Shown: positions 1 through 64,000 of the stretch, piece by piece | Position numbering within the stretch: position 1 is the stretch's first letter | Layout of the letters: every line of letters begins with the position of its first letter | Assembly: GCA_002269645.1 (NCBI GenBank) | Contig: NIVC01001048.1 | Location: 104,462-168,461, forward strand | Length of the DNA stretch: 64,000 nucleotides | DNA from: Macrostomum lignano | Taxonomy: Eukaryota | Direction of reading: 5' to 3' | The notes under the pieces: model-generated | What the model saw: the letters and a program-made list of their open reading frames with translations, nothing else | Told to the model about the DNA's origin: nothing | Databases searched by the model: none | Position numbers and translations under genes: made by a program

Positions 1-198
1 TTAACTAGCTGTAAAATGGGTGCCAGCATTAGCTGGGCCGGTAATTAGGGTGTGTGGTGACCCCCCAGTCCTTGAACTGAACAGCCGTACGCAGCCTTCA
101 GATGCGCCGCGCAATAGCTGCGGCTGAGCTGTCGGTTGCGCCACTGCGCATTAGGGCTGGTGTAATCAATTATTACTATTATTGTTATTTATTATTAC
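1..198 (+). mobile_element. Probable 3' part of a SINE/retroelement ending in an (ATT)n-like tail
   Basis: GC-richer body starting CTAGCTGTAAAATGGGTGCCAGC, resembling the conserved core of invertebrate SINEs (from memory), followed by a degenerate TTATTA tail at about 168-198. The 5' end lies outside the window. Confidence 0.35.
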
Positions 199-261
199 CA
201 TGTTAAACTAATGATTCTACTTGTGAATAAGAAAGTGGATTTTTTAAAATTTCAATGGCGA

Positions 262-1098
262 AGTCGGCAGGTTACATTTTGACAACAGAGTCGGGTTACA
301 TTTTGACAACAGAGTCGGGTTACATTTTGACACCAGATTCGGGTTACATTTTGACAACAGATTCGGGTTACATTTTGACCCCAGAGTCGGGTTACATTTT
401 GACAACAGAGTCGGGTTACATTTTGACACCAGATTCGGGTTACATTTTGACAACAGATTCGGGTTACATTTTGACAACAGAGTCGGGTTACATTTTGACA
501 CCAGATTCGGGTTACATTTTGACAACAGATTCGGGTTACATTTTGACCCCAGAGTCGGGTTACATTTTGACAACAGAGTCGGGTTACATTTTGACAACAG
601 ATTCGGGTTACATTTTGACAACAGAGTCGGGTTACATTTTGACACCAGATTCGGGTTACATTTTGACAACAGATTCGGGTTACATTTTGACCCAGAGTCG
701 GGTTACATTTTGACAACAGAGTCGGGTTACATTTTGACACCAGATTCGGGTTACATTTTGACAACAGATTCGGGTTACATTTTGACAACAGAGTCGGGTT
801 ACATTTTGACACCAGATTCGGGTTACATTTTGACAACAGATTCGGGTTACATTTTGACCCCAGAGTCGGGTTACATTTTGACAACAGAGTCGGGTTACAT
901 TTTGACACCAGATTCGGGTTACATTTTGACAACAGATTCGGGTTACATTTTGACAACAGAGTCGGGTTACATTTTGACACCAGATTCGGGTTACATTTTG
1001 ACAACAGATTCGGGTTACATTTTGACCCCAGAGTCGGGTTACATTTTGACAACAGATTCGGGTTACATTTTGACCCCAGAGTCGGGTTACATTTTGAC
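262..1098. repeat. 24-bp minisatellite, about 35 copies (AGTCGGGTTACATTTTGACAACAG)
   Basis: Directly visible, with a few recurring variants (gacaacag/gacaccag/gaccccag; gagtc/gattc) and one 1-bp deletion near 692. It explains the repetitive ORFs 244-1223. Confidence 0.97.
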
Positions 1099-1356
1099 GG
1101 CAAAGTGACGAAATTCGGGTTACCAATTAATGACGATAATTTCATCGGCAGATTCAAGGTACATTTTGACAATTGTGAGGTGTTTGAAAATAATCGGCAG
1201 GAGTGAAAGTTTTTCCGAAGCAAAACTTCTTTTTACTAATTTTAAAGAGAGTATTGCTTACTACGATCGAATTGGAGACCTGCTACAGCTCTGAAAAAGA
1301 GGTAAAAATTAGCAGCGTTCTTTGCGTCAAAATCATTTACTTAATCTTCCGGGGCA

Positions 1357-2367
1357 TTATCGATCAGCAGGCACTCGAACGTCCTCACTCGTCATGGAGT
1401 GTCTGAAATCCAACGGATACATGCTGGGATCAGGTGGAACAGAACCCGAAAACGAGTTTCCCAAGTTAGCCAAGCCGTATCCAGGCAAATCCAGAGCTGC
1501 CGGAGGACTGTAGTAAATTCCCTTCGGATTGAAGCAAAAACAGCTCTTGAACCACCATCCGCTTCAATAGTTGTTGGCGCAAGAGACGCCCGAATTGGCA
1601 TCTTGATCAACGTCCTTAGTGGAAAACTTTTGGTTGTCGGTGGACTGCCCGCCATTCCTCGGACACTCAATGACGTTGGACCGATCGACATCCTGTTCAC
1701 TCGTCGATTCCTTGACTGGCGTGTGGCGTCCTCGACAATGAGCTCGGCCTTCTTCCACCACCACCATCTGCCGTCCCACGAGCTCGTCTCCCACCTCACT
1801 CTTCTTTCGCCAGCTCGAGTGAGCAGGTGGATCGCCTGCAGACCCATCCAGAAGTTTCTGTCTTCGCCCTGTCCGAACCCAGACACGTAGTCTGTCCAGT
1901 CACGGTTGAAGTCGACAGTCGCGTCTACTCTGTGCTGGAAGGTGCGCCAGCACCAGCTCGCTCCGAGGCTTTCCAGCCGCTTCACCTTGAAAGCATAAGT
2001 GGGTATGATATGTTCTCGTTTTCATATTTATGCAACTGTATTTCAGCACATATCGAACAAAGTTTCTTACCATGAGCAGAGGCGGGTCGGTGTTTACAGC
2101 GTTCCGGCACTTCCTGCAGCCGCTCCGACCCAGACGGCAGCTCAGCAGCCGGCAGACGGCTTCATCGCTTGAGAATGAGACGGCTTGGTGCCGCTCGCTG
2201 GCCAGAGACGCGCACTGGATGCGGCTTGCGGCGCGGACCGCGCGGTCAACCAGGTACTCGGCGAGGTCGTCTCTCTGAGCTCGCCACTCGGAGCTCTTGA
2301 AGCTCCCGGAGCCTTCAACGAAGCTGATAGCAGCCAGTAGTGGGATGGTGAGAGGTGCAAGATGCAT
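1357..2367 (-). pseudogene. Secreted PAN/apple-like + fibrinogen C-terminal domain (FReD) gene, disrupted by a frameshift and an in-frame TGA
   Basis: Exon 1 2367-2071 encodes a hydrophobic leader MHLAPLTIPLLAAISF plus a PAN-like ASRIQCASLA...SFSSDEAVCRL segment. The GT-AG intron is 2070-1986. Exon 2 has fibrinogen motifs FQHRVDATVDFNRDWTDYVSGFG and FWMGLQAIHLLT; then, after a frameshift near 1645, NQKFSTKDVDQD and CANNY*SGWWFKSCFCFNPKGIYY, with TGA at 1566-1564 and the final stop at 1359-1357. Confidence 0.8.
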
Positions 2368-4134
2368 GATTTCATAGGCTCTTCTTGAGTTAATGTTTTT
2401 TTCTAGGAGCTGTAATGGCTTTTTAAGGGAACACTTGTACACTTTTTTTCCATTTCCCAAAAAGAGAAGAGGCGATTGGTTGAGGAGGAACTGAAGCTAG
2501 AGTTAATTTGATGGCGATTCAATGATGACATGACAGAGACAGGTTAAAGAGAGTACGTATATGTACATGTATCTTCTTCAGGTCTTGTTCAAGCGCCACC
2601 CAGTGTTCGGTTTAGAACCTCCGGGGCTCCGGCCAGTTTTGGGTCGCCGATCCGGAGACTGCAAACGGGCTGGGATCCTCCACCGGAGACCTTGAAGAGT
2701 GTAAGATCTTCTTCGGAGACTACAAACGGTTATGGGTCTCCGCGATAGGAGATCCGTAACCGTTGTGGGATCTTCGGGGCATGCATGGTCAGGCAGGCCT
2801 CCCTATCCGGAGATCCTAAACCAGATTCTGCACCGTTTGCCAATCTCCGTCACGGGTGCAAAAACTAAGGTTTGATTTAGGATCACCGGTTACCCGCGAT
2901 CTTCCCCATAATTATTATGTCGAAAATTATAATCTTTAGCTTTTTATTGTATATAGAAACCTTCTCCTAACCACTTTACAACATCAGGGAAAAGAGCATC
3001 TCCACAGTTGCGGAAAAAAGTACTGAAAACACATTTACTCTCCAAAGCTTGTTATTTTGCCCTGACATGGCCCTGCATGACGGTCTCTGGCATTCATGCA
3101 GTTCGACAGGGACTTGTGCGTGGTCATTGTTCAGTACATGGAGAATATTTGATTTCAAAGTAGCCACTTGACTATTAGAAAGTAAGCATATCCCCAACTG
3201 ACAATGGCTCACCATATGCTTTCACTGCTTCACTGCAATTTTTTCAATTGTCGCGCTCAATGGCTCATTCCTTCCGCCGTCAAATTACCCAATCAAATCA
3301 TTCGACTTACAAGTACATATGCATGTATAAAAGACGAAAAACAAGTCTTACCAAGCCTAAATTTCCCCCACTTGATCGATGGCTGTGTGAACGGGCCGTA
3401 TGAACTAAATAGATGAATTCTTATCGAAAGAGTTGCGCGAGCTCGGCTGCATGCTCACATGCAGGGCTTTTAAAATCAGTGAAATTTAATATAGCTTTTA
3501 TTTTATAAGAAAACAATACTCCAAAAAGTCTAGCATGGCGGCGATCTCTAACCTTATCTTATGCCATGGTTCCTGATGTCCGTGCGGGCGATTGTAAAAT
3601 CGCGTAATTTTTCGTGTTGGATCTCCGGTCTTACTACTTATATTTAACTACTTACTTCGAGTAGCTACATGTGGTTATAGTTTTGTAAAAAAATCCGGCG
3701 CTTTATAAGCTTCACGAAAGCTCAACAACTGACAATGTACAGTGTTGAGTTAGTAGTGTGTAAATAGGTAGAAAGAGTTTATGGAGTTTTAGCTTTGCAG
3801 CAGCACACTCGCACAATCTTTTAGCTGTACAAGCATTGCTAGATACAATATAACTGTGCAATACTGCAGGAGAGAGAGACAGACAGACAGGCCACAGCTC
3901 TGTATATTTGCTGTCTCCTAGGAGACGGGTGCTCCCCTCATCTCTCTCTCTCACCCCTCTCTCACCTAGCCTACTAGCTGTCTGTTATCACACTAATACA
4001 TGTAGCAAGCTGCCCTTACTTAAATATGCAGAAGGCGCTTAGTCGCGTACAGCAAGCATATCGATCTCACTCTTTACTCGCATGTAGCAACATAAATTCG
4101 AATCGATCGTCTCCGTACGTTTTTTACAAACAAA

Positions 4135-4410
4135 ATGTCTGCAACAATTGGCGATCAACAGGACAGCTCATCGAATTTCTTCTACGACGAAGCCGCAATT
4201 GACAGAGACTTGGCCGCTTTGGCCAGCTTCGGTCTGGACAGGGATCGCAGGATCAAGGAGCTGCTGGCTGCCAATACAAACCGGCATCAGAATAATGATG
4301 ATAAAATGAACACTACTACTGACGCCAAGCCCGACAGCAGTAGTATGGCTGAAGCAAACAGCCCAGTGAATCAACAGCAGAGTGATGAAGCACCGTCCGG
4401 TTCGGCTTGA
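4135..4410 (+). CDS. Hypothetical 91-aa low-complexity protein (possibly a real small gene)
   Basis: ATG in an A-rich context (ACAAACAAAATG), GC-richer than its flanks, hydrophilic sequence. No recognisable domain. Confidence 0.3.
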   Translation: MSATIGDQQDSSSNFFYDEAAIDRDLAALASFGLDRDRRIKELLAANTNRHQNNDDKMNTTTDAKPDSSSMAEANSPVNQQQSDEAPSGSA

Positions 4411-5559
4411 ACGACAAACAAGTGAACTTAATCGATAACAGGTCAACCGATTTTCATGAAACAAATTTGCACCGTTTGAATTTAGCAAGGACTACTGGTA
4501 ACCTCGGTTTCAATTGTTGTTGAGAATAACAATTGTTGTTGCTTTCGACAGGAGGGAGGCAGACCCAATGTTTATCTTTTGATATGTTGATATGTTCAGA
4601 AAATTAGGATTTTATGTTAATTTTTCATTCTACGGGCCTTCCACGTACATAAAATCATAAAAATGCATGGCACAGCTCGACTCTTGGGTTTTATATGACT
4701 CTATTTTTATTATCATTTTTTTAAACGAATGTGAATAAATGGTCGTCTATCTCCAAAGCCACATACACAATCTACCATTGGCAAACATATATTGGATTAG
4801 ATTCAATGCATGTTAGCCCAAATATGGACTGCAAAAAGCTATATTATAACTGTCACTTGTTTTAAGTCCTAAACTATATCATTGCGTCCTCACTACCGCC
4901 TACACTTATGATATGCAAAGCATTTTCACATCATTTTACGCGCATGTACAAGTAGTATATTTGCATATCTATCAAAATTGTATTTTTGCATTGGCTTAAG
5001 AATTCACCAATATATAAAGTTTGCTTATTGTCACTGAAAATGTAATTGTTTCATTTTTTAAAAAACTATTTATTTAAAAAATTATCAGATGTAAAATAAG
5101 TTTTAAAAACTTTATTTCTTCTGTTTATTCAAGTCAAAACGTTATGCAGAAAATTTCAATACAAACAGTAAGACAGTTGAAAATATTTCATAAAAATCTG
5201 AAGTACTTTATTACAGTTTAGTTATGCATGTTTTTGCATTATTTTAATTTCCAAATATAGAGAAAGTGTCAGTTGGTATAATCATAATTTATATTGTAAT
5301 AAAACTTGTCAAAAAAATTTAATATCAATCAAACTGGAAGGAAAATGACGTATGTAGATAAAAATTCAATCGTGAAAAATATAAAAATTTTTTTTTGACA
5401 TCTAGCAAGAGACTTTTACGTAGAAGTTTTTAATTTTTCAAAAATTTGATTGGAAGATGCTTGAAAAAGATATGGCGCCTGTATCTTATAAGATCTACAT
5501 TCTGATCATAAATGAGATCTCTGATCTGACTTCCCGGACGTCTGATCTCATATGAGATC

Positions 5560-6010
5560 TATTAATCTCATGAGATCTCTTCTCCCAATCTCATGAGATA
5601 TCTTCTCCATATCTCATGATATCTCTTCTCCAAATCTCATGAGATATCTTTTCCTAACCTCATGAGATCTCTTTTCCCAATCTCATCAGATATCTTCTCC
5701 CAATCTCATGAGATTCTCTTCTCTCAATCTCATGAGATATCTTTTCCCAATCTCATGAGATCTCTTCTCCCAACCTCATGAGATATCTTTTCCCAATAGC
5801 ATGAGATTGATCCCCAATCTCATGAGATATATTTTCCCAATAGCATGAGATTGATTCCTAATCTCATGAGATCTCTTCTCCCAACCTCATGAGATATCTT
5901 TTCCCAATAGCATGAGATTGATTCCCAATAGCATGAGATTGATTCCTAATCTCATGAGATCTCTTCTCCCAACCTCATGAGATTTCTTTTCCCAATAGCA
6001 TGAGATAGAT
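5560..6010. repeat. Degenerate ~21-23-bp tandem repeat built around the palindrome TCTCATGAGA
   Basis: Repeated CTCATGAGAT(A/C)TCTT(T/C)TCCCAA units. Confidence 0.9.
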
Positions 6011-6036
6011 CTTTCACCCCTATACATGATATTGGG

Positions 6037-6038
<2 letters not shown>

Positions 6039-6125
<87 letters not shown>

Positions 6126-6135
6126 GTCTCTCTCT
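6039..6135. repeat. (CT)n microsatellite
   Basis: Directly visible. Confidence 0.98.
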
Positions 6136-6227
6136 CATCACAACCCCATGGGATGATTCTCGCAATCTCAGCTAATCCAGTTAAAAGCCTCATCAATCCC
6201 CAAGTATTCTCCAGTGCAGTCCAACCC

Positions 6228-6497
6228 TTACAGCTCAGTAAACTCCAGCTTATAGCTGGGCAGATGCCGGATAAGCACAAGCAGGTGCTCAGGATCCACG
6301 TAGTCCAGCAGGGCCTGAGCTCGAGTCGCCTGGTCAACAATCTTGCCGCCGCCGGAAGCGGAGCAGTCGTCGGTCTCCAAACGGAAGTCGAAGCGTTGCA
6401 TCAGGCTGACGAAAAAGATGAAAAGCTCCATGCGAGCCAGACTCTCGCCAAGGCAGGCCCGCTTGCCCGCCCCGAATTGGATCAGGCGCTGGCTGGC
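6228..6497 (-). CDS. P450 exon 5 (heme-binding loop)
   Basis: Acceptor CCGGCAG; [38 protein letters not shown]; stop at 6230-6228. Confidence 0.92.
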
Positions 6498-9400
6498 CTG
6501 CCGGTATGGGAGATTTTAATTGGTGAAATGCTTGCATTTCTACTGCTAGTAGTGTACTCTGGATAGTACATGTCGCGGAAATGCAGAGCTTACTCACTGT
6601 TATCTAAGCTACTTCGCATTTTAACTTTCTTCACTCATATCTAGTTTTACCTTATTCGTATATCTTATCTCAATTTATTCCTAATCTCACTGCACTGAAG
6701 TCTCACCTCAATCATATTTGAATTTAAGTTCAGATCACCAGTGTATAATCTCACCCCACCAATATCTAATTTCACCCCAAAAATTCTAATCTAATCTCAC
6801 CCCAAAAATTCTCATCTTATCTCACCAATATCTAATCTTACCCCACTAACATCTAATCCCACCCCACTAAGTCTAATCCCACCCACTAACATCTAATCCC
6901 ACCCCACTAACATCTAATCCCACCCCACTAAGTCTAATCCCACCCACTAACATCTAATCCCACCCCACAAACATTTAATCTCACCTCATCAATATCTATT
7001 CTCTTCCGACCAATATCTAATCTCACCTCACCAATATCCAATCTTACATCGAAAAACTAATCTCACCTCACCAATATCCAATCTCACATCGAAAATCTAA
7101 TCTCACCTCACCAATATCCAATCTCACTTCGAAAATCTAATCTCACCTCACCAATATATAATCTCACATCGAAAATCTATTCTCACCTTACCAATATCCA
7201 ATCTCACTCCGACCATCGATAATCTCACCTGGAACCGGCTTTCAGAGTCCAGATAGCGCTCCGGTTTAAAGCAGTCGGGCTCAGGGAACTGGTCCGGGTC
7301 GCGGTGAATATAGTACATATTGTACATCATATAGCTATTAGCTGGAATCTTATATCCGGCAACTTGAATGTCGGCAGTAACCCAGTGAGTTAAGCCGTTA
7401 GTAACCAGGCTAGCCAATCGTTGAACCTCTTCCAGAGTAGCCATTGTGTAGTGCAGCTTGGCCTTGTCAGCCATGCACACGCGGCCCTGGACACCCAGGT
7501 GTTGTCTGATCTCCTCTCTAACCTTACTGGCAACTCTGGGTTAGCCAGCATGTAGATTAGCGCCCAGCGCAGGTAGTGGTTGTTGTCTCTGTGCCAGCTA
7601 GAAACAGGTCAAGGATGGCCATGCCAAGTCGCTTGTTGGTGAACAGGTCTGTGGGATAGGGCGTACTCGCGGATCTGAATGTGGGCCACCTGAAGGGCCT
7701 GAATGAAACTAGCTTTGTACCTGAAGGATCTAAATGAAGTCACCTGAAGTACCTCAGTGAAGTCACCTGAAGGATCTGAATGAAGTCACCTGAAGTACCT
7801 CAGTAAAGTCACCTGAAGCACCTCAGTGAAGTCACCTGAAGCACCTAAGTGAAGTCACCTGAAGCACCTCAGTGAAGTCACCTGAAGTACCTCAGTGAAG
7901 TCACCTGAAGTACCTCAGTGAAGTCACCTGAAGTACCTTAGTGAAGTCACCTGAAGTACCTCAGTGAAGTCACCTGAAGTACCTCAGTGAAGTCACCTAA
8001 ATTACCTCAGTGAAGTCACCTGAAGTACCTCAGTGAAGTCACCTGAAGTACCTCAGTGAAGTCACCTGAAGTACCTCAGTGAAGTCACCTGAAGTACCTC
8101 AGTGAAGTCACCTGAAGTACCTCAGAGAAGTCACCTGAAGTACCTCAGTGAAGTCACCTGAAGTACCTCAGTGAAGTCACCTGAAGTACCTCAGTGAAGT
8201 CATCTGAAGTAAGTATCTGAATGAAGTTACCTGAATAAGGTCACCTGTAGGATCTGAATGAAGCCACCTAAAGTACCTGCATAAGGTCACCTGTAGGATC
8301 TGAATGAAGCCACCTAAAGTACCTGCATAAGGTCACCTGTAGGATCTGAATGAAGCCACCTGAAGTATCTGAATAAGGTCACCTCAAGTATCTGAATGAA
8401 GCCACCTGAAGTATCTGAATAAGGTCACCTAAAGTATCTGAATGAAGCCACCTGAAGTATCTGAATAAGTTCACCTCAAGTATCTGAATGAAGCCACCTG
8501 AAGTATCTGAATGAAGTCACCCGAAGTATCTGAATGAAGTCACCTGAAGTATCTGAATGAAGCCACCTGAAGTATCTGAATGAAGCCACCTGAAGTATCT
8601 GAATAAGGTCACCTAAAGTATCTGAATGAAGCCACCTGAAGTATCTGAATAAGGTCACCTCAAGTATCTGAATGAAGCCACCTGAAGTATCTGAATGAAG
8701 CCACCTGAAGTATCTGAATAAGGTCACTTCAAGTATCTGAATGAAGTCACCTGAAGTATCTGAATGAAGTCACCTGAAGTATCTGAATGAAGTCACCTGA
8801 AGTATCTGAATGAAGCCACCTGAAGTATCTGAATGAAGTCACCTGAAGTATCTGAATGAAGTCACCTGAAGTATCTGAATGAAGCCACCTGAAGTATCTG
8901 AATAAGGTCACCTAAAGTATCTGAATGAAGCCACCTGAAGTATCTGAATAAGGTCACTTCAAGTATCTGAATGAAGTCACCTGAAGTATCTGAATGAAGT
9001 CACCTGAAGTATCTGAATGAAGTCACCTGAAGTATCTGAATGAAGCCACCTGAAGTATCTGAATGAAGTCACCTGAAGTATCTGAATGAAGCCACCTGAA
9101 GTATCTGAATGAAGCCACCTGAAGTATCTGAATAAGGTCACCTAAAGTATCTGAATGAAGTCACCTGAAGTATCTGAATAAGGTCACCTCAAGTATCTGA
9201 ATGAAGCCACCTGAAGTATCTGAATGAAGCCACCTGAAGTATCTAAATAAGGTCACTTCAAGTATCTGAATGAAGCCACCTGAAGTATCTGAATGAAGCC
9301 ACCTGAAGTATCTGAATAAGGTCACCTAAAGTATCTGAATGAAGCCACCTGAAGTATCTGAATAAGGTCACCTCAAGTATCTGAATGAAGCCACCTGAAG

Positions 9401-12400
9401 TATCTGAATGAAGCCACCTGAAGTATCTGAATAAGGTCACTTCAAGTATCTGAATGAAGTCACCTGAAGTATCTGAATGAAGTCACCTGAAGTATCTGAA
9501 TGAAGCCACCTGAAGTATCTGAATGAAGTCACCTGAAGTATCTGAATGAAGTCACCTGAAGTATCTGAATGAAGTCACCTGAAGTATCTGAATGAAGTCA
9601 CCTGAAGTATCTGAATAAGGTCACCTGAAGTATCTGAATGAAGTCACCTGAAGTATCTGAATGAAGCCACCTGAAGTATCTGAATGAAGTCACCTGAAGT
9701 ATCTGAATGAAGTCACGTGAAGTATCTGAATGAAGTCACCTGAAGTATCTGAATGAAGTTACCTGAAGTATCTGAATGAAGTCACCTGAAGTATCTGAAT
9801 GAAGTCACCTGAAGTATCTGAATGAAGTCACCTGAAGTATCTGAATGAAGCCACCTGAAGTATCTGAATGAAGTCACCTGAAGTATCTGAATGAAGTCAC
9901 CTGAAGTATCTGAATGAAGTCACCTGAAGTATCTGAATGAAGTCACCTGAAGTATCTGAATGAAGTCACCTGAAGTATCTGAATGAAGTCACCTGAAGTA
10001 TCTGAATGAAGTTACCAGAAAGATGTTAAAACTGAACGAAGCTACGAGATCTGAATGAGATTAGCTGAAAGGCAAGCACGAGACAAAAAACCTTAACCTG
10101 AAGGAGCTGGATCCGAACCAGAAACCATCACTTATCAATATTCATTTCACCTACCAGCTCCGTTGTCGTCAGTCTGCTGATTGAGCTGCTGGTGCTTCAG
10201 GTGCGCCTCGATGTAGTCGCGAGCTTCAGAGAATCCCGCCTCGGGCATTTCAGCAGCGTGGGCTTCCACCTGGTTGTTGATTAGGAAATGATGGTGATTT
10301 AATGGCTGAAAAACAGGTGCGCGCCGGCCCAGCATCCGAGGATCTGGGAGGCTGGTGGCCCAGCAACTGAGGATCTGGGAGGCTGGTGGCCCAGCAACTG
10401 AGGATCTGGGAGGCTGGTGGCAGTGGCGTAGGCAAGGGGGGGATATGGGGATGTATCCCCCCCGTGGGCCTGGTTGGTGGGTGTAAGAAATTACTAAATC
10501 TAAGGTTTGTATTCAATACTGATACTGATGTGATTACTGTACTGTTAGTGTTATTAATTTTGTCGATATATACTACATTTGATTCTTACAGCTGAACGGA
10601 ATTCTAATCCAAAAACTGTCTAATAATATAACATGAATTTGAAAGATACGAGTAGCACAATAAAAATTCCTTCCTAGTTTTGCCTCTGCCTCTGGCTTAG
10701 TCTTGGAAAAGAGTGTGAGGCTCAGGAGAGAGGAAGAGAGTCAGAGTGTGGGACTGAGGGGTGAGGGCAGGGTAGTTGGTTGTACGCTCGTATATGTACA
10801 TTGTGATTGTACATCCTATATACGACCCCTATATGTACATCTTCAGTTCTTCACCCTCCCGAGTCCCAGGCCCAAGGCCCAACCCCCCGCCAAGTGAAAT
10901 ATACTTTAGCTTAACCACCATAGTATTCTGGAGGCACTGACTATAGTATACGCTCGTAGTATGGCTCTACCTCCAACAAAACAATCAAAGATAGATCGAT
11001 TTTTTTCTCGCAACAATCGCTGCACAGCCAGAACTCATCTGTACCTGTATCTACTACAAGGTCAACTACAGAAATAACGACTACTGCTACTGTTTGTGCT
11101 ATCTCTGGTTTACATGGAGATGGAAATGCAGAGTACATAGGCCCGGACTCTGTCCCTGTTGCTGCTCCTGCTTTGGAAGTGTTGCCTGTGAGTGTAAATT
11201 CTCTCTCCACCTAAGCCGCCACCACCTTCCACTGAGATTGCTGCTCCAGATATCTACGATGCTGTGCAGCTTCGAATGCAAGGCAAGCTATCTGCTGAAC
11301 ATTGTCGCTTTTTCATGAAAGAAGTACTGAACGTTTCTGAGAGCTACAAGCTTCTTTCACTCAGGGAACACGGCAGAAGTATAGGCTACACCATTATCAT
11401 CTCAATGGAGTGAATAGCTGTTTCTACTTTTCACCAAAGCAGCAGGGAGTCTTCAGTCTACCTTGTGTACTTTTTGCACCCTCAACTGGCATTGGTGAGA
11501 GAAACAAACAAGAGCTTGGTCAGCTCGTAACAACACCAGCTACCAACTTCAAGAAGATTACGGAGATTTACACTAAGCATCGTAATTGTCACTACCACCA
11601 GCAGGCATGTGATACATTCCGCCAGGTTGAATTGCAAGCAGCCACAAATGCTGCTGATGTGTCAGCGCAAATGAAGACATCAGCTAGTGTAGCCCTACTG
11701 GATAACCAGTATATATTTGAGGCTGTCATCCAGGCAATCGAATACCTTGGGCGCACAAACCAGGGTCTGCGTGGCCATCGTGAAGATGCAGGAAGATTAA
11801 AGGTTCCCGACGGACGTGAACATGTCGATTACACACAAGGAAATTTGCGAGCTCTTCTTCAGAGAGATGCTGTCAAAGATAAAAAAACTAGCAAGTCTCC
11901 TGGAGAGTAGACCTCTCAATTCCACTGGCCTTTCACCTGCCGTACAAAATAGGCTAATAGACTGCATTAACACTGTAATGACTCGCGCAGTTGTTCAGCC
12001 AATTAAATCGTTCTATGCCATTATTGTCGACGGAACAAGTGATATTTCACGTTCTGAGCAACTCTCAATCACGATTCGCTATGTCAACAACGATGGAGAT
12101 GTTCAAGAGCGCTTTGTTGGCTTTGTAGAACTAAAGGAACAAGATGCTCCTGCAATTGTTGATGCCATTGATGCAAAGCTGGAGCTCTTGCAACTGGACA
12201 AGTCACTTCTTGTTGCGCAAGGCTACGACGGTGCTTCGGTTGAGTGCTGAAGGTGGTGTTCAAGGTCGAATTCGAAGAACATGCCCTAATGCTATCTACA
12301 TCCACTGCTACAGTCACTGTCTCAATCTTTGCACCAGGGCAACAGTAGACAGCAAGCGAGGCATTCGGGAACTGAAGAGTGTGTATGCCACACTTGATGC

Positions 12401-15400
12401 TGCATCCAAGCACTTCTCGCATTCAGCAGTCAGGACAAAAAAGTTTGCTGAACTTGTCGCGGCTAAGCAGAGTGATGCCACACAGACAGAGCGCCTCAAG
12501 ATGCGATTGAAGCCATTCTGCCCAACACGGTTTGTGGACAGTATAGATTGCGTCTGACTTTCTGGCGGTCTTTGATGTGGCTGCAGAGTACTTTTATTCT
12601 GCGGACCTGTCTGTGTACAACAACATCGTCAACGCAGTGACTATCGTTGGCATTCATGTCCTTCAAGCACTGCTCGGTTCAATGCGTGGTCTTTCAGTCG
12701 TACTTCAGGCAAGTGCTTCTATCATATTTATGGAAATTTGATTTTTAATTGCTCTTTTGGAATTAACTGATTGCTCTTTGTTAGTTCTGAAGCTACTTTT
12801 TGTATATTAAAGTTGCTTTAAGTTTAATTAGTTAAGTAAGGGAATAGAAAATTAGTTAGTTTTTATAATTAACTTTGCCCTTCACTGAAGGGTGGGTGTT
12901 GGATTGTCGGTCTGTTAGATAGATAGAACCATGCAAATTGCAAAATGTTACGCATTATGATATGCCTGCACGATGTCAAGTTCATGTCATATTAATATTT
13001 ATGATTTTTTGTATGTGCATTTGGCTAATCTCATTTTCAACTTTTTTCATCGCAGGGGAAGGCCATGGACCTCATCGTTGCTAGCGAGGAGGCTGATCGA
13101 GTTCTCCAACTTCTAAGGACTTGGCGAAGTGACAGTTCGGATTCAAAATTCAAAGAGCTGTTTGAAGCTGCCGACAGACTTCATAAGCGACACAATGACG
13201 ATCAGCCAATTCCGAATAAGTACAGAGCACTTCCTTCGCAGCGCAGCCAACATCGCAGCAATGCACATAGTGGTGGTGCTTTTGAGAACTTTAAAGTGAA
13301 TGTCTGGTATCCTGCACTGGATCTCGTCATTTCCGAGCTCAGTGAGCGCTTTTCAAGATCAACCAAGATTGCCATGAAAATGACCAAGCTTTTACCCGCC
13401 AACTGCGTCAATGCAGATGCCACTCTGGCTGCAACGGAGGCATTCAACGAGTACAGCTTCTTTCTGGAGCCAGTCGCAATATGCTTAGCTGAATTTGAAC
13501 GCTGGCAAGCATTCTGTAAGAGCCTGCCATCAGCTGAGCGAAGTACCATGACCATCTCCGTCTCTCCGACACAATCAAGCGCTGCAATAAGGGTCTTTGG
13601 GCAAACATCCATGACCTACTGACGATCTTTCTCACTATCCCAGTGACAACTTGCACAGCTGAAAGATCATTTAGTATGCTTCGTCTTTTGAAGACCCATA
13701 CCAGGTCAACCATGGGTGAGAGCCGGCTGAACGGACTTGCAATGCTGTCAGTGCACAAAGACATTCAACTGCCATACAAGCGTGTGATTGAGGAATACTC
13801 ACGGCGTTTTGACACTCGCCTGCGGCTGTTGTAATTGTAATTGTGAACTCTTTACTGTGTCAGACTGCCAGTTTGTTGTTTTTATTTAGCATATTGCTCT
13901 ACAGCTCTAAAATATATTGGTGCTACATTGATTAGAAAGCAAAATATTGTTGAAAAGCTAAATTGATACATTGGAAAGCATAGTGCATGCTAGTGCAGCA
14001 AGTAAAAAACGATTTTCATTTACTCAAGCATTCAGAAAGAATTTTTTCTATTTTTTTCACTAAATTGTGCGATTTTCATCGAATTAGAAACTTGACTGGC
14101 TGTTCATAGCTACCTATCACCTACATATTTGATTTACGGCACTTTTCTTGTGAACTGTCATTGGGCCAGCAAGCTGTACAAGTAGCAGCAGCTTTACTCA
14201 TTTATATCCTTGCATCCCCCCCCCGTGAGAAATTCCTGGCTACGCCCCTGGCTGGTGGCCCAGCAACTGAGGATCCGGGAGGCTGGTGGCCCAGCAACTG
14301 AGGATCTGGGAGGCTGGTGGCCCAGCAACTGAGGATCTGGGAGGCTGGCGGCTCAGCAACTGAGGATCTGGGAGGCTGGTGGCCCAGCAACTGAGGATCT
14401 GGGAGGCTGGTGGCCCAGCAACTGAGGATCTGGGAGGCTGGTGGCCCAGCAACTGAGGATCTGGGAGGCTGGTGGCCCAGCAACTGAGGATCCGGGAGGC
14501 TGGTGGCCCAGCAACTGAGGATCTGGGAGGCTGGTGGCCCAGCAACTGAGGATCTGGGAGGCTGGTGGCTCAGCAACTGAGGATCTGGGTGGCTGGTGGC
14601 CCAGCAAATGAGGATCTGGGAGGCTGGTGGCCCAGCAACTGAGGATCTGGGAGGCTGGTGGCCCAGCAACTGAGGATCTGGGTGGCTGGTGGCCCAGCAA
14701 ATGAGGATCTGGGAGGCTGGTGGCCCAGCAACTGAGGATCTGGGAGGCTGGTGGCCCAGCAACTGAGGATCTGGGAGGCTGGCAGTGGCTCAGCAACTGA
14801 GGATCTGTGTGGCTGGTGGCCCAGCAACTGAGGATCTGGGAGGAAATTGCAAATTTCGGCAGCAGAAACTGCCAATTGCTGTCACAAAAAAGCAACAGTT
14901 CAGACCTGCTGCTGGCAGAAGTCGAGCAGGTAGTTCATTTTCTCGATGATGCCTTGCATACCGGGCAGCTTCAGCAGCAGCCTCATCAATGGCGTGCACC
15001 TGCTGCTGATCGGCAGGAACGCCAGCGCCTTGAAATTCTCTTCCTGAAAACGCGGATTTGCCGTGAACTCGTTGAAAGCGTCCAGGATGCGCTCGAACTC
15101 GGGATTATCCGAGGCCAGCCGGCTGCCGAATACCAGCTGGCAGATGACGTTCGAGACGCTGCGCCCGAGCACCAGGTTGACGTCGATGGCTTCGCTGCCG
15201 CCTCGGGTGGCGATCTCGGAGCACAGCTCCTCAGCCTCCAGCGAGATGCAGTGCTCGGCGCCGCGCCGGCCGAGTCCGAAATCGCGCAGAGTATGCAGAG
15301 TGAACCGGCGGTACTGCTTCCACAGCTCACCGTCTGTGCCAACCAGGCCTACGGGGCATTGTGGGGTGCTATGCTCGATCCTGATTGGCTGTGGCGCTCT

Positions 15401-16089
15401 GGCTTGTTACTATAAACTACTCTTTGCAGCGATGCTCGATTCTGATTGGCTGCGGCGCTCTGGCCTGTCCCTACGTACCTCTTGCCGCGATGCTCGATTT
15501 TGATTTGCTGCGGCCCTCAGCTGGCTTGTCTCTACCAAACTACTCTTTGCAGCGATGCTCGATTTTGATTGGCTGCGGCCCTCAGCTGGCTTGTCTCTAC
15601 CAAACTACTCTTTGCAGCGATGCTCGATTCTGATTGGCTGCGGCCCTCAGCTGGCTTGTCTCTACCAAACTACTCTTTGCAGCGATGCTCGATTCTGATT
15701 GGCTGTGGCCTTGTGACCCTCCTGCCCACTCCCCGTCGTGTTGTCAAAAAACGAGACTCACCCCCATTGCTACCAATGAGAAGTTCGATCGGTTTTTGAG
15801 TGACCCGACCGCTCAAAGCTTCGGCATTATCAACCATAGCCTCTCGAAAAGCGGCATAACTATTCAGATAGTACATCCTGGTTGGGCCGAGAAAGAACAG
15901 CACAAGATGGTCGCGAGCAAATCTCTCCGACATAAATCGGTACAGAGGTCGTTCTAGGTAACGAAAACTACCAATTATAGGATCGGAGCCGGGACACGGC
16001 GGATCCGACTTCTGTGGTTTAGTCAGCCGGTAGAGATAGCCGAAGAGAAGAACTCCGGCTGAGTCAATTAGCACTACTGGCAGTAGCAT
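6228..16089 (-). CDS. Cytochrome P450, CYP2 clan, 5 exons (16089-15762, 15348-14906, 10269-10151, 7689-7229, 6497-6228), about 540 aa; two 1-nt frameshifts in exon 4
   Basis: N-terminal hydrophobic anchor plus Pro-rich hinge; WKQYRRF (WxxxR); LRDFGLG; I-helix [10 protein letters not shown]; K-helix EEVQR; FKPERY; heme loop [10 protein letters not shown]. All introns are GT-AG with matching phases. The exons sum to 1621 nt and restoring the 2 missing bases gives 541 codons. Confidence 0.92.
6780..7228. repeat. Intronic degenerate tandem repeats (~20-bp CCACCCCACTAACATCTAATC and ~40-bp AATCTCACCTCACCAATATCCAATCTCACATCGAAAATCT)
   Basis: Visible in P450 intron 4, running up to the exon-4 donor. 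Confidence 0.85.
7229..7689 (-). CDS. P450 exon 4 (I- and K-helices, PERF); frameshifts near 7570 and 7530
   Basis: [12 protein letters not shown][fs][14 protein letters not shown][fs][36 protein letters not shown]...FKPERYLD; donor CAG|GTGAGA. Confidence 0.88.
7725..10020. repeat. 23-bp minisatellite, about 100 copies (GAAGTCACCTGAAGTATCTGAAT), filling P450 intron 3
   Basis: Directly visible; the variant changes along the array (GTACCTCAGT at the left end, GTATCTGAAT further right). Confidence 0.97.
10151..10269 (-). CDS. P450 exon 3
   Basis: Acceptor ACCAG; [27 protein letters not shown] (RDYIxAxL motif); donor AG|GTGAAA. Confidence 0.8.
10421..14250 (+). mobile_element. hAT DNA transposon, 3830 bp, full length, in P450 intron 2 (antisense to the host gene)
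   Basis: 8-bp TSD GCTGGTGG at 10413-10420 and 14251-14258. Imperfect TIRs: left CAGTGGCGTAGGCAAG, right reverse complement CAGGGGCGTAGCCAGG. Contains a transposase. Confidence 0.95.
10961..13834 (+). pseudogene. hAT transposase (ZMYM1/P52rIPK-like, DUF4371 + hAT dimerisation type) with several frameshifts and one GC-AG intron (12709-13055)
   Basis: Motifs [47 protein letters not shown] (catalytic D), GYDGAS (D), [11 protein letters not shown] (CxxH), [21 protein letters not shown] (E), [18 protein letters not shown]. Frame changes near 11005, 11885, 12243, 12553 and 13561. Confidence 0.9.
14906..15348 (-). CDS. P450 exon 2
   Basis: Acceptor CCGTAG; [27 protein letters not shown]...[12 protein letters not shown]...FCQQQ; donor CAG|GTCTGA. 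Confidence 0.9.
15380..15712. repeat. ~63-bp tandem repeat, about 5 copies, in P450 intron 1, containing GATTCTGATTGGCTG
   Basis: Directly visible. Confidence 0.9.
15762..16089 (-). CDS. P450 exon 1 (membrane anchor, Pro-rich hinge)
   Basis: ATG at 16089, [22 protein letters not shown]...[11 protein letters not shown]; donor G|GTGAGT at 15761. Confidence 0.85.
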
Positions 16090-16179
16090 GATGCAGCTCA
16101 CGTTTTTTGAAAAAAAAGCAGAAACGTAAATTCAACATGGTAGCTATTTTAGCGACTAAAGTAGAGTTGACTAGCAAAT

Positions 16180-18355
16180 AGTCAGGAGCCGATGTGTACA
16201 CCTCGATTGAGCTAGGAGTTCTGTCAGGAGCTGGTGTGTACACCTGGATTGAGCTAGGAACTGGTCAGGAGAGCTGGTGTGTACACTTGGATTGAGCTAG
16301 GAGCTGGTCAGAAGAGCTGGTGTGTACACCTGAATTGAGCTAGTAGTTCTATCAGGAGATGGTGTGTACACCTGGACTGAGCTAGGAGTTCTATCAGGAG
16401 AGCTGGTGTGTACACCTGAATTGAGCTAGTAGTTCTATCAGGAGATGGTGTGTACACCTGGACTGAGCTAGGAGTTCTATCAGGAGCCGGTGTGTACACC
16501 TGGTCTGAGCTAGGAGTTCTATCAGGAGATGGTGTGTACACCTGAATTGAGCTAGTAGTTCTATCAGGAGATGGTGTGTACACCTGGACTGAGCTAGGAG
16601 TTCTATCAGGAGCCGGTGTGTACACCTGGACTGAGCTAGGAGTTCTATCAGGAGATGGTGTGTACACCTGAATTGAGCTAGTAGTTCTATCAGGAGCCGG
16701 TGTGTACACCTGGACTGAGCTAGGAGTTCTATCAGGAGATGGTGTGTACACCTGAATTGAGCTAGTAGTTCTATCAGGAGATGGTGTGTACACCTGGACT
16801 GAGCTAGGAGTTCTATCAGGAGCCGGTGTGTACACCTGGACTGAGCTAGGAGTTCTATCAGGAGCCGGTGTGTACACCTGGACTGAGCTAGGAGTTCTAT
16901 CAGGAGAGCTGGTGTGTACACCTGGACTGAGCTAGGAGTTCTATCAGGAGATGGTGTGTACACCTGAATTGAGCTAGTAGTTCTATCAGGAGCCGGTGTG
17001 TACACCTGGACTGAGCTAGGAGTTCTATCAGGAGATGGTGTGTACACCTGAATTGAGCTAGTAGTTCTATCAGGAGATGGTGTGTACACCTGGACTGAGC
17101 TAGGAGTTCTATCAGGAGCCGGTGTGTACACCTGGACTGAGCTAGGAGTTCTATCAGGAGCCGGTGTGTACACCTGGACTGAGCTAGGAGTTCTATCAGG
17201 AGCCGGTGTGTACACCTGGACTGAGCTAGGAGTTCTATCAGGAGCCGGTGTGTACACCTGGACTGAGCTAGGAGTTCTATCAGGAGCCGGTGTGTACACC
17301 TGGACTGAGCTAGGAGTTCTATCAGGAGCCGGTGTGTACACCTGGACTGAGCTAGGAGTTCTATCAGGAGCCGGTGTGTACACCTGGACTGAGCTAGGAG
17401 TTCTATCAGGAGCCGGTGTGTACACCTGGACTGAGCTAGGAGTTCTATCAGGAGCCGGTGTGTACACCTGGACTGAGCTAGGAGTTCTATCAGGAGCCGG
17501 TGTGTACACCTGGACTGAGCTAGGAGTTCTATCAGGAGCCGGTGTGTACACCTGGACTGAGCTAGGAGTTCTATCAGGAGCCGGTGTGTACACCTGGACT
17601 GAGCTAGGAGTTCTATCAGGAGCCGGTGTGTACACCTGGACTGAGCTAGGAGTTCTATCAGGAGCCGGTGTGTACACCTGGACTGAGCTAGGAGTTCTAT
17701 CAGGAGAGCTGGTGTGTACACCTGGACTGAGCTAGGAGTTCTATCAGGAGCCGGTGTGTACACCTGGACTGAGCTAGGAGTTCTATCAGGAGCCGGTGTG
17801 TACACCTGGACTGAGCTAGGAGTTCTATCAGGAGCCGGTGTGTACACCTGGACTGAGCTAGGAGTTCTATCAGGAGCCGGTGTGTACACCTGGACTGAGC
17901 TAGGAGTTCTATCAGGAGCCGGTGTGTACACCTGGACTGAGCTAGGAGTTCTATCAGGAGAGCTGGTGTGTACACCTGGACTGAGCTAGGAGTTCTATCA
18001 GGAGCCGGTGTGTACACCTGGACTGAGCTAGGAGTTCTATCAGGAGCCGGTGTGTACACCTGGACTGAGCTAGGAGTTCTATCAGGAGCCGGTGTGTACA
18101 CCTGGACTGAGCTAGGAGTTCTATCAGGAGCCGGTGTGTACACCTGGACTGAGCTAGGAGTTCTATCAGGAGCCGGTGTGTACACCTGGACTGAGCTAGG
18201 AGTTCTATCAGGAGCCGGTGTGTACACCTGGACTGAGCTAGGAGTTCTATCAGGAGAGCTGGTGTGTACACCTGGACTGAGCTAGGAGTTCTATCAGGAG
18301 CCGGTGTGTACAACTCGATTGAGCTAGGAGTTCTATCAGGAGCCGGTGTGTACTT
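16180..18355. repeat. 42-bp minisatellite, about 52 copies (GAGCCGGTGTGTACACCTGGACTGAGCTAGGAGTTCTATCAG), just upstream of the P450 start codon
   Basis: Near-identical contiguous units with no spacers; periodic +1 variant GAGAGCTGG. It explains ORFs 16308-18385. Confidence 0.97.
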
Positions 18356-19304
18356 GTCCGGGAAAAATTGTTGACAGTCTGGCAATAATTTAGGCTTGTA
18401 TCAATTTGATGCATTTGCATTCAATTATTGGATTTGATGAAATGAAATTAATGAAAAAAGAATGCCAATAAAAGTTCAAATCGAGTATATGTACGAATAC
18501 GATTATATATATATATATAGAGGACTTAAGCATACTTGTTAACTGACAGCTGATTATATAAGATAATACTATATTTAAACGGTGCTTGCATTTAGAAAAT
18601 TTGTGGCAAATTATCGATCGGGGCCTGAAATCTGTCGCCTCGCAGCTCAGTTAAATCGTGTTGTTATTGGTTGAGCTAAATGCACCACAATTATCCATTG
18701 ATTATATTCAATAATTGGTTGTTAGGTTAGTTAAATTTACGACTACACAGTATACACAAAAAGTATGCAATTAATTACACATCGGAGCGAACGAGGTGCC
18801 AGTTTTAAATGTTTACATGAACAATACATGCCATAGGCCTTGCACACGGAGCAGAAAAGGAGTAACAGCAAAAAAATACAGCGGTTTTAATTTCAAGTGC
18901 CAATGATAATTAATGTTAATTAATCGACCATTGGGGAATTATAAAAACTAAAGAAAAAAGAAGAATCAGTTTTTGTTCATTCTATGCTATTAATAAGCAA
19001 ATAAAAGCAGTGTTTACAAACAAGTAAGTTGACACAAATATATATAGAAATATATAAACACGCGGGGCAGCCTCAGAGTTCGCGTGGAGCAGGACTAGGT
19101 TAAAAAATGTTACAATGAAAATTACAATAAGATTATAAACATTCAATACAATTGCCATCTCTGATTCCGACAAGATGCTTCAAATAACAAGATATGTCAC
19201 GAGCAAAAATGCGCTCATTTACTTTTCTCAGTAGCAAAATTAGCGTTTTTCTGTCTTTATCTTAGTAGAATAAAAATTATTTGGCTGGGCACCAGATCGG
19301 GACT

Positions 19305-19715
19305 GCCCCCTAGGCTAACTTTCGTCCGTCTGACTTTGACCTCTCTCCTTACTGCTCTCTCATTGGCTGAGCTAGATGGGGCCAGCCCCAAGGCTAACTT
19401 TCGTCCGCCAGACTTTGGCCTCTCTCCTTACTGCTCTCCCATTGGCTGAGCCAGATTGGCCCAGCCCCAAGGCTAACTTTCGTGCGTCTGACTTTGACCT
19501 CTCTCCTTACTGCTCTCTCATTGGCTGAGCCAGCCCCTAGACTAACTTTCGTCCGTCTGACTTTGACCTCTTTTCTTACTGCTCTCTCATTGGCGGAGCG
19601 CCAGATTGGGCCTGCCCTATAGGCTAACTTTTGTCCGTCTGACTTTGACCTCTCTCCTTACTGCTCTCTCATTGGCTGAGCTAGATTGGACCAGCCCCCT
19701 AGGCAAACTTTCGTC
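19305..19715. repeat. ~70-85-bp tandem repeat, 5 copies (GGCTAACTTTCGTCCGTCTGACTTTGACCTCTCTCCTTACTGCTCTCTCATTGGCTGAG...)
   Basis: Directly visible. Confidence 0.9.
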
Positions 19716-20184
19716 TGTCTTGCGTTCACTTGTGTACACAAGATGGCTGTTTGTTGCTCATTCTCCACCAATATGCTGCCGAGGCCGCAAATCCGTAGGA
19801 AGAAAAAAGAAATTTCAGCTGTCACATTAAATTTAAGTGACACTGCGCAGAGAAACTACTGAAAAAGGTAGCGCTTAACTTTTTATCTATTTTAATCGCG
19901 AGTGACATTTCTAATTATTCTAATATCTGTACTGATGACGGATGTACCAAAACAAGCTTTTATCAGTATCACTGCAGAAGTTTGAACAGACACTAGGATA
20001 AACATGAAGAGGATTTAGGGTGCACAATAGTTAATAGCAATGTCGCGCGATGGTCGCGGTACGGCCTATATTAAAGTTTTCAAGCCTATGAAATATATAT
20101 TGCACCAAACTATCACATATTATATGGAACTATGATTTTTCATGACCCACTGCCTCATGGTATCAAACTATGGTTTATTCTGTC

Positions 20185-20600
20185 AAACTATGACCCATTC
20201 TGCTAAGCGATGACCTATTCTGTCGAACTATGACCTATTCTGTCAAACTATGACCTATTCTGTCAAACTATGACCTATTCTGTCAAACTATGACCTATTC
20301 TGTCAAACTATGACCTATTCTGTCAAACTATGACCTATTCTGTCAAACTATGACCTATTCTGTCAAACCTATTCTGTGAAACTATGACCTATTCTGTGAA
20401 ACTATGACCTATTCTGTGAAACTATGACCTATTCTGTCAAACTATGACCTATTCTGTCAAACTATGACCTATTCTGTCAAACCTATTCTGTGAAACTATG
20501 ACCTATTCTGTGAAACTATGACCTATTCTGTCAAACTATGACCTATTTTGTCAAACTATGACCTATTCTGTCAAAATATGACACACAGTTGAACTACGAC
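20185..20600. repeat. 20-bp minisatellite (TGACCTATTCTGTCAAACTA)
   Basis: Directly visible. Confidence 0.95.
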
Positions 20601-20789
20601 CCCATTATTAAACTATGAACAATATTTTATCAAAATATAAACTAGCTAAAAGGTTAAATTAGCGTAATTAAACTTTATTTAAACAGAGAACATAAAACTC
20701 AAAGCGCAGACAGCACACGTACATGATAACACCCATAACTACAAGCTAGCCGTAGGGAATGTCCAGTTAATCTAAATTAACAAAAGCAG

Positions 20790-21439
20790 TTACAGTCGCA
20801 CAGAGCTGGCCGCATTCGAAGACACCGAAGCGCCAGTGTGCTGGCCGTGCAACCATTGAAGCAGAAATTCGCAAGCAAACTGATCCAGCATTGGCGGATT
20901 GCCAGACAGCTCTGGGCGCTGTTTAAGCAGCTCATTGCGGATGTGCACAAACTGCATCGGGTATTGCGCCTTCAATAAGCTGATCTGTTGCTGTTGCTGT
21001 TGCTGCTGCTGCAGAAGAAGCCTTTGTTGTTGTTGCTGCTGCTGCTGCTGATTTAGAGAGGCCGAACCAGCAGGCGGAGCTGGGGTTAGTTGCGGCGGAC
21101 CTCCGGCCCGATTTCGGGCTTGCTGACGCGAGGCACCACCGCTGCTTCCAGCTCGCATGGATTGCTGCTGCTGCTGCATCTGCTGCCATTGCTGCATGCG
21201 CAGCTGCTGCTGGTACATCTGCTGAGCATAGGCCATGCTGGCTGCGGCAGCTGCAGAGGCGCCCGATTGATTCTGCTGCTGAGGCGGCGGAGGCGGCGGT
21301 CGATAAGTGCGCTCGTCTTCGTATTCGCGCCAGGCTTCGCGACGCTCCTCTTCGGTGAGCACCTCGCTCTCGATGTTCTCCAGCAGCGAGTCGTGCAAGT
21401 GGTAGCGAGAGATCCAGCGGGCCTCCTTGGCAAGTAGGT
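20790..21439 (-). CDS. ATRX: ATRX last exon (HDSLL motif, Q-rich tail)
   Basis: Acceptor ACACAG; [22 protein letters not shown]...; stop at 20792-20790. Confidence 0.9.
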
Positions 21440-21522
21440 CTGTGTTGCGAAATAATCGGATTGAAAAAAGTAAACCTATTATTGCTAGTATTGTTAGTCA
21501 TTTAGGTTAGAAACACAGACAT

Positions 21523-21583
<61 letters not shown>

Positions 21584-21696
21584 AAGATAGGCAGGCAGAC
21601 AAACAGACAGACAGGCAGAAAGACACTAAGACACTAAGACAGACAGACAGACAGACAAATAGATAGACAGACAGACAAACAGACAGACAGATAGAA

Positions 21697-21727
<31 letters not shown>

Positions 21728-21732
21728 TAGAT

Positions 21733-21763
<31 letters not shown>

Positions 21764-21780
21764 TAGACAGACAGATAGAA

Positions 21781-21831
<51 letters not shown>

Positions 21832-22028
21832 TAGACAGACAGACATACAGACAGACAGACCGACAGATAGACAGACATACAGACAGACAGACAGATAGAC
21901 AGACAGACAGAAAGATAGGCAGGCAGACAAACAGACAGACAGGCAGAAAGACACTAAGACACTAAGACAGACAGACAGACAGACAGACAGATAGACAGAA
22001 AGACAGACAAACAGACAGACAGATAGAA

Positions 22029-22081
<53 letters not shown>

Positions 22082-22180
22082 TACAGACAGACAGACCGAC
22101 AGATAGACAGACAGACAGACAGACAGATAGACAGACAGACAGACAGACCGACAGACAGACAGACAGACCGACAGATAGAC

Positions 22181-22255
<75 letters not shown>

Positions 22256-22280
22256 TACTCAGACAGACAGACAGACCGAC

Positions 22281-22312
<32 letters not shown>

Positions 22313-22384
22313 CGACAGATAGACAGACAGATAGACAGACAGACAGACCGACAGATAGACAGACAGACAGACCGACAGATAGAC

Positions 22385-22439
<55 letters not shown>

Positions 22440-22492
22440 TAGACAGACAGACAGACCGACAGACAGACAGACAGACAGACCGACAGATAGAC

Positions 22493-22527
<35 letters not shown>

Positions 22528-22556
22528 TACTCAGACAGACAGACAGACCGACAGAC

Positions 22557-22588
<32 letters not shown>

Positions 22589-22624
22589 CGACAGATAGAC
22601 AGACAGACAGACCGACAGATAGAC

Positions 22625-22660
<36 letters not shown>

Positions 22661-22672
22661 CGACAGATAGAC

Positions 22673-22711
<39 letters not shown>

Positions 22712-22740
22712 TACTCAGACAGACAGACAGACCGACAGAC

Positions 22741-22787
<47 letters not shown>

Positions 22788-22816
22788 TACTCAGACAGAC
22801 AGACAGACCGACAGAC

Positions 22817-22853
<37 letters not shown>

Positions 22854-25800
22854 CTAAAACGGACAGTATCCTCACCAGCCAGAATGCCGTCCTTGGGCAG
22901 CACAAACCGGGTGGCGGGGTCGGAGTCGGGGTCGAAGGTGTCCACATTAAGCGTGTACAGCTGGATCAGGTCGTCAGCTTTGAAATGCCGATCGATCTGA
23001 TGCTCGTCGACCACCCGCTGGCTGAGGGACTGCTTGGTGACCTGCCTGTCGTAGATCTTCTCCTCCATGGTGCCCTGGGCCACCAGGCGATAGACGTACA
23101 CAGGTTTGGTCTGGCCGAACCGGTAGGTGCGGAAAATCGACTGAATATCGTGCGACGGATTCCAGCTGACGTCGAAGATGACCACCCGATTAGCCGCGGG
23201 GAGATTAACGCCTGGGATTAGCAAATTATAGGATGCGACATTATTTTAATTTTAGTATAAAAAAATGCCCCTAATATACTGATTATTGATTAATATGCCC
23301 GCAAATGGGAATCGAACTCAGGACAAGAAAGTTAAGCATGGTTGACAGCGGTTAGTTCGCTAATTTGCTAATCAGTAGGAACTGCGGACACCTGGGGGTT
23401 ACGGACAAAACCAAGGCAATTTCAAAGATCTGTTTTATTTATATAAAGCATAAAAAGTTTGTTCTAATGTTACACCCGAGACAGCAAGCAATCAAGCAAG
23501 GTGATGTGCCAGCGGCCCAGGCTCGATTCCAAGTGCAGTCGCATTAATTTGGAGCTAAACTGGAATCAAACAACCCTCAATGCACAGTTAAGTGTACATG
23601 CCTAACGACAGATAAAGTTAGGGGGCCGCTGTACACTCCTGTGTGAGTGTGTGCCTGTGCGTTTGACTGCGTACGTATCCGCGCGCTTGTGTGCCTGCTC
23701 AGGGGAGTCGGCGAAATGGGCAGCAATGCCTCTCGCCGGTTGTGTGACAATGTCGCTTAAAGTGCGCCAGGGTGCACAGCCCCCTACCTCTAAATGTCGC
23801 TAATGTCTGTCTAAATGACAATCTACCCGCTTCTCTAACTTCTGAGAAGCTTTGAGGTATGACTTTCATGAGTGTGACCCGGAAATCCCACTCACCCAGT
23901 CCGCCAGCCTTGGTGCTGATCAGAAACAGCCGCAGGCGAAGATCGTCCACCCTGTTGAAAGCCTCGGACATAGCCTTGCGAGTCTGTGCGGCAGTGGAGC
24001 CGTCCAGTCTCAGGTAGTCCCTGCCCTGCTCCCACGAGTTGAACCCCAGCTCAGACCGGAACGGGGATCCTTCACCCAGGTCGTGAAATCGGCCAAGAAA
24101 ATGCTCAATAACATTCAGCGACAGCAGAGACTGTGAGAACACCAGCAGTTTGTCTCCAATATCGTTGCACATCTTCATGATGCTGAATAGGATGTACAGC
24201 TTGCCGCTGATGGACACATCATTGGCCATGTCCTCGTTGTAGAGCGAGTGCCACCACTCCTCCTGGGTGGAGGTGGGCGCCGGAGCCTCCGCGTCGCCAG
24301 TGAGGTCGATGGTTGGACTGCCCTGTCGGGTGTGCCGCGTCCGACGTACAACCGGCGCGGAGTCCGACTTATTCTTTGACTCTTTGTTTTGGTCTTTGTC
24401 ATCGTCGGAATTGTCGGAGCTGCTGGAACCGCTGTCTGATTCAGAATCTTCCTCTTCTTCATCATCGATAAAATCGGCTTCCTCTTCTTCGGATTCTTCT
24501 TTAAGCCGGCGGAGCAGCATCTCCTCTTCGTGCAGCTTCAGGGTGTAGGGGTGAGTCCACACTCGGTACAGGACTTGGTTGTCGGCGAATAGCGAGATGC
24601 CGCCCTGCGACAGTCGGGGCCGCACCTGGTCCAGGTAGGTCTGGTAGAGCTTGATCTGGAGGGCAGAGTTTGTGGCCGGTTTAGGGCGATTCTCATTGGC
24701 TGGTGTAAGGGCGATTCTCATTGGCTAGTGTAGGAGCGATTCTCATTGGCTAGTGTAGGAGCGATTCTCATTGGCTGGTGTAGGGGCGATTCTCATTGGC
24801 TGGTGTAGGGGCGATTCTCATTGGCTGGTGTAGGGGCGATTCTCATTGGCTGCTGCAGGGGCGATTCTCATTGGCTGGTGTAGGGGCGATTCTCATTGGA
24901 TGGTGTAAGGGCGATTCTCATTGGCTAGTGTAGGAGCGATTCTCATTGGCTGGTGTAGGGGCGATTCTCATTGGCTGGTGTAGGGGCGATTCTCATTGGC
25001 TGGTGTAGGGGCGATTCTCATTGGCTGCTGCAGGGGCGATTCTCATTGGCTGGTGTAGGGGCGATTCTCATTGGATGGTGTAAGGGCGATTCTCATTGGC
25101 TGGTGTATGGGCGATTCTTGAAGGCGATAAAAAGGCGATTTTTAAAGGCGATAAAAAGGCGATTTTTGAAGATAAAAATGAAGCGATTCTACTCAGCAAC
25201 ACTACCAGAATAAAGCGATTTTAAAAAATGCTCTTAGGTTCCAAAGCTGCAACTTAAAAACAACAAAGATGAACATCCAGCCCTACCTGAACCTCGCTCA
25301 GCCTGACGCTAATGATGTACTCGTACTTCGGCGGCAGGTACTTAGTCAGGGCCGAATAATCTCGCCGATGCACGCAACCGTCCAACATTTTGTGCAGCAC
25401 GTGAGCTCGCCGTTTCATAACCCGAACGTCCAGAGCCGTACTGTCAGCGTGCTGCCCGTTCACAATGGGATTAACAAACCGATTAGCAAACTCCTTAGCT
25501 GTGCCCAGCAGATTCGGTTTGACAAAATTCACCATAGTGTAATATTCGTTGAGATTGTTCTGCAAAGGTGTCCCTGTCAGAACGATGCGCCGTCTAGTTC
25601 GCATCTCGTTCATCACTTTGGCCAAGCCGGTGGAGCCCGACTTCAGGATGTGGCCTTCGTCGCAGACTACTACATCGGGGCCAGGGTCGAGCAGGGCCTG
25701 GGTTGGTGGGGAGGGGGTACAGGTAATTAGGTAGATAATACATGCCATTGAAGATTAGATTACAAATCAATACCTACTAGATAAGCACTGCTTCAAATGA

Positions 25801-28800
25801 AAACAAATAGTAATTTTCTAGATTAGCTAGTATCTTAATCTAATCTCGTCCTATAGATAAGCCACCAGTGTCTTGAATCTAATCTTGTCCTATAGATAAG
25901 CCACCAGTGTCTTGAATCTAATCTCATCCTGTAGTTTATTCAGTGACTTAATCTAATCTCATCCTGTAGATTATTCAGTGACTTAATCCAATCTCATTCT
26001 GTAGATTATTCAGTGACTTAATCTAATCTCATCCTGTAGATTATTTAGTGTCTTAGTCTAATCTCACCCTATATATTAGCCGAGTCTTAACCTAATCTCA
26101 ACCTTTAGATTAGCCGTGTCTTAATCTAATCTCACCCTATAGATTAACCAGTGTCTTAATATAATTTCACCCTATAGATTTGCAGTGATTTAACCTAATC
26201 TCACCCTATAGATTAGCCGTGTCTTAACCTAATTTCGCCCTATAGATTAGCCGTGTCTTAATCTTATCTTACCCTATTGATTAGTTTCATCTGAATCAGA
26301 ATCTCATCTCTAGATTAGCCTTATCTCTCAATGAGAATCTCATCTCTAGATTAGCGCCATCAATCAGAATCTTATTCTTAGAAATTAAAACCAATTTTGA
26401 AGCAATACCTGACGAAAAATTTCGCGATTCTTCTTCTGCCGAATATTCCGTCCCGAGGCCAAGTTTCTAAACATATCGTAGTTGACAATGAGCACCCCGC
26501 CATTGCGCAGGAAGCCTTGACAGTGTGCTAGTCGCATTTTATTATCCTTCACCGTGGCAATCTCTTGCACATCAACAATGTCATCCTCTGACGAGTCCTC
26601 AAGCCACATACGAAATTCGTTACGCCAATTAAGCACCGTATTCAACGGGCAGACAATCAGAGCGGAACGAACTTTCAGCTTATCCGGATACCGAAACAGC
26701 GTGTGCAAGAATGAAATGGTCGACAGAGTCTTGCCAAGCCCCATACAGTGAGCCAGAATACAGCCTGAGCCTTCCGGCTGTCGCTTGAACTGCTCCAGAC
26801 TTTCATAGAGACACTCGTACTGAAACTGCACCGCTTCAACCTGATGCGGCTTTAGTTTGGTGCAAATATTCGGACTGACTTCAATCACTGGCTCGCGTGT
26901 CTCCGGATTCCGTTCCAGCACCAGCTGTTTAGTGATGACAATCTGATTCGGGCCGCTATCATCTAGCACCTCTTGCACAATGTTCTCATTGTATTTCCGT
27001 TGCATTTCAGCGACTCGCCGTCTGCGATCTTTCTCAGCTAGTTCGGCTTCTTTAGTGACGCTGCTGAGTTTATTAACCTTCATAATGCGCTTGATATTGC
27101 GCCGTCCAGTTGCCTTGTCCTCGTCGTCCTCATCTTCTTCTTGGTCGCCGACGTCGGCAATTCGTTCGTCGTCGGAAGTTTTCTTCTTTTTCTTGCCGAT
27201 TTCAACAAAGTCCTCGTCGCTATCCTCTCTGTCGGCCGCTGATTTGTCCGTCTTGCGGCGCTTGCCAAAGCGGCCACCGCCTCCGCCGCCGCCACCGCGA
27301 CTTTTTCGAACTTCGCCATCATCCGAATCGGAATCGTCCAGCAAAACAACTCGCTTTCCTTGCTGTTGCTTCTTTTTATCGCTGTCTTTCTTGGAATTTT
27401 TGCTGTGCTTCTTTTTCCCGGAATCTTCACTGTCGGACATGCGGAAATCCGACACGGCCGAGTTCTCAGAGGCGTCGTCATCCACCGATGCCTCCTTGTC
27501 GTCAGCGTCATCATCACTGGCTTCGTTCGAAAAGTCCGAAGAGTCAAACAGCATGTTGTTTTTGCCTTTCTTCTTTTTCTTTTCGGCCTCTCGTTGCTTT
27601 TTCCTCAGTTTCTGTTGAGACGCGCGAATCTCGTCTTGCAGTCGATCAACCTCATCGTCAGACGAAGTGAACAGGCTCAGCTTCTCAGAGGAGGCGTCAC
27701 TGCCATCGTCGGATGACGCGACTTTACGACGATCGCGTTTGGAACGACGCTTGTCGCCATCGTCGCTGTCTTCAGTCTGCTTGTTCCTCTTGCGCTTCTT
27801 ACTGCGATCCGACTCTTTTAATTCATTCTTATCTCGCTTCTTTTTCTTAGTAGCTTTGTCATCATCATCATAATCTGAGTCGGCTTGCTCATCCGACTGG
27901 GACTTCTTCGATTGGCGCTTCTTTGAACCTCGCTTAGCAGCAGCCGAAACAAAATCATCGTCCGAGTTGTCCTCTTCGTCCAGCTCGTCGTCGCTGTCGC
28001 TAGATTTTGCTGATTTCTTCTTTTTAGTCTGCTGAGCAGCCTTCGATTTCGCTTGTCTCGGCTTGTTGCGCCGCTGTTCATTGGATGAACTGTCGTCATC
28101 TGATCGGTCATCATCCCCGTTAACTTTGCCACGGGTCTTTTTCTGCTGCTCAGGTGAAACTTTCTTCTTCGATTTATCTTTGGCAGTCTTTCGGCTAGGC
28201 CCATCAGACGAGCTATCAGAATCGCTTCCAGCGCTATCACCGCCCTTGCCTTTGTCTTTCTGAACAACGGATGGCTTTGTCTTAGCCAATCTAGGCTTAT
28301 TTCGTCGGCGACTTTCATTGTCTTCGTCGCTGTCATCGGCGCTGCCGACAGTTTCAACTTTTGCCGCAGTACGAGGCCTCAGGCGGCTTGACTCAGAGTT
28401 GGAAACCGCTGTGGAGGAGCTGGCCGGACCAACAGCAGCGCTTGATGTCTTATCAAACACTGGAGAGGCGCACTCGCTGCCGTTAGCAGTTTGCAGAACA
28501 TCGTCAGCCAATTCTGGCTCAGACGGTGTTCGGTCTTCTGCTTCAATTGCAGCTTCTGCTGGCTCAGCATCGGCTAGAGCCTCAGCCTCCGACTCAGAGC
28601 TAATTAGCACAGCAGGCTCAGCTATCTCATCTTCAATATCAGGTTCAGCCCGTTTCGAACTGGAAACTTTAGGCGTCTCTTTCATTCGACGACGCGAAGG
28701 CGGTTTCGACTGCACAGGGGTCTCTTTCTGCCGCTTCTCCTGCTCAGAATTATTTTCCAACTCAACGTCTTCATCTGCATCAGCAAAGTTTGAGCCGCTG

Positions 28801-29402
28801 CCAGTTGGATTAATACCTTCAATCACTTGATCGGCTAGTTCAAGCTCGCGCTCAATATCGCTTAGATGCGGCGACGATCTATCATGATTTAATTCTTCAT
28901 CATCACCAGCTTCTTCAATGTTGTCTTCATCATTATTATTCTCGTTTTCTACATCACTGTCGTCATCAGCACCATTGTGCATCTCTTCTTGATTGTCGTT
29001 ATCTTGATTAGCCTCCTCATCTGTCGTCGGCAGCTCATCCTCGTCCATGCCGTCGATGCTAGATTGACGTTCGGTACGTCGCATTTGCTTTTTCTTTATA
29101 CGACGTTGAAGAAAAACACTTTCCTCTGTTCCACCTGCATCTTCTGGCTTCTGTTCTAATTCTACACTGTCATCAACATTAATATCAGCCTCCATATTTT
29201 CCTCATCATCATCAGCATTACTGTCCAATTCTGATGCGATTTCGTCTTCATCACTGGCGGAAGAATCCGGAGCGGGTCGCTTCATAGAGCATCGACGCAG
29301 GTAGCTGGCGTGCTGAAGAGCCGCTTTAGCGGCCTCACTGTCGGCCTGGCTGATCACAACTGCCGGATAGCAGAAGTCGCTCAGCTTCCAGTCGAAATCC
29401 AT
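20790..29402 (-). CDS. ATRX: ATRX/XNP SNF2-family chromatin remodeller, 5 coding exons (29402-26409, 25697-25287, 24655-23896, 23211-22876, 21439-20790), about 1716 aa
   Basis: Long acidic/Lys-rich N-terminus; [12 protein letters not shown]; [16 protein letters not shown]; [13 protein letters not shown]; [15 protein letters not shown]; [10 protein letters not shown]; KLLVFSQSL; RLDGST; [15 protein letters not shown]; [33 protein letters not shown]; [10 protein letters not shown]; Q-rich tail. Intron phases 0,0,1,1 are consistent and the total of 5151 nt is divisible by 3. The true 5' end is uncertain. Confidence 0.93.
21510..22855. repeat. (GACA)n microsatellite filling the last ATRX intron
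   Basis: Directly visible. It explains the SVCL-repeat ORFs. Confidence 0.98.
22876..23211 (-). CDS. ATRX: ATRX exon (motif VI)
   Basis: Acceptor TCCCAG; [14 protein letters not shown]...LPKDGILA; donor G|GTGAGG. Confidence 0.92.
23896..24655 (-). CDS. ATRX: ATRX exon (acidic insert, helicase C-lobe)
   Basis: Acceptor CTCCAG; IKLYQTYL...ISTKAGGL; donor G|GTGAGT. Confidence 0.92.
24685..25115. repeat. 25-bp minisatellite, about 17 copies (GGCGATTCTCATTGGCTGGTGTAGG), in an ATRX intron
   Basis: Directly visible. Confidence 0.95.
25287..25697 (-). CDS. ATRX: ATRX exon (DEGH motif II, motif III)
   Basis: Acceptor ACCCAG; [16 protein letters not shown]...VRLSEVQ; donor CAG|GTAGGG. Confidence 0.92.
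25840..26380. repeat. Degenerate ~35-bp tandem repeat (TTAATCTAATCTCACCCTATAGATTAGCCGTGTC) in an ATRX intron
   Basis: Directly visible. It shares the TAATCTCACC core with the P450 intron-4 repeat. Confidence 0.85.
26409..29402 (-). CDS. ATRX: ATRX large exon (low-complexity region to helicase motifs I/Ia)
   Basis: ORF 26385-29405; donor CAG|GTATTG at 26408. Confidence 0.92.
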
Positions 29403-30454
29403 CAAGAATTCAAAATTAAATAATGACGACGTAGTAGCAATACAGTTATAACCACGTAAGAATACTAAACCTTACAGGCTCAAACAGATTTTGGAAACAT
29501 AGGGTAACCTGCTGGATTAACTACTAGGTGAAACTACGTACACCCGCTGACTATAAATACGTACCTCCATAGACTAAAATTCACCTATACTAATACACAA
29601 TGTGTTTAATACACGGGGTTTATTTTTATTTCTTAATGATTTCATTTGATTTAGAACATGACAAATTGGCGTGATCACTTTTTAATAATGAGTTGACACA
29701 TGAGTTGACACATCTCGGGACTTTAGGATGTGTGATCACGAACATTTTCTTTAATCGATTATGTTGTATTAATATAGCCTGTCCAGGATTGCTATGGGAG
29801 GTTGGACCATAGACAACGCAACTAAGCCACCACTAGCAAATGTTTTTAAATCCAATCGTGTCTTGAACTGAGGAACAGAAAAAAAGAGAACACAAATAAC
29901 TACTAAATCGTAAATGAAAGGAGAAAAAAGCTAAGAAGATTCAATGTGTATTGATTTTTTGGAAATTCTAATCTTTGTTAAAAAGGCTACAGCAAAAAAG
30001 TTAAAAAAACAAACAACAAATAATAGTAGAGGTTATGCACTGTATAAAATGTTGCAGTCTGAAAGCAATTTAATTAAACAGTGGGAAAGGCTACGCTTGA
30101 AGACAGACCTTTGTATTGAAAGTTCTATTGTAGTCTATTGTAAGTATAATAATCAGAGCGTTTTGTGTCATTAGTAATAAATAGCGTTTTGCATTACTGG
30201 TAATATTATTATAATAACGGTTTAAAAACCATCTGCATTCAACATGTAACTTGTAAGAATTCAATGGTAGGGCACTTTAACTGGCAGTCACAATCGAATA
30301 TTTTCATATCGATTATTTCAGTTAGTAAAATCTGGAGAACCATCAGTTAGAGATATCAGTAGAACCTAAAGACAAAAAAAGTAAATTAGTGGGATATCAG
30401 TAGAACTTATTAACTAAGAATCTTGGAGGGTGCTCAGTATACACTGTGAATCTG

Positions 30455-30810
30455 GGTGTCAGCAGAACCTAAGGATCTTGGAGTATGTCAGCAGAACCTG
30501 AGGATCTTGGCAGTATGTCAGTAGAACCTGAGGATCTGGGAGGGTGTCAGTAGAACCTGAGGATCTGGGAGGGTGTCAGTAGAACCTGAGGATCTGGGAG
30601 GGTGTCAGTAGAACCTGAGGATCTGGGTGTCAGTAGAACCTGAGAATCTGAGAGGGTGTCAGTAGAATCTGAGAATCTGGGAGGTTGTCAGTAGAATCTG
30701 AGGATTAGGGAGGTTGTCAGTAGAATCTGAGAATCTGGGAGGGTGTCAGTAGAATCTGAGAATCTGGGAGGTTGTCAGTAGAACCTGAGGATCTGGGAGG
30801 TTGCCAGTAA
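30455..30810. repeat. 29-bp minisatellite (GAACCTGAGGATCTGGGAGGGTGTCAGTA), about 12 copies
   Basis: Directly visible. Confidence 0.92.
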
Positions 30811-31267
30811 AAAAGTTTAAATTTTTAGCAGAATCGAGTAACCTTGGGTTAAACGATGTACGGTAAAATTAGCTTTAAAGAACTTCAAATTCCAGGATAT
30901 CTTAAAAGATAAGTACACAATCATAAAAAGCGATCTAATAAACGAGTTTACAGTAAGCTTTAAAACATGGTAAAAATATAAACAAGCACCAAGACTTTAC
31001 TTTAAAAAATTAAAAGCTATTTTAAAAAACTTGTTTGAAATAACTTTAGGATTTGTTTGGCATTGAAAATCGCCCCCCTACACGATTGGCGCAGTTCGCA
31101 AATAAAAATACCTTGAACACATCTTTGTGGCAAAGTAGAATAGTAAAATATTCAAATGTTTAATTGCAATAATCCTGCTTCTGAAGCTAAACATCTCAAA
31201 AATGGTCCAGTCATCAGTTTCTATTTTCTATCAAACTTGTAAAAGTATAAGGAGCACGGAAAATTAA

Positions 31268-32284
31268 TTATTGGAAATTTATCAAAAAATCGCGGATTTT
31301 TTTATATGATAAAAAAACAAACTGTGATATATACACGTTGTTGTCTGTAGCAAAACAGGAATCAAATAAGGCATACTGATCCGTTTTACTATCACGCATA
31401 ACACAAACTGCATGTTCAGAATTATATATACCACAAATGAAACCGCAGACTTTATTAAAATCTATTTCCAGTAAATCGAGTTGTGTAATCGATTGAACTT
31501 CATCATAACGCAGGTAAAAATCTGGCCATAAAGTGCGGCCATGGTGAAAAATCGTGTTACTAAGATGAGATAATTTTAGCAAACTATTTTCTGGCAATTT
31601 TTCTTGAGATAGGCAATACTTATAAATACGTTCACCTAACTTTAAAACAAAATCAACATCTTCTTTGAATTTAAAGAAATCTAAACTTCCACCGAATCTG
31701 TAATGCAATAAAGCAGCAGCGGCAGACACTGCTAAGCACATTGGTTGACCCATTATTGCATTAGAAGATATAGTTTTCTCTATGAAATTGTTTGCTTCGA
31801 TAACATACTTTGGAACAATGAGCCTTCGAAATTCAGGGTGATCAAGCTCATGTATAAATAATTCGTCGAGACTTTCAAGCAATTTTGCATACTTGTCGGA
31901 TGCTGAAGACGGACGTGTTGCATCAATTTTTGCTTTGACGAGCTGGGAAAACTTAACAAGGGCATCAAACAAGCTTTCGGCAGACACTGCTAAGCACATT
32001 GGTTGACCCATTATTGCATTAGAAGATATAGTTTTCTCTATGAAATTGTTTGCTTCGATAACATACTTTGGAACAATGAGCCTTCGAAATTCAGGGTGAT
32101 CAAGCTCATGTATAAATACTTCGTAGAGACTTCTAAGCCATTCCGCATACTTTTCGGATTCTGGAAACGGACGTGTTGCATCAATTTTTGCTTTGATGAG
32201 GCAGGCCAACTTAAAACAAGCATAAAAAAAGCTTCCGTTGTTCAAAGAAATTTCATTTTCAATCTGGCCGGTATTGTCTGACAT
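31268..32284 (-). CDS. Hypothetical protein with an internal 86-aa duplication and a divergent herpes-tegument (peptidase C76)-like domain; catalytic His replaced by Cys (FDSC)
   Basis: Stop-free AT-rich ORF (open from 32368; likely ATG at 32284, MSDNTGQ). 258-bp direct duplication. The C-terminal half aligns by eye with the neighbouring gene: MCLAVSAAAALLH vs QCMAMSMAFIRLH; DVDFVLKLGERIYKYCLSQEKLPENSLL vs ILDVVLNIGHQLYETCIKANRLPNNQHL; HAVCVMRD..YALFDSC vs RAVAVTRD..LFLFDSH. Confidence 0.7.
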   Translation of the reverse strand: MSDNTGQIENEISLNNGSFFYACFKLACLIKAKIDATRPFPESEKYAEWLRSLYEVFIHELDHPEFRRLIVPKYVIEANNFIEKTISSNAIMGQPMCLAVSAESLFDALVKFSQLVKAKIDATRPSSASDKYAKLLESLDELFIHELDHPEFRRLIVPKYVIEANNFIEKTISSNAIMGQPMCLAVSAAAALLHYRFGGSLDFFKFKEDVDFVLKLGERIYKYCLSQEKLPENSLLKLSHLSNTIFHHGRTLWPDFYLRYDEVQSITQLDLLEIDFNKVCGFICGIYNSEHAVCVMRDSKTDQYALFDSCFATDNNVYISQFVFLSYKKIRDFLINFQ

Positions 32285-32404
32285 GATTGTAACATGCAAA
32301 AATATAGGAGAATAGTTAGCTACAAAGTACAAAAACAGCGAGAATATTGTATGAATACATCTGTCCAAGCAACGGCACTGAGTGAAGGAGGTTGTCCTAA
32401 CTTG

Positions 32405-33868
32405 AGGGTATGGGAGGTTGTCAGAACCAGGGGGTATGGGAGGTTGTCAGAACCAGGGGGTATGGGAGGTTGTCAGAACCGGAGGGTATGGGAGGTTGTC
32501 AGAACCGGAGGGTATTGGAGGCATTGGAGGTTGTATATGGTTCATAATAAAACTTCAAAAAAGAATTTCATTGCGAGTGCTTGGAATCAATAACGATTTT
32601 TTATCCCAACCATACTTTGAAAGGGTGATAAAAATTAAAGATCTGAGAGGGTTTCACTAGAACCTGGGAATCTGAGAGGGTGTCCCTGAGAGGGTGTCGC
32701 TAGAACCTGCGGATCTGAGAGGGTGTCCCTAGAACATGGGGATCTGAGAGGGTTCGCTAGAACCTGCGGATCTGAGAGGGTGTCCCTAGAACATGGGGAT
32801 CTGAGAGGGTGTCCCTAGAACCTGGGGATCTGAGAGGGTGTCCCTAGAACCTGCGGATCTGAGAGGGTGTCCCTAGAACCTGGGATCTGAGAGGGTGTCC
32901 CTAGAACCTGGGATCTGAGAGGGTGTCCCTAGAACCTGGGATCTGAGAGGGTGTCCCTAGAACCTGGGGATCTGAGAGGGTGTCACTAGAACCTGGGATC
33001 TGAGAGGGTGTCCCTAGAACCTGGGATCTGAGAGGGTGTCCTAGAACCTGGGATCTGAGAGGGTGTCCCTAGAACCTGGGGATCTGAGAGGGTGTCCTAG
33101 AACCTGGGATCTGAGAGGGTGTCCCTAGAACCTGGGGATCTGAGAGGGTGTCACTGGAACCTGGGAATCTGAGAGGGTGTCCCTAGAACCCTGGGATCTG
33201 AGAGGGTGTCCCTAGAATCCTGGGATCTGAGAGGGTGTCCCTAGAACCCGGGGATCTGAGAGGGTGTCCCTAGAACCCTGGGATCTGAGAGGGTGTCCCT
33301 AGAACCCGAGGATCTGAGAGGGTGTCCCTAGAACCCGGGGATCTGAGAGGGTGTCCCTAGAACCCGGGGATCTGAGAGGGTGTCCCTAGAACCCGGGGAT
33401 CTGAGAGGGTGTCCCTAGAACCCTGGGATCTGAGAGGGTGTCCCTAGAACCCTGGGATCTGAGAGGGTGTCCCTAGAACCCTGGGATCTGAGAGGGTGTC
33501 CCTAGAACCCTGGGATCTGAGAGGGTGTCCCTAGAACCCTGGGATCTGAGAGGGTGTCCCTAGAACCCTGGGATCTGAGAGGGTGTCCCTAGAACCCTGG
33601 GATCTGAGAGGGTGTCCCTAGAACCCTGGGATCTGAGAGGGTGTCCCTAGAACCCTGGGATCTGAGAGGGTGTCCCTAGAACCCGGGGATCTGAGAGGGT
33701 GTCACTAGAACCCGGGGATCTGAGAGGGTGTCCCTAGAACCCGGGGATCTGAGAGGGTGTCACTAGAACCCGGGGATCTGAGAGGGTGTCACTAGAACCC
33801 GGGGATCTGAGAGGGTGTCCCTAGAACCCGGGGATCTGAGAGGGTGTCCCTAGAACCCGGGGATCTGT
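32405..33868. repeat. 28-29-bp minisatellite (GAACCCGGGGATCTGAGAGGGTGTCCCTA; main array 32640-33868, about 42 copies, plus a related block at 32405-32530)
   Basis: Directly visible. Same family as 30455-30810. Confidence 0.95.
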
Positions 33869-34752
33869 GATCCGTCAATTGAGCCTGAAATTTACTTGTA
33901 AGGCCTGTAGTAAGCCTTGACAATATCCGAAACATCCAAAGTAGAAACGTATAAACCGAAGATAAAGAAAAATGGTGGCATTTTAAAACAGTTTTGCTTT
34001 TATTTTGTATGATGATAATAGAATAATAATAGTATGATAATATGAAATAATAAATAGCACTGATTAAAATTGTTTTTTTGAAAAGTCACAATGATGTCAG
34101 ATGTACAAAGTGAAAGTTATACAAAATGACATATGGGAATTACATTACGAGCTACATAAAAAATCCCACATTCTCACATTCTTTGACATTCTATACTTAA
34201 ATAACTGTTAAACGTTACCAAAAAAATTGTGAACAAAACTGAGTTGTGAACGATAGGAGCAGGTTAAAAATATTTCAGAGGAAATATTGCATGAAATTTG
34301 AAAAAAATAAATATATATAAAAGCAACAAGCAAATAATACATATTTATTACTTGTAGAAATGATGTAAAATGTAAATAATGATTCAAATTGCACCACAAA
34401 AAAACAAAACCGAGATGTGAACGACTAAGCTGAACGAACGAGAAGTAAAATATTTCACAGGGGAGATAGCATGAAATTTTCATTTAAAAAATTTAGGACA
34501 GGAAAATATGCGCATATATGAATACATTATGGAGAGTATTTTACAATAGTTACTTTCAAAAAGCCAAAAATTTTTTAAACCAATTACGAGCTAGTTTAAT
34601 TTTAATAGTAAATAATTTTTAATTTAATTTTGAAAAAAGCTTGATTTAATTCAAATAGAAAAATTATGACAAACAAAATATTTTTGTCTCTATAATATTC
34701 CTTTAATTTGAACCATCAGCCATTTAATATCATCCCAGATTTATTTGTATTT

Positions 34753-37700
34753 TCATTCGTCGCATTTATAAAAGTGCATTTCACATGGCCAGCCGTTTTG
34801 AAACATAACACACAGGTTCATAACCAGTTCGGCAATACTGGAGCATCTGAGAGCGTAGGCTGGATTGCTAGTGCTCGAATCGCCAGTAGCCTCAATTTGA
34901 TTATCAAGCAATGATGCAGCACCATCAAAAGAAGCTGGAAACTGATCGGAGCCATGCGAATCAAACAGAAACAGTTGACTGGAATCTACCCGATCTCGGG
35001 TCACAGCCACAGCTCTGCCGTGCATGATCAACAAGAAGCCATCGTAGCCGTTGGCAAATCCCCACTGTACACTCCTACCCGAGTCAATCCAGTTATGAGG
35101 ATTTGACTCGCCAACTACGGGATCAAATCTTGGCCAGCCTCCGTGTCGATCGAATGCCAGCATCCCATTCTGCAGCTCGTCAAAATTTAAATGTTGATTA
35201 TTTGGCAGCCTATTGGCTTTGATGCAAGTTTCATACAGTTGATGGCCAATATTCAAGACGACATCGAGAATAGATTTCGATAGCGAGCCGCTAAACGATC
35301 CCAGTAGCATATGATGCAGCCGGATAAAAGCCATAGACATTGCCATGCACTGCATTCCGGCCGCAGCGCCAAATAATGAGAAATCTGACTGGTTTCTGCT
35401 AGCCAATAGGGCTGCGCGTTGGACATAGCCTGTGAAATTTATCGTTGCCTTCTTAATTAATATTTCCTATGCTAGTCTCACACAGGTACGTTTCTATAGT
35501 TTGTGCGAGCAACTGCATTACTCTGCATGTCCTAAACTTGACCACTCCTAAACTTGACTACTCCTAAACTTGACTACTCCTAAACTTGACTACTCCTAAA
35601 CTTGACTACTCATAAACTTGACTACTCCTAAACTTGACTACTCATAAACTTGACTACTCATAAACTTGACTACTTCTAAACTTGACTACTCCTAAACTTG
35701 ACCACTCATAAACTTGACCACTCCTAAACTTGACTACTCCTAAACTTGACTACTTCTAAACTTGACTACTCCTAAACTTGACCACTCCTAAACTTGACAA
35801 ACCCTAAACTTAACCACTCCTAAACTTGACCACTCCTAAACTTGACTACTCCTAAACTTGACCACGCCTAAACTTACTACTTCTAAACTTGACTACTCCT
35901 AAACTTGACTACTTCTAAACTTGACTACTCCTAAACTTGACCACTCCTAAACTTGACCACTCCTAAACTTGACTACTCCTAAACTTGACTACTCATAAAC
36001 TTGACTACTCATAAACTTGACTACTCATAAACTTGACCACTCCTAAACTTGACCACTCCTAAACTTGACTACTCCTAAACTTGACCACTCCTAAACTTGA
36101 CCACTCCTAAACTTGACTACTCCTAAACTTGACTACTCATAAACTTGACCACGCCTAAACTTGACTACTTCTAAACTTGACTACTCATAAACTTGACCAC
36201 GCCTAAACTTGACTACTTCTAAACTTGACTACTCCTAAACGTGACTACTCCTAAGCTTGACTACTCCTAAACTTGACTACTCCTAAACTTGACTACTCCT
36301 AAACTTGACTACTCCTAAACTTGACTACTTCTAAACTTGACTACTCCTAAACTTGACTACTCCTAAACTTGACTACTCCTAAACTTGACCACTCCTAAAC
36401 TTGACTACTCCTAAACTTGACTACTCATAAACTTGACTACTCCTAAACTTGACTACTCATAAACTTGACCACTCCTAAACTTGACTACTCATAAACTTGA
36501 CCACTCCTAAACTTGACTACTCCTAAACTTGACCACTCCTAAACTTGACCACTCCTAAACTTGACCACTCCTAAACTTGACCACTCCTAAACTTGACTAC
36601 TCCTAAACTTGACTACTCATAAACTTGACCACGCCTAAACTTGACTACTTCTAAACTTGACTACTCCTAAACTTGACCACGCCTAAACTTGACTACTTCT
36701 AAACTTGACTACTCCTAAACGTGACTACTCCTAAACTTGACTACTCCTAAACTTGACTACTCCTAAACTTGACTACTCCTAAACTTGACTACTCCTAAAC
36801 TTGACTACTCCTAAACTTGACTACTCCTAAACTTGACTACTCCTAAACTTGACTACTCCTAAACTTGACCACTCCTAAAAAATTGACCACTCCTAAAAAC
36901 TTGACTACTTCTAAACTTGACCACTCCTAAAAACTTGACTACTCCTAAACTTGACCACTCCTAAAAAATTGACCACTCCTAAAAACTTGACTACTCCTAA
37001 ACTTGACCACTCTTAAACTTGACTCTCCTAAACTTGACTCCTAAACACTTGGCAACTTTTTGAGGGTTTCACTCAATCACTAAATTTCACATTATGAAAA
37101 TTTTAGCAACTTACCTGGCTCAGCCTCTTCCTGACTAATTTGTGTTTGAAACTGAACACGAGGCCACCCGGGATTAGCAAACTGGCACGCGTCAGGCAGA
37201 ATTTCTGGCGGAAGACTGACAACGCGAGAGTGCGCTAGAGCCCTGCTAACAGCGTCAGTGGTCATCTTCAACAACAGGCCATTGTAGGCACTATCTTCTC
37301 TACTCCGTAGATAACAATGAAAATCCATCAGAAACTGCATCCGTGTCCAAACAAACGGTCCCGAATTCCAACGCACCTGGAACAGCGGATCTCTATTCGA
37401 ACTAATACTAGCCCGATTGACCAATTGACTGCTCCAAGCTGCACTGGGAGTGGACAAGAAATCAAGCAGACAGTCGCGAGCAAACTGATGAAATTGGTGC
37501 GAGCACTGGCACGGATCAACTAGCTTCATCAGTTGCACAACAGTATTGCTTGGATTCTCAAGAATTTTACAAATCAGCTTGCAAACTTGCGACTTTGAAA
37601 CGTTAGAAATGGTAATTGATTCTCTCTCATTGTCATTAACCAACTCCATAGAGAAGCGACCAGCTGGCTGGCCAGGGTCATCTGTAACCAGGACAGCAGC

Positions 37701-38010
37701 GGTCGGAGGGTACATCATTGTACACAGCGTAGACATTAGGCTTTCAACACACTCCGGAAGAGCAAGACAGCCCAGTCTATTAAGATCCGCCTCTGAATAA
37801 TGTGGCCGCTGTCTTATGCTTCGGAGGACATAGACCTAAAATTTTTTAGCAATGCAGAAAAATAATGCAAGTTATCATTGCCTCAATTCTTTATTAGAAT
37901 TAACTCCCTCAACTCACATTAATAATTTGTGCAGAAGTAATTAGAAAATACAAATGATGGATGCCACCAAAAGAATTCTCTGCAACATTGTTATCATTTT
38001 CTTCATCCAT
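34753..38010 (-). CDS. 3-exon gene (38010-37918, 37835-37115, 35429-34753), 496 aa: unknown N-terminal domain + C-terminal herpesvirus-tegument-type (peptidase C76-like) deubiquitinase domain
   Basis: AAACA-ATG start; donors AAT|GTGAGT and G|GTAAGT; acceptors TTTTTAG and TTCACAG; phases 0 and 1 match; 1491 nt = 497 codons with no internal stop. Motifs SRNQSDF...AGMQCMAMS (Gln and catalytic Cys) and GFLLIMHGRAVAV...LFLFDSH (Asp/His) match my recollection of the UL36/BPLF1-type DUB signature. Confidence 0.78.
35530..37045. repeat. 16-bp minisatellite, about 94 copies (TAAACTTGACTACTCC), filling intron 2 of the DUB-like gene
   Basis: Directly visible. Confidence 0.97.
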
Positions 38011-38343
38011 TGTTTAATTGTTGCTATTGCTAATTTTTGTAGTCAAGTAGCAATAACTGTAGGGCTTGTGGCATGAATTGGTAATTGTATAAAAATGAGA
38101 TTAAATTATATAAAATTTTATATAATTCATTACAAAATTATTTTTAAAGATTTTACTTTAATATTGTTTACTTACAATAGAATAAGTCAAGCAAAATTAC
38201 TATAGTCTAATCATTTATGCCTGTAAAAAAAGATTATTGATAAAGTGATACCTTAAAAATGTAATAAAAACCTAGTTTTGCATAGAAAGATTGATATGCA
38301 TAATAACTTTCTAACAAAACTCAAAGCACTAAATATTTAGATT

Positions 38344-38607
38344 CAGGGGCGTAGCGAGGGGGGTATTGGTATATCGGCCGATACCCCCAAATTTCCAAAG
38401 CAACATTTTTTTCCTTTTTTCAGTTGCAATTGTGACCGTTATGGAAGAGAAAGGTATCCAAATCGAAAGAATAACAATTAACAAACAAATAGAGTATTTA
38501 TATGTATTATGCACTAGAAATACATTAAGGGGATATGTGGATCTCAAGCCCTTGCTTTCTGATAACAGCTAACCGATACCTCAAAAAAAATCCTGGCTAT
38601 GCCCCTG
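38344..38607. mobile_element. hAT-family MITE, 264 bp
   Basis: 8-bp TSD TTTAGATT (38336-38343 and 38608-38615). TIRs CAGGGGCGTAGC and CAGGGGCATAGC (reverse complement). The right end TCCTGGCTATGCCCCTG is nearly identical to that of the 10421-14250 element. Confidence 0.93.
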
Positions 38608-39009
38608 TTTAGATTAGGCCCTAATAGCAAAGTCCTAATTAATAATAAGACAAAATGAAATAATGAAAAATTAAATATAAAATTTAAAATAATATAAAGC
38701 TAGTTGCAATATTTAACAACTTGCTTTACAATGCCAGCATACTAAAACAATATTTTAAATCATTTAAAAAACGAAAATAATATTTATAAATTGTATTTTT
38801 CAGGTTGATATTTATTTTTTTACGTAATACCTGTTGGAAAAGTTATGCACTTGTGTAGGCATAAAATGTGAGCAAGGTGCACAAAAGAGGCACTTTAGTG
38901 GCCTATTTTTTCATGTTTTTTTAGCTAGTTAAAAGGACATTCCAGAGTCAGTTAGATTTATCTCAACAAGATAGAGCACCAGCACACTAATTAAGGGTTG
39001 CATAGGAAT

Positions 39010-39270
39010 GGCTGGAGCAGAACATTAACTTGCAAAGTTGCACTAGCCGCCATTGTTGCCAGATCTATTGCTGCTTGAATCTAGTGTGAAGGCACACATT
39101 AAGAGCAAGGCCTATTCTGTCTGCCATAGCAACATTGAGTCATCAAAGGCTGCTATGATAGAAGAGTGGAATGCTGTGTCACTAGCCTATATCCGCAACA
39201 CTTGCAGAACTTTCCAAAGATGCCTTCAGAGAGCCATTGAAGCTTGAGGTAGCTACTTTGAGTAATATTA
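39010..39270 (+). mobile_element. Tc1/mariner-superfamily transposase relic (C-terminal fragment)
   Basis: Translates as PP..PDL...HSNIESSKAAMIEEWNAVSLAYIRNTCRTFQRCLQRAIEA*GSYFE*, the typical Tc1-like C-terminus (WPPxSPDL...LKxAIxxEW...RLxAVIxAxGGYFE). Degenerate, with stops. Confidence 0.65.
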
Positions 39271-39518
39271 ACTACTGCAAGTCATGAACACATGCAAAAG
39301 GTTTTAGTAGCCAAAAATATATAATTTGAATAATAATACTTTTTATGTTGCTTCTAATTTACTGAAAATACTATTGCAATACCCAGACTTTATTAAAGAT
39401 CCTAATGATTTGCCAATATGTATATAGAAAGTAAATTTTAGTAAAAAAAGGTTATTTGCAAATGAATAGCTTTATAATGCAGTGAAATAAAATAAAAGCA
39501 AACAAGTATTAAAAAGAA

Positions 39519-41392
39519 TCTTTCTTCTAATCCTCACATAATACTAAAAGTGGTGCGTTGTTTGTTTGTTTGTATGTTGTAAGTGAACTCCTACAATTCT
39601 GCCAAGTCAGCGTCGAAACTTATATGGGAAAACTGCAAATTTTCCGGATCAGGCTTTAGGCTATTTTAATTTTTAATTTTCACATTTTAACATCCCTAAA
39701 AAAGCAGAAAACTGCTTTTTTAACCCCCAATAACCTTCTTTGGCCACTCTGCCTGGGGCTGCAGCCAGTTTGTAAAAATAGCCACCCCAACCTCCGCCCG
39801 CGGGCCGCTGTGTATTGAGGGGTGGTGGGTGCGCGTGTTCTGGGTTCAATGCAAATAAAACCCCCCGCGTGTTGGGGGGCTGAGTTAAATTTAATGCTTT
39901 ACCCAGAACGGGGGTTGGGCTTGGGCTGAGTGTACATAGCAGTTGTACAGTGTGAATAGATAGACTGTGTCGAGATTCAATTGGTTTTATTATTGGCGCC
40001 TTTTTTCCATAGGCAGCCCTGTGTATTAGTTTGGCGTGAAATTCAATGAATAAACTTGCGAACTTCTCTAGCAACTTAGCAAGCAGTCGGGAAATTGGTG
40101 AATTTCAAACGCTAACTGTTCCTCGAGTTTTAAACTTTGAGAGGAGAGACTTATATTGCTAGAAAGATCTTGCAACGCTGAGTTCGGGGATATAAGTTGT
40201 TTGCTTTAAATATGAAAAGAAAAAGCACAGCATTTAAAAAACTATTTCCATACTTTTAACTTTCTGCAAAAATTGTACTCAGTTTTGCGAGACGTAATAG
40301 ATAAAGTTGGGCGTATTGGAAGGGTGTCTGCCGCTGCATATTGGAGGGTTGATTTAGATTGCGCAACCGTTTATTTAACTTTAAATAAGACTGATACTGT
40401 CTGACTGAGAAATGGTTTGCGCAATTAATTGATTCAATTGATTCAACACGCAGCTCTGTGCAGCTCTAACCCTAACCCTAACCAATGAATTCTGAGAGTT
40501 AAGTTCTTTTTGACAGAAAATTTCGATTGAGTCCAGTTTCACGGAGTATTCTGATGGTTTTCGGTTTCACGGAGAGGATTTCTTTTTCGTGGAGAGAATT
40601 TAGATGTATTTCTGTTTTACGGAGACGATTTTGATGGATGTCAGTTTCACTCAGAGGATTTCCATGGAGCCCAGTTTCACGGAGAGGATTTCTGTTTCGC
40701 GGAGAGGATTTCTGTTTCGCGGAGAGGATTTCTGTTTCACGGAGGGATTTTGATGGATTTGGTATCTTCAGTCAGTCAGTAAAGAGAGTAAAGAGAAGAG
40801 TGAAAAGAGAAGAGAGAAGAGATTATAGAAAAGAGAGTAGAGATGAGAGAGGACAGATTAGACATGACAGATGGGAGAGAAGAGGGGAGTAAGGCGGGAA
40901 CGAAGAGGGAGAGAGAAGAAAAGAGGAGAGAGGAGATGAGAGGGAAGATATGAGATAGCAGAGGGAGACAGGAGAGATGAGAGGGGAGAGAAGAGAGGAG
41001 CTGAGAGTAGAGGAGAAAGAAATAGTGAGATGAGGCATGAGGGATGAGAGATGAGAGAGGAGAGAAGAGAGGAGAAAACAGGGGATAAAGGAGACAGGAG
41101 AGAAAGCCGAAAGACGAGGGAGAAGAGATAAATAAGGTGGTAGAGATGAGAGACGTGAGAGGAGAGAGAAGAGAAGAGAGGAGACAGAAGAATCTGAGTC
41201 TGGACAATGGCAGTCAGTTTTTGCGAACAGGGAAAACAAGATATGGTATTTGAAAGGCTTTACAGAGGATTTGGAGATGATTTGGAAGATGGGATTCAAG
41301 TCAGCTGGAATTTCAGCTGATGGATTTCAGGGAATGGAATTCCGGTGATGGGAGTTCTTCCCCTTTCTCCTCCGAAGGAGGAGTTCCACTCG
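39519..41392 (+). mobile_element. Putative non-autonomous Helitron, unit 0 (divergent member)
   Basis: Starts A|TC...ATAATACTAAAAG followed by a (TTTG)n microsatellite. Shares the GATTTAGATTGCG...GATACTG.CTGACTGAGAAAT block with units 1-3. Ends with hairpin CTCCTCC-GAA-GGAGGAG (41367-41383) and CTCG instead of CTAG. Confidence 0.5.
40770..41200. repeat. AG-rich low-complexity tract
   Basis: Directly visible; produces the Leu/Ser-rich minus-strand ORFs. Confidence 0.9.
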
Positions 41393-41984
41393 TATATACT
41401 AAAAATGAAAATCTTGCTTGCTTGCTTGCTTGTAATCGATTAGAGAAAAAATGGCTTAACCGATTTTCATGAGACTTGCACTGTTCGATCAGAAATTTTC
41501 CCGTGACGGTACATGTGTCTTGGCTAAGAAATTGCTCGATGCTAAAGGCATTAAATACTCGCAAAGGTCAAGCAAACTTTTCGACTTGAAATGCATTGTA
41601 AGAATGCTAGAAAAAAATTGACTGGTTGAATTCTGATTCTAAAATAGATTGCATCATAACTGAATTGTGACTCCGACTTGAATTGCGTCACAGTATTGAA
41701 AATGCAGTGTGGAAGCGAAACACCAGACGTGATTTAGATTGCGTAACCATATTGTTAACTGATACTGACTGACTGAGAAATTGATTATGTCATAACTGCC
41801 TCGTGTGATTTACTCTATGCTTGGAGTTTTGAAACTTATAATTATAAGTGCTAAAATTCATATTATCAAAACGATGAGAGCTAGCCTAGAGGTAAACAGA
41901 CTGACTGCTAAATGCAGGGACGATGGTTCGAATTTTTAGAGAGTGGAATTTTTTTAATTAAAGCTTTTTAACACCAAAAAGAAA

Positions 41985-43560
41985 ACTAAAAAATCATAGA
42001 AGCGTCATGTAAAAAATCATAGAAGCGTCATGTAAAAAATCATAGAAGCGTCATGTAAAAAATCATAGAAGCGTCATGTAAAAAATCATAGAAGCGTCAT
42101 GTAAAAAATCATAAAAGCGTCATGTAAAAAATCATGGAAGCGTCATGAAAAAATCATAGGAGCGTCATGAAAAAATCATAGAAGCATCATGTAAAAATCA
42201 TAGAAGCGTCCTGCAGAAATCGTAGAAGCATCATGTAAAAATCATAGAAGCGTCATGTAAACAATCATAGAAGCGTCATGTAAAAAATCATAGAAGCGTC
42301 ATGTAAAAAATTGTGGAAGCGTCATGAAAAAATCATAGAAGCGTCATGTAAAAAATCATAGAAGCGTCATGAAAATATCATAGAAGCGTCATGTAAAAAA
42401 TCATAGAAGCGTCATGCAAAAAATCATAGAAGTGCCATGTAAAAAATCATGGAAGCGTCATGTAAAAATCATAGAAGCGTCATGAAAAAATCATGGAAGC
42501 GTCATGTAAAAAATCATGGAAGCGTCATGAAAAAAAATCATGGAAGCGTCATGTAAAAATCATAGAAGTGTCATGTAAAAAATCATGGAAGCGTCATGTA
42601 AAAAATCATAGAAGCGTCATGTAAAAAATCATGGAAGCGTCATGCAAAAATCATAGTAGCGTCATGTAAAAAATCATAGAAGCGTCATGAAAAAATCATA
42701 GAAGCGTCATGAAAAAAACATAGGAGCGTCCTGAAAAAATCATAGAAGCGTCATGTAAAAATCATAGAAGCGTCATGTAAACAATCATAGAAGCGTCCTG
42801 CAGATATCGTAGAAGCGTCATGAAATAATCATAGAAGCGTCATGTAAAAAGCATAGAAGCGTCATGTAAAAAATCATGGAAGCGTCATGTAAAAAATCAT
42901 AGAAGCGTCATGTAAAAAATCATGGAAGCGTCATGTAAAAATCATAGTAGCGTCATGTAAAAAATCATAGAAGCGTCATGAAAAAATCATAGAAACGTCA
43001 TGTAAAAATCATAGAAGCGTCATGTAAAAATCATAGAATCGTCATATAAAAAGCATAGAAGCGTCATGTAAACAATCATAGAAGCGTCATATAAAAAGCA
43101 TAGAAGCGTCATATAAACAATCACAGAAGCGTCATGAAAAAATCATGGAAGCGTCATGTATAAATCATAGAAGCGTCATGTAAAAAATCATGGAAGCGTC
43201 ATATAAAAAGCATAGAAGCGTCATATAAACAATCACAGAAGCGTCATGAAAAAATCATGGAAGCATCATGTAAAAATCATAGAAGTGTCATGTACGGTAA
43301 AAAATCATGGAAGCGTCATGTAAAAAGCATAGAAGCGTCATGTAAAAAGCATAGAAGCGTCATGTAAACAATCATAGAAGCGTCATGAAAAAATCATAGG
43401 AGCGTCATGAAAAAATCATAGAAGCATCATGTAAAAATCATAGAAGCATCCTGCAGAAATCGTAGAAGCATCATGTAAACAATCATAGAAGCGTCATGTA
43501 AACAATCATCGAAGCGTCATGAAAAAATCATAGAAGCCTCATTTAAAAACTAATGAAAGC
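41985..43560. repeat. ~22-bp minisatellite (AAAAATCATAGAAGCGTCATGT) inside Helitron unit 1
   Basis: Directly visible. Confidence 0.96.
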
Positions 43561-44217
43561 ATCATTTAAAAAATTAAGAAGCATCATGGAAGAATAAAAG
43601 AAGTGTAATGTAAAAATCAAAAGAAGCGTCATGTCAGACATGAAGGATGTCATGTAAAAATGAAATGCAGCTATAATGCTGTGCTGGGAAGAAAAACTGA
43701 GACGTAAAGGCTCTCAGAGAATAACTGAGATTACGAGGGGGGGGGTTGTTTCTGGGATCTCAAAGCAAAAGTCAGAAGCTACTTCAAAGTTCATGGAATC
43801 ACTAAAATGTCAAGGCTTAGGGGAGAAGAATTGCTGAGATTTCAAGGCTTTAGGTTGGGTTAAAGTTAGGTTTAGGTCAGGTGTGGGTTGAGGGTTATAT
43901 TTTATCGGGTTTCAAGGTTAACAGTGGATTTTTTAGATTTCAAGGTTTATGGGGGCCATCGCTGACATGTCAAAGCTTACGGACGGGGGGAATAGCTGAG
44001 ATGTCAAGGCTCACGGGGGTATAAATGAGATTTCAAGGCTAAAGTCAGAAGCTACATGTAGTTTATTGAAAACTTTTTATTACATTATTTGATGCCTCCT
44101 CAGGCGAGGGATCGCTGATAAAAAAAGCGTTATGTAAAAAATAAAAGAAGCTTATCGCTATAATGCTGTAGTAGTGCTATAATGACTCTTAGAGAGAATT
44201 ACTGAAATTTCAATGCT

Positions 44218-44256
44218 TTAGGGTTAGGTTAGGGTTAGGGTTAGGGTTAGGGTTAG
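44218..44256 (+). repeat. Interstitial telomeric repeat (TTAGGG)n, about 6 copies
   Basis: Directly visible inside Helitron unit 1. Confidence 0.95.
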
Positions 44257-45094
44257 AAGGTTGACAGATATTTTTAGATTTCCAAGGCTTATTGGGGGCA
44301 TTGCTGAGATGTCAAGGGGGGAAGTTGATATGTTAAAGCTTGTGGGGGGGGGGAATTACTGACATGTCAAGGCTTACAAGGTTTGACAGGAGATTTTTTA
44401 AGATTTCAAGGATACATGTAGCTTATTAAAAAAACGTGTATAGCATTTCTTTGGCTCCCCAACGGGGGGCGTAGATTGCTAGTCCTATATACTAAAAATG
44501 GTCTGTCTGTGTCTATGTGATCAATTAGAGAAAAAATGGCTGGACCGATTTTGTTCGAACTTGCACTGTTCGATCAGAAATTTTCCCGTGACTGTACATG
44601 CATCGTGGCTAAGAAATTGCTCGATGCTAAAGGCATTAAATATTCGAAAAACATGCTTTTTTGCAAAGGTCAAGCAAACTTTTCGACTTGAAATGCATTG
44701 TAAGAATGCTAGAGAAAAAACTGACTGGTTGAATTCTGATTCTGAAATAGATTGCATCATAACTGAATTGTAACTCCGACTTGAATTGAAAATGCAGTGT
44801 GGAAGCGTAGCACCAGACTTGATTTAAATTGCGTAACCATGCATATTGTTAACTGATACTGACTGACTGAGAAACTGATTATGTCATAACTGCTTCGTGT
44901 AATTTACTCTATGCTTGGATTTTCAAGTGTTGAATTATATAAGTGCAAAATTTGATGTTATCAAAACGATGAGAGCTAGCCTAGAGGTGAACAAACTGAA
45001 CTGCTAAATGCAGCGACAATGGTTCGAATTTTCATAGAGTATAATTTTTTTAATTAAAGCTTTTCAACGTCAGGAAAACTAAAAGACTTTTTAA

Positions 45095-46175
45095 AAAGAA
45101 GCGTCATGTAAAAATCATAGAAGCGTCATATAAAAAATCATAGTAGCGTTATATAAAAATCATAGATGCGTCATTTAAAAAATCATAGAAGCGTCATGTA
45201 AAAATCATAGAAGCGTCATTTAAAAATCATAGAAGCGTCATTTAAGAATCATAGAAGCGCCATGTAAAAAATCATAGAAGCGTCATGTAAAAATCATAGA
45301 AGCGTCATTTAAAAAATCAGAGAAGCATCATGTAAAAAATCAGAGAAGCGTCATGTAAAATAACATAGAAGCGTCATGTAAACCATCATAGAAGCGTCAT
45401 GTAAACAATCATAGAAGCGTCATGTAAAAAATCATAGAAGCGTCATGTTAACAATCATAGAAGCGTCATGTAAACAATCATAGAAGCGTCATGTAAACAA
45501 TCATAGAAGCGTCATGTAAAAAATCATAGAAATGCCATGTAAAAAATCATAGAAGCGTCATGTAAAAAATCATAGAAGCGTCATGTAAAAAATTGTAGAA
45601 GCGTCATATAAAAATCATAGAAGTGTCATGTAAAAATCGTAGAAGCATCATATAACAATCATAGAAGCGTCATTTAAAAAATCATAGAAGCGTCATGTAA
45701 ACAATCATAGAAGCGTCATGTAAAAATCATAGAAGTGTCATTTAAAAAATCATAGGAGCGTCATGTAAACAATCATAGAAGCGTCATTTAAAAAATCATG
45801 GAAGCGTCATGTAAAAAAATCGTAGAAGCGTCATGTAAAATATCATAGAAGCGTCATGTAAACAATCATAGAAGCGTCATGTAAAAATCATAGAAGCGTC
45901 ATGTAAAAAATCATAGAAGCGTCATGTAAAAAAATCATAGAAGCATCATGTAAAAAATCAGAGAAGCGTCATGTAAACAATCATAGAAGCGTCATATAAA
46001 AATCATAGAAGCGTCATGTAAACAATCATAGAAGCGTCATGTAAACAATCATAGAAGCGTCATGTAAAAAATCATAGAAGCGTCATGTAAAAAATCATAG
46101 AAGCGTCATGTAAAAAATCAGATAAGCGTCATGTAAACAATCATAGAAGCGTCATGTAAACAATCATAGAAGCCT
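45095..46175. repeat. Same ~22-bp minisatellite inside Helitron unit 2
   Basis: Directly visible. Confidence 0.96.
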
Positions 46176-47103
46176 TATTTAAAAACTAATGAAAGTGTCA
46201 TTTAAAAAATTAAGTAGCATCATGGTAGAATAAAAGAAGCGCCATGTCAGACATGAAGGGTGTCATGTAAAAATTAAATGCAGCTATAATGCTGTGCTGG
46301 GGAGAAAAACTGAGACGTAAAGGCTCTCAGAGAATAACTGAGATTATGGGGGGGGGTTCTGTGATGTCAAAGCAAAAGTCAGAAGCTACTTCAAAGTTCA
46401 TGTACTTTACTCAATTTTTTTATTGCATTCTTTGTTGGCTTGCCACGGGGGGGGGCGCTGATAGAAGAAGAGTCATGTAAAAAATAAAAGTAGCACTACG
46501 TATACATAAAAGAAAAGTCATGTCGAAGTTAAAAGATTCATTTGGGAATTGGGAATTGAGGTCAAAGCTTGGTGGAAATCGTTATAGTGCTGTGATTCTT
46601 AAAGAAGGAATCACTAAAATGTCAAGGCTTAGGGGAGAAGAATTGCTGAGATTTCAAGGCTTTAGGTTGGGTAAAAGTTAGGTTTAGGTCAGGTGTGGGT
46701 TGAGGGTTATATTTTATCAGGTTTCAAGGTCAATAGAATAACAGGGGATTTTTTAGATTTCAAGGTTTATGGGGCCAACGCTGACCCCCAACGCTGATGT
46801 TAAGGCTTACGGGGGAATAGCTGAGATGTCAAGGCTCATGGGGGTATAAATGAGATTTCAAGGCTAAAGTCAGAAGCTGCATGTAGTTTATTGAAAAATT
46901 TTTATTACATTATTTGATGCCTCCTCAGGGGAGGGATCGCTGATAAAAAAAAGCATAATGTAAAAAATAAAAGAAGCTTCATGTCGAAGTTAAGTGATTC
47001 ATTTGGGATTCCCTACGATGTCGAGGCTTGCAGGGAATCGCTATAATGCTGTAGTAGTGCTATAATGACTCTTAAAGAGAATTATTACTGAAATTTCAAT
47101 GCT

Positions 47104-47165
47104 TTAGGGTTAGGTTAGGGTTAGGGTTAGGGTTAGGGTTAGGGTTAGGCTAGGGTTAGGGTTAG
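47104..47165 (+). repeat. Interstitial telomeric repeat (TTAGGG)n, about 10 copies
   Basis: Homologous position inside Helitron unit 2. Confidence 0.95.
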
Positions 47166-47399
47166 AAGGTTGACAGATATTTTTAGATTTCCAAGGCTTA
47201 TTGCCGAATATTGGGGGCATTGCTGAGATGTCAAGGGGGGGAGTTGATATGTTAAAGCTTGTGGGGGGGAATTACTGACATGTCAAGGCTTACAAGGTTT
47301 GACAGGAGATTTTTTTAAGATTTCAAGGATACATGTAGCTTATTAAAAAAACGTGTATTGCATTTCTTTGGCTCCCCAACGGGGGGCGTAGATTGCTAG

Positions 47400-48040
47400 T
47401 CTTCTAATATACTAAAAATGGTCTGTCGGTATGTGTGTGTGTGTGTGTGTGATCAATTTTAGCAAAAATGGCTCAACCGATTTTCTTCAAATTTGCACCA
47501 TTCGATCAGAAATTTTTCCGTGACGGTACATGCATCGTGGCTAAGAAATTGCTCAATGCTAAAGGGATTAAATATTCGAAAGACATGCTTTTTTGCAAAG
47601 GTCAAGCAGCTATTTCGACTTGAAACGCACTGTAAAAATGCTAGAGAAAAAACTGACTGGTTGAATTCTGATTCTGAAATAGATTGCATCACAATACACT
47701 TTATTTATCGTCTGTGTACCGGCTGAATTTGACACTCAATTGAATTGCGTCACAGCTTTGAGTGTGAAAGCATAGTGCAGTACTGAATTTATATTACGTA
47801 ACCATATTGTTAGCTTTCATAGACACTGGTACTGACTTGCCTAAGAAATTGATTATGTCATAACTGCTTCGTGTGACTTTTTACTCTACCTGACTTGGTG
47901 TGAGTGTTGAATTATATAAGTGGTACAAATTCACTGATAACTTCGATGAGAGCTAGCCTAGAGCCTAGAGCTAGGTTCGAATCTAAGTAGTAGTGTAAAA
48001 TTTTTTATTAAAAGCTTTTATTAAAGAACTAAATAAAAAC
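47400..48040 (+). mobile_element. Non-autonomous Helitron, unit 3 (5' part only; 3' end not found)
   Basis: Starts TCTTCTAATATACTAAAAATGG + (GT)n directly after the unit-2 CTAG. Homologous to 44483-45080. Confidence 0.75.
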
Positions 48041-48044
48041 ACTT

Positions 48045-48725
48045 AGATTACTGCACTCGATAAGCTAAGGATTATTGCTCTTGGCAAACCAAGGATTACT
48101 GCACTCGATAAGCCAAGGATTATTGCTATTAATAAACCAAGGATTACTGCACTCAATAAACCAAGGACTATTGCTATTAATAAACCAAGGATTACTGCAC
48201 TCAATAAACCAAGGACTATTGCTATTAATAAACCAAGGATTACTGCACTCAATAAACCAAGGACTTTTGCTCTTGGCAAACCAAGGATTACTGCACTCGA
48301 TAAGCCAAGGACTATTGCTCTTGGCAAACCAAGGATTACTGCACTCGATAAGCCAAGGATTACTGCAATCGATAAGCCAAGGATTATTGCTATAAATAAA
48401 CCAAGGATTACTGCACTCGATAAGCCATGGATTATTGCTATTAATAAAACCAGGGATTACTGCACTCGATAAGCCAAGGATTATTGCTATTAATAAACCA
48501 AGGATTACTGCACTCGATAAGCCAAGGATTATTGCTATTAATAAACCAAGGATTAATGCAACCTTAACCAAGGATTACTGCACTCGATAAGCCATGGATT
48601 ATTGCTATTAATAAACCAAGGATTACTGCACTCGATAAGCCAAGGATTATTGCTATTAATAAACCAAGGATTACTGCACTCGATAAGCCATGGATTATTG
48701 CTATTAATAAACCAAGGATTACTTA
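48045..48725. repeat. Composite 24/48-bp minisatellite (AACCAAGGATTACTGCACTCGATA + AGCCAAGGATTATTGCTATTAATA)
   Basis: Directly visible. It explains the SAVILGLL ORFs. Confidence 0.93.
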
Positions 48726-49194
48726 CTGCACTGCATCTTTATGGTAGTTAACTATAGCAATAATTAGTTTAATAATTAATATCTTATATATTTTATTGTC
48801 ACATTTTCTAGTTAGACTATATTATAATTTGCTTAAACTTGTACATTATCTTTGTGAAAATTTTGAAGGCAAAGAAACTTAAGCAAAGTGCATTTTGAAA
48901 ATTAAAATTTTGTAAGTAATTAACAAAGAAGAAAGTAGATTCTATAATTTCAAGTTGCTAATTTAGAGATTCTAATGTATACAATCATACATGCGCAACT
49001 GCTGGCCGACCTGGCCGATCCGGCCACCGTAAATCGTGGCTGACCAGGGGTAAGTCGCAAAATTGAGTCAACCAAAAACCGAAAAACACAAGAACCAAGA
49101 AAGGCAAGAGGAAAGCGAAAGAAAGAGCAGTTCAGGGAAAATGGTGAAGCAAAAGAAAAACAATTCGCAAAAGAAGCAAGCTAAGTTGTAAAAA

Positions 49195-50195
49195 TAATCA
49201 GGTAAGTCGCAAAAAGGATTAGGTAAGTCGCAAAAAGGATCAGGTAAGTCGAAAAAAGGATCAGGTAAGTCGCAAAAAGGATCAGGTAAGTCGCAAAAAG
49301 GATTAGGTAAGTCGCAAAAAGGATCAGGTAAGTCGCAAAAGGGTTAGGTAAGTCGCAAAAAGGATTAGGTAAGTCGCAAAAGGATTAGGTAAGTCGCAAA
49401 AAGGATTAGGTAAGTCGCAAAAGGGTTAGGTAAGTTGCAAAAAGGATTAAGTAAGTTGCAAAAAGGATTAGGTAAGTCGCAAAAAGGATTAGGTAAGTCG
49501 CAAAAGGATTAGGTAAGTCGCAAAAAGGATTAGGTAAGTCGCAAAAGGATTAGGTAAGTCGCAAAAAGGATTAGGTAAGTCGCAAAAAGGATTAAGTAAG
49601 TCGCAAAAAGGATTAAGTAAGTCGCAAAAAGGATTAGGTAAGTCGCAAAAGGGTTAGGTAAGTCGCAAAAAGGATTAGGTAAGTCGCAAAAAGGATTAGG
49701 TAAGTCGCAAAAGGATTAGGTAAGTCGCAAAAAGGATTAAGTAAGTCGCAAAAAGGATTAAGTAAGTCGCAAAAAGGATTAGGTAAGTCGCAAAAGGGTT
49801 AGGTAAGTCGCAAAAAGGATTAGGTAAGTCGCAAAAAGGATTAGGTAAGTCGCAAAAGGATTAGGTAAGTCGCAAAAAGGATTAGGTAAGTCGCAAAAAG
49901 GATTAGGTAAGTCGCAAAAGGGTTAGGTAAGTCGCAAAAAGGATTAGGTAAGTCGCAAAAAGGATTAGGTAAGTCGCAAAAGGATTAGGTAAGTCGCAAA
50001 AGGATTAGGTAAGTCGCAAAAAGGATTAGGTAAGTCGCAAAAGGATTAGGTAAGTCGCAAAAGGATTAGGTAAGTCGCAAAAAGGATTAGGTAAGTCGCA
50101 AAAAGGATTAGGTAAGTCGCAAAAGGATTAGGTAAGTCGCAAAAAGGATTAGGTAAGTCGCAAAAAGGATTAGGTAAGTCGCAAAAAGAAGCAAC
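49195..50195 (+). repeat. 20-21-bp minisatellite, about 48 copies (AGGTAAGTCGCAAAAAGGATT), inside the 2.76-kb element
   Basis: Directly visible. The AAGTCGCA core is also found singly near both element termini (about 49051, 51677, 51702). Confidence 0.97.
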
Positions 50196-50459
50196 TAAGT
50201 CGCAATAAGAGGGAAGTAAGTCACAATCAGAGGCAATCAGGGGGTAGTAGGTGCAAGTGTGGCAGGAGAGCAAAAACAGAATAGAAGCCTTCAACAACAG
50301 ACAAGATCTTTGAAATCAGAAGCCCGCGTCAACAGTTTCCCATTGATTTCTTAAACTCTGGAGCAGGGGTCGGCAAACTCCGGCTCGCGAAGCCCCTCTA
50401 TCTGGCCCTCGCCCCTCGGGTTCTTTGAAACTTCCTAACTAGCAAGGTTGGTGTCTCTT

Positions 50460-51170
50460 TAACTCTCATCTCTCTCTTCTTCTCTACCTTGCCTCCCCTC
50501 TTCTCTCTCTCCCCCCTTTTCCCTCTTCTCTCTCCTCTCATTTTTACTCTCCTCTCTTCTCCCCCTTTCTCTACCCTTTCTCCTCAATGCCCTCTTCTCT
50601 CCTCTTATCTTCAGCAAAAATATGTGCATATTTTCTTACTTCAAAGTAGAGGGAATAGAAGATTAGAGATAAGCAAACAGAGGAGAGGCGAGCGTTAAGT
50701 TGCAATGGGAGAAAAGATAGAAGAGGAGAGGAAAGCTGAGGGAGGAAAAAGAGATGAGAGAGAAGAGGAGATTAGAGGAAAGAGGAAAGAAAAGATGATG
50801 GATGAGATCAGAAGAGAGAAAAGAGGAAAGAGGAGAGAGTAGATGAGAGAAGAGAGGATAAAGAGGAGATGAGAGGAGAGTGAAGAGAGGAGAGATGAGA
50901 GAGTAGAGAAGAGAGGAGAGATAAGATGAGAGAGTAGAGTGGAGAGAGACGAGAGGGAAGATAAGATGAGAGAGTAGAGTGGAATGGAGAGAGACGAGAA
51001 GAGAGATAAGAATGTAGAGAGGAGACAGAAGAGATAGGAGAGGAGAGGAAAGAGAGGAGAGAGGAGAGGAAAGAGAGGAGAGAGGAGAGGAAAGAGAGAA
51101 GGGATAAGGGATGAGAGAGAAAAGAAAAAGAGGATGAGAAGATTGAGGAATGGAGAGAATTTGCAAAGGC
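50460..51170. repeat. CT-rich tract followed by an AG-rich low-complexity tract
   Basis: Directly visible. Confidence 0.9.
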
Positions 51171-54100
51171 CTCAAATCTTAGTTTAACATGCATTACTCC
51201 CATCTTTGCCTTTTTCCTAACTGTTAACAAGTTTTTGTTTGAGCATGACTTCAAATTTAGAATCTATGCAAAAATAGTTCCGGGAATTAGAATTCAGTGG
51301 TTTAAAAATCTGTGGGTTTTCACAGCTTGTATCTCTACTGGATTCGTATTCTGCATCTGATGAGCCATCTGAATCAGGGCTCTCATCTTCCATGCCAAAT
51401 CGTCTAGCAAATCGTTCTTGAGCTATAGGTCACACTGTATTCACTTCACTTACTTCTGGACATTCATGAATCATGACTTTTGTAGTATGCTCACTACACT
51501 GTACTGACAATTTACTAATTGCTTCATGCCGCCACTAGATGACATACTGATTAGCTGTTATAAAAACGCGGAATCTGCACGCAGCACTAATTAGCTGGCG
51601 AGGCATTTAGCTTTAAAAATATGGTCATAGTTACTCCTGCCGTTTACCCAAAGTTTTTGCTTGGCTCTTTCATAGGTAAGTCGCATTTTTTATCGAAAAC
51701 TAAGTCGCACGGCCAGCGTAATTTCAGAAGTTGCGCATGTATGTATACAATATTTAGTCAATTTTAGGATGTCTTTGGTGTATGCATTTGGTATACCCAG
51801 AAGTTAAAAAAAGATTAGTTAAAACACTTTTAAATAAGTAGTTTTCTATATCAATCAAAATCTCTCAAAGTGTGCAAGAATTTATTTTCATTTTTTGTCT
51901 TTCTTTCCTTTAAGTTTATTTGCATATTCTTTTGGAACATATTGATCAATATATGCTCTTATTCTCTCACTTGTTACCAAAGTAACAATTACAAATCTGC
52001 TTTGTTACCAAAATGGCTATTTTTAAATTAGTCATGGTTTGTTACTAAATGAAATGGCTATTACCAAAGTGGCTGTTACCAAAATGGCTATTACCAAATT
52101 AGTTATAGTTTGTTATTTAATCTGAATGAAATGGCTATTAACAAAGTGGCTAGTACCAAAGTGGATTGTTACCTTAATTATGCCTTGCCCCTAACTTATA
52201 CATTAAAACTATTTAAAATTTAGGCCTAAGCTAAGAAATCAACAATTTAAAAATAGGGATATAGATAAGACTAACAAATAGTATTGTCAAAAATTGTTTT
52301 AAAAATTTCCAAATTTTTTTGTGTTTTTTTGTATATCCTAATTTAGAAAATTTCACTTGCACCCTAAAATTAAAAAATAAATGCAACTTAAGTTATAGTC
52401 TTATGTTCAATGTATTCATGATCTATTTTTCTTTTAAAATTAAAGCCTAAATTAAATTAGCTTAATTGGCTTAAATTAAAATAACAAAAGAGAATTTGTA
52501 CTCAGAGTAGTGTTCCACCATAGCTACGGCTACAGCTATGGGATCCTATAGCAAATATGGTAAAATAGGTGCCTATGGCAACTATAAATATACCTACAAT
52601 AGATAGCTGCTCTTATGGCTACAACTATAGAAATATAGTAGTTGGTTGCTGTCATATTCCATAGATTCCTATCTATAGCTATAGTTAATAATTAACATTT
52701 GGTTCAAGACAAATTATTTGTCTCTTATGTTAACCACTAATGTTAACATGTTTAAGTTTAAGTTTTAAGTTATATCATAAAAAATATTGAAACCATATAC
52801 ATGGTATTTAGGTATCATAGTACAAGTATTGTAACACCATTAAGAACCAAATGTTTCTACAAAAATTATTTCCAAGAAGTGTTAAACAAATTTGAAATCA
52901 CATTACCACTTCTCACATTCTCTGGCTAGGCATTCTGGTGAGGTTTTTGAAGTTTCAAGATTAGCAAATATTTTGCTTTTCTTTGATTGAGCATACAAGT
53001 ATGAGTAAAAAGACACCTCACTTTTGAATTTTGGTCAAGTAATGAAAAAGTTATAGCATTTTTAGTATCACATTTTTTGACACTTCCGTAATGCATTTTT
53101 CCCATAAGGTACTGTGATCATTTTTCTTCAAAATGTCTGATTTTCCGAGTTATAGATAATATAGCTTTTGAACTATCCAATGCATTTTTATGCCTAATAT
53201 GTCATTTTTTAGCATTTTTCTTGTAGATTTTTTGAATTAATACTTTGCAAAATACAATTGATAGTTTTTCTTCTATTCTCAAAATAATGAGGTGACGTAA
53301 ATGAAATTTTAATCCTCAGACCACAATTATTCCATTTTTATCCTTATATAGATCATCCAAGTGCAATACCCAGCAGATCTAGCTGTCTGGCAAGGGGCCT
53401 AGCCAAGATAAGTTGCAAAAATGCCCATCTAATTAGTACTTTAAATTAGGAAACAAGTACTAATTAGATGACGAGGTATTTACTCCTGCTGTTTACCCAA
53501 AACATTGGTACTATTATTGGAGTTGTGGTAAGATCTAGCAATGAGATCATTGTTTCCTCGTGTTTGTATGCCATTTTGGATGAATAAAACAGAAGAAAAA
53601 AGAAGAAAAAGAAAGTCCATTTGCTTCTAAAAGGGTAGTCTGAAATGCAACTAGGCTAGGGTTTACTTTGAATCAGTCGCGCGTTGTTGCGCGTTAAGAT
53701 AGCTCCAAAATTATTTTTGCATCTTATTCACCATGAAATCCTACGTAAAAAACATCGTGTCACCACCCTGTCACCAGTCTTGTTTCGAGTCAAAAATTTT
53801 AGTTGAAGACTTTGGACTAATATTTATAGAAGAAAAATATCTCAATTTTCTTTGCATTGCAGAAGAAATATATTCCGTAACTATTAATCTTTGTTTTACT
53901 GAAAACCGCTTATCAAAAAAAGCACTCGTTTTGATGCAATTCAAATTTCTGTCGGTCACTTAATTTTCCCGTGTTGTCACAGTTTCCAAAGCATGGTGAA
54001 TTTGTTTGTTTTTCAAATTACCGTAGCTTCACTATTTGACATTGTAGGAACCTCCAAGTAGTCTCAAATTAAAGCTTAAATCTCTCTCTTCAGGACATAT

Positions 54101-55710
54101 ATTTCCGTTTTTCTTAACTCTCTTGGTTTTCTAGTTTTTTTATCATATGAAGTTGGTATCATTTAGCTCTTTTTAGCAGATTTTGCTCGGCATGCACAGG
54201 TCACGTGACCCTCACCAGAATGCCTACTCTGGCTAGTGCAGCTATAATAATCAGATACAATTTGCTGATTTTCCATTATTTCTAGTTGACAAAATACTAG
54301 TTTATAAGATGTCTATTGACAAAATGCAGATTGACAAAGGGTCACCTGATTAAGTAATGTCACTCTTTGTAAAAAGATAAAATATTATATTTATATAAAT
54401 CTTCTATAACTCTTCATATATTATTTATATAAGGCAATCAATTGTTTATTTTTTTATATTAGGGCCTAATTTATAATTGTTTAAGCACTAGGTCATCTTT
54501 CTGATTTAAAATATTAACCAAGTAACATAAGACTTTTTGTTACAACTATGACTATGGCTATGGGAACTATGGTAATTTGATAAAATTGGGATCTTTATAG
54601 CTAAGGGCCTACAGAATAGGCCTAGGCCTATGGAGAATTGGAATAAACCATAGGGCCTAGTTTTATTTACAACTATAGCTATGGCACATGGACCCTCTCC
54701 CTCTTTATGGAAAAACACTAAATTGCATTTTGAAATTGGCAATTGGGCATAAAGTGCATTTTTATGTCTTGGCTCTAATAGAAAATCTAGATTTATATAT
54801 TCTATAATATATTAATTTAACTAATAGGCATAGGTGGCCTACAAGTTCATCAAAAATTGTGCATTAGGGACCTTATTAATATTTAATATGATTTTGCACA
54901 AATGCATTAAAAATCCCTTGTGTTGTAATGTAAATTGACACTGACAGATAAATAAAGCATTTTCATTAAAAATCCTTTTTTGTAGAATTTGAATACCAAC
55001 AATAGGCAATAGCATAGCACTATAGGCCCTACAATATATTTATATTAAAAGCTATCATCAAATAGCTAGGCTAGGCCTACTTGATGTAATTAACTACTTG
55101 ACTTGACCCCTATTGGAGTAAGTGTAGAAAATCTGCAGACATGCGAAACTGAGTCTAAAATTGTAGGCCTAGCTCAAAACGCGATGCAACTTAGAGCATG
55201 TTAACTTTCGCACCGAATACAGGTGTAGTACTAATTAGATGATGAGGCATTCAGCCCTAATAAGACGGTCATAGTTAGGCCTACTTAAGTACTCATGCCG
55301 TTTACAAAAAACTGCAAAAACTGCATTACCTAAATTTAGAGTGGGAAACCGAAGGATTGCTAATAATTGTATGGTCTATAATATATAGTGTACATATACA
55401 TTTTTAACCTGTAAGGCCTAACTGGCAAAATCTCCGATAACGTAAACCAAACTGACTTCACAGCTGCGATCGCGATGTGGCAAGCAACATCATTTTTCCA
55501 GTGGGATTTAATACCGATTTATTCTTAATTTGAAGGATGCGGGGACAAGAAGTTTTTTTAAACAAATTTTTCTTCCAATCGTAATTCATGTAAAATTAAT
55601 CTAAGAAAACAGAAATTTAGTAGAAAAAATTTGTACGTGAATAAATATTATTTTAATTATCTATTGTGAATTCATTGGATTAGTCAAGACTGACCCTAAA
55701 GTATGTATCA

Positions 55711-55809
55711 GATTAAACATGCCTTTTGAGGGAGTTATTTGTATAAATCACGAGGGCCTGAGGCCCGAGGGATTTATGAAAATAACTCCCGAAAAAGGCA
55801 TGTGTAATC
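55711..55809. other. ~100-bp imperfect palindrome/hairpin
   Basis: Arms ACATGCCTTT/AAAGGCATGT, GGGAGTTATTT/AAATAACTCCC, ATAAATC/GATTTAT around GGGCC-TGA-GGCCC. Confidence 0.85.
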
Positions 55810-56225
55810 TCGTATAAACCATAGACATAAAGACTTTACGGGATATTATTGAATATTAGCAAATAAAATCCCGGAGAACGCAAATATTGTCATGGAAAGT
55901 CTTTATTTCTATGGTTTATTGAAAAATTTGTTTGATGCTGATTTCCACTTTTTTATGCAAGTAATTATAGGTTTGGCCGGGTTCAGAAAAGGGAAGCTGG
56001 TAGTTTAGGGATTTTTTAATTTGTGCGTTTCAGTCTGGAGTTTTCCGGGGCAAATATTGTCGTTTCGAATCCGCTGTGATTACATGGATAATGTACTTCG
56101 TCTGCCGCGCGGGGTTCCGATCAATTCCGGAGGCGGGTACATGTGGATATTTTGGGCCAGTGGGACCTCTGTGGATTTTTTGTTCAGGTCTGTTGACACC
56201 GATGTATATATATTTTAGTTTTACG

Positions 56226-59200
56226 TTAATTTCGAGTATTCCTACTACACCGTACAACGCGTGTACGGACCGCAGCTGGGTGGCTGGGCCTGGGAGAGCT
56301 GGGCCCGTCGGTATCCTCGTCATTGCTGGTGTTGGTGGTGGTGGTCGGCGAGTAGTGGGCACCAAAGGCGGCTCTCAGAAATCCAGCATGAGCGGCGTTG
56401 AGTTGCCGCTCTACGGCCGGGCTGGGATGGTCACTGTCCACTTTTTCAGCATTGTAAGGAGGATGGTTTCTACTGTATATGGGACTGCCTGAAGCAGCCG
56501 CCCTCTCAGCCGGTCCGGCAGCACGGGGAACTGCAGGACAGTCCGCAAGGTGGGGAATGCGCCCCTGCAGGCAAGCGCCCTGGCTACACCGTGCCATCAT
56601 GTCGTCCAAATGATGCTTGGCACAATAAAGACCGCCAAGGTTAAATGAACTCTTTGCAGCGCGGCAGCAACGCCACCTACCTGTTCGTGCAGCGGCAGTA
56701 GATCTCAGCTGGAAGGTCCGTATATATGTACAGTCAGCATCATTGTCTTTTTTGTTGTTCACGGACAGTCCGATCCCAGCGGCCGCCGTCAGCTGGTCTA
56801 GCAGGCGTTGAGCTCCAACAGCAGCGCTAGGTCGGCCGCGTATGCTAGAACGGAGAGTCACTTCTCGGTGTGTCCAGCACCCCGGCCGGGTGCTTTGTTC
56901 TGCGGCAGAGCAAAAATCCGTTACAGTCGTCAGGGAGGCCATGTGCGCAGTACCCAGTCCAGGACCAGGATGAACAGAAATGCAAGGTTTCCCCTTGGAG
57001 AACGCCGGAGCTGACGTGTCGAAAAAGTTGGAAAGGCCACCCGGTGTCAAAACTGCAGCCCTAGTCTCCTGGTACAGAGCTAACACAGCCATCACCAGCT
57101 GCTCAGGTATGATATGCGCGCAGGATGTTCGCGATGACCTGCCTCGACACCGAGTCAAAGGCCTTCAGGAAGTCCACGAAGATGCAGATGATGTTCGACT
57201 TGTGGAGAGCGAGAATTTGGGTCACGTTGCCTCTGCCTGGGCCAGAATCCGTTCTGCTCGCGCCGGAGGAACGGGTCCAGCACCGGCTGCAGTCGCGACA
57301 GCAGAACCCTGTTAAACAGCTTAGCAGTGCAGAACATTAGTAAAATCCCGCGATGCTCTTTGATTTTGACGAAACCTGGTTTCTTTGGCATGTGACGTTG
57401 TCAGTTTAAGTAGCCCCGCCAAGGGCCGTTTTAGCATACGGTACCAATCTATAATATTGTTGGTTTCGTACCTCACGTCTGCTTAAAGTAGTGTCCAAAG
57501 AATTTTAATCTGCTTGCGTACATTTGTAAAGCCTGCGTACAGTGCACGATCGATAATTTCTGTTTTCTGTTTTTTCAGCCGGCCAATAGAAAATCCGCGC
57601 ATTAATTATGTTAAGTTCTCCTCGCGCGCCCACCCCCAGCCTGCTCTTTATCAGTCCTGTCTGGCTGGGCGCTCGGGGTTAGACCCCGTTTCTCCCGCGC
57701 CACCCCTGTGCCGCTCTGCCCGCCCTTGGGCTCTCACTCCTTGTTTACTTGCCTACTCTCTCCGCCACGATTCTATCCACGCCTTCGCCAGCCTCAGTCA
57801 CGCCACTTCTACTGTCAGTTCAAGCTCGAACTACGAGCGCCGCCACCGTACGTTCACCGCCATCACTTCGTCACCGTTGCCTCAAACTCATCGACCCACT
57901 CTGCCTCCTACCATTAACTTATTGTTGTGTAGCCGCCAGTGCATCGTTTGCGAATTCAACTAGTACTTTGATCTATCTCCGTTACAATAAACAAAGTCTG
58001 CGGCCATTGCCCGCACCAGTCATCATTATTGCCAAGTGCTACCGCTACAAATTTGCCTCTGCCGTATTTGTCTTGTCGATTATTTTCGAGGCCGCCACAT
58101 TATTTCATCACAGGCATCCCGACGATATGCGCAGTCCACCACTCAGCAGGGGCGGGGCCCGCAGCTAGCACGCAGTTCATCACTCGTGTGACTTCCAACC
58201 CGACCTCGACAGGCACGTCGTCGTGTCAAGTAGCCCTGTTGCCTGGCGGCGTCTTCTTTGCAAGTTAGAGCACCTCGTCGATGGTGATGGGGATGGTTTT
58301 AAAGGAGCTCTCCTCTGGAAGCGCAACCTCCGAGGACAATGACATGTCGTCGTCCCTTTGCGGCGGAGGAAGGCGCGTTGACTGTACCAGAGAAGAAGGT
58401 CCGCAGCTCATTTCACCTCTCTTCAGGCGTATCACCCGCCAGGTTTAGAGCGTTGCGACTCTTTCAGCCTGTCAGATGATTAACGACCGACCAGTCGGCG
58501 TGCGGTTTCTTGTCGGGGCCGGCGTCTGTGATCTCATGAATAGCGGTCTGAACCACGGCGCCTTGCCGGGCTTTAAAAAGTCTCTGCTAGAGACTCTTAT
58601 TCCTTCTCCGTAGGCTGTCGCCTTCTCCACAGTCTCTCCACTTTCAGCTGCGTCTGCCGCAGCACTTCGTCATCTTGCCACACTGGCCGGTTCCTTTCTG
58701 CTGGCTTCACCAACGGAAGAGTCTTGGTAGCGGCGGATTGGATGGCGGCACTGATGTCCGGGTACTCTGCTGGGGTTGATGTGTCTGGTCGTCCTTTCTG
58801 CGCCTCGTCAAAGGCCGGGTAGAAGCGGCCACTTCTAACCGGGTCGCGTAGGGCGCATAAGTAGCGCTTTGGGCTGTTTTTTCGGTGGTCGATAAATAAT
58901 TTTGCGGGTCCCTCAGGCGCAGGTCGCAGTAGAGCAGCCTGTTGGTCTGATCGCACTGCCAGCGGAGCCACCGTGTCACAGTTGGTCACTTGCCGTCGCT
59001 CTCGCTGGCGAAACAGCACGTGGTCGAGCTGTGCGAGTACGAAGTTTTCCGTACGCTTTCCAACGTGGCCGTTTACAGCCAGCAAATGTTGCCAATCTGT
59101 GAAGCGGCTTCCTAAACAGCATGTTTGCTGAGACCAGATCGTGGCGGTCCATGAAATCCATTAGAGCATTAGTATTGTTGTTTTCGCGTGGCGCTACAAA

Positions 59201-59930
59201 GCGGGCGTGCTCGGACCTTCGTATGACGGCGTTGAGATCCAGTAAAGTGTCAAGTTGAGCGGTCTTCTTCAGCTGCGCTGACAGGAACTCCAGAAACTGC
59301 TCTACTTAGCTGGGTGTGCAGCAGAAGAGCCACATGTTACGCCTGCAAAGTCGAATGTCGACGCGCAGCAGCCGCGGTGACAGGCTCTCATAGCTTGTAC
59401 TTTGCTGAATCATCAATTCCTCCCCGTGCTTTAGAGTCCGCTGATGTGTATTGCAGAAGCCAGTCACCAACTAGGTGCTCCTGGTGAAGCCCAGGCTCGG
59501 CCGTGATGGAGAGCTCCTGTAGCATAATAATATCAAGTTGTCACCTGCAAGCTGGTCCAAAAGATGTTGTCTCCGCTTTGCTCGAAGAGTTCGTCAGTTC
59601 CAGGTAGCAATTCTGAGCTAAATTGCTATGCGCATTTTGGTTCGGCTGGTGTCCGGTGATTTTGAACCTCACGGTTTTTGGCGCCACCCAGCGCGGATCC
59701 GCATCACCAGTTTGAAGGGGCCGGCTGCCTGCGGCTCGTCGCTCGCGTCCCCAAGGTCGACCACGGCGATTTCTCTCACGGCGTCGATCGTTCTTTGCGT
59801 CGATGCTCACTTCGATTGTGCCGCCCTTGGCAGCCGCAGAAGAATCGCGACTCTCCGATGAGGCCTTGAAAAGAACCACTAGCATGCTTGGCGGTAGCAC
59901 CAGGAGGCGGCGGCGCTATCTCGCGAGCCG
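56226..59930 (-). mobile_element. Decayed RTE-clade non-LTR retrotransposon (APE endonuclease + reverse transcriptase), interrupted by a solo LTR
   Basis: Fragments LDLNA, LMDFMDRHDLVSANMLFRK, QLDHVL (APE); DDVPVEV, AHIVGMP|KKPG, RGILLMFCTAKLFNRVLLSRLQPVLDPFLRREQNGF, FVDFLKAFDSV, LYQETRAAVLTPGG (RT). Many frameshifts and stops; ends approximate. Confidence 0.85.
57391..58112 (+). mobile_element. Solo LTR, 722 bp (Ty3/Gypsy-like 4-bp TSD)
   Basis: Termini TGTGA...TCACA. TSD GGCA at 57387-57390 and 58113-58116. Removing it restores the RTE reading GMPKKPG. AATAAA near 57987. Confidence 0.85.
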
Positions 59931-60332
59931 CGGTGCAGGATAACAACGTTTACTGTAACTAACTGTTAGCAGAAGAGTATGCGAACGTAAAAACAACTTA
60001 AATATGGTTAAATATGGTTAAATATGGTTAATATGGTTAGCTGGCCCGTTACATGTAATGCATGTAACAACTGTGCGGGGTTTAAACAGTCGTATAGTAG
60101 CATCAAGGAGCACTGTAGTATATAGAGGGTGTATATCTAAAACTCAAAGCTCGTGTACATGTGATTTTTGGGAGGCCAATTCCCTAGAATAAAACACTGC
60201 AGTAGATAGAAAATGTAATGCAGCTAGTGAAATCATGTGCATTATACATGTGTATTTATATCGTTATTACACTGTATGCGAGCTAAATGTATATATAGAT
60301 AGATGTATACTGCAGTTTACTGTAGATTCAAG

Positions 60333-61046
60333 TCACTCAAGTCGGTACTTGACCCAGTCTGCGCTCGTCTCGATCTCCTCCTCCACCTGAGCGTCGGTGA
60401 ACAGCAGCAGGCGGCAGGCTCTCAGCTTGCTGTTGTACAGCACGTGTCTGCAGTTTCCATTGCGCATGGCGGCCGCTGTGCACTCGACAGCGCTGCTCAC
60501 GTTCGTCACGTCAGTGAAGCAGTAAAAAGAGTTGTACTTCGCCCGTTTGAACTCATCAGCTTTCCAGATGCCAGCAGTTGGCTTGAAGGCAGACGGATCC
60601 ACAAACTCGCATACAAAGCCGTATGAATTGCCGCAGGGAATATCAGCAATTAGGTTGTCTACCTTTCGAAGACAGTTTTCCTCACTATAACCCGTAGCGG
60701 ACAAAGCCCTGTCCTCCGGATAGAGTCCTTTGCCGTTGACCCTCTGCCAGCCAGCTCTGCTGTTGCCTCTCTCATCAGCCAGATCGCTAAGTCCGACCCA
60801 CAGTTCGCAGCTGCAGTCGACGGCACGTGTAATATTTCCATTGATCAGCAGCTGCAGCGAGCTGTACGAGTTGATCAGCTCGCCTCCGATCAATGCGCAC
60901 TGCGAATTGGCTGAACACCAGCTGTGGCTGTGAGCTGTGCTCACGAACAGGCACTTGCTATCGGCCTCAATGCTGAATGGGGCTGGGCACAGAAGGGCCG
61001 GCACTGACTGCCAACAGCTCGGCAGAATTAGCAGCAGTAGGAACAT
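60333..61046 (-). CDS. Secreted C-type lectin-like domain + C-terminal PAN/apple-like domain protein, 237 aa, single exon
   Basis: Leader MFLLLLILPSCWQS; CPAPF...SKCLFV, SWCSANSQCALIGGELI, LWVGLSD, ENC...DIPC..SYGFVCE (CTLD cysteine pattern); then SSAVECTAAAMRNGNCRHVLYNSKLRACRL (PAN pattern). First ATG at 61046. Confidence 0.88.
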   Translation of the reverse strand: MFLLLLILPSCWQSVPALLCPAPFSIEADSKCLFVSTAHSHSWCSANSQCALIGGELINSYSSLQLLINGNITRAVDCSCELWVGLSDLADERGNSRAGWQRVNGKGLYPEDRALSATGYSEENCLRKVDNLIADIPCGNSYGFVCEFVDPSAFKPTAGIWKADEFKRAKYNSFYCFTDVTNVSSAVECTAAAMRNGNCRHVLYNSKLRACRLLLFTDAQVEEEIETSADWVKYRLE

Positions 61047-61494
61047 TGTCGAGCATGGATGCGCTTGAAACCAAGTCAAATAATTCAAAGGCTTATATAC
61101 CGTAGGTTCAATACCAATCTACAATCTTTGTGAATAAGTAGATATTACCTGCTTTTCTCTGACTCAGACTGTTTCAGCCACTAAGAACGGCACATTAAAT
61201 GCATTCTCTTAGACCAATGTAGCCTTTGAATTCTACAGACGTCATTTTTTCTTTCACGCTGGTCAAGTTTTCTGAATTCAAATGAATAGAAAAGTCTTTA
61301 TATTTCTGTGAGTCACAGATTGGCACTACGGTTATGTCTGGAGAGAACATTGAGAAATCCTTTGGAAGTTCTGAAATCGATTCTCTCTATTAGAATTTTG
61401 ACCTATCCTATAGGGTCCCAATTGCAGGTTCCAGGATACGAAAGCCCCAGGTCTCGGAGGCGTAAAAGACAATGCTTTCACCCATAGCTGTACA

Positions 61495-61909
61495 CAGGGG
61501 TGTCGCTATGGATTTTATGGTGGGGGTCGGAGGGACGACAAAGCCAAGAATTCTACATGATTATAAATTCAGGGCTTATTTTGGCGCCCCAGGAACACAT
61601 TTTGGCGTCGATCGAGGCGCCTTCTTTGTGGCGTCCTGAAAACATTTTTTTTATTTTCATATCGGGTGACAAATGGTGAAATATCGCGTAGGAGGGATTC
61701 CTCCTCCACACTGGGAAAGGGTATATATCGAAACGACATCAAAATATCGATTATTCATGTCATTTTTTTAAAAATGACATCGCAAAAAGGATTGATTGTT
61801 GCATAATTGTTCCATTTTAGCCATTCTTACATTTAATTGGCTCAAATCAATACTGGGCCGGGGGGCCGGGGGCATGTCCCTTCTGCCCTCCAGTGGCGAC
61901 GCCCCCCTG
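61495..61909. mobile_element. hAT-family MITE, 415 bp
   Basis: 8-bp TSD GCTGTACA (61487-61494 and 61910-61917). TIRs CAGGGGTGTCGC and CAGGGGGGCGTCGC (reverse complement). Confidence 0.9.
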
Positions 61910-63536
61910 GCTGTACAAAAGAGAATGAGTTACTTAACATTTTATCGCGCTTGTACATGTACCAAGTAAAAAGCTGTTTGCCTGCGGCCGAGCAGCCCCT
62001 TGTTTTACGATTCATGATAAAGCATTCACTATAACATCTACCAGAAATTTTCTGCGAATGATGCCTGGATACGCTATACATGTACTGCATTTACTGTACT
62101 ACATATATGTCAATCGCTAATTCTAAGGTGATTTATTGAGTAGTACGTATACATACATATACATTTAATATTGGGTTCTTTATATTGGAAGCTTTTTCTG
62201 CTTCAGAATACTCTCACCTGCCACTTCTGTCAGATGCAGACATATGCAGCCCCCAAGGTATGCGATGTTGAAACCATGGTATAAATATTACATGTAGATC
62301 CTATAGCTACATGTACGCGTGTGGTGCACGCGCATACAGGCGGCAAGCAAGCTGATAAACAATTAGCAAGGGATTGAGACCCATCATGGGCAGGGTCTTG
62401 TCCGCGCTTAACCCTATGTCAGATGTATATGTGCATGTCCCACTTGGACTGGCCTGATCTCGACCCTACACGGCAGGGTACGTACACTGTGCAGTACACA
62501 TATATGTTTTTAATTTTTACCTACTATTGATTCCATGCAGTCACATTTTTCGCGAGAAATTTTGAAAAAGTTTTTTTCACTTTAAGCTCTTCAAATAAAG
62601 CAGTTTTTTTACATATGAGGTCGCTAATTAGCCCGTTTTTCTTCCGCAACTGCTGCTTTTCATGTCTAGCTAACTGTAATTGTGCCGTTGGGGACACAAT
62701 GCAATTAAACCAAGGATACAGTGCACGAGTCTTATTGCACCTATAGATTTAAAATTAAATAAACACGATTTTCTAAAAAGAAAGAGAAATGTGATGCCGA
62801 AATCACGGAATTTAAAAAATTCTCAAATAATGATTTGCCCATTTGCTTTCACTATATAGTTTTAATACACCGGACAACCGTAAAACAAAACTTCAGTGCA
62901 AATACCTGCACATTAATTTTAGTAGTTAATTTATCGTAAAAATTGTCAAAAGTTGTCTTTTCAAATTGAGCTAATATACTTTACTTAATTTACCACAAGA
63001 GTCTACAGCGTTGATACATTTTTGAATACTTTATATTCTTAGATTGTATTTGCAATTCGTTGTTTCTTAAATTATGCGTTTAGTTGGTATTAAAAAATTA
63101 AAGGTATTACCTTTTTCGTGGACTTATAATTTGCTTATTTTTAAAGCTTAAATAGTTGGTCATTTTCTAGCAAGACGTTATTTTCGTTTTTCTGTTATTT
63201 GTGTCATGTGGCTGTTTATATATTATTTATCATTGTATCAGTATCACGAGCTTTATGTTTCTGAATTTTGTACACTTGTTTCATAAGCACCGAGATTCAT
63301 CAAGACTAAAACTTTTAATGAAGCGCAGAAGTCACTTATAATATAAAATTAACAAAATATGTCTTTGTGATTCTTCTAGCCCATTCTATAATTTCCAACT
63401 TAAAACTATATTATAGTTTATTTGAAGAGTTTTTCTTTCATATTATTGCAAAAAGAATAGTTTGAAGTTATTAATCCTAAGTATAATGATAAATATTTTC
63501 TTCATTCCTTATCCGGACAATATTTCCATATCCGAA

Positions 63537-64000
63537 TTATTTTAGTTTTCGTTCAATTGCAGCCAGTTGAAAACATGTCAGACATGATTCAATCAAGATA
63601 AAACCGATCTCTACAGCACTTGTTTGGAAAAATTTTCTACCGATCCGCTGCGCAATCTGCCCTGCGAGCTGCAAAGTCAAATCCTCAGCCTGCTCGACTG
63701 TCGCTCGCTTGCAAACTGCCGTCTGGTAAACTCCCATTGGCTGGCTCGAGTTGACTTTGATAGCCATTTGTGGTCGGCCGTCGGCCTTCGGATGGGCCTG
63801 CGTCGGCGACCGTCTCGCGATTGCGCCAGCGATCGGCGCTTCATACAGGAGACAGCAGCGAAGTGCCGGCTGTCGTGCGCCTGGATTGACTGCACCGAGG
63901 GCGCGTGGGAGCGGACCGACAGCGGCCAAGTCGGTCTGTCGCCAATGACAACGTCGCCAAAATTGAAGTCGCTGTGGCGATTGGTCTGTCTGCGTGTTTG
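63537..64000 (-). other. GC-rich segment open in two minus-strand frames and running off the window; possible exon or transposon fragment
   Basis: Sharp GC rise from about 63600 with stop-free frames. No recognisable domain. Confidence 0.25.

What the first reader, a model, noticed from the sequence alone, without database searches (positions are those of the whole stretch)
31268..32368. Adjacent paralogue looks like a catalytically altered pseudo-DUB (FDSH to FDSC): a possible enzyme/pseudo-enzyme pair
Seen in sequence: 2.4 kb downstream and in the same orientation, a long stop-free AT-rich ORF aligns by eye with the DUB domain of the previous gene across three blocks. It keeps the Cys-helix (PMCLAVS) but lacks the upstream Gln context and has Cys where the catalytic His should be. 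The two are very divergent, yet the frame is intact, which suggests selection. Inference: a ubiquitin-binding decoy or regulator paired with an active DUB, possibly a small lineage-specific immune/regulatory cluster.
Basis: partly seen in the sequence, partly recalled or inferred. Interest (0 to 1): 0.7.

Follow-up and report, generated by a model that had tools for sequence, protein, structure and literature searches.

The report
Catalytically dead flatworm C76 protease paralogue
This is a real but orphan flatworm gene, a very diverged copy of a herpesvirus-tegument-type (C76) cysteine protease domain that has lost two of its four catalytic residues, and it looks like a leftover of a small, decaying tandem gene family, not a dedicated enzyme/decoy pair.

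Summary
The window is Macrostomum lignano (Mlig_3_7, contig NIVC01001048.1).

**Observation holds.** ORF "B" (31268..32368, minus strand) is a true paralogue of the C76-like domain of the upstream gene "A". BLASTP gives E=6e-11; hhalign gives 96.8% probability. B keeps the catalytic Cys and Asp. It has Cys (TGT) where the His sits and Ile where the oxyanion Gln sits. By sequence it is a dead protease.

- An in-frame 258-bp tandem duplication doubles the Cys box.
- B has no detectable homologue outside this species.
- In the paralogous subgenome locus (contig NIVC01000137.1) the flanks are 88-96% identical. The same slot, bounded by the same minisatellite, holds a third, unalignable paralogue "C". 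C has Gln, Cys, Asp and His all intact.

So A+B is not a conserved enzyme/pseudo-enzyme pair. The best reading is an A-B-C array that lost B or C reciprocally after the recent genome duplication.

The annotated CDSs of B and C both start at an AG acceptor in the phase of A's exon 2. They may therefore be alternative 3' exons of A, or trans-spliced units.

Structure prediction was uninformative. Ubiquitin binding and any immune role are untested. Interest is modest.

The parts
31268..32368 (-). ORF B (the finding), 366 codons stop to stop. The annotated 5'-partial CDS is 31268..32278 (P0001, 336 aa, starts DNTGQ).
31271..31813 (-). C76-like (herpesvirus tegument USP-like) domain of B, about aa 186-366. 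Cys211 is at 31738..31736, Asp336 at 31363..31361, Cys338 (His position) at 31357..31355, and Ile200 (oxyanion Gln position) at 31771..31769.
31721..32236 (-). In-frame 258-bp tandem duplication (copy 1 31979..32236 = aa 45-130; copy 2 31721..31978 = aa 131-216). The 3' 140 nt are identical. The 5' 118 nt differ in 20 codons (18 non-synonymous, 2 synonymous). It duplicates the Cys box; the second Cys copy is at 31996..31994.
32277..32284 (-). In-frame genomic ATG (32284..32282) followed by TCAG|AC. The AG at 32279..32278 is a candidate splice or trans-splice acceptor. The annotated CDS starts at its G, in the same phase as exon 3 of gene A.
32387..33867 (.). Upstream boundary of the slot: 29-bp minisatellite array (32686..33867, 41 units) plus 26-bp and 43-bp variants (32387..32730). 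It is collinear with L002 14207..14943.
30454..30809 (.). Downstream boundary of the slot: the same 29-bp minisatellite family in direct orientation (12 units). L002 keeps one unit at 16235..16266.
30212..30316 (-). Short unique segment shared with L002 16291..16397 (88-90% identity), just beyond the downstream satellite. It shows that B and C occupy the same slot.
34753..38010 (-). Gene A (PAA72996.1, BOX15_Mlig028667g1, 496 aa; UniRef name 'Peptidase C76 domain-containing protein'). Exons are 38010..37918, 37835..37115 and 35429..34753. Exon 3 is the C76 domain: Gln at 35391..35389, Cys at 35349..35347, Asp at 34962..34960, His at 34956..34954. Intron 2 holds a 16-bp satellite (35530..37039).

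Best explanation
B is a lineage-specific, very diverged paralogue of the papain-like C76 cysteine isopeptidase domain, the fold of the herpesvirus large-tegument deubiquitinase.

It belongs to a small Macrostomum lignano family with three deep paralogues (A, B, C). They lie in tandem upstream of an ATRX-like SNF2 gene and are separated by arrays of one 29-bp minisatellite.

After the recent genome duplication (dS about 0.05 between A and A'), recombination between the minisatellite arrays most likely removed C from this copy and B from the other. The two subgenome loci now read A-B and A'-C.

B keeps the fold-defining core and the nucleophile Cys and Asp. It has lost the general-base His (now Cys) and the oxyanion-hole Gln (now Ile), has a 3-residue deletion before the Cys, a short C-terminus, and an 86-aa in-frame tandem duplication.

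B therefore cannot work as a canonical Cys-His protease. It is most likely a redundant family member under relaxed constraint. At most it is a non-catalytic binding module, not an obligate partner of A.

**Shown:** homology, residue states, the duplication, slot equivalence, and absence of other relatives.

**Inferred:** loss of activity, the reciprocal-loss history, and relaxed constraint.
For: - **Homology of B to A and C:**
- **A is C76-like by Pfam, above the cut-off:**. Its Gln-Cys spacing matches the solved cytomegalovirus enzyme in the alignment printed.
- **Residue states in B:**
- **Family definition (Cys, His, Asp and Gln strictly conserved):** PMC8123002.
- **Paralogous locus with the same gene order but C in the slot:**
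- **Flanks versus slot:** flanks are 88-96% identical and the slot has no nucleotide similarity. There is no remnant of C here or of B there.
- **Same satellite family and shared fragment on both sides of the slot:**
- **Divergence of A and A':** dS=0.049, dN/dS=0.42. B-C divergence therefore long predates the locus duplication.
- **Large indels are the main difference between M. lignano subgenomes:** PMC10733133.
- **Duplicated units in B:** 18 non-synonymous against 2 synonymous differing codons.
- **Composition:** GC3 is 0.31 in B and 0.36 in C, against 0.45 in A and 0.50 in the ATRX exon.
- **No homologues elsewhere:**
Against: - A 366-codon open frame in 36% GC DNA is far beyond chance. 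It has stayed open over a divergence of about 70% from A and C, so B was under coding constraint for most of its history.
- The GenBank gene set is built from RNA-seq transcripts and excludes non-coding and repeat-overlapping models (PMC5730564). B is therefore probably transcribed.
- 22 core columns are invariant across A, A', B and C.
- The reciprocal-loss order is inferred from two loci without an outgroup.
- An alternative His (for example His320, also present in A) cannot be excluded, because the structure model was poor.
Confidence: 0.6

Rival explanations
1. B (and C in the other subgenome) is not a separate gene. It is an alternative 3'-terminal exon of gene A. The common 271-aa N-terminal part (exons 1-2) would be spliced either to exon 3 (domain A) or, further downstream, to the B exon. 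This would give isoforms with different C76-type modules, one of them inactive.
For: - The annotated CDSs of B and C are both 5'-partial and start exactly at the G of an AG.
- A's exon 2 ends in phase 1 with a G. Joining exons 1-2 to the B exon gives an open 607-codon frame, and A' exons 1-2 to the C exon an open 584-codon frame. The junction codon is Asp in both, as in the annotated products.
- C has no in-frame ATG anywhere upstream of its catalytic Cys, so it needs an upstream coding exon or non-AUG initiation.
- UniProt entry A0A1I8H3Y3 (P0004) already joins exon 2 to a different acceptor.
Against: - The transcript-based annotation keeps them as separate genes.
- The phase match of both has a chance probability of about 1/9.
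- B has its own in-frame ATG 5 nt upstream of the AG.
- A has AATAAA 10 nt after its stop, conserved in A'.
- The spliced leader of this species also ends in G (PMC8629364). A start at the G fits trans-splicing equally well.
- No junction reads could be examined.
Confidence: 0.25
2. One reading: B is a selected pseudo-deubiquitinase. It would be a ubiquitin- or Ubl-binding decoy or regulator that works together with the active enzyme A as a functional pair.
For: - Intact long ORF and probable transcription.
- Conserved structural core with Cys and Asp kept.
- Same strand as A and adjacent to it.
Against: - The A-B pairing is absent from the paralogous locus. There A' sits beside the intact C, and B is missing without trace.
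- No orthologues, so no evidence of purifying selection.
- The recent in-frame duplication inserts a second, truncated Cys box and shows mostly non-synonymous differences.
- Nothing bears on ubiquitin binding.
Confidence: 0.15
3. B is a fragment of a mobile element or endogenous virus, for example the Herpes_teg_N-type domain carried by some Helentron (HLE2) transposases. It would not be a host gene.
For: - Herpes_teg_N domains occur in the RepHel ORFs of HLE2 elements (PMC11417382).
- B and C are AT-rich relative to their neighbours.
- The slot content differs completely between the two subgenome copies.
Against: - No Rep, helicase or endonuclease domain was found in the ORFs tested in and just upstream of the cluster (window 29944..41564). 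None was found among the other large ORFs tested either, where the only helicase-type hits belong to the ATRX-like SNF2 gene.
- No other copies of B were found in the window, L002 or the protein collections.
- The GenBank gene set excludes models overlapping annotated repeats.
- The slot is bounded by minisatellites, not terminal repeats.
Confidence: 0.07

Closest known systems
Peptidase family C76 (Pfam PF04843 Herpes_teg_N): the N-terminal deubiquitinase/deneddylase domain of herpesvirus large tegument proteins (HSV-1 UL36USP, MCMV M48USP, EBV BPLF1)
   Same: - Gene A matches the Pfam model above its cut-off.
- A, A' and C have Gln, Cys and Asp-x-His with the spacing seen in the solved viral enzyme.
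- B is homologous to them over the whole Cys-to-Asp core.
   Different: - These are cellular flatworm genes, not viral ones.
- The domain is C-terminal, not N-terminal.
- B itself has no Pfam hit and lacks the His and the oxyanion Gln.
- The fold was not confirmed by structure search.
Herpes_teg_N-type domains fused to RepHel transposases of Helitron-like elements, group HLE2 (HELIANO study, PMC11417382)
   Same: This is another occurrence of the C76-type domain in eukaryotic genomes outside herpesviruses.
   Different: No Rep or helicase domain was found in the ORFs tested around the cluster (window 29944..41564). The genes are low-copy and annotated as host genes.
Pseudo-deubiquitinases of other families (inactive USP, OTU or JAMM paralogues that act as scaffolds or regulators; my own knowledge, not tested here)
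   Same: A protease fold is retained while catalytic residues are lost, next to active paralogues.
   Different: For B there is no evidence of conservation, of binding, or of a partner. It is an orphan with a recent internal duplication.

Membership tests
Peptidase C76 / Herpes_teg_N | Significant match to the family profile (Pfam PF04843, cut-off 25 bits) | tested here: not met
   B has no hit even at E<=10. A scores 40.9-44.2 bits. B is linked only transitively through A (E=6e-11; hhalign 96.8%).
Peptidase C76 / Herpes_teg_N | Catalytic Cys at the start of the central helix | tested here: met
   Cys211 lies in an invariant column with the Cys of A, A' and C.
Peptidase C76 / Herpes_teg_N | Catalytic His two residues after the Asp (Asp-x-His) | tested here: not met
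   B reads FDSC where A, A' and C read FDSH. The codon is TGT against CAT/CAC.
Peptidase C76 / Herpes_teg_N | Catalytic Asp | tested here: met
   Asp336 is invariant.
Peptidase C76 / Herpes_teg_N | Oxyanion-hole Gln about 13-14 residues before the Cys | tested here: not met
   The column holds Ile200 in B and Gln in A, A' and C. There is also a 3-residue deletion before the Cys.
Peptidase C76 / Herpes_teg_N | Papain-like fold resembling the solved viral enzyme | tested here: inconclusive
   The AlphaFold2 models had mean pLDDT 52 (B) and 64 (A). Foldseek found no significant matches in PDB or BFVD.
Peptidase C76 / Herpes_teg_N | Ubiquitin/NEDD8 isopeptidase activity | not testable with these tools
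   This needs enzyme assays.
Functional pseudo-enzyme (selected inactive paralogue) | Purifying selection on the inactive copy across orthologues | tested here: inconclusive
   No orthologue or near-copy exists to compare. The internal duplicate shows 18 non-synonymous against 2 synonymous differences. The long open frame argues for past constraint.
Helitron-like element (HLE2) carrying Herpes_teg_N | Linked Rep and helicase domains, and multiple copies | tested here: not met
   No such domain was found in the ORFs tested around the cluster, window 29944..41564. The SNF2/Helicase_C hits elsewhere in the window belong to the ATRX-like gene. No further copies were found.

The most novel reading that the evidence does not exclude
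One M. lignano gene carries a common N-terminal region and a set of alternative, minisatellite-separated 3'-terminal exons. Each exon encodes a different, deeply diverged C76-type module (A, B here; A', C in the other subgenome), and one of them is catalytically dead. The minisatellites would act as recombination substrates that add or delete modules. This would be a cassette-like system for diversifying a cellular homologue of the herpesvirus tegument deubiquitinase.
Probability: 0.15. Interest if true: 0.65.

Novelty: new variant of a known kind. Interest (0 to 1): 0.35.

Why it matters
Cellular relatives of the herpesvirus tegument deubiquitinase are barely studied. Here a flatworm has at least three deeply diverged copies at one locus. 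Two have a complete catalytic set and one lacks the His and the oxyanion Gln.

This gives a natural active/inactive series for asking what the C76 fold does outside viruses.

The locus is also a clear example of how minisatellite-bounded genes are lost reciprocally between the young subgenomes of M. lignano.

The immediate practical point is negative. The apparent enzyme/pseudo-enzyme pair is not a conserved unit, so it should not be read as a dedicated regulatory or immune module without expression and binding data.

Tried and rejected
- **Homologue searches for B gave only B itself:** word-indexed search and full phmmer against 1.84 billion representatives.
- **Homologue search for the A domain ORF found nothing**. 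The index did not even return A's own product.
- **Profile search with the A/A'/B/C alignment returned only B and C**.
- **PDB sequence searches.** A gives only marginal hits to two cytomegalovirus large tegument deubiquitinase (UL36-family) proteins (E 0.07-0.5). B and the two-sequence profile give nothing meaningful.
- **AlphaFold2.** B (aa 131-366) with a 4-sequence alignment reached pLDDT 52 and pTM 0.55. The A domain reached pLDDT 64 and pTM 0.68. Foldseek against PDB and BFVD found nothing at E<=0.001. The residue opposite the Cys could therefore not be located in three dimensions.
- **N-terminal regions** of A, B and C show no similarity to each other.
- **Remnants.** A search for C in the window and for B in L002 found none. 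The 'A_up' rows of that call used a wrong frame and are ignored.
- **Expression data.** Searches of the literature and supplements for the locus tags found nothing.
- **Rejected: extreme divergence of homeologues.** B and C cannot be homeologues that diverged in place, because the flanks and A/A' differ by only about 5% at synonymous sites.
- **Rejected: sequencing error at the His codon.** The change needs two base differences.

Full report
**Source and setting**

The product of the ORF is on record only on contig NIVC01001048.1 of assembly GCA_002269645.1. That assembly is the Mlig_3_7 genome of the free-living flatworm Macrostomum lignano.

The window is typical of that genome. Genes are multi-exon and their introns and spacers are packed with minisatellites.

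On the minus strand the order is:
- a three-exon gene I call A (38010..34753);
- the finding, ORF B (32368..31268);
- an ATRX-like SNF2 helicase gene (from about 29400 downwards).

**The observation**

B is a 366-codon open frame in DNA of 36% G+C. The other five frames of the same stretch hold 15-36 stops, and the chance of such a frame staying open is about 5e-12.

The ORF upstream (34753..35406) matches Pfam Herpes_teg_N (PF04843, peptidase C76) at E=2.2e-11, 44 bits against a cut-off of 25. B has no Pfam match of its own.

B aligns to that ORF as follows:
- 31% identity over 135 residues, E=6e-11;
- Z=16 against shuffled sequences;
- a profile of its relatives gives hhalign probability 96.8%, E=2.4e-10.

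Both the four-sequence alignment and the hhalign alignment show the catalytic Cys column conserved (Cys211) and the Arg-Asp and Phe-Asp-Ser motifs conserved. Cys338 of B sits in the column where all the others have His.

The codon is TGT against CAT and CAC, so two substitutions separate them. The oxyanion-hole Gln, 14 residues before the Cys in A and C, is Ile200 in B. B also lacks three residues just before the Cys.

A review of viral deubiquitinases states that the Cys-His-Asp triad and the oxyanion Gln are strictly conserved in this family (PMC8123002). The alignment of A to the solved cytomegalovirus enzyme places A's Gln and Cys on that enzyme's equivalent residues.

B contains an in-frame tandem duplication of 258 bp (aa 45-130 and 131-216). 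It repeats a helical N-terminal segment and the Cys box, so GQPMCLAVSA occurs twice. Only the second copy is continuous with the rest of the domain.

The 3' 140 nt of the two units are identical. The 5' 118 nt differ in 20 codons, 18 of them non-synonymous. That pattern fits relaxed constraint with recent homogenisation of the 3' part. It is not evidence for purifying selection.

B has no detectable relative outside this species. A full phmmer scan of 1.84 billion representative proteins returned only B itself. The two word-indexed searches returned only B and, with a profile, paralogue C.

**The neighbour gene**

With canonical GT-AG sites, only one exon combination gives the 496-residue product on record. 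An exact look-up confirmed it as PAA72996.1 (BOX15_Mlig028667g1), which UniRef names 'Peptidase C76 domain-containing protein'.

Its 90% cluster contains a second M. lignano protein, PAA89825.1, on contig NIVC01000137.1. Fetching that locus (L002) showed the same gene order: A', a 313-residue gene, then the SNF2 gene.

**The key result**

The second gene of L002 is not a copy of B. It is a third C76-like paralogue, C (BOX15_Mlig012572g1). It is 29% identical to B (E=2e-8) and 26% identical to A (E=1e-5). Its Gln, Cys, Asp and His are all in place.

At the DNA level the two loci are collinear in two stretches:
- 88-96% identity from window 39490 to 32640;
- about 96% identity from 29553 downwards.

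Between these stretches there is no nucleotide similarity at all.

The slot is bounded in the same way in both loci:
- upstream, by the same 29-bp minisatellite array;
- downstream, by the same satellite family, with 12 units here and one unit at L002 16235..16266;
- beyond that, by a shared unique fragment (window 30316..30221 = L002 16291..16386).

There is no remnant of C in the window and none of B in L002.

A and A' differ by dS=0.049 and dN/dS=0.42. The loci therefore separated recently, in line with the young polyploidy of this species. Its subgenomes differ by about 2% in substitutions but heavily in indels (PMC10733133).

B and C must therefore be old paralogues. The simplest history is an ancestral array satellite-B-satellite-C-satellite. 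Recombination between the direct satellite arrays would then have deleted C in one copy and B in the other.

The A+B 'pair' is thus one of two surviving combinations, not a conserved unit.

**Gene structure**

The annotated products of B and C are both 5'-partial. Both begin with Asp, encoded from the G of an AG dinucleotide.

A's exon 2 ends with one extra base, a G. Joining exons 1-2 to the sequence after the AG gives uninterrupted frames of 607 codons (with B) and 584 codons (A' with C).

C has no in-frame ATG before its catalytic Cys. B has one ATG 5 nt upstream of the AG, and that ATG would be removed if the acceptor were used.

The spliced leader of this species also ends in G, but its AUG is out of frame in both cases (PMC8629364).

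So either B and C are alternative terminal exons of A/A', or they are trans-spliced units with unclear start codons. UniProt entry A0A1I8H3Y3 already joins exon 2 to another acceptor inside exon 3. I cannot decide between these without junction reads, and I give the alternative-exon model about 0.25.

**Expression and mobile-element status**

The GenBank gene set of this assembly derives from RNA-seq-based transcripts. Non-coding models and models overlapping annotated repeats were removed (PMC5730564). B is therefore probably transcribed and is not a recognised repeat.

Herpes_teg_N domains are known in Helentron-type transposases (PMC11417382). However, none of the ORFs I tested in and just upstream of the cluster (window 29944..41564) has a Rep, helicase or endonuclease domain. 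I also found no further copies. The only helicase-type hits in the window belong to the ATRX-like SNF2 gene.

**Structure**

With only four sequences, AlphaFold2 gave weak models: pLDDT 52 for B and 64 for the A domain. Foldseek found nothing significant in PDB or BFVD.

The secondary-structure order is compatible with a papain-like fold: a helical lobe beginning at the Cys, then a beta lobe ending at Asp-x-His. This is not a test. An alternative His, for example His320, cannot be excluded.

**Verdict**

B is a real, probably transcribed, catalytically disabled member of a small flatworm family of C76-type domains.

The claim that it works as a decoy paired with A rests only on adjacency. The paralogous locus undermines that claim.

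I rate it as a new variant of a known kind, of modest interest. The more interesting open possibility is a cassette-like set of alternative C76 modules separated by recombinogenic minisatellites.

Noticed in passing
window 35167..35123 (-), inside exon 3 of gene A: UniProt A0A1I8H3Y3 (286 aa) equals A's exons 1-2 followed by EWDAGIRSTRRLAKI. That ending is encoded in another frame inside exon 3. It is an alternative-acceptor model that would give a protein without the C76 domain.
   Followed up: partly
window about 20790..29553 (-): An ATRX-like SNF2 helicase gene (SNF2-rel_dom, Helicase_C; long acidic/Lys-rich exon 26385..29405). Its introns are filled with minisatellites, including an 8-bp ACAGACAG array at 21515..22853. 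It is 95.7% identical to its copy in L002.
   Followed up: partly
window 11410..13622 (+): A run of overlapping ORFs in different frames. One matches DUF4371 (E=3e-16), as in hAT/ZMYM1-type transposase-derived genes. It looks like a frame-shifted, decaying element.
   Followed up: partly
window 1392..1985 (-) and 60333..61088 (-): An exon-like ORF with a fibrinogen C-terminal domain (E=4.5e-14), and an ORF with weak C-type lectin and PAN domain hits.
   Followed up: no
whole window, e.g. 270..1098, 7719..10020, 16182..18353, 35530..37039, 41987..43634, 49182..50209: Minisatellite arrays (periods 16-88 bp, up to 2.3 kb) are very dense. Related 29-31-bp units (…GAACCTGAGGATCTGGGA…) recur at 14250..14843, 30454..30809 and 32686..33867.
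   Followed up: partly
window 39490 / L002 8815: Collinearity between the two paralogous loci stops here. L002 1..8815 has no long match to window 39490..48500, which suggests another large indel between the subgenomes.
   Followed up: no
window 56000..60000: A G+C-rich block (53-55%) with several 140-310-aa ORFs on both strands. The two ORFs tested have no Pfam hit. It may be a decayed retroelement.
   Followed up: no

What the first reader, a model, noticed from the sequence alone, without database searches (positions are those of the whole stretch)
34753..38010. Stand-alone, intron-containing animal gene encoding a herpesvirus-tegument-type deubiquitinase fused to an unknown N-terminal domain
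Seen in sequence: three exons with canonical splice sites join into a stop-free 496-aa ORF. Its last exon carries SRNQ..AGMQC and LFLFDSH. Established: peptidase C76 (HSV UL36, EBV BPLF1, MCMV M48) is a viral Ub/NEDD8 deconjugase with a Q...QC start and an FD(P/S)H motif. As I recall, its eukaryotic homologues mostly occur inside large transposon (Helitron-type) polyproteins, not as host genes. Inference: this is a domesticated viral/transposon DUB with a new ~270-aa N-terminal module, i.e. a host DUB class outside the usual USP/UCH/OTU/MJD/JAMM/MINDY/ZUP set.
Basis: partly seen in the sequence, partly recalled or inferred. Interest (0 to 1): 0.82.

Follow-up and report, generated by a model that had tools for sequence, protein, structure and literature searches.

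The report
Flatworm host gene for tegument-like deubiquitinase
This is a real, spliced gene of the flatworm Macrostomum lignano whose C-terminal half belongs to the VTD (peptidase C76) family of deubiquitinases, first known from herpesviruses and described across eukaryotes in 2022; it is a new member of a known class, and only its N-terminal half is unexplained.

Summary
Three minus-strand exons (38010-37918, 37835-37115, 35429-34753) with GT/AG borders join into a stop-free 496-aa ORF. This ORF is identical to GenBank PAA72996.1 (Macrostomum lignano BOX15_Mlig028667g1; UniRef "Peptidase C76 domain-containing protein"), a model derived from RNA-seq transcripts.

Residues ~280-496 are a VTD/C76 domain:
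- Pfam PF04843 scores 40.9 bits (cut-off 25).
- Gln285, Cys299 and Asp428-x-His430 are in place.
- The AlphaFold model (pLDDT 76) has only VTD structures as significant PDB matches (8ADD E 3e-8; M48 2J7Q E 2e-6).

It is not transposon cargo. No Rep/helicase or endonuclease lies within 18 kb upstream. Only two copies exist, in collinear duplicated blocks that share introns, a minisatellite and the neighbouring SNF2 gene. Between the copies there are no indels in 1491 coding nt, and dN/dS is 0.42.

Erven et al. 2022 already described this host deubiquitinase class, including domesticated stand-alone genes. What is new is modest:
- a flatworm member;
- a ~270-aa N-terminal region with no detectable relative;
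- a tandem second VTD-like gene that lacks two catalytic positions.

Catalytic activity and biological role are inferred, not shown.

The parts
34753..38010 (-). Whole coding span of the gene (ATG to stop), equal to GenBank BOX15_Mlig028667g1
37918..38010 (-). Exon 1 (codons 1-31), followed by a GTGAGT donor
   Evidence: 96.8% identical and ungapped in the second copy.
37836..37917 (-). Intron 1 (82 nt, phase 0, GT..AG)
   Evidence: One mismatch in 82 nt between the two copies.
37115..37835 (-). Exon 2 (721 nt). Together with exon 1 it encodes the ~270-aa N-terminal region of unknown kind.
   Evidence: No hit in Pfam, PDB or 1.84 billion protein representatives. No likeness to the VTD profile.
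35430..37114 (-). Intron 2 (1685 nt, phase 1, GTAAGT..CACAG)
   Evidence: Splice sites are identical in the second copy.
35530..37039 (.). 16-bp minisatellite (about 94 copies) that fills most of intron 2
   Evidence: Also present in the intron of the second copy.
34753..35429 (-). Exon 3 (codons 272-496 plus stop). It encodes the whole VTD / peptidase C76 domain.
34939..35400 (-). Stretch matched by Pfam PF04843 (residues 282-435 against profile positions 1-164 of 183)
   Evidence: One search shows the one-piece match in the second copy.
35389..35391 (-). Codon of Gln285, which aligns with the conserved Gln upstream of the catalytic Cys (presumed oxyanion-hole residue)
   Evidence: Alignments.
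35347..35349 (-). Codon of Cys299, the predicted catalytic nucleophile
   Evidence: Invariant column. Aligned with the Cys of solved VTDs.
34954..34962 (-). Codons of Asp428-Ser429-His430, the Asp-x-His motif that defines VTDs
   Evidence: Motif definition from PMC9741609.
34740..34745 (-). AATAAA about 10 nt after the stop codon; a likely poly(A) signal (inferred from sequence only)
35169..35169 (-). First base of an alternative exon 3, using an AG inside exon 3. That model (UniRef A0A1I8H3Y3, 286 aa) changes frame and lacks the VTD domain.
31268..32278 (-). Neighbouring second VTD-like gene (GenBank model, 5'-partial, 336 aa). It is a distant paralogue with two of four catalytic positions not conserved and an internal 258-bp tandem duplication (31720-32200).

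Best explanation
This is a host gene of Macrostomum lignano encoding a two-part protein. An N-terminal region of ~270 aa has no recognisable family. The C-terminal domain of ~215 aa belongs to the VTD family (viral tegument-like deubiquitinases, MEROPS/Pfam peptidase C76).

By analogy with characterised VTDs, the domain most likely acts as a papain-fold cysteine isopeptidase. Cys299 would be the nucleophile. Asp428-x-His430 would supply the unusual 'flipped' acid/base pair from one strand. Gln285 would help form the oxyanion hole. The likely reaction is removal of ubiquitin (or a close ubiquitin-like modifier) from substrates. The N-terminal region would act as a targeting or regulatory part.

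The domain most likely entered the lineage from a Helitron-type (Helentron) transposon and was kept as an ordinary intron-containing gene. It now sits in a tandem pair with a second VTD-like gene, and the whole block was copied by the recent genome duplication of this species.

Shown: gene structure, family membership by sequence, motifs and predicted fold, non-transposon context, two syntenic copies, and conservation of frame. Inferred: enzymatic activity, substrate, role of the N-terminal region, and transposon origin.
For: Gene model:
- The exons join into 496 aa, identical to PAA72996.1.
- The GenBank annotation of this assembly was built only from RNA-seq-derived transcripts, and transcripts overlapping repeat annotation were removed (PMC5730564).

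Family membership:
- PF04843 at E 2.2e-10, 40.9 bits against a cut-off of 25. The second copy matches in one piece over profile positions 1-164 of 183.
- A profile of the domain plus its nearest relatives hits the zebrafish Helitron VTD 8ADD at E 1.6e-16 over its full length, and a herpesviral tegument protein (6PPB) at E 0.009.
- A profile of Macrostomum sequences alone hits M48 (2J7Q) at E 0.01.
- The Gln, Cys and Asp-x-His positions align.
- The AlphaFold model of residues 272-496 has pLDDT 76 and pTM 0.81. All six significant PDB matches are VTD structures: 8ADD E 3.3e-8 (TM 0.65/0.69), 8ADC, 8ADB and 2J7Q. There are 25 significant viral matches, at least 22 named as herpesviral large tegument proteins or their orthologues and three without a name in the tables at hand, including the top one.

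Not transposon cargo:
- No Rep/helicase or endonuclease domain among ORFs of 120 aa or more in the 64-kb window.
- None in the non-repetitive stop-free stretches of 60 aa or more (36 of 56) in the 18 kb upstream.
- No further copy in the window.
- Only two proteins at 90% identity or above among 15 billion, and no 50-90% relatives.
- The two loci are collinear over gene, introns, minisatellite, a second VTD-like gene slot and the SNF2 gene.

Constraint between the two copies:
- 39 substitutions and 0 indels in 1491 coding nt, against 10 indel events in about 1200 nt of upstream flank and 13 in 435 nt downstream.
- dN/dS is 0.42 (binomial p about 0.006-0.015), similar to 0.37 for the neighbouring SNF2 exon.
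- Splice sites and all four catalytic positions are kept in both copies.

Origin:
- The only relatives found by exhaustive search are P0004 (32% identity) and Haliotis rubra XP_046544285 (33%).
- P0004 matches the Helitron VTD 8ADD at E 4e-19.
Against: - No activity, substrate or expression pattern is known. I found no mention of the gene in three Macrostomum expression papers' supplements or in full-text search.
- Constraint is moderate, not strong. Divergence is a mosaic: 16 of 36 changed codons fall in codons 365-425, where non-synonymous to synonymous counts are 11:5. The unique intron parts are nearly identical between copies. Gene conversion may therefore blur the dN/dS reading.
- No orthologue outside M. 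lignano was detected, so long-term retention is unproven.
- The N-terminal half alone shows no significant excess of synonymous change (6 synonymous against 10 non-synonymous).
- A direct single-sequence match to solved VTDs is weak (E 0.18-0.9).
- The link to Helitron VTDs runs through two intermediate sequences.
Confidence: 0.72

Rival explanations
1. It is a transcribed but functionless leftover. A transposon-derived VTD fragment happens to be spliced to unrelated upstream sequence, and it still looks intact only because the two copies separated recently.
For: - No orthologue or relative of the N-terminal half was found anywhere.
- Divergence between the copies is small (dS about 0.05), so there has been little time for decay.
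- Codons 365-425 change almost neutrally (11 non-synonymous: 5 synonymous).
- An alternative model lacks the peptidase domain.
- The neighbouring VTD-like gene has lost two catalytic positions and carries an internal duplication.
Against: - There are zero indels in 1491 coding nt, against roughly one per 30-120 nt in the flanks.
- Overall dN/dS is 0.42 with p about 0.01, comparable to the adjacent SNF2 gene.
- All catalytic positions and all four splice sites are kept in both copies.
- Transcript-based annotation passed a repeat filter.
Confidence: 0.15
2. It is cargo of a Helitron-type (Helentron) transposon: part of, or carried by, a mobile element rather than a host gene.
For: - Most non-viral VTD domains lie in Helentron open reading frames (PMC9741609; PMC11417382).
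- The nearest sequence relatives resemble the zebrafish Helitron VTD.
Against: - No Rep, helicase or AP-endonuclease domain was found in the window's long ORFs, or in the non-repetitive stop-free stretches of 60 aa or more (36 of 56) in the 18 kb upstream.
- On the other side lie a second VTD-like gene and a cellular SNF2 gene.
- Only two copies exist, and they sit in collinear duplicated chromosome blocks.
- The gene has spliceosomal introns, one of which holds an old minisatellite shared by both copies.
Confidence: 0.03
3. It is a fragment of an endogenised herpes-like virus, that is, a viral rather than transposon acquisition.
For: - The Pfam family is built on herpesviral proteins.
- A profile of Macrostomum sequences alone finds the cytomegalovirus M48 domain before the Helitron one.
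- At least 22 of the 25 significant structural matches among viral proteins are named herpesviral large tegument proteins or their orthologues.
Against: - No other viral-type gene lies nearby.
- In viruses the domain is the extreme N-terminus of a protein of more than 2000 aa; here it is the C-terminus of a 496-aa protein.
- The best sequence relatives and the best structural match are the non-viral, Helitron-type VTDs.
- According to PMC9741609, VTDs occur only in herpesviruses of mammals, birds and reptiles-type hosts and are thought to have been taken from transposons.
Confidence: 0.03
4. The domain is an active cysteine peptidase, but its real substrate is not ubiquitin. It could be another ubiquitin-like modifier or a specific protein.
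For: - PDB names the herpesviral tegument chains that match this protein 'Large tegument protein deneddylase'.
- VTDs are thought to descend from non-DUB YopT-like proteases, and linkage preference varies widely within the family (PMC9741609).
- This protein has a ~25-residue low-confidence insertion right after the Asp-x-His motif.
- The stretch that diverges fastest between the two copies is codons 365-425.
Against: All VTDs characterised so far cleave ubiquitin (PMC9741609). The overall fold and catalytic positions match them.
Confidence: 0.12

Closest known systems
Helentron-encoded VTD domains (e.g. zebrafish DrT1-VTD2, PDB 8ADD; Erven et al. 2022, PMC9741609)
   Same: - Same family by profile: 8ADD at E 1.6e-16 with the domain-plus-relatives profile.
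- Best structural match: E 3.3e-8, TM 0.65-0.69.
- Same Cys and Asp-x-His arrangement.
   Different: - It is not in a Rep/helicase/endonuclease polyprotein and not multi-copy.
- It has spliceosomal introns and a fixed chromosomal position.
- It is fused to an unrelated 270-aa N-terminal region.
- The sequence is very divergent: the single sequence does not reach 8ADD on its own.
Herpesviral large tegument protein N-terminal deubiquitinase/deneddylase (Pfam PF04843; murine cytomegalovirus M48, PDB 2J7Q)
   Same: - The Pfam family match is above the curated cut-off.
- The Gln, Cys and Asp-x-His positions align.
- The predicted fold matches 2J7Q at E 2e-6, and at least 22 of the 25 significant viral matches are named herpesviral large tegument proteins or their orthologues.
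   Different: - Here the domain is the C-terminal end of a small cellular protein, not the N-terminal end of a capsid-bound protein of more than 2000 aa.
- Identity in the structural alignments is only about 13-19%.
- There is no viral gene context.
Domesticated stand-alone VTD genes of invertebrates (Drosophila ms(3)76Ca, five C. elegans genes) and inactive insect iVTD proteins (PMC9741609)
   Same: - Host genes outside any transposon that keep the catalytic residues, which is the same evolutionary situation.
- The window's neighbouring VTD-like gene, with two catalytic positions lost, parallels the inactive insect iVTDs.
   Different: - Those genes encode little beyond a single VTD domain and are conserved across insects or nematodes with male-germline expression.
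- Here there is an extra N-terminal half, no detected orthologues and no expression data.
- No sequence link to those particular genes was tested.
Haliotis rubra LOC124254487 (XP_046544285.1) and an unnamed metagenome protein (P0004)
   Same: - These are the only relatives found by exhaustive search: 32-33% identity over about 155 residues of the domain.
- The abalone gene also has introns and no transposon domain called within 10 kb.
   Different: Their N-terminal parts are unrelated to this protein's. Similarity is confined to the VTD domain.

Membership tests
VTD / peptidase C76 (Pfam PF04843 Herpes_teg_N) | Match to the family profile above the curated gathering score | tested here: met
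   40.9 bits against a cut-off of 25, E 2.2e-10. The second copy scores 40.6 bits, covering profile positions 1-164 of 183.
VTD / peptidase C76 (Pfam PF04843 Herpes_teg_N) | Catalytic Cys near the start of the domain, preceded by a conserved Gln | tested here: met
   Cys299 is an invariant column. Gln285 and Cys299 align with the corresponding residues of solved tegument and Helitron VTDs.
VTD / peptidase C76 (Pfam PF04843 Herpes_teg_N) | Invariant Asp-x-His motif supplying the rest of the triad (PMC9741609) | tested here: met
   Asp428-Ser-His430 aligns with the motif of 8ADD and of a herpesviral tegument protein. The motif definition was read.
VTD / peptidase C76 (Pfam PF04843 Herpes_teg_N) | Papain-like fold that superposes on solved VTD structures | tested here: met
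   Tested on a predicted model only (pLDDT 76, pTM 0.81). All six significant PDB matches are VTDs: 8ADD, 8ADC, 8ADB, 2J7Q.
VTD / peptidase C76 (Pfam PF04843 Herpes_teg_N) | Cleaves ubiquitin (or NEDD8) conjugates | not testable with these tools
   Inferred from family membership only.
Helentron (Helitron-type) transposon-borne VTD | VTD lies in or next to a Rep/helicase (and AP-endonuclease) reading frame | tested here: not met
   No such domain was found in the window's ORFs of 120 aa or more, in the non-repetitive stop-free stretches of 60 aa or more (36 of 56) in 38011-56000, or among called genes of either locus.
Helentron (Helitron-type) transposon-borne VTD | Several to many near-identical dispersed copies | tested here: not met
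   Two copies at 90% protein identity or above, none at 50-90%. Both lie in collinear duplicated blocks. Caveat: this counts annotated proteins only, not a whole-genome DNA census.
Herpesviral large tegument protein | VTD at the N-terminus of a very large (>2000 aa) tegument protein within a viral genome | tested here: not met
   The protein has 496 aa with the domain at its C-terminus. Its neighbours are cellular genes.
Domesticated stand-alone invertebrate VTD genes (ms(3)76Ca type) | Host gene outside transposons, catalytic residues kept, conserved across a taxon, male-germline expression | tested here: inconclusive
   Host-gene context and catalytic residues are met. No orthologue was detected in other species. 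No expression data were found.

The most novel reading that the evidence does not exclude
The ~270-aa N-terminal region is a new, flatworm-specific targeting domain. The tandem pair (a catalytically complete VTD plus a neighbour that lacks two catalytic positions, with a different paralogue in the same slot of the duplicated block) is a fast-turning-over enzyme/pseudo-enzyme module. It could act, for example, in germline or stem-cell conflict with mobile elements, as speculated for male-germline VTDs in flies and nematodes.
Probability: 0.12. Interest if true: 0.5.

Novelty: new member of a known kind. Interest (0 to 1): 0.3.

Why it matters
It adds Platyhelminthes to the patchy host range of VTD deubiquitinases; Erven et al. 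2022 do not mention flatworms in the text or the held supplements. It gives one more apparently independent case of a transposon-type VTD kept as an ordinary host gene, here with an unknown N-terminal half and a degenerate tandem partner. Macrostomum lignano is a tractable regeneration and germline model, so the gene is a convenient place to ask what host VTDs do. It does not open a new enzyme class, because that was done in 2022.

Tried and rejected
- **Word-index protein searches.** I searched with the whole protein, with a five-sequence domain alignment and with the abalone domain. They returned only the query's own cluster or sequences already in hand.
- **Full-length AlphaFold model.** With six sequences it reached pLDDT 42.9, and its Foldseek search gave nothing significant; the top match was UfSP2 at E 0.12. 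The N-terminal half therefore remains without a fold. Only the domain-alone model was usable.
- **N-terminal half as a degenerate second VTD.** Rejected: hhalign probability 0.1.
- **N-terminal Cys/His-rich stretch as a RING-variant finger.** Rejected: Pfam RINGv at E 0.22, 12 bits against a cut-off of 21.6.
- **N-terminal half against PDB and PHROGs.** Nothing found.
- **Expression evidence.** A full-text search for the three gene identifiers and searches of three papers' supplements gave no hit.
- **Pfam scan by DNA reference.** I replaced it with a scan of the non-repetitive stop-free stretches joined by X spacers.
- **The two neighbour genes as duplicates of each other.** Rejected: 26% protein identity and no DNA similarity.
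Full report
**1. The observation**

The feature lies on the minus strand.
- Exon 1 is 38010-37918: ATG, 93 nt, then a GTGAGT donor.
- Exon 2 is 37835-37115: TTTTAG acceptor, 721 nt, then a GTAAGT donor.
- Exon 3 is 35429-34753: CACAG acceptor, ending in TGA.

Joined as they stand, the exons give a 496-codon frame without a stop. Intron 1 has 82 nt (phase 0). Intron 2 has 1685 nt (phase 1) and is almost filled by a 16-bp minisatellite of about 94 copies at 35530-37039. An AATAAA lies about 10 nt after the stop.

**2. Identity of the sequence**

The 496-aa product is identical over its whole length to GenBank PAA72996.1, 'hypothetical protein BOX15_Mlig028667g1' of the free-living flatworm Macrostomum lignano. 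UniRef names it 'Peptidase C76 domain-containing protein'. The annotated gene span on contig NIVC01001048.1 is the same 3258 nt.

The paper describing this assembly states two things (PMC5730564):
- The GenBank annotation was made only from a genome-guided transcriptome (StringTie/TACO on RNA-seq plus a de novo assembly).

The splice model therefore rests on assembled transcripts, although I could not inspect reads myself. A second public model (UniRef A0A1I8H3Y3, 286 aa) uses an AG inside exon 3, so that the exon starts at 35169. It shifts frame and lacks the peptidase domain.

**3. The C-terminal half is a VTD / peptidase C76 domain**

*Sequence evidence.*
- Pfam PF04843 matches at 40.9 bits against a curated cut-off of 25 (E 2.2e-10). 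In the second genomic copy the match is one piece, residues 282-435 against profile positions 1-164 of 183.
- The single sequence against PDB gives only weak hits to two cytomegalovirus tegument proteins, E 0.18-0.9, over the Cys-box region.
- A profile of the domain with its four nearest relatives hits PDB 8ADD, the zebrafish Helitron DrT1-VTD2, at E 1.6e-16 over 205 of 213 residues. It hits a herpesviral tegument protein at E 0.009.
- A profile of Macrostomum sequences alone reaches M48 (2J7Q) at E 0.01.

*Catalytic positions.* In these alignments Gln285, Cys299 and Asp428-x-His430 fall on the catalytic positions. Erven et al. 2022 give the Asp-x-His motif as the invariant hallmark of the family (PMC9741609).

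*Predicted fold.*
- An AlphaFold model of residues 272-496 reached pLDDT 76 and pTM 0.81.
- All six of its significant PDB matches are VTD structures: 8ADD at E 3.3e-8 (TM 0.65/0.69), 8ADC, 8ADB and 2J7Q.
- Among viral predicted structures there are 25 significant matches. At least 22 are named herpesviral large tegument proteins or their orthologues; three, including the top one, have no name in the tables at hand.
- A ~25-residue insertion directly after Asp-x-His is modelled with low confidence.

**4. The N-terminal half is unexplained**

Residues 1-271 (exons 1-2) have no significant match in several searches:
- Pfam: the only listing is RINGv at E 0.22, well below its cut-off.
- PDB.
- An exhaustive HMMER scan of 1.84 billion representative proteins, where every hit outside the query's own cluster covered only residues 286-446.

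It is not a degenerate second VTD (hhalign probability 0.1). The full-length AlphaFold model was too poor (pLDDT 42.9) to assign a fold. Its coding status rests on the open frame, the transcript-based model and the absence of indels between the two copies. Its own synonymous/non-synonymous counts (6 against 10) are too small to show constraint.

**5. Host gene or transposon cargo?**

That test fails on each count.

*No transposon domains nearby.*
- The window's ORFs of 120 aa or more contain no Rep, helicase or endonuclease other than a cellular SNF2-family gene at about 22.7-29.4 kb.
- The non-repetitive stop-free stretches of 60 aa or more (36 of 56; the 20 low-complexity ones were left out) in the 18 kb upstream (38011-56000) have no Pfam match at all.
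- tblastn finds no further copy in the window.

*Only two copies, in duplicated blocks.*
- Among about 15 billion proteins there are just two full-length copies at 90% identity or above. The second is PAA89825.1 (BOX15_Mlig014290g1) on NIVC01000137.1. There are none at 50-90%.
- The two loci are collinear at 91-97% DNA identity through the upstream flank, both introns, the minisatellite and the SNF2 gene.
- This matches the recent genome duplication and the extra large chromosomes of the sequenced line (PMC5730564; abstract of PMC12896417).

*Divergence between the copies.*
- The coding sequence has 39 substitutions and no indel in 1491 nt.
- By contrast, the upstream flank has 10 indel events in about 1200 nt and the downstream flank 13 in 435 nt.
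- Nei-Gojobori dN/dS is 0.42 (dS 0.049; binomial p about 0.006-0.015). That is close to the 0.37 of the adjacent SNF2 exon.
- Splice sites and all four catalytic positions are kept in both copies.

*Caveats.*
- Divergence is a mosaic. 16 of 36 changed codons lie in codons 365-425 (11 non-synonymous, 5 synonymous), while the unique intron parts are almost identical. Gene conversion may have acted.
- The copy count relies on annotated proteins, not on a DNA census.

**6. A small local family**

About 2.4 kb downstream on the same strand lies a second annotated gene (31268-32278, 5'-partial model of 336 aa).
- Its C-terminal part is 29% identical to the VTD half (pairwise E 1e-8).
- It keeps the Cys but not two of the other catalytic positions.
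- It contains an in-frame 258-bp tandem duplication that doubles the Cys box.
- This resembles the inactive 'iVTD' proteins of insects.

In the duplicated block the same slot holds a different paralogue, PAA89824.1 (313 aa, partial).
- It keeps all four catalytic positions.
- It is only 26% identical to the window's neighbour, with no DNA similarity.
- The two neighbours are therefore not simple duplicates of each other. Differential loss from a larger ancestral cluster is the simplest reading, but this is inference.

**7. Origin**

The only relatives found by the exhaustive search are two proteins:
- an unnamed metagenome protein, P0004 (32% identity);
- an abalone protein, Haliotis rubra XP_046544285 (33% identity).

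P0004 matches the Helitron VTD 8ADD at E 4e-19 and the abalone protein matches it at E 2e-4. The abalone gene is itself intron-containing, with no transposon domain called nearby.

Two published results point the same way. Most non-viral VTDs sit in Helentron reading frames (PMC9741609; PMC11417382). VTDs were repeatedly 'domesticated'. Together with these, a transposon origin followed by retention as a host gene is the most economical account. It is inferred, not shown.

**8. How it most likely works**

By homology to characterised VTDs, the C-terminal domain is probably a cysteine isopeptidase that removes ubiquitin. Cys299 would be the nucleophile, and Asp428/His430 would form the 'flipped' dyad described for M48 and DrT1-VTD2. 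Viral and Helitron VTDs prefer K48, K63 and K11 chains. Which linkage or modifier this enzyme prefers cannot be read from the sequence. The N-terminal half would then direct or regulate the enzyme. I put about 0.85 on 'VTD-family host gene' and about 0.6 on 'active deubiquitinase'.

**9. Comparison with what is known, and novelty**

That class is what Erven, Abraham, Hermanns, Baumann and Hofmann published in 2022 as the VTD family. Their paper includes:
- crystal structures;
- stand-alone host genes in insects (ms(3)76Ca) and nematodes;
- fusions to other regions in cnidarians and fungi.

Databases already label this very protein as C76-containing. What is not in that paper's text or held supplements is any flatworm member. 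The N-terminal region has no relatives. The finding is therefore a new member of a known kind, real and correctly read, but ordinary in class. Interest is about 0.3.

Noticed in passing
window 31268-32278 (-), with the tandem duplication at 31720-32200; L001 15133-16074: A second VTD-like gene lies directly downstream. It lacks two of the four catalytic positions and has an in-frame 258-bp duplication that doubles its Cys box. In the duplicated chromosome block the same slot holds a different paralogue (26% identity, catalytic positions complete) with no DNA similarity.
   Followed up: partly
window 35430-35529, 37040-37114, 37836-37917 compared with L001: The unique intron sequence is almost identical between the two gene copies (1 mismatch and 1 indel in 259 nt). 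The exons differ at 2.6% and the upstream flank at 4-6%. 16 of 36 changed codons cluster in codons 365-425. This is mosaic divergence, possibly from gene conversion.
   Followed up: partly
window 35169 (-): An alternative public gene model (UniRef A0A1I8H3Y3, 286 aa) uses an AG inside exon 3. It changes frame and ends after 15 residues, giving a product without the peptidase domain.
   Followed up: partly
whole window, e.g. 270-1098, 7719-10020, 14250-14843, 16182-18353, 21515-22853, 32686-33867, 41987-43634, 45097-46224, 49182-50209: The window is unusually dense in long minisatellite arrays (units of 8-46 bp, 20-170 copies) in introns and between genes. This fits the reported 15% tandem-repeat content of this genome.
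   Followed up: no
window 47104-47165: A short interstitial run of the telomere-type hexamer TTAGGG (about 10.7 copies).
   Followed up: no
window 11410-13622 (+): A remnant of a hAT-type transposase-like gene (Pfam DUF4371 at E 3e-16). Its reading frame is spread over at least four separate ORFs, so it is broken several times. I did not count the breaks further.
   Followed up: no
window 22700-29405 (-): A cellular SNF2-family helicase gene (SNF2-related domain; the called product is about 1700 aa with Helicase_C) flanks the VTD pair in both duplicated blocks. For its large exon, dN/dS between the copies is 0.37.
   Followed up: partly
window 41316-41567, 44524-44823, 47462-47704: An ORF-like unit of about 250 bp recurs three times at roughly 3-kb spacing, separated by 22/23-bp arrays. 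This is a higher-order repeat with no Pfam match.
   Followed up: no
window 60333-61088 (-): An ORF with a C-type lectin domain (just above the Pfam cut-off) and a weak PAN domain match (below the cut-off).
   Followed up: no
window 56076-59085: A GC-rich block (53-55% GC against 30-40% around it) with several overlapping ORFs of 130-310 aa. The two I scanned have no Pfam match. The nature of the block is unknown.
   Followed up: no
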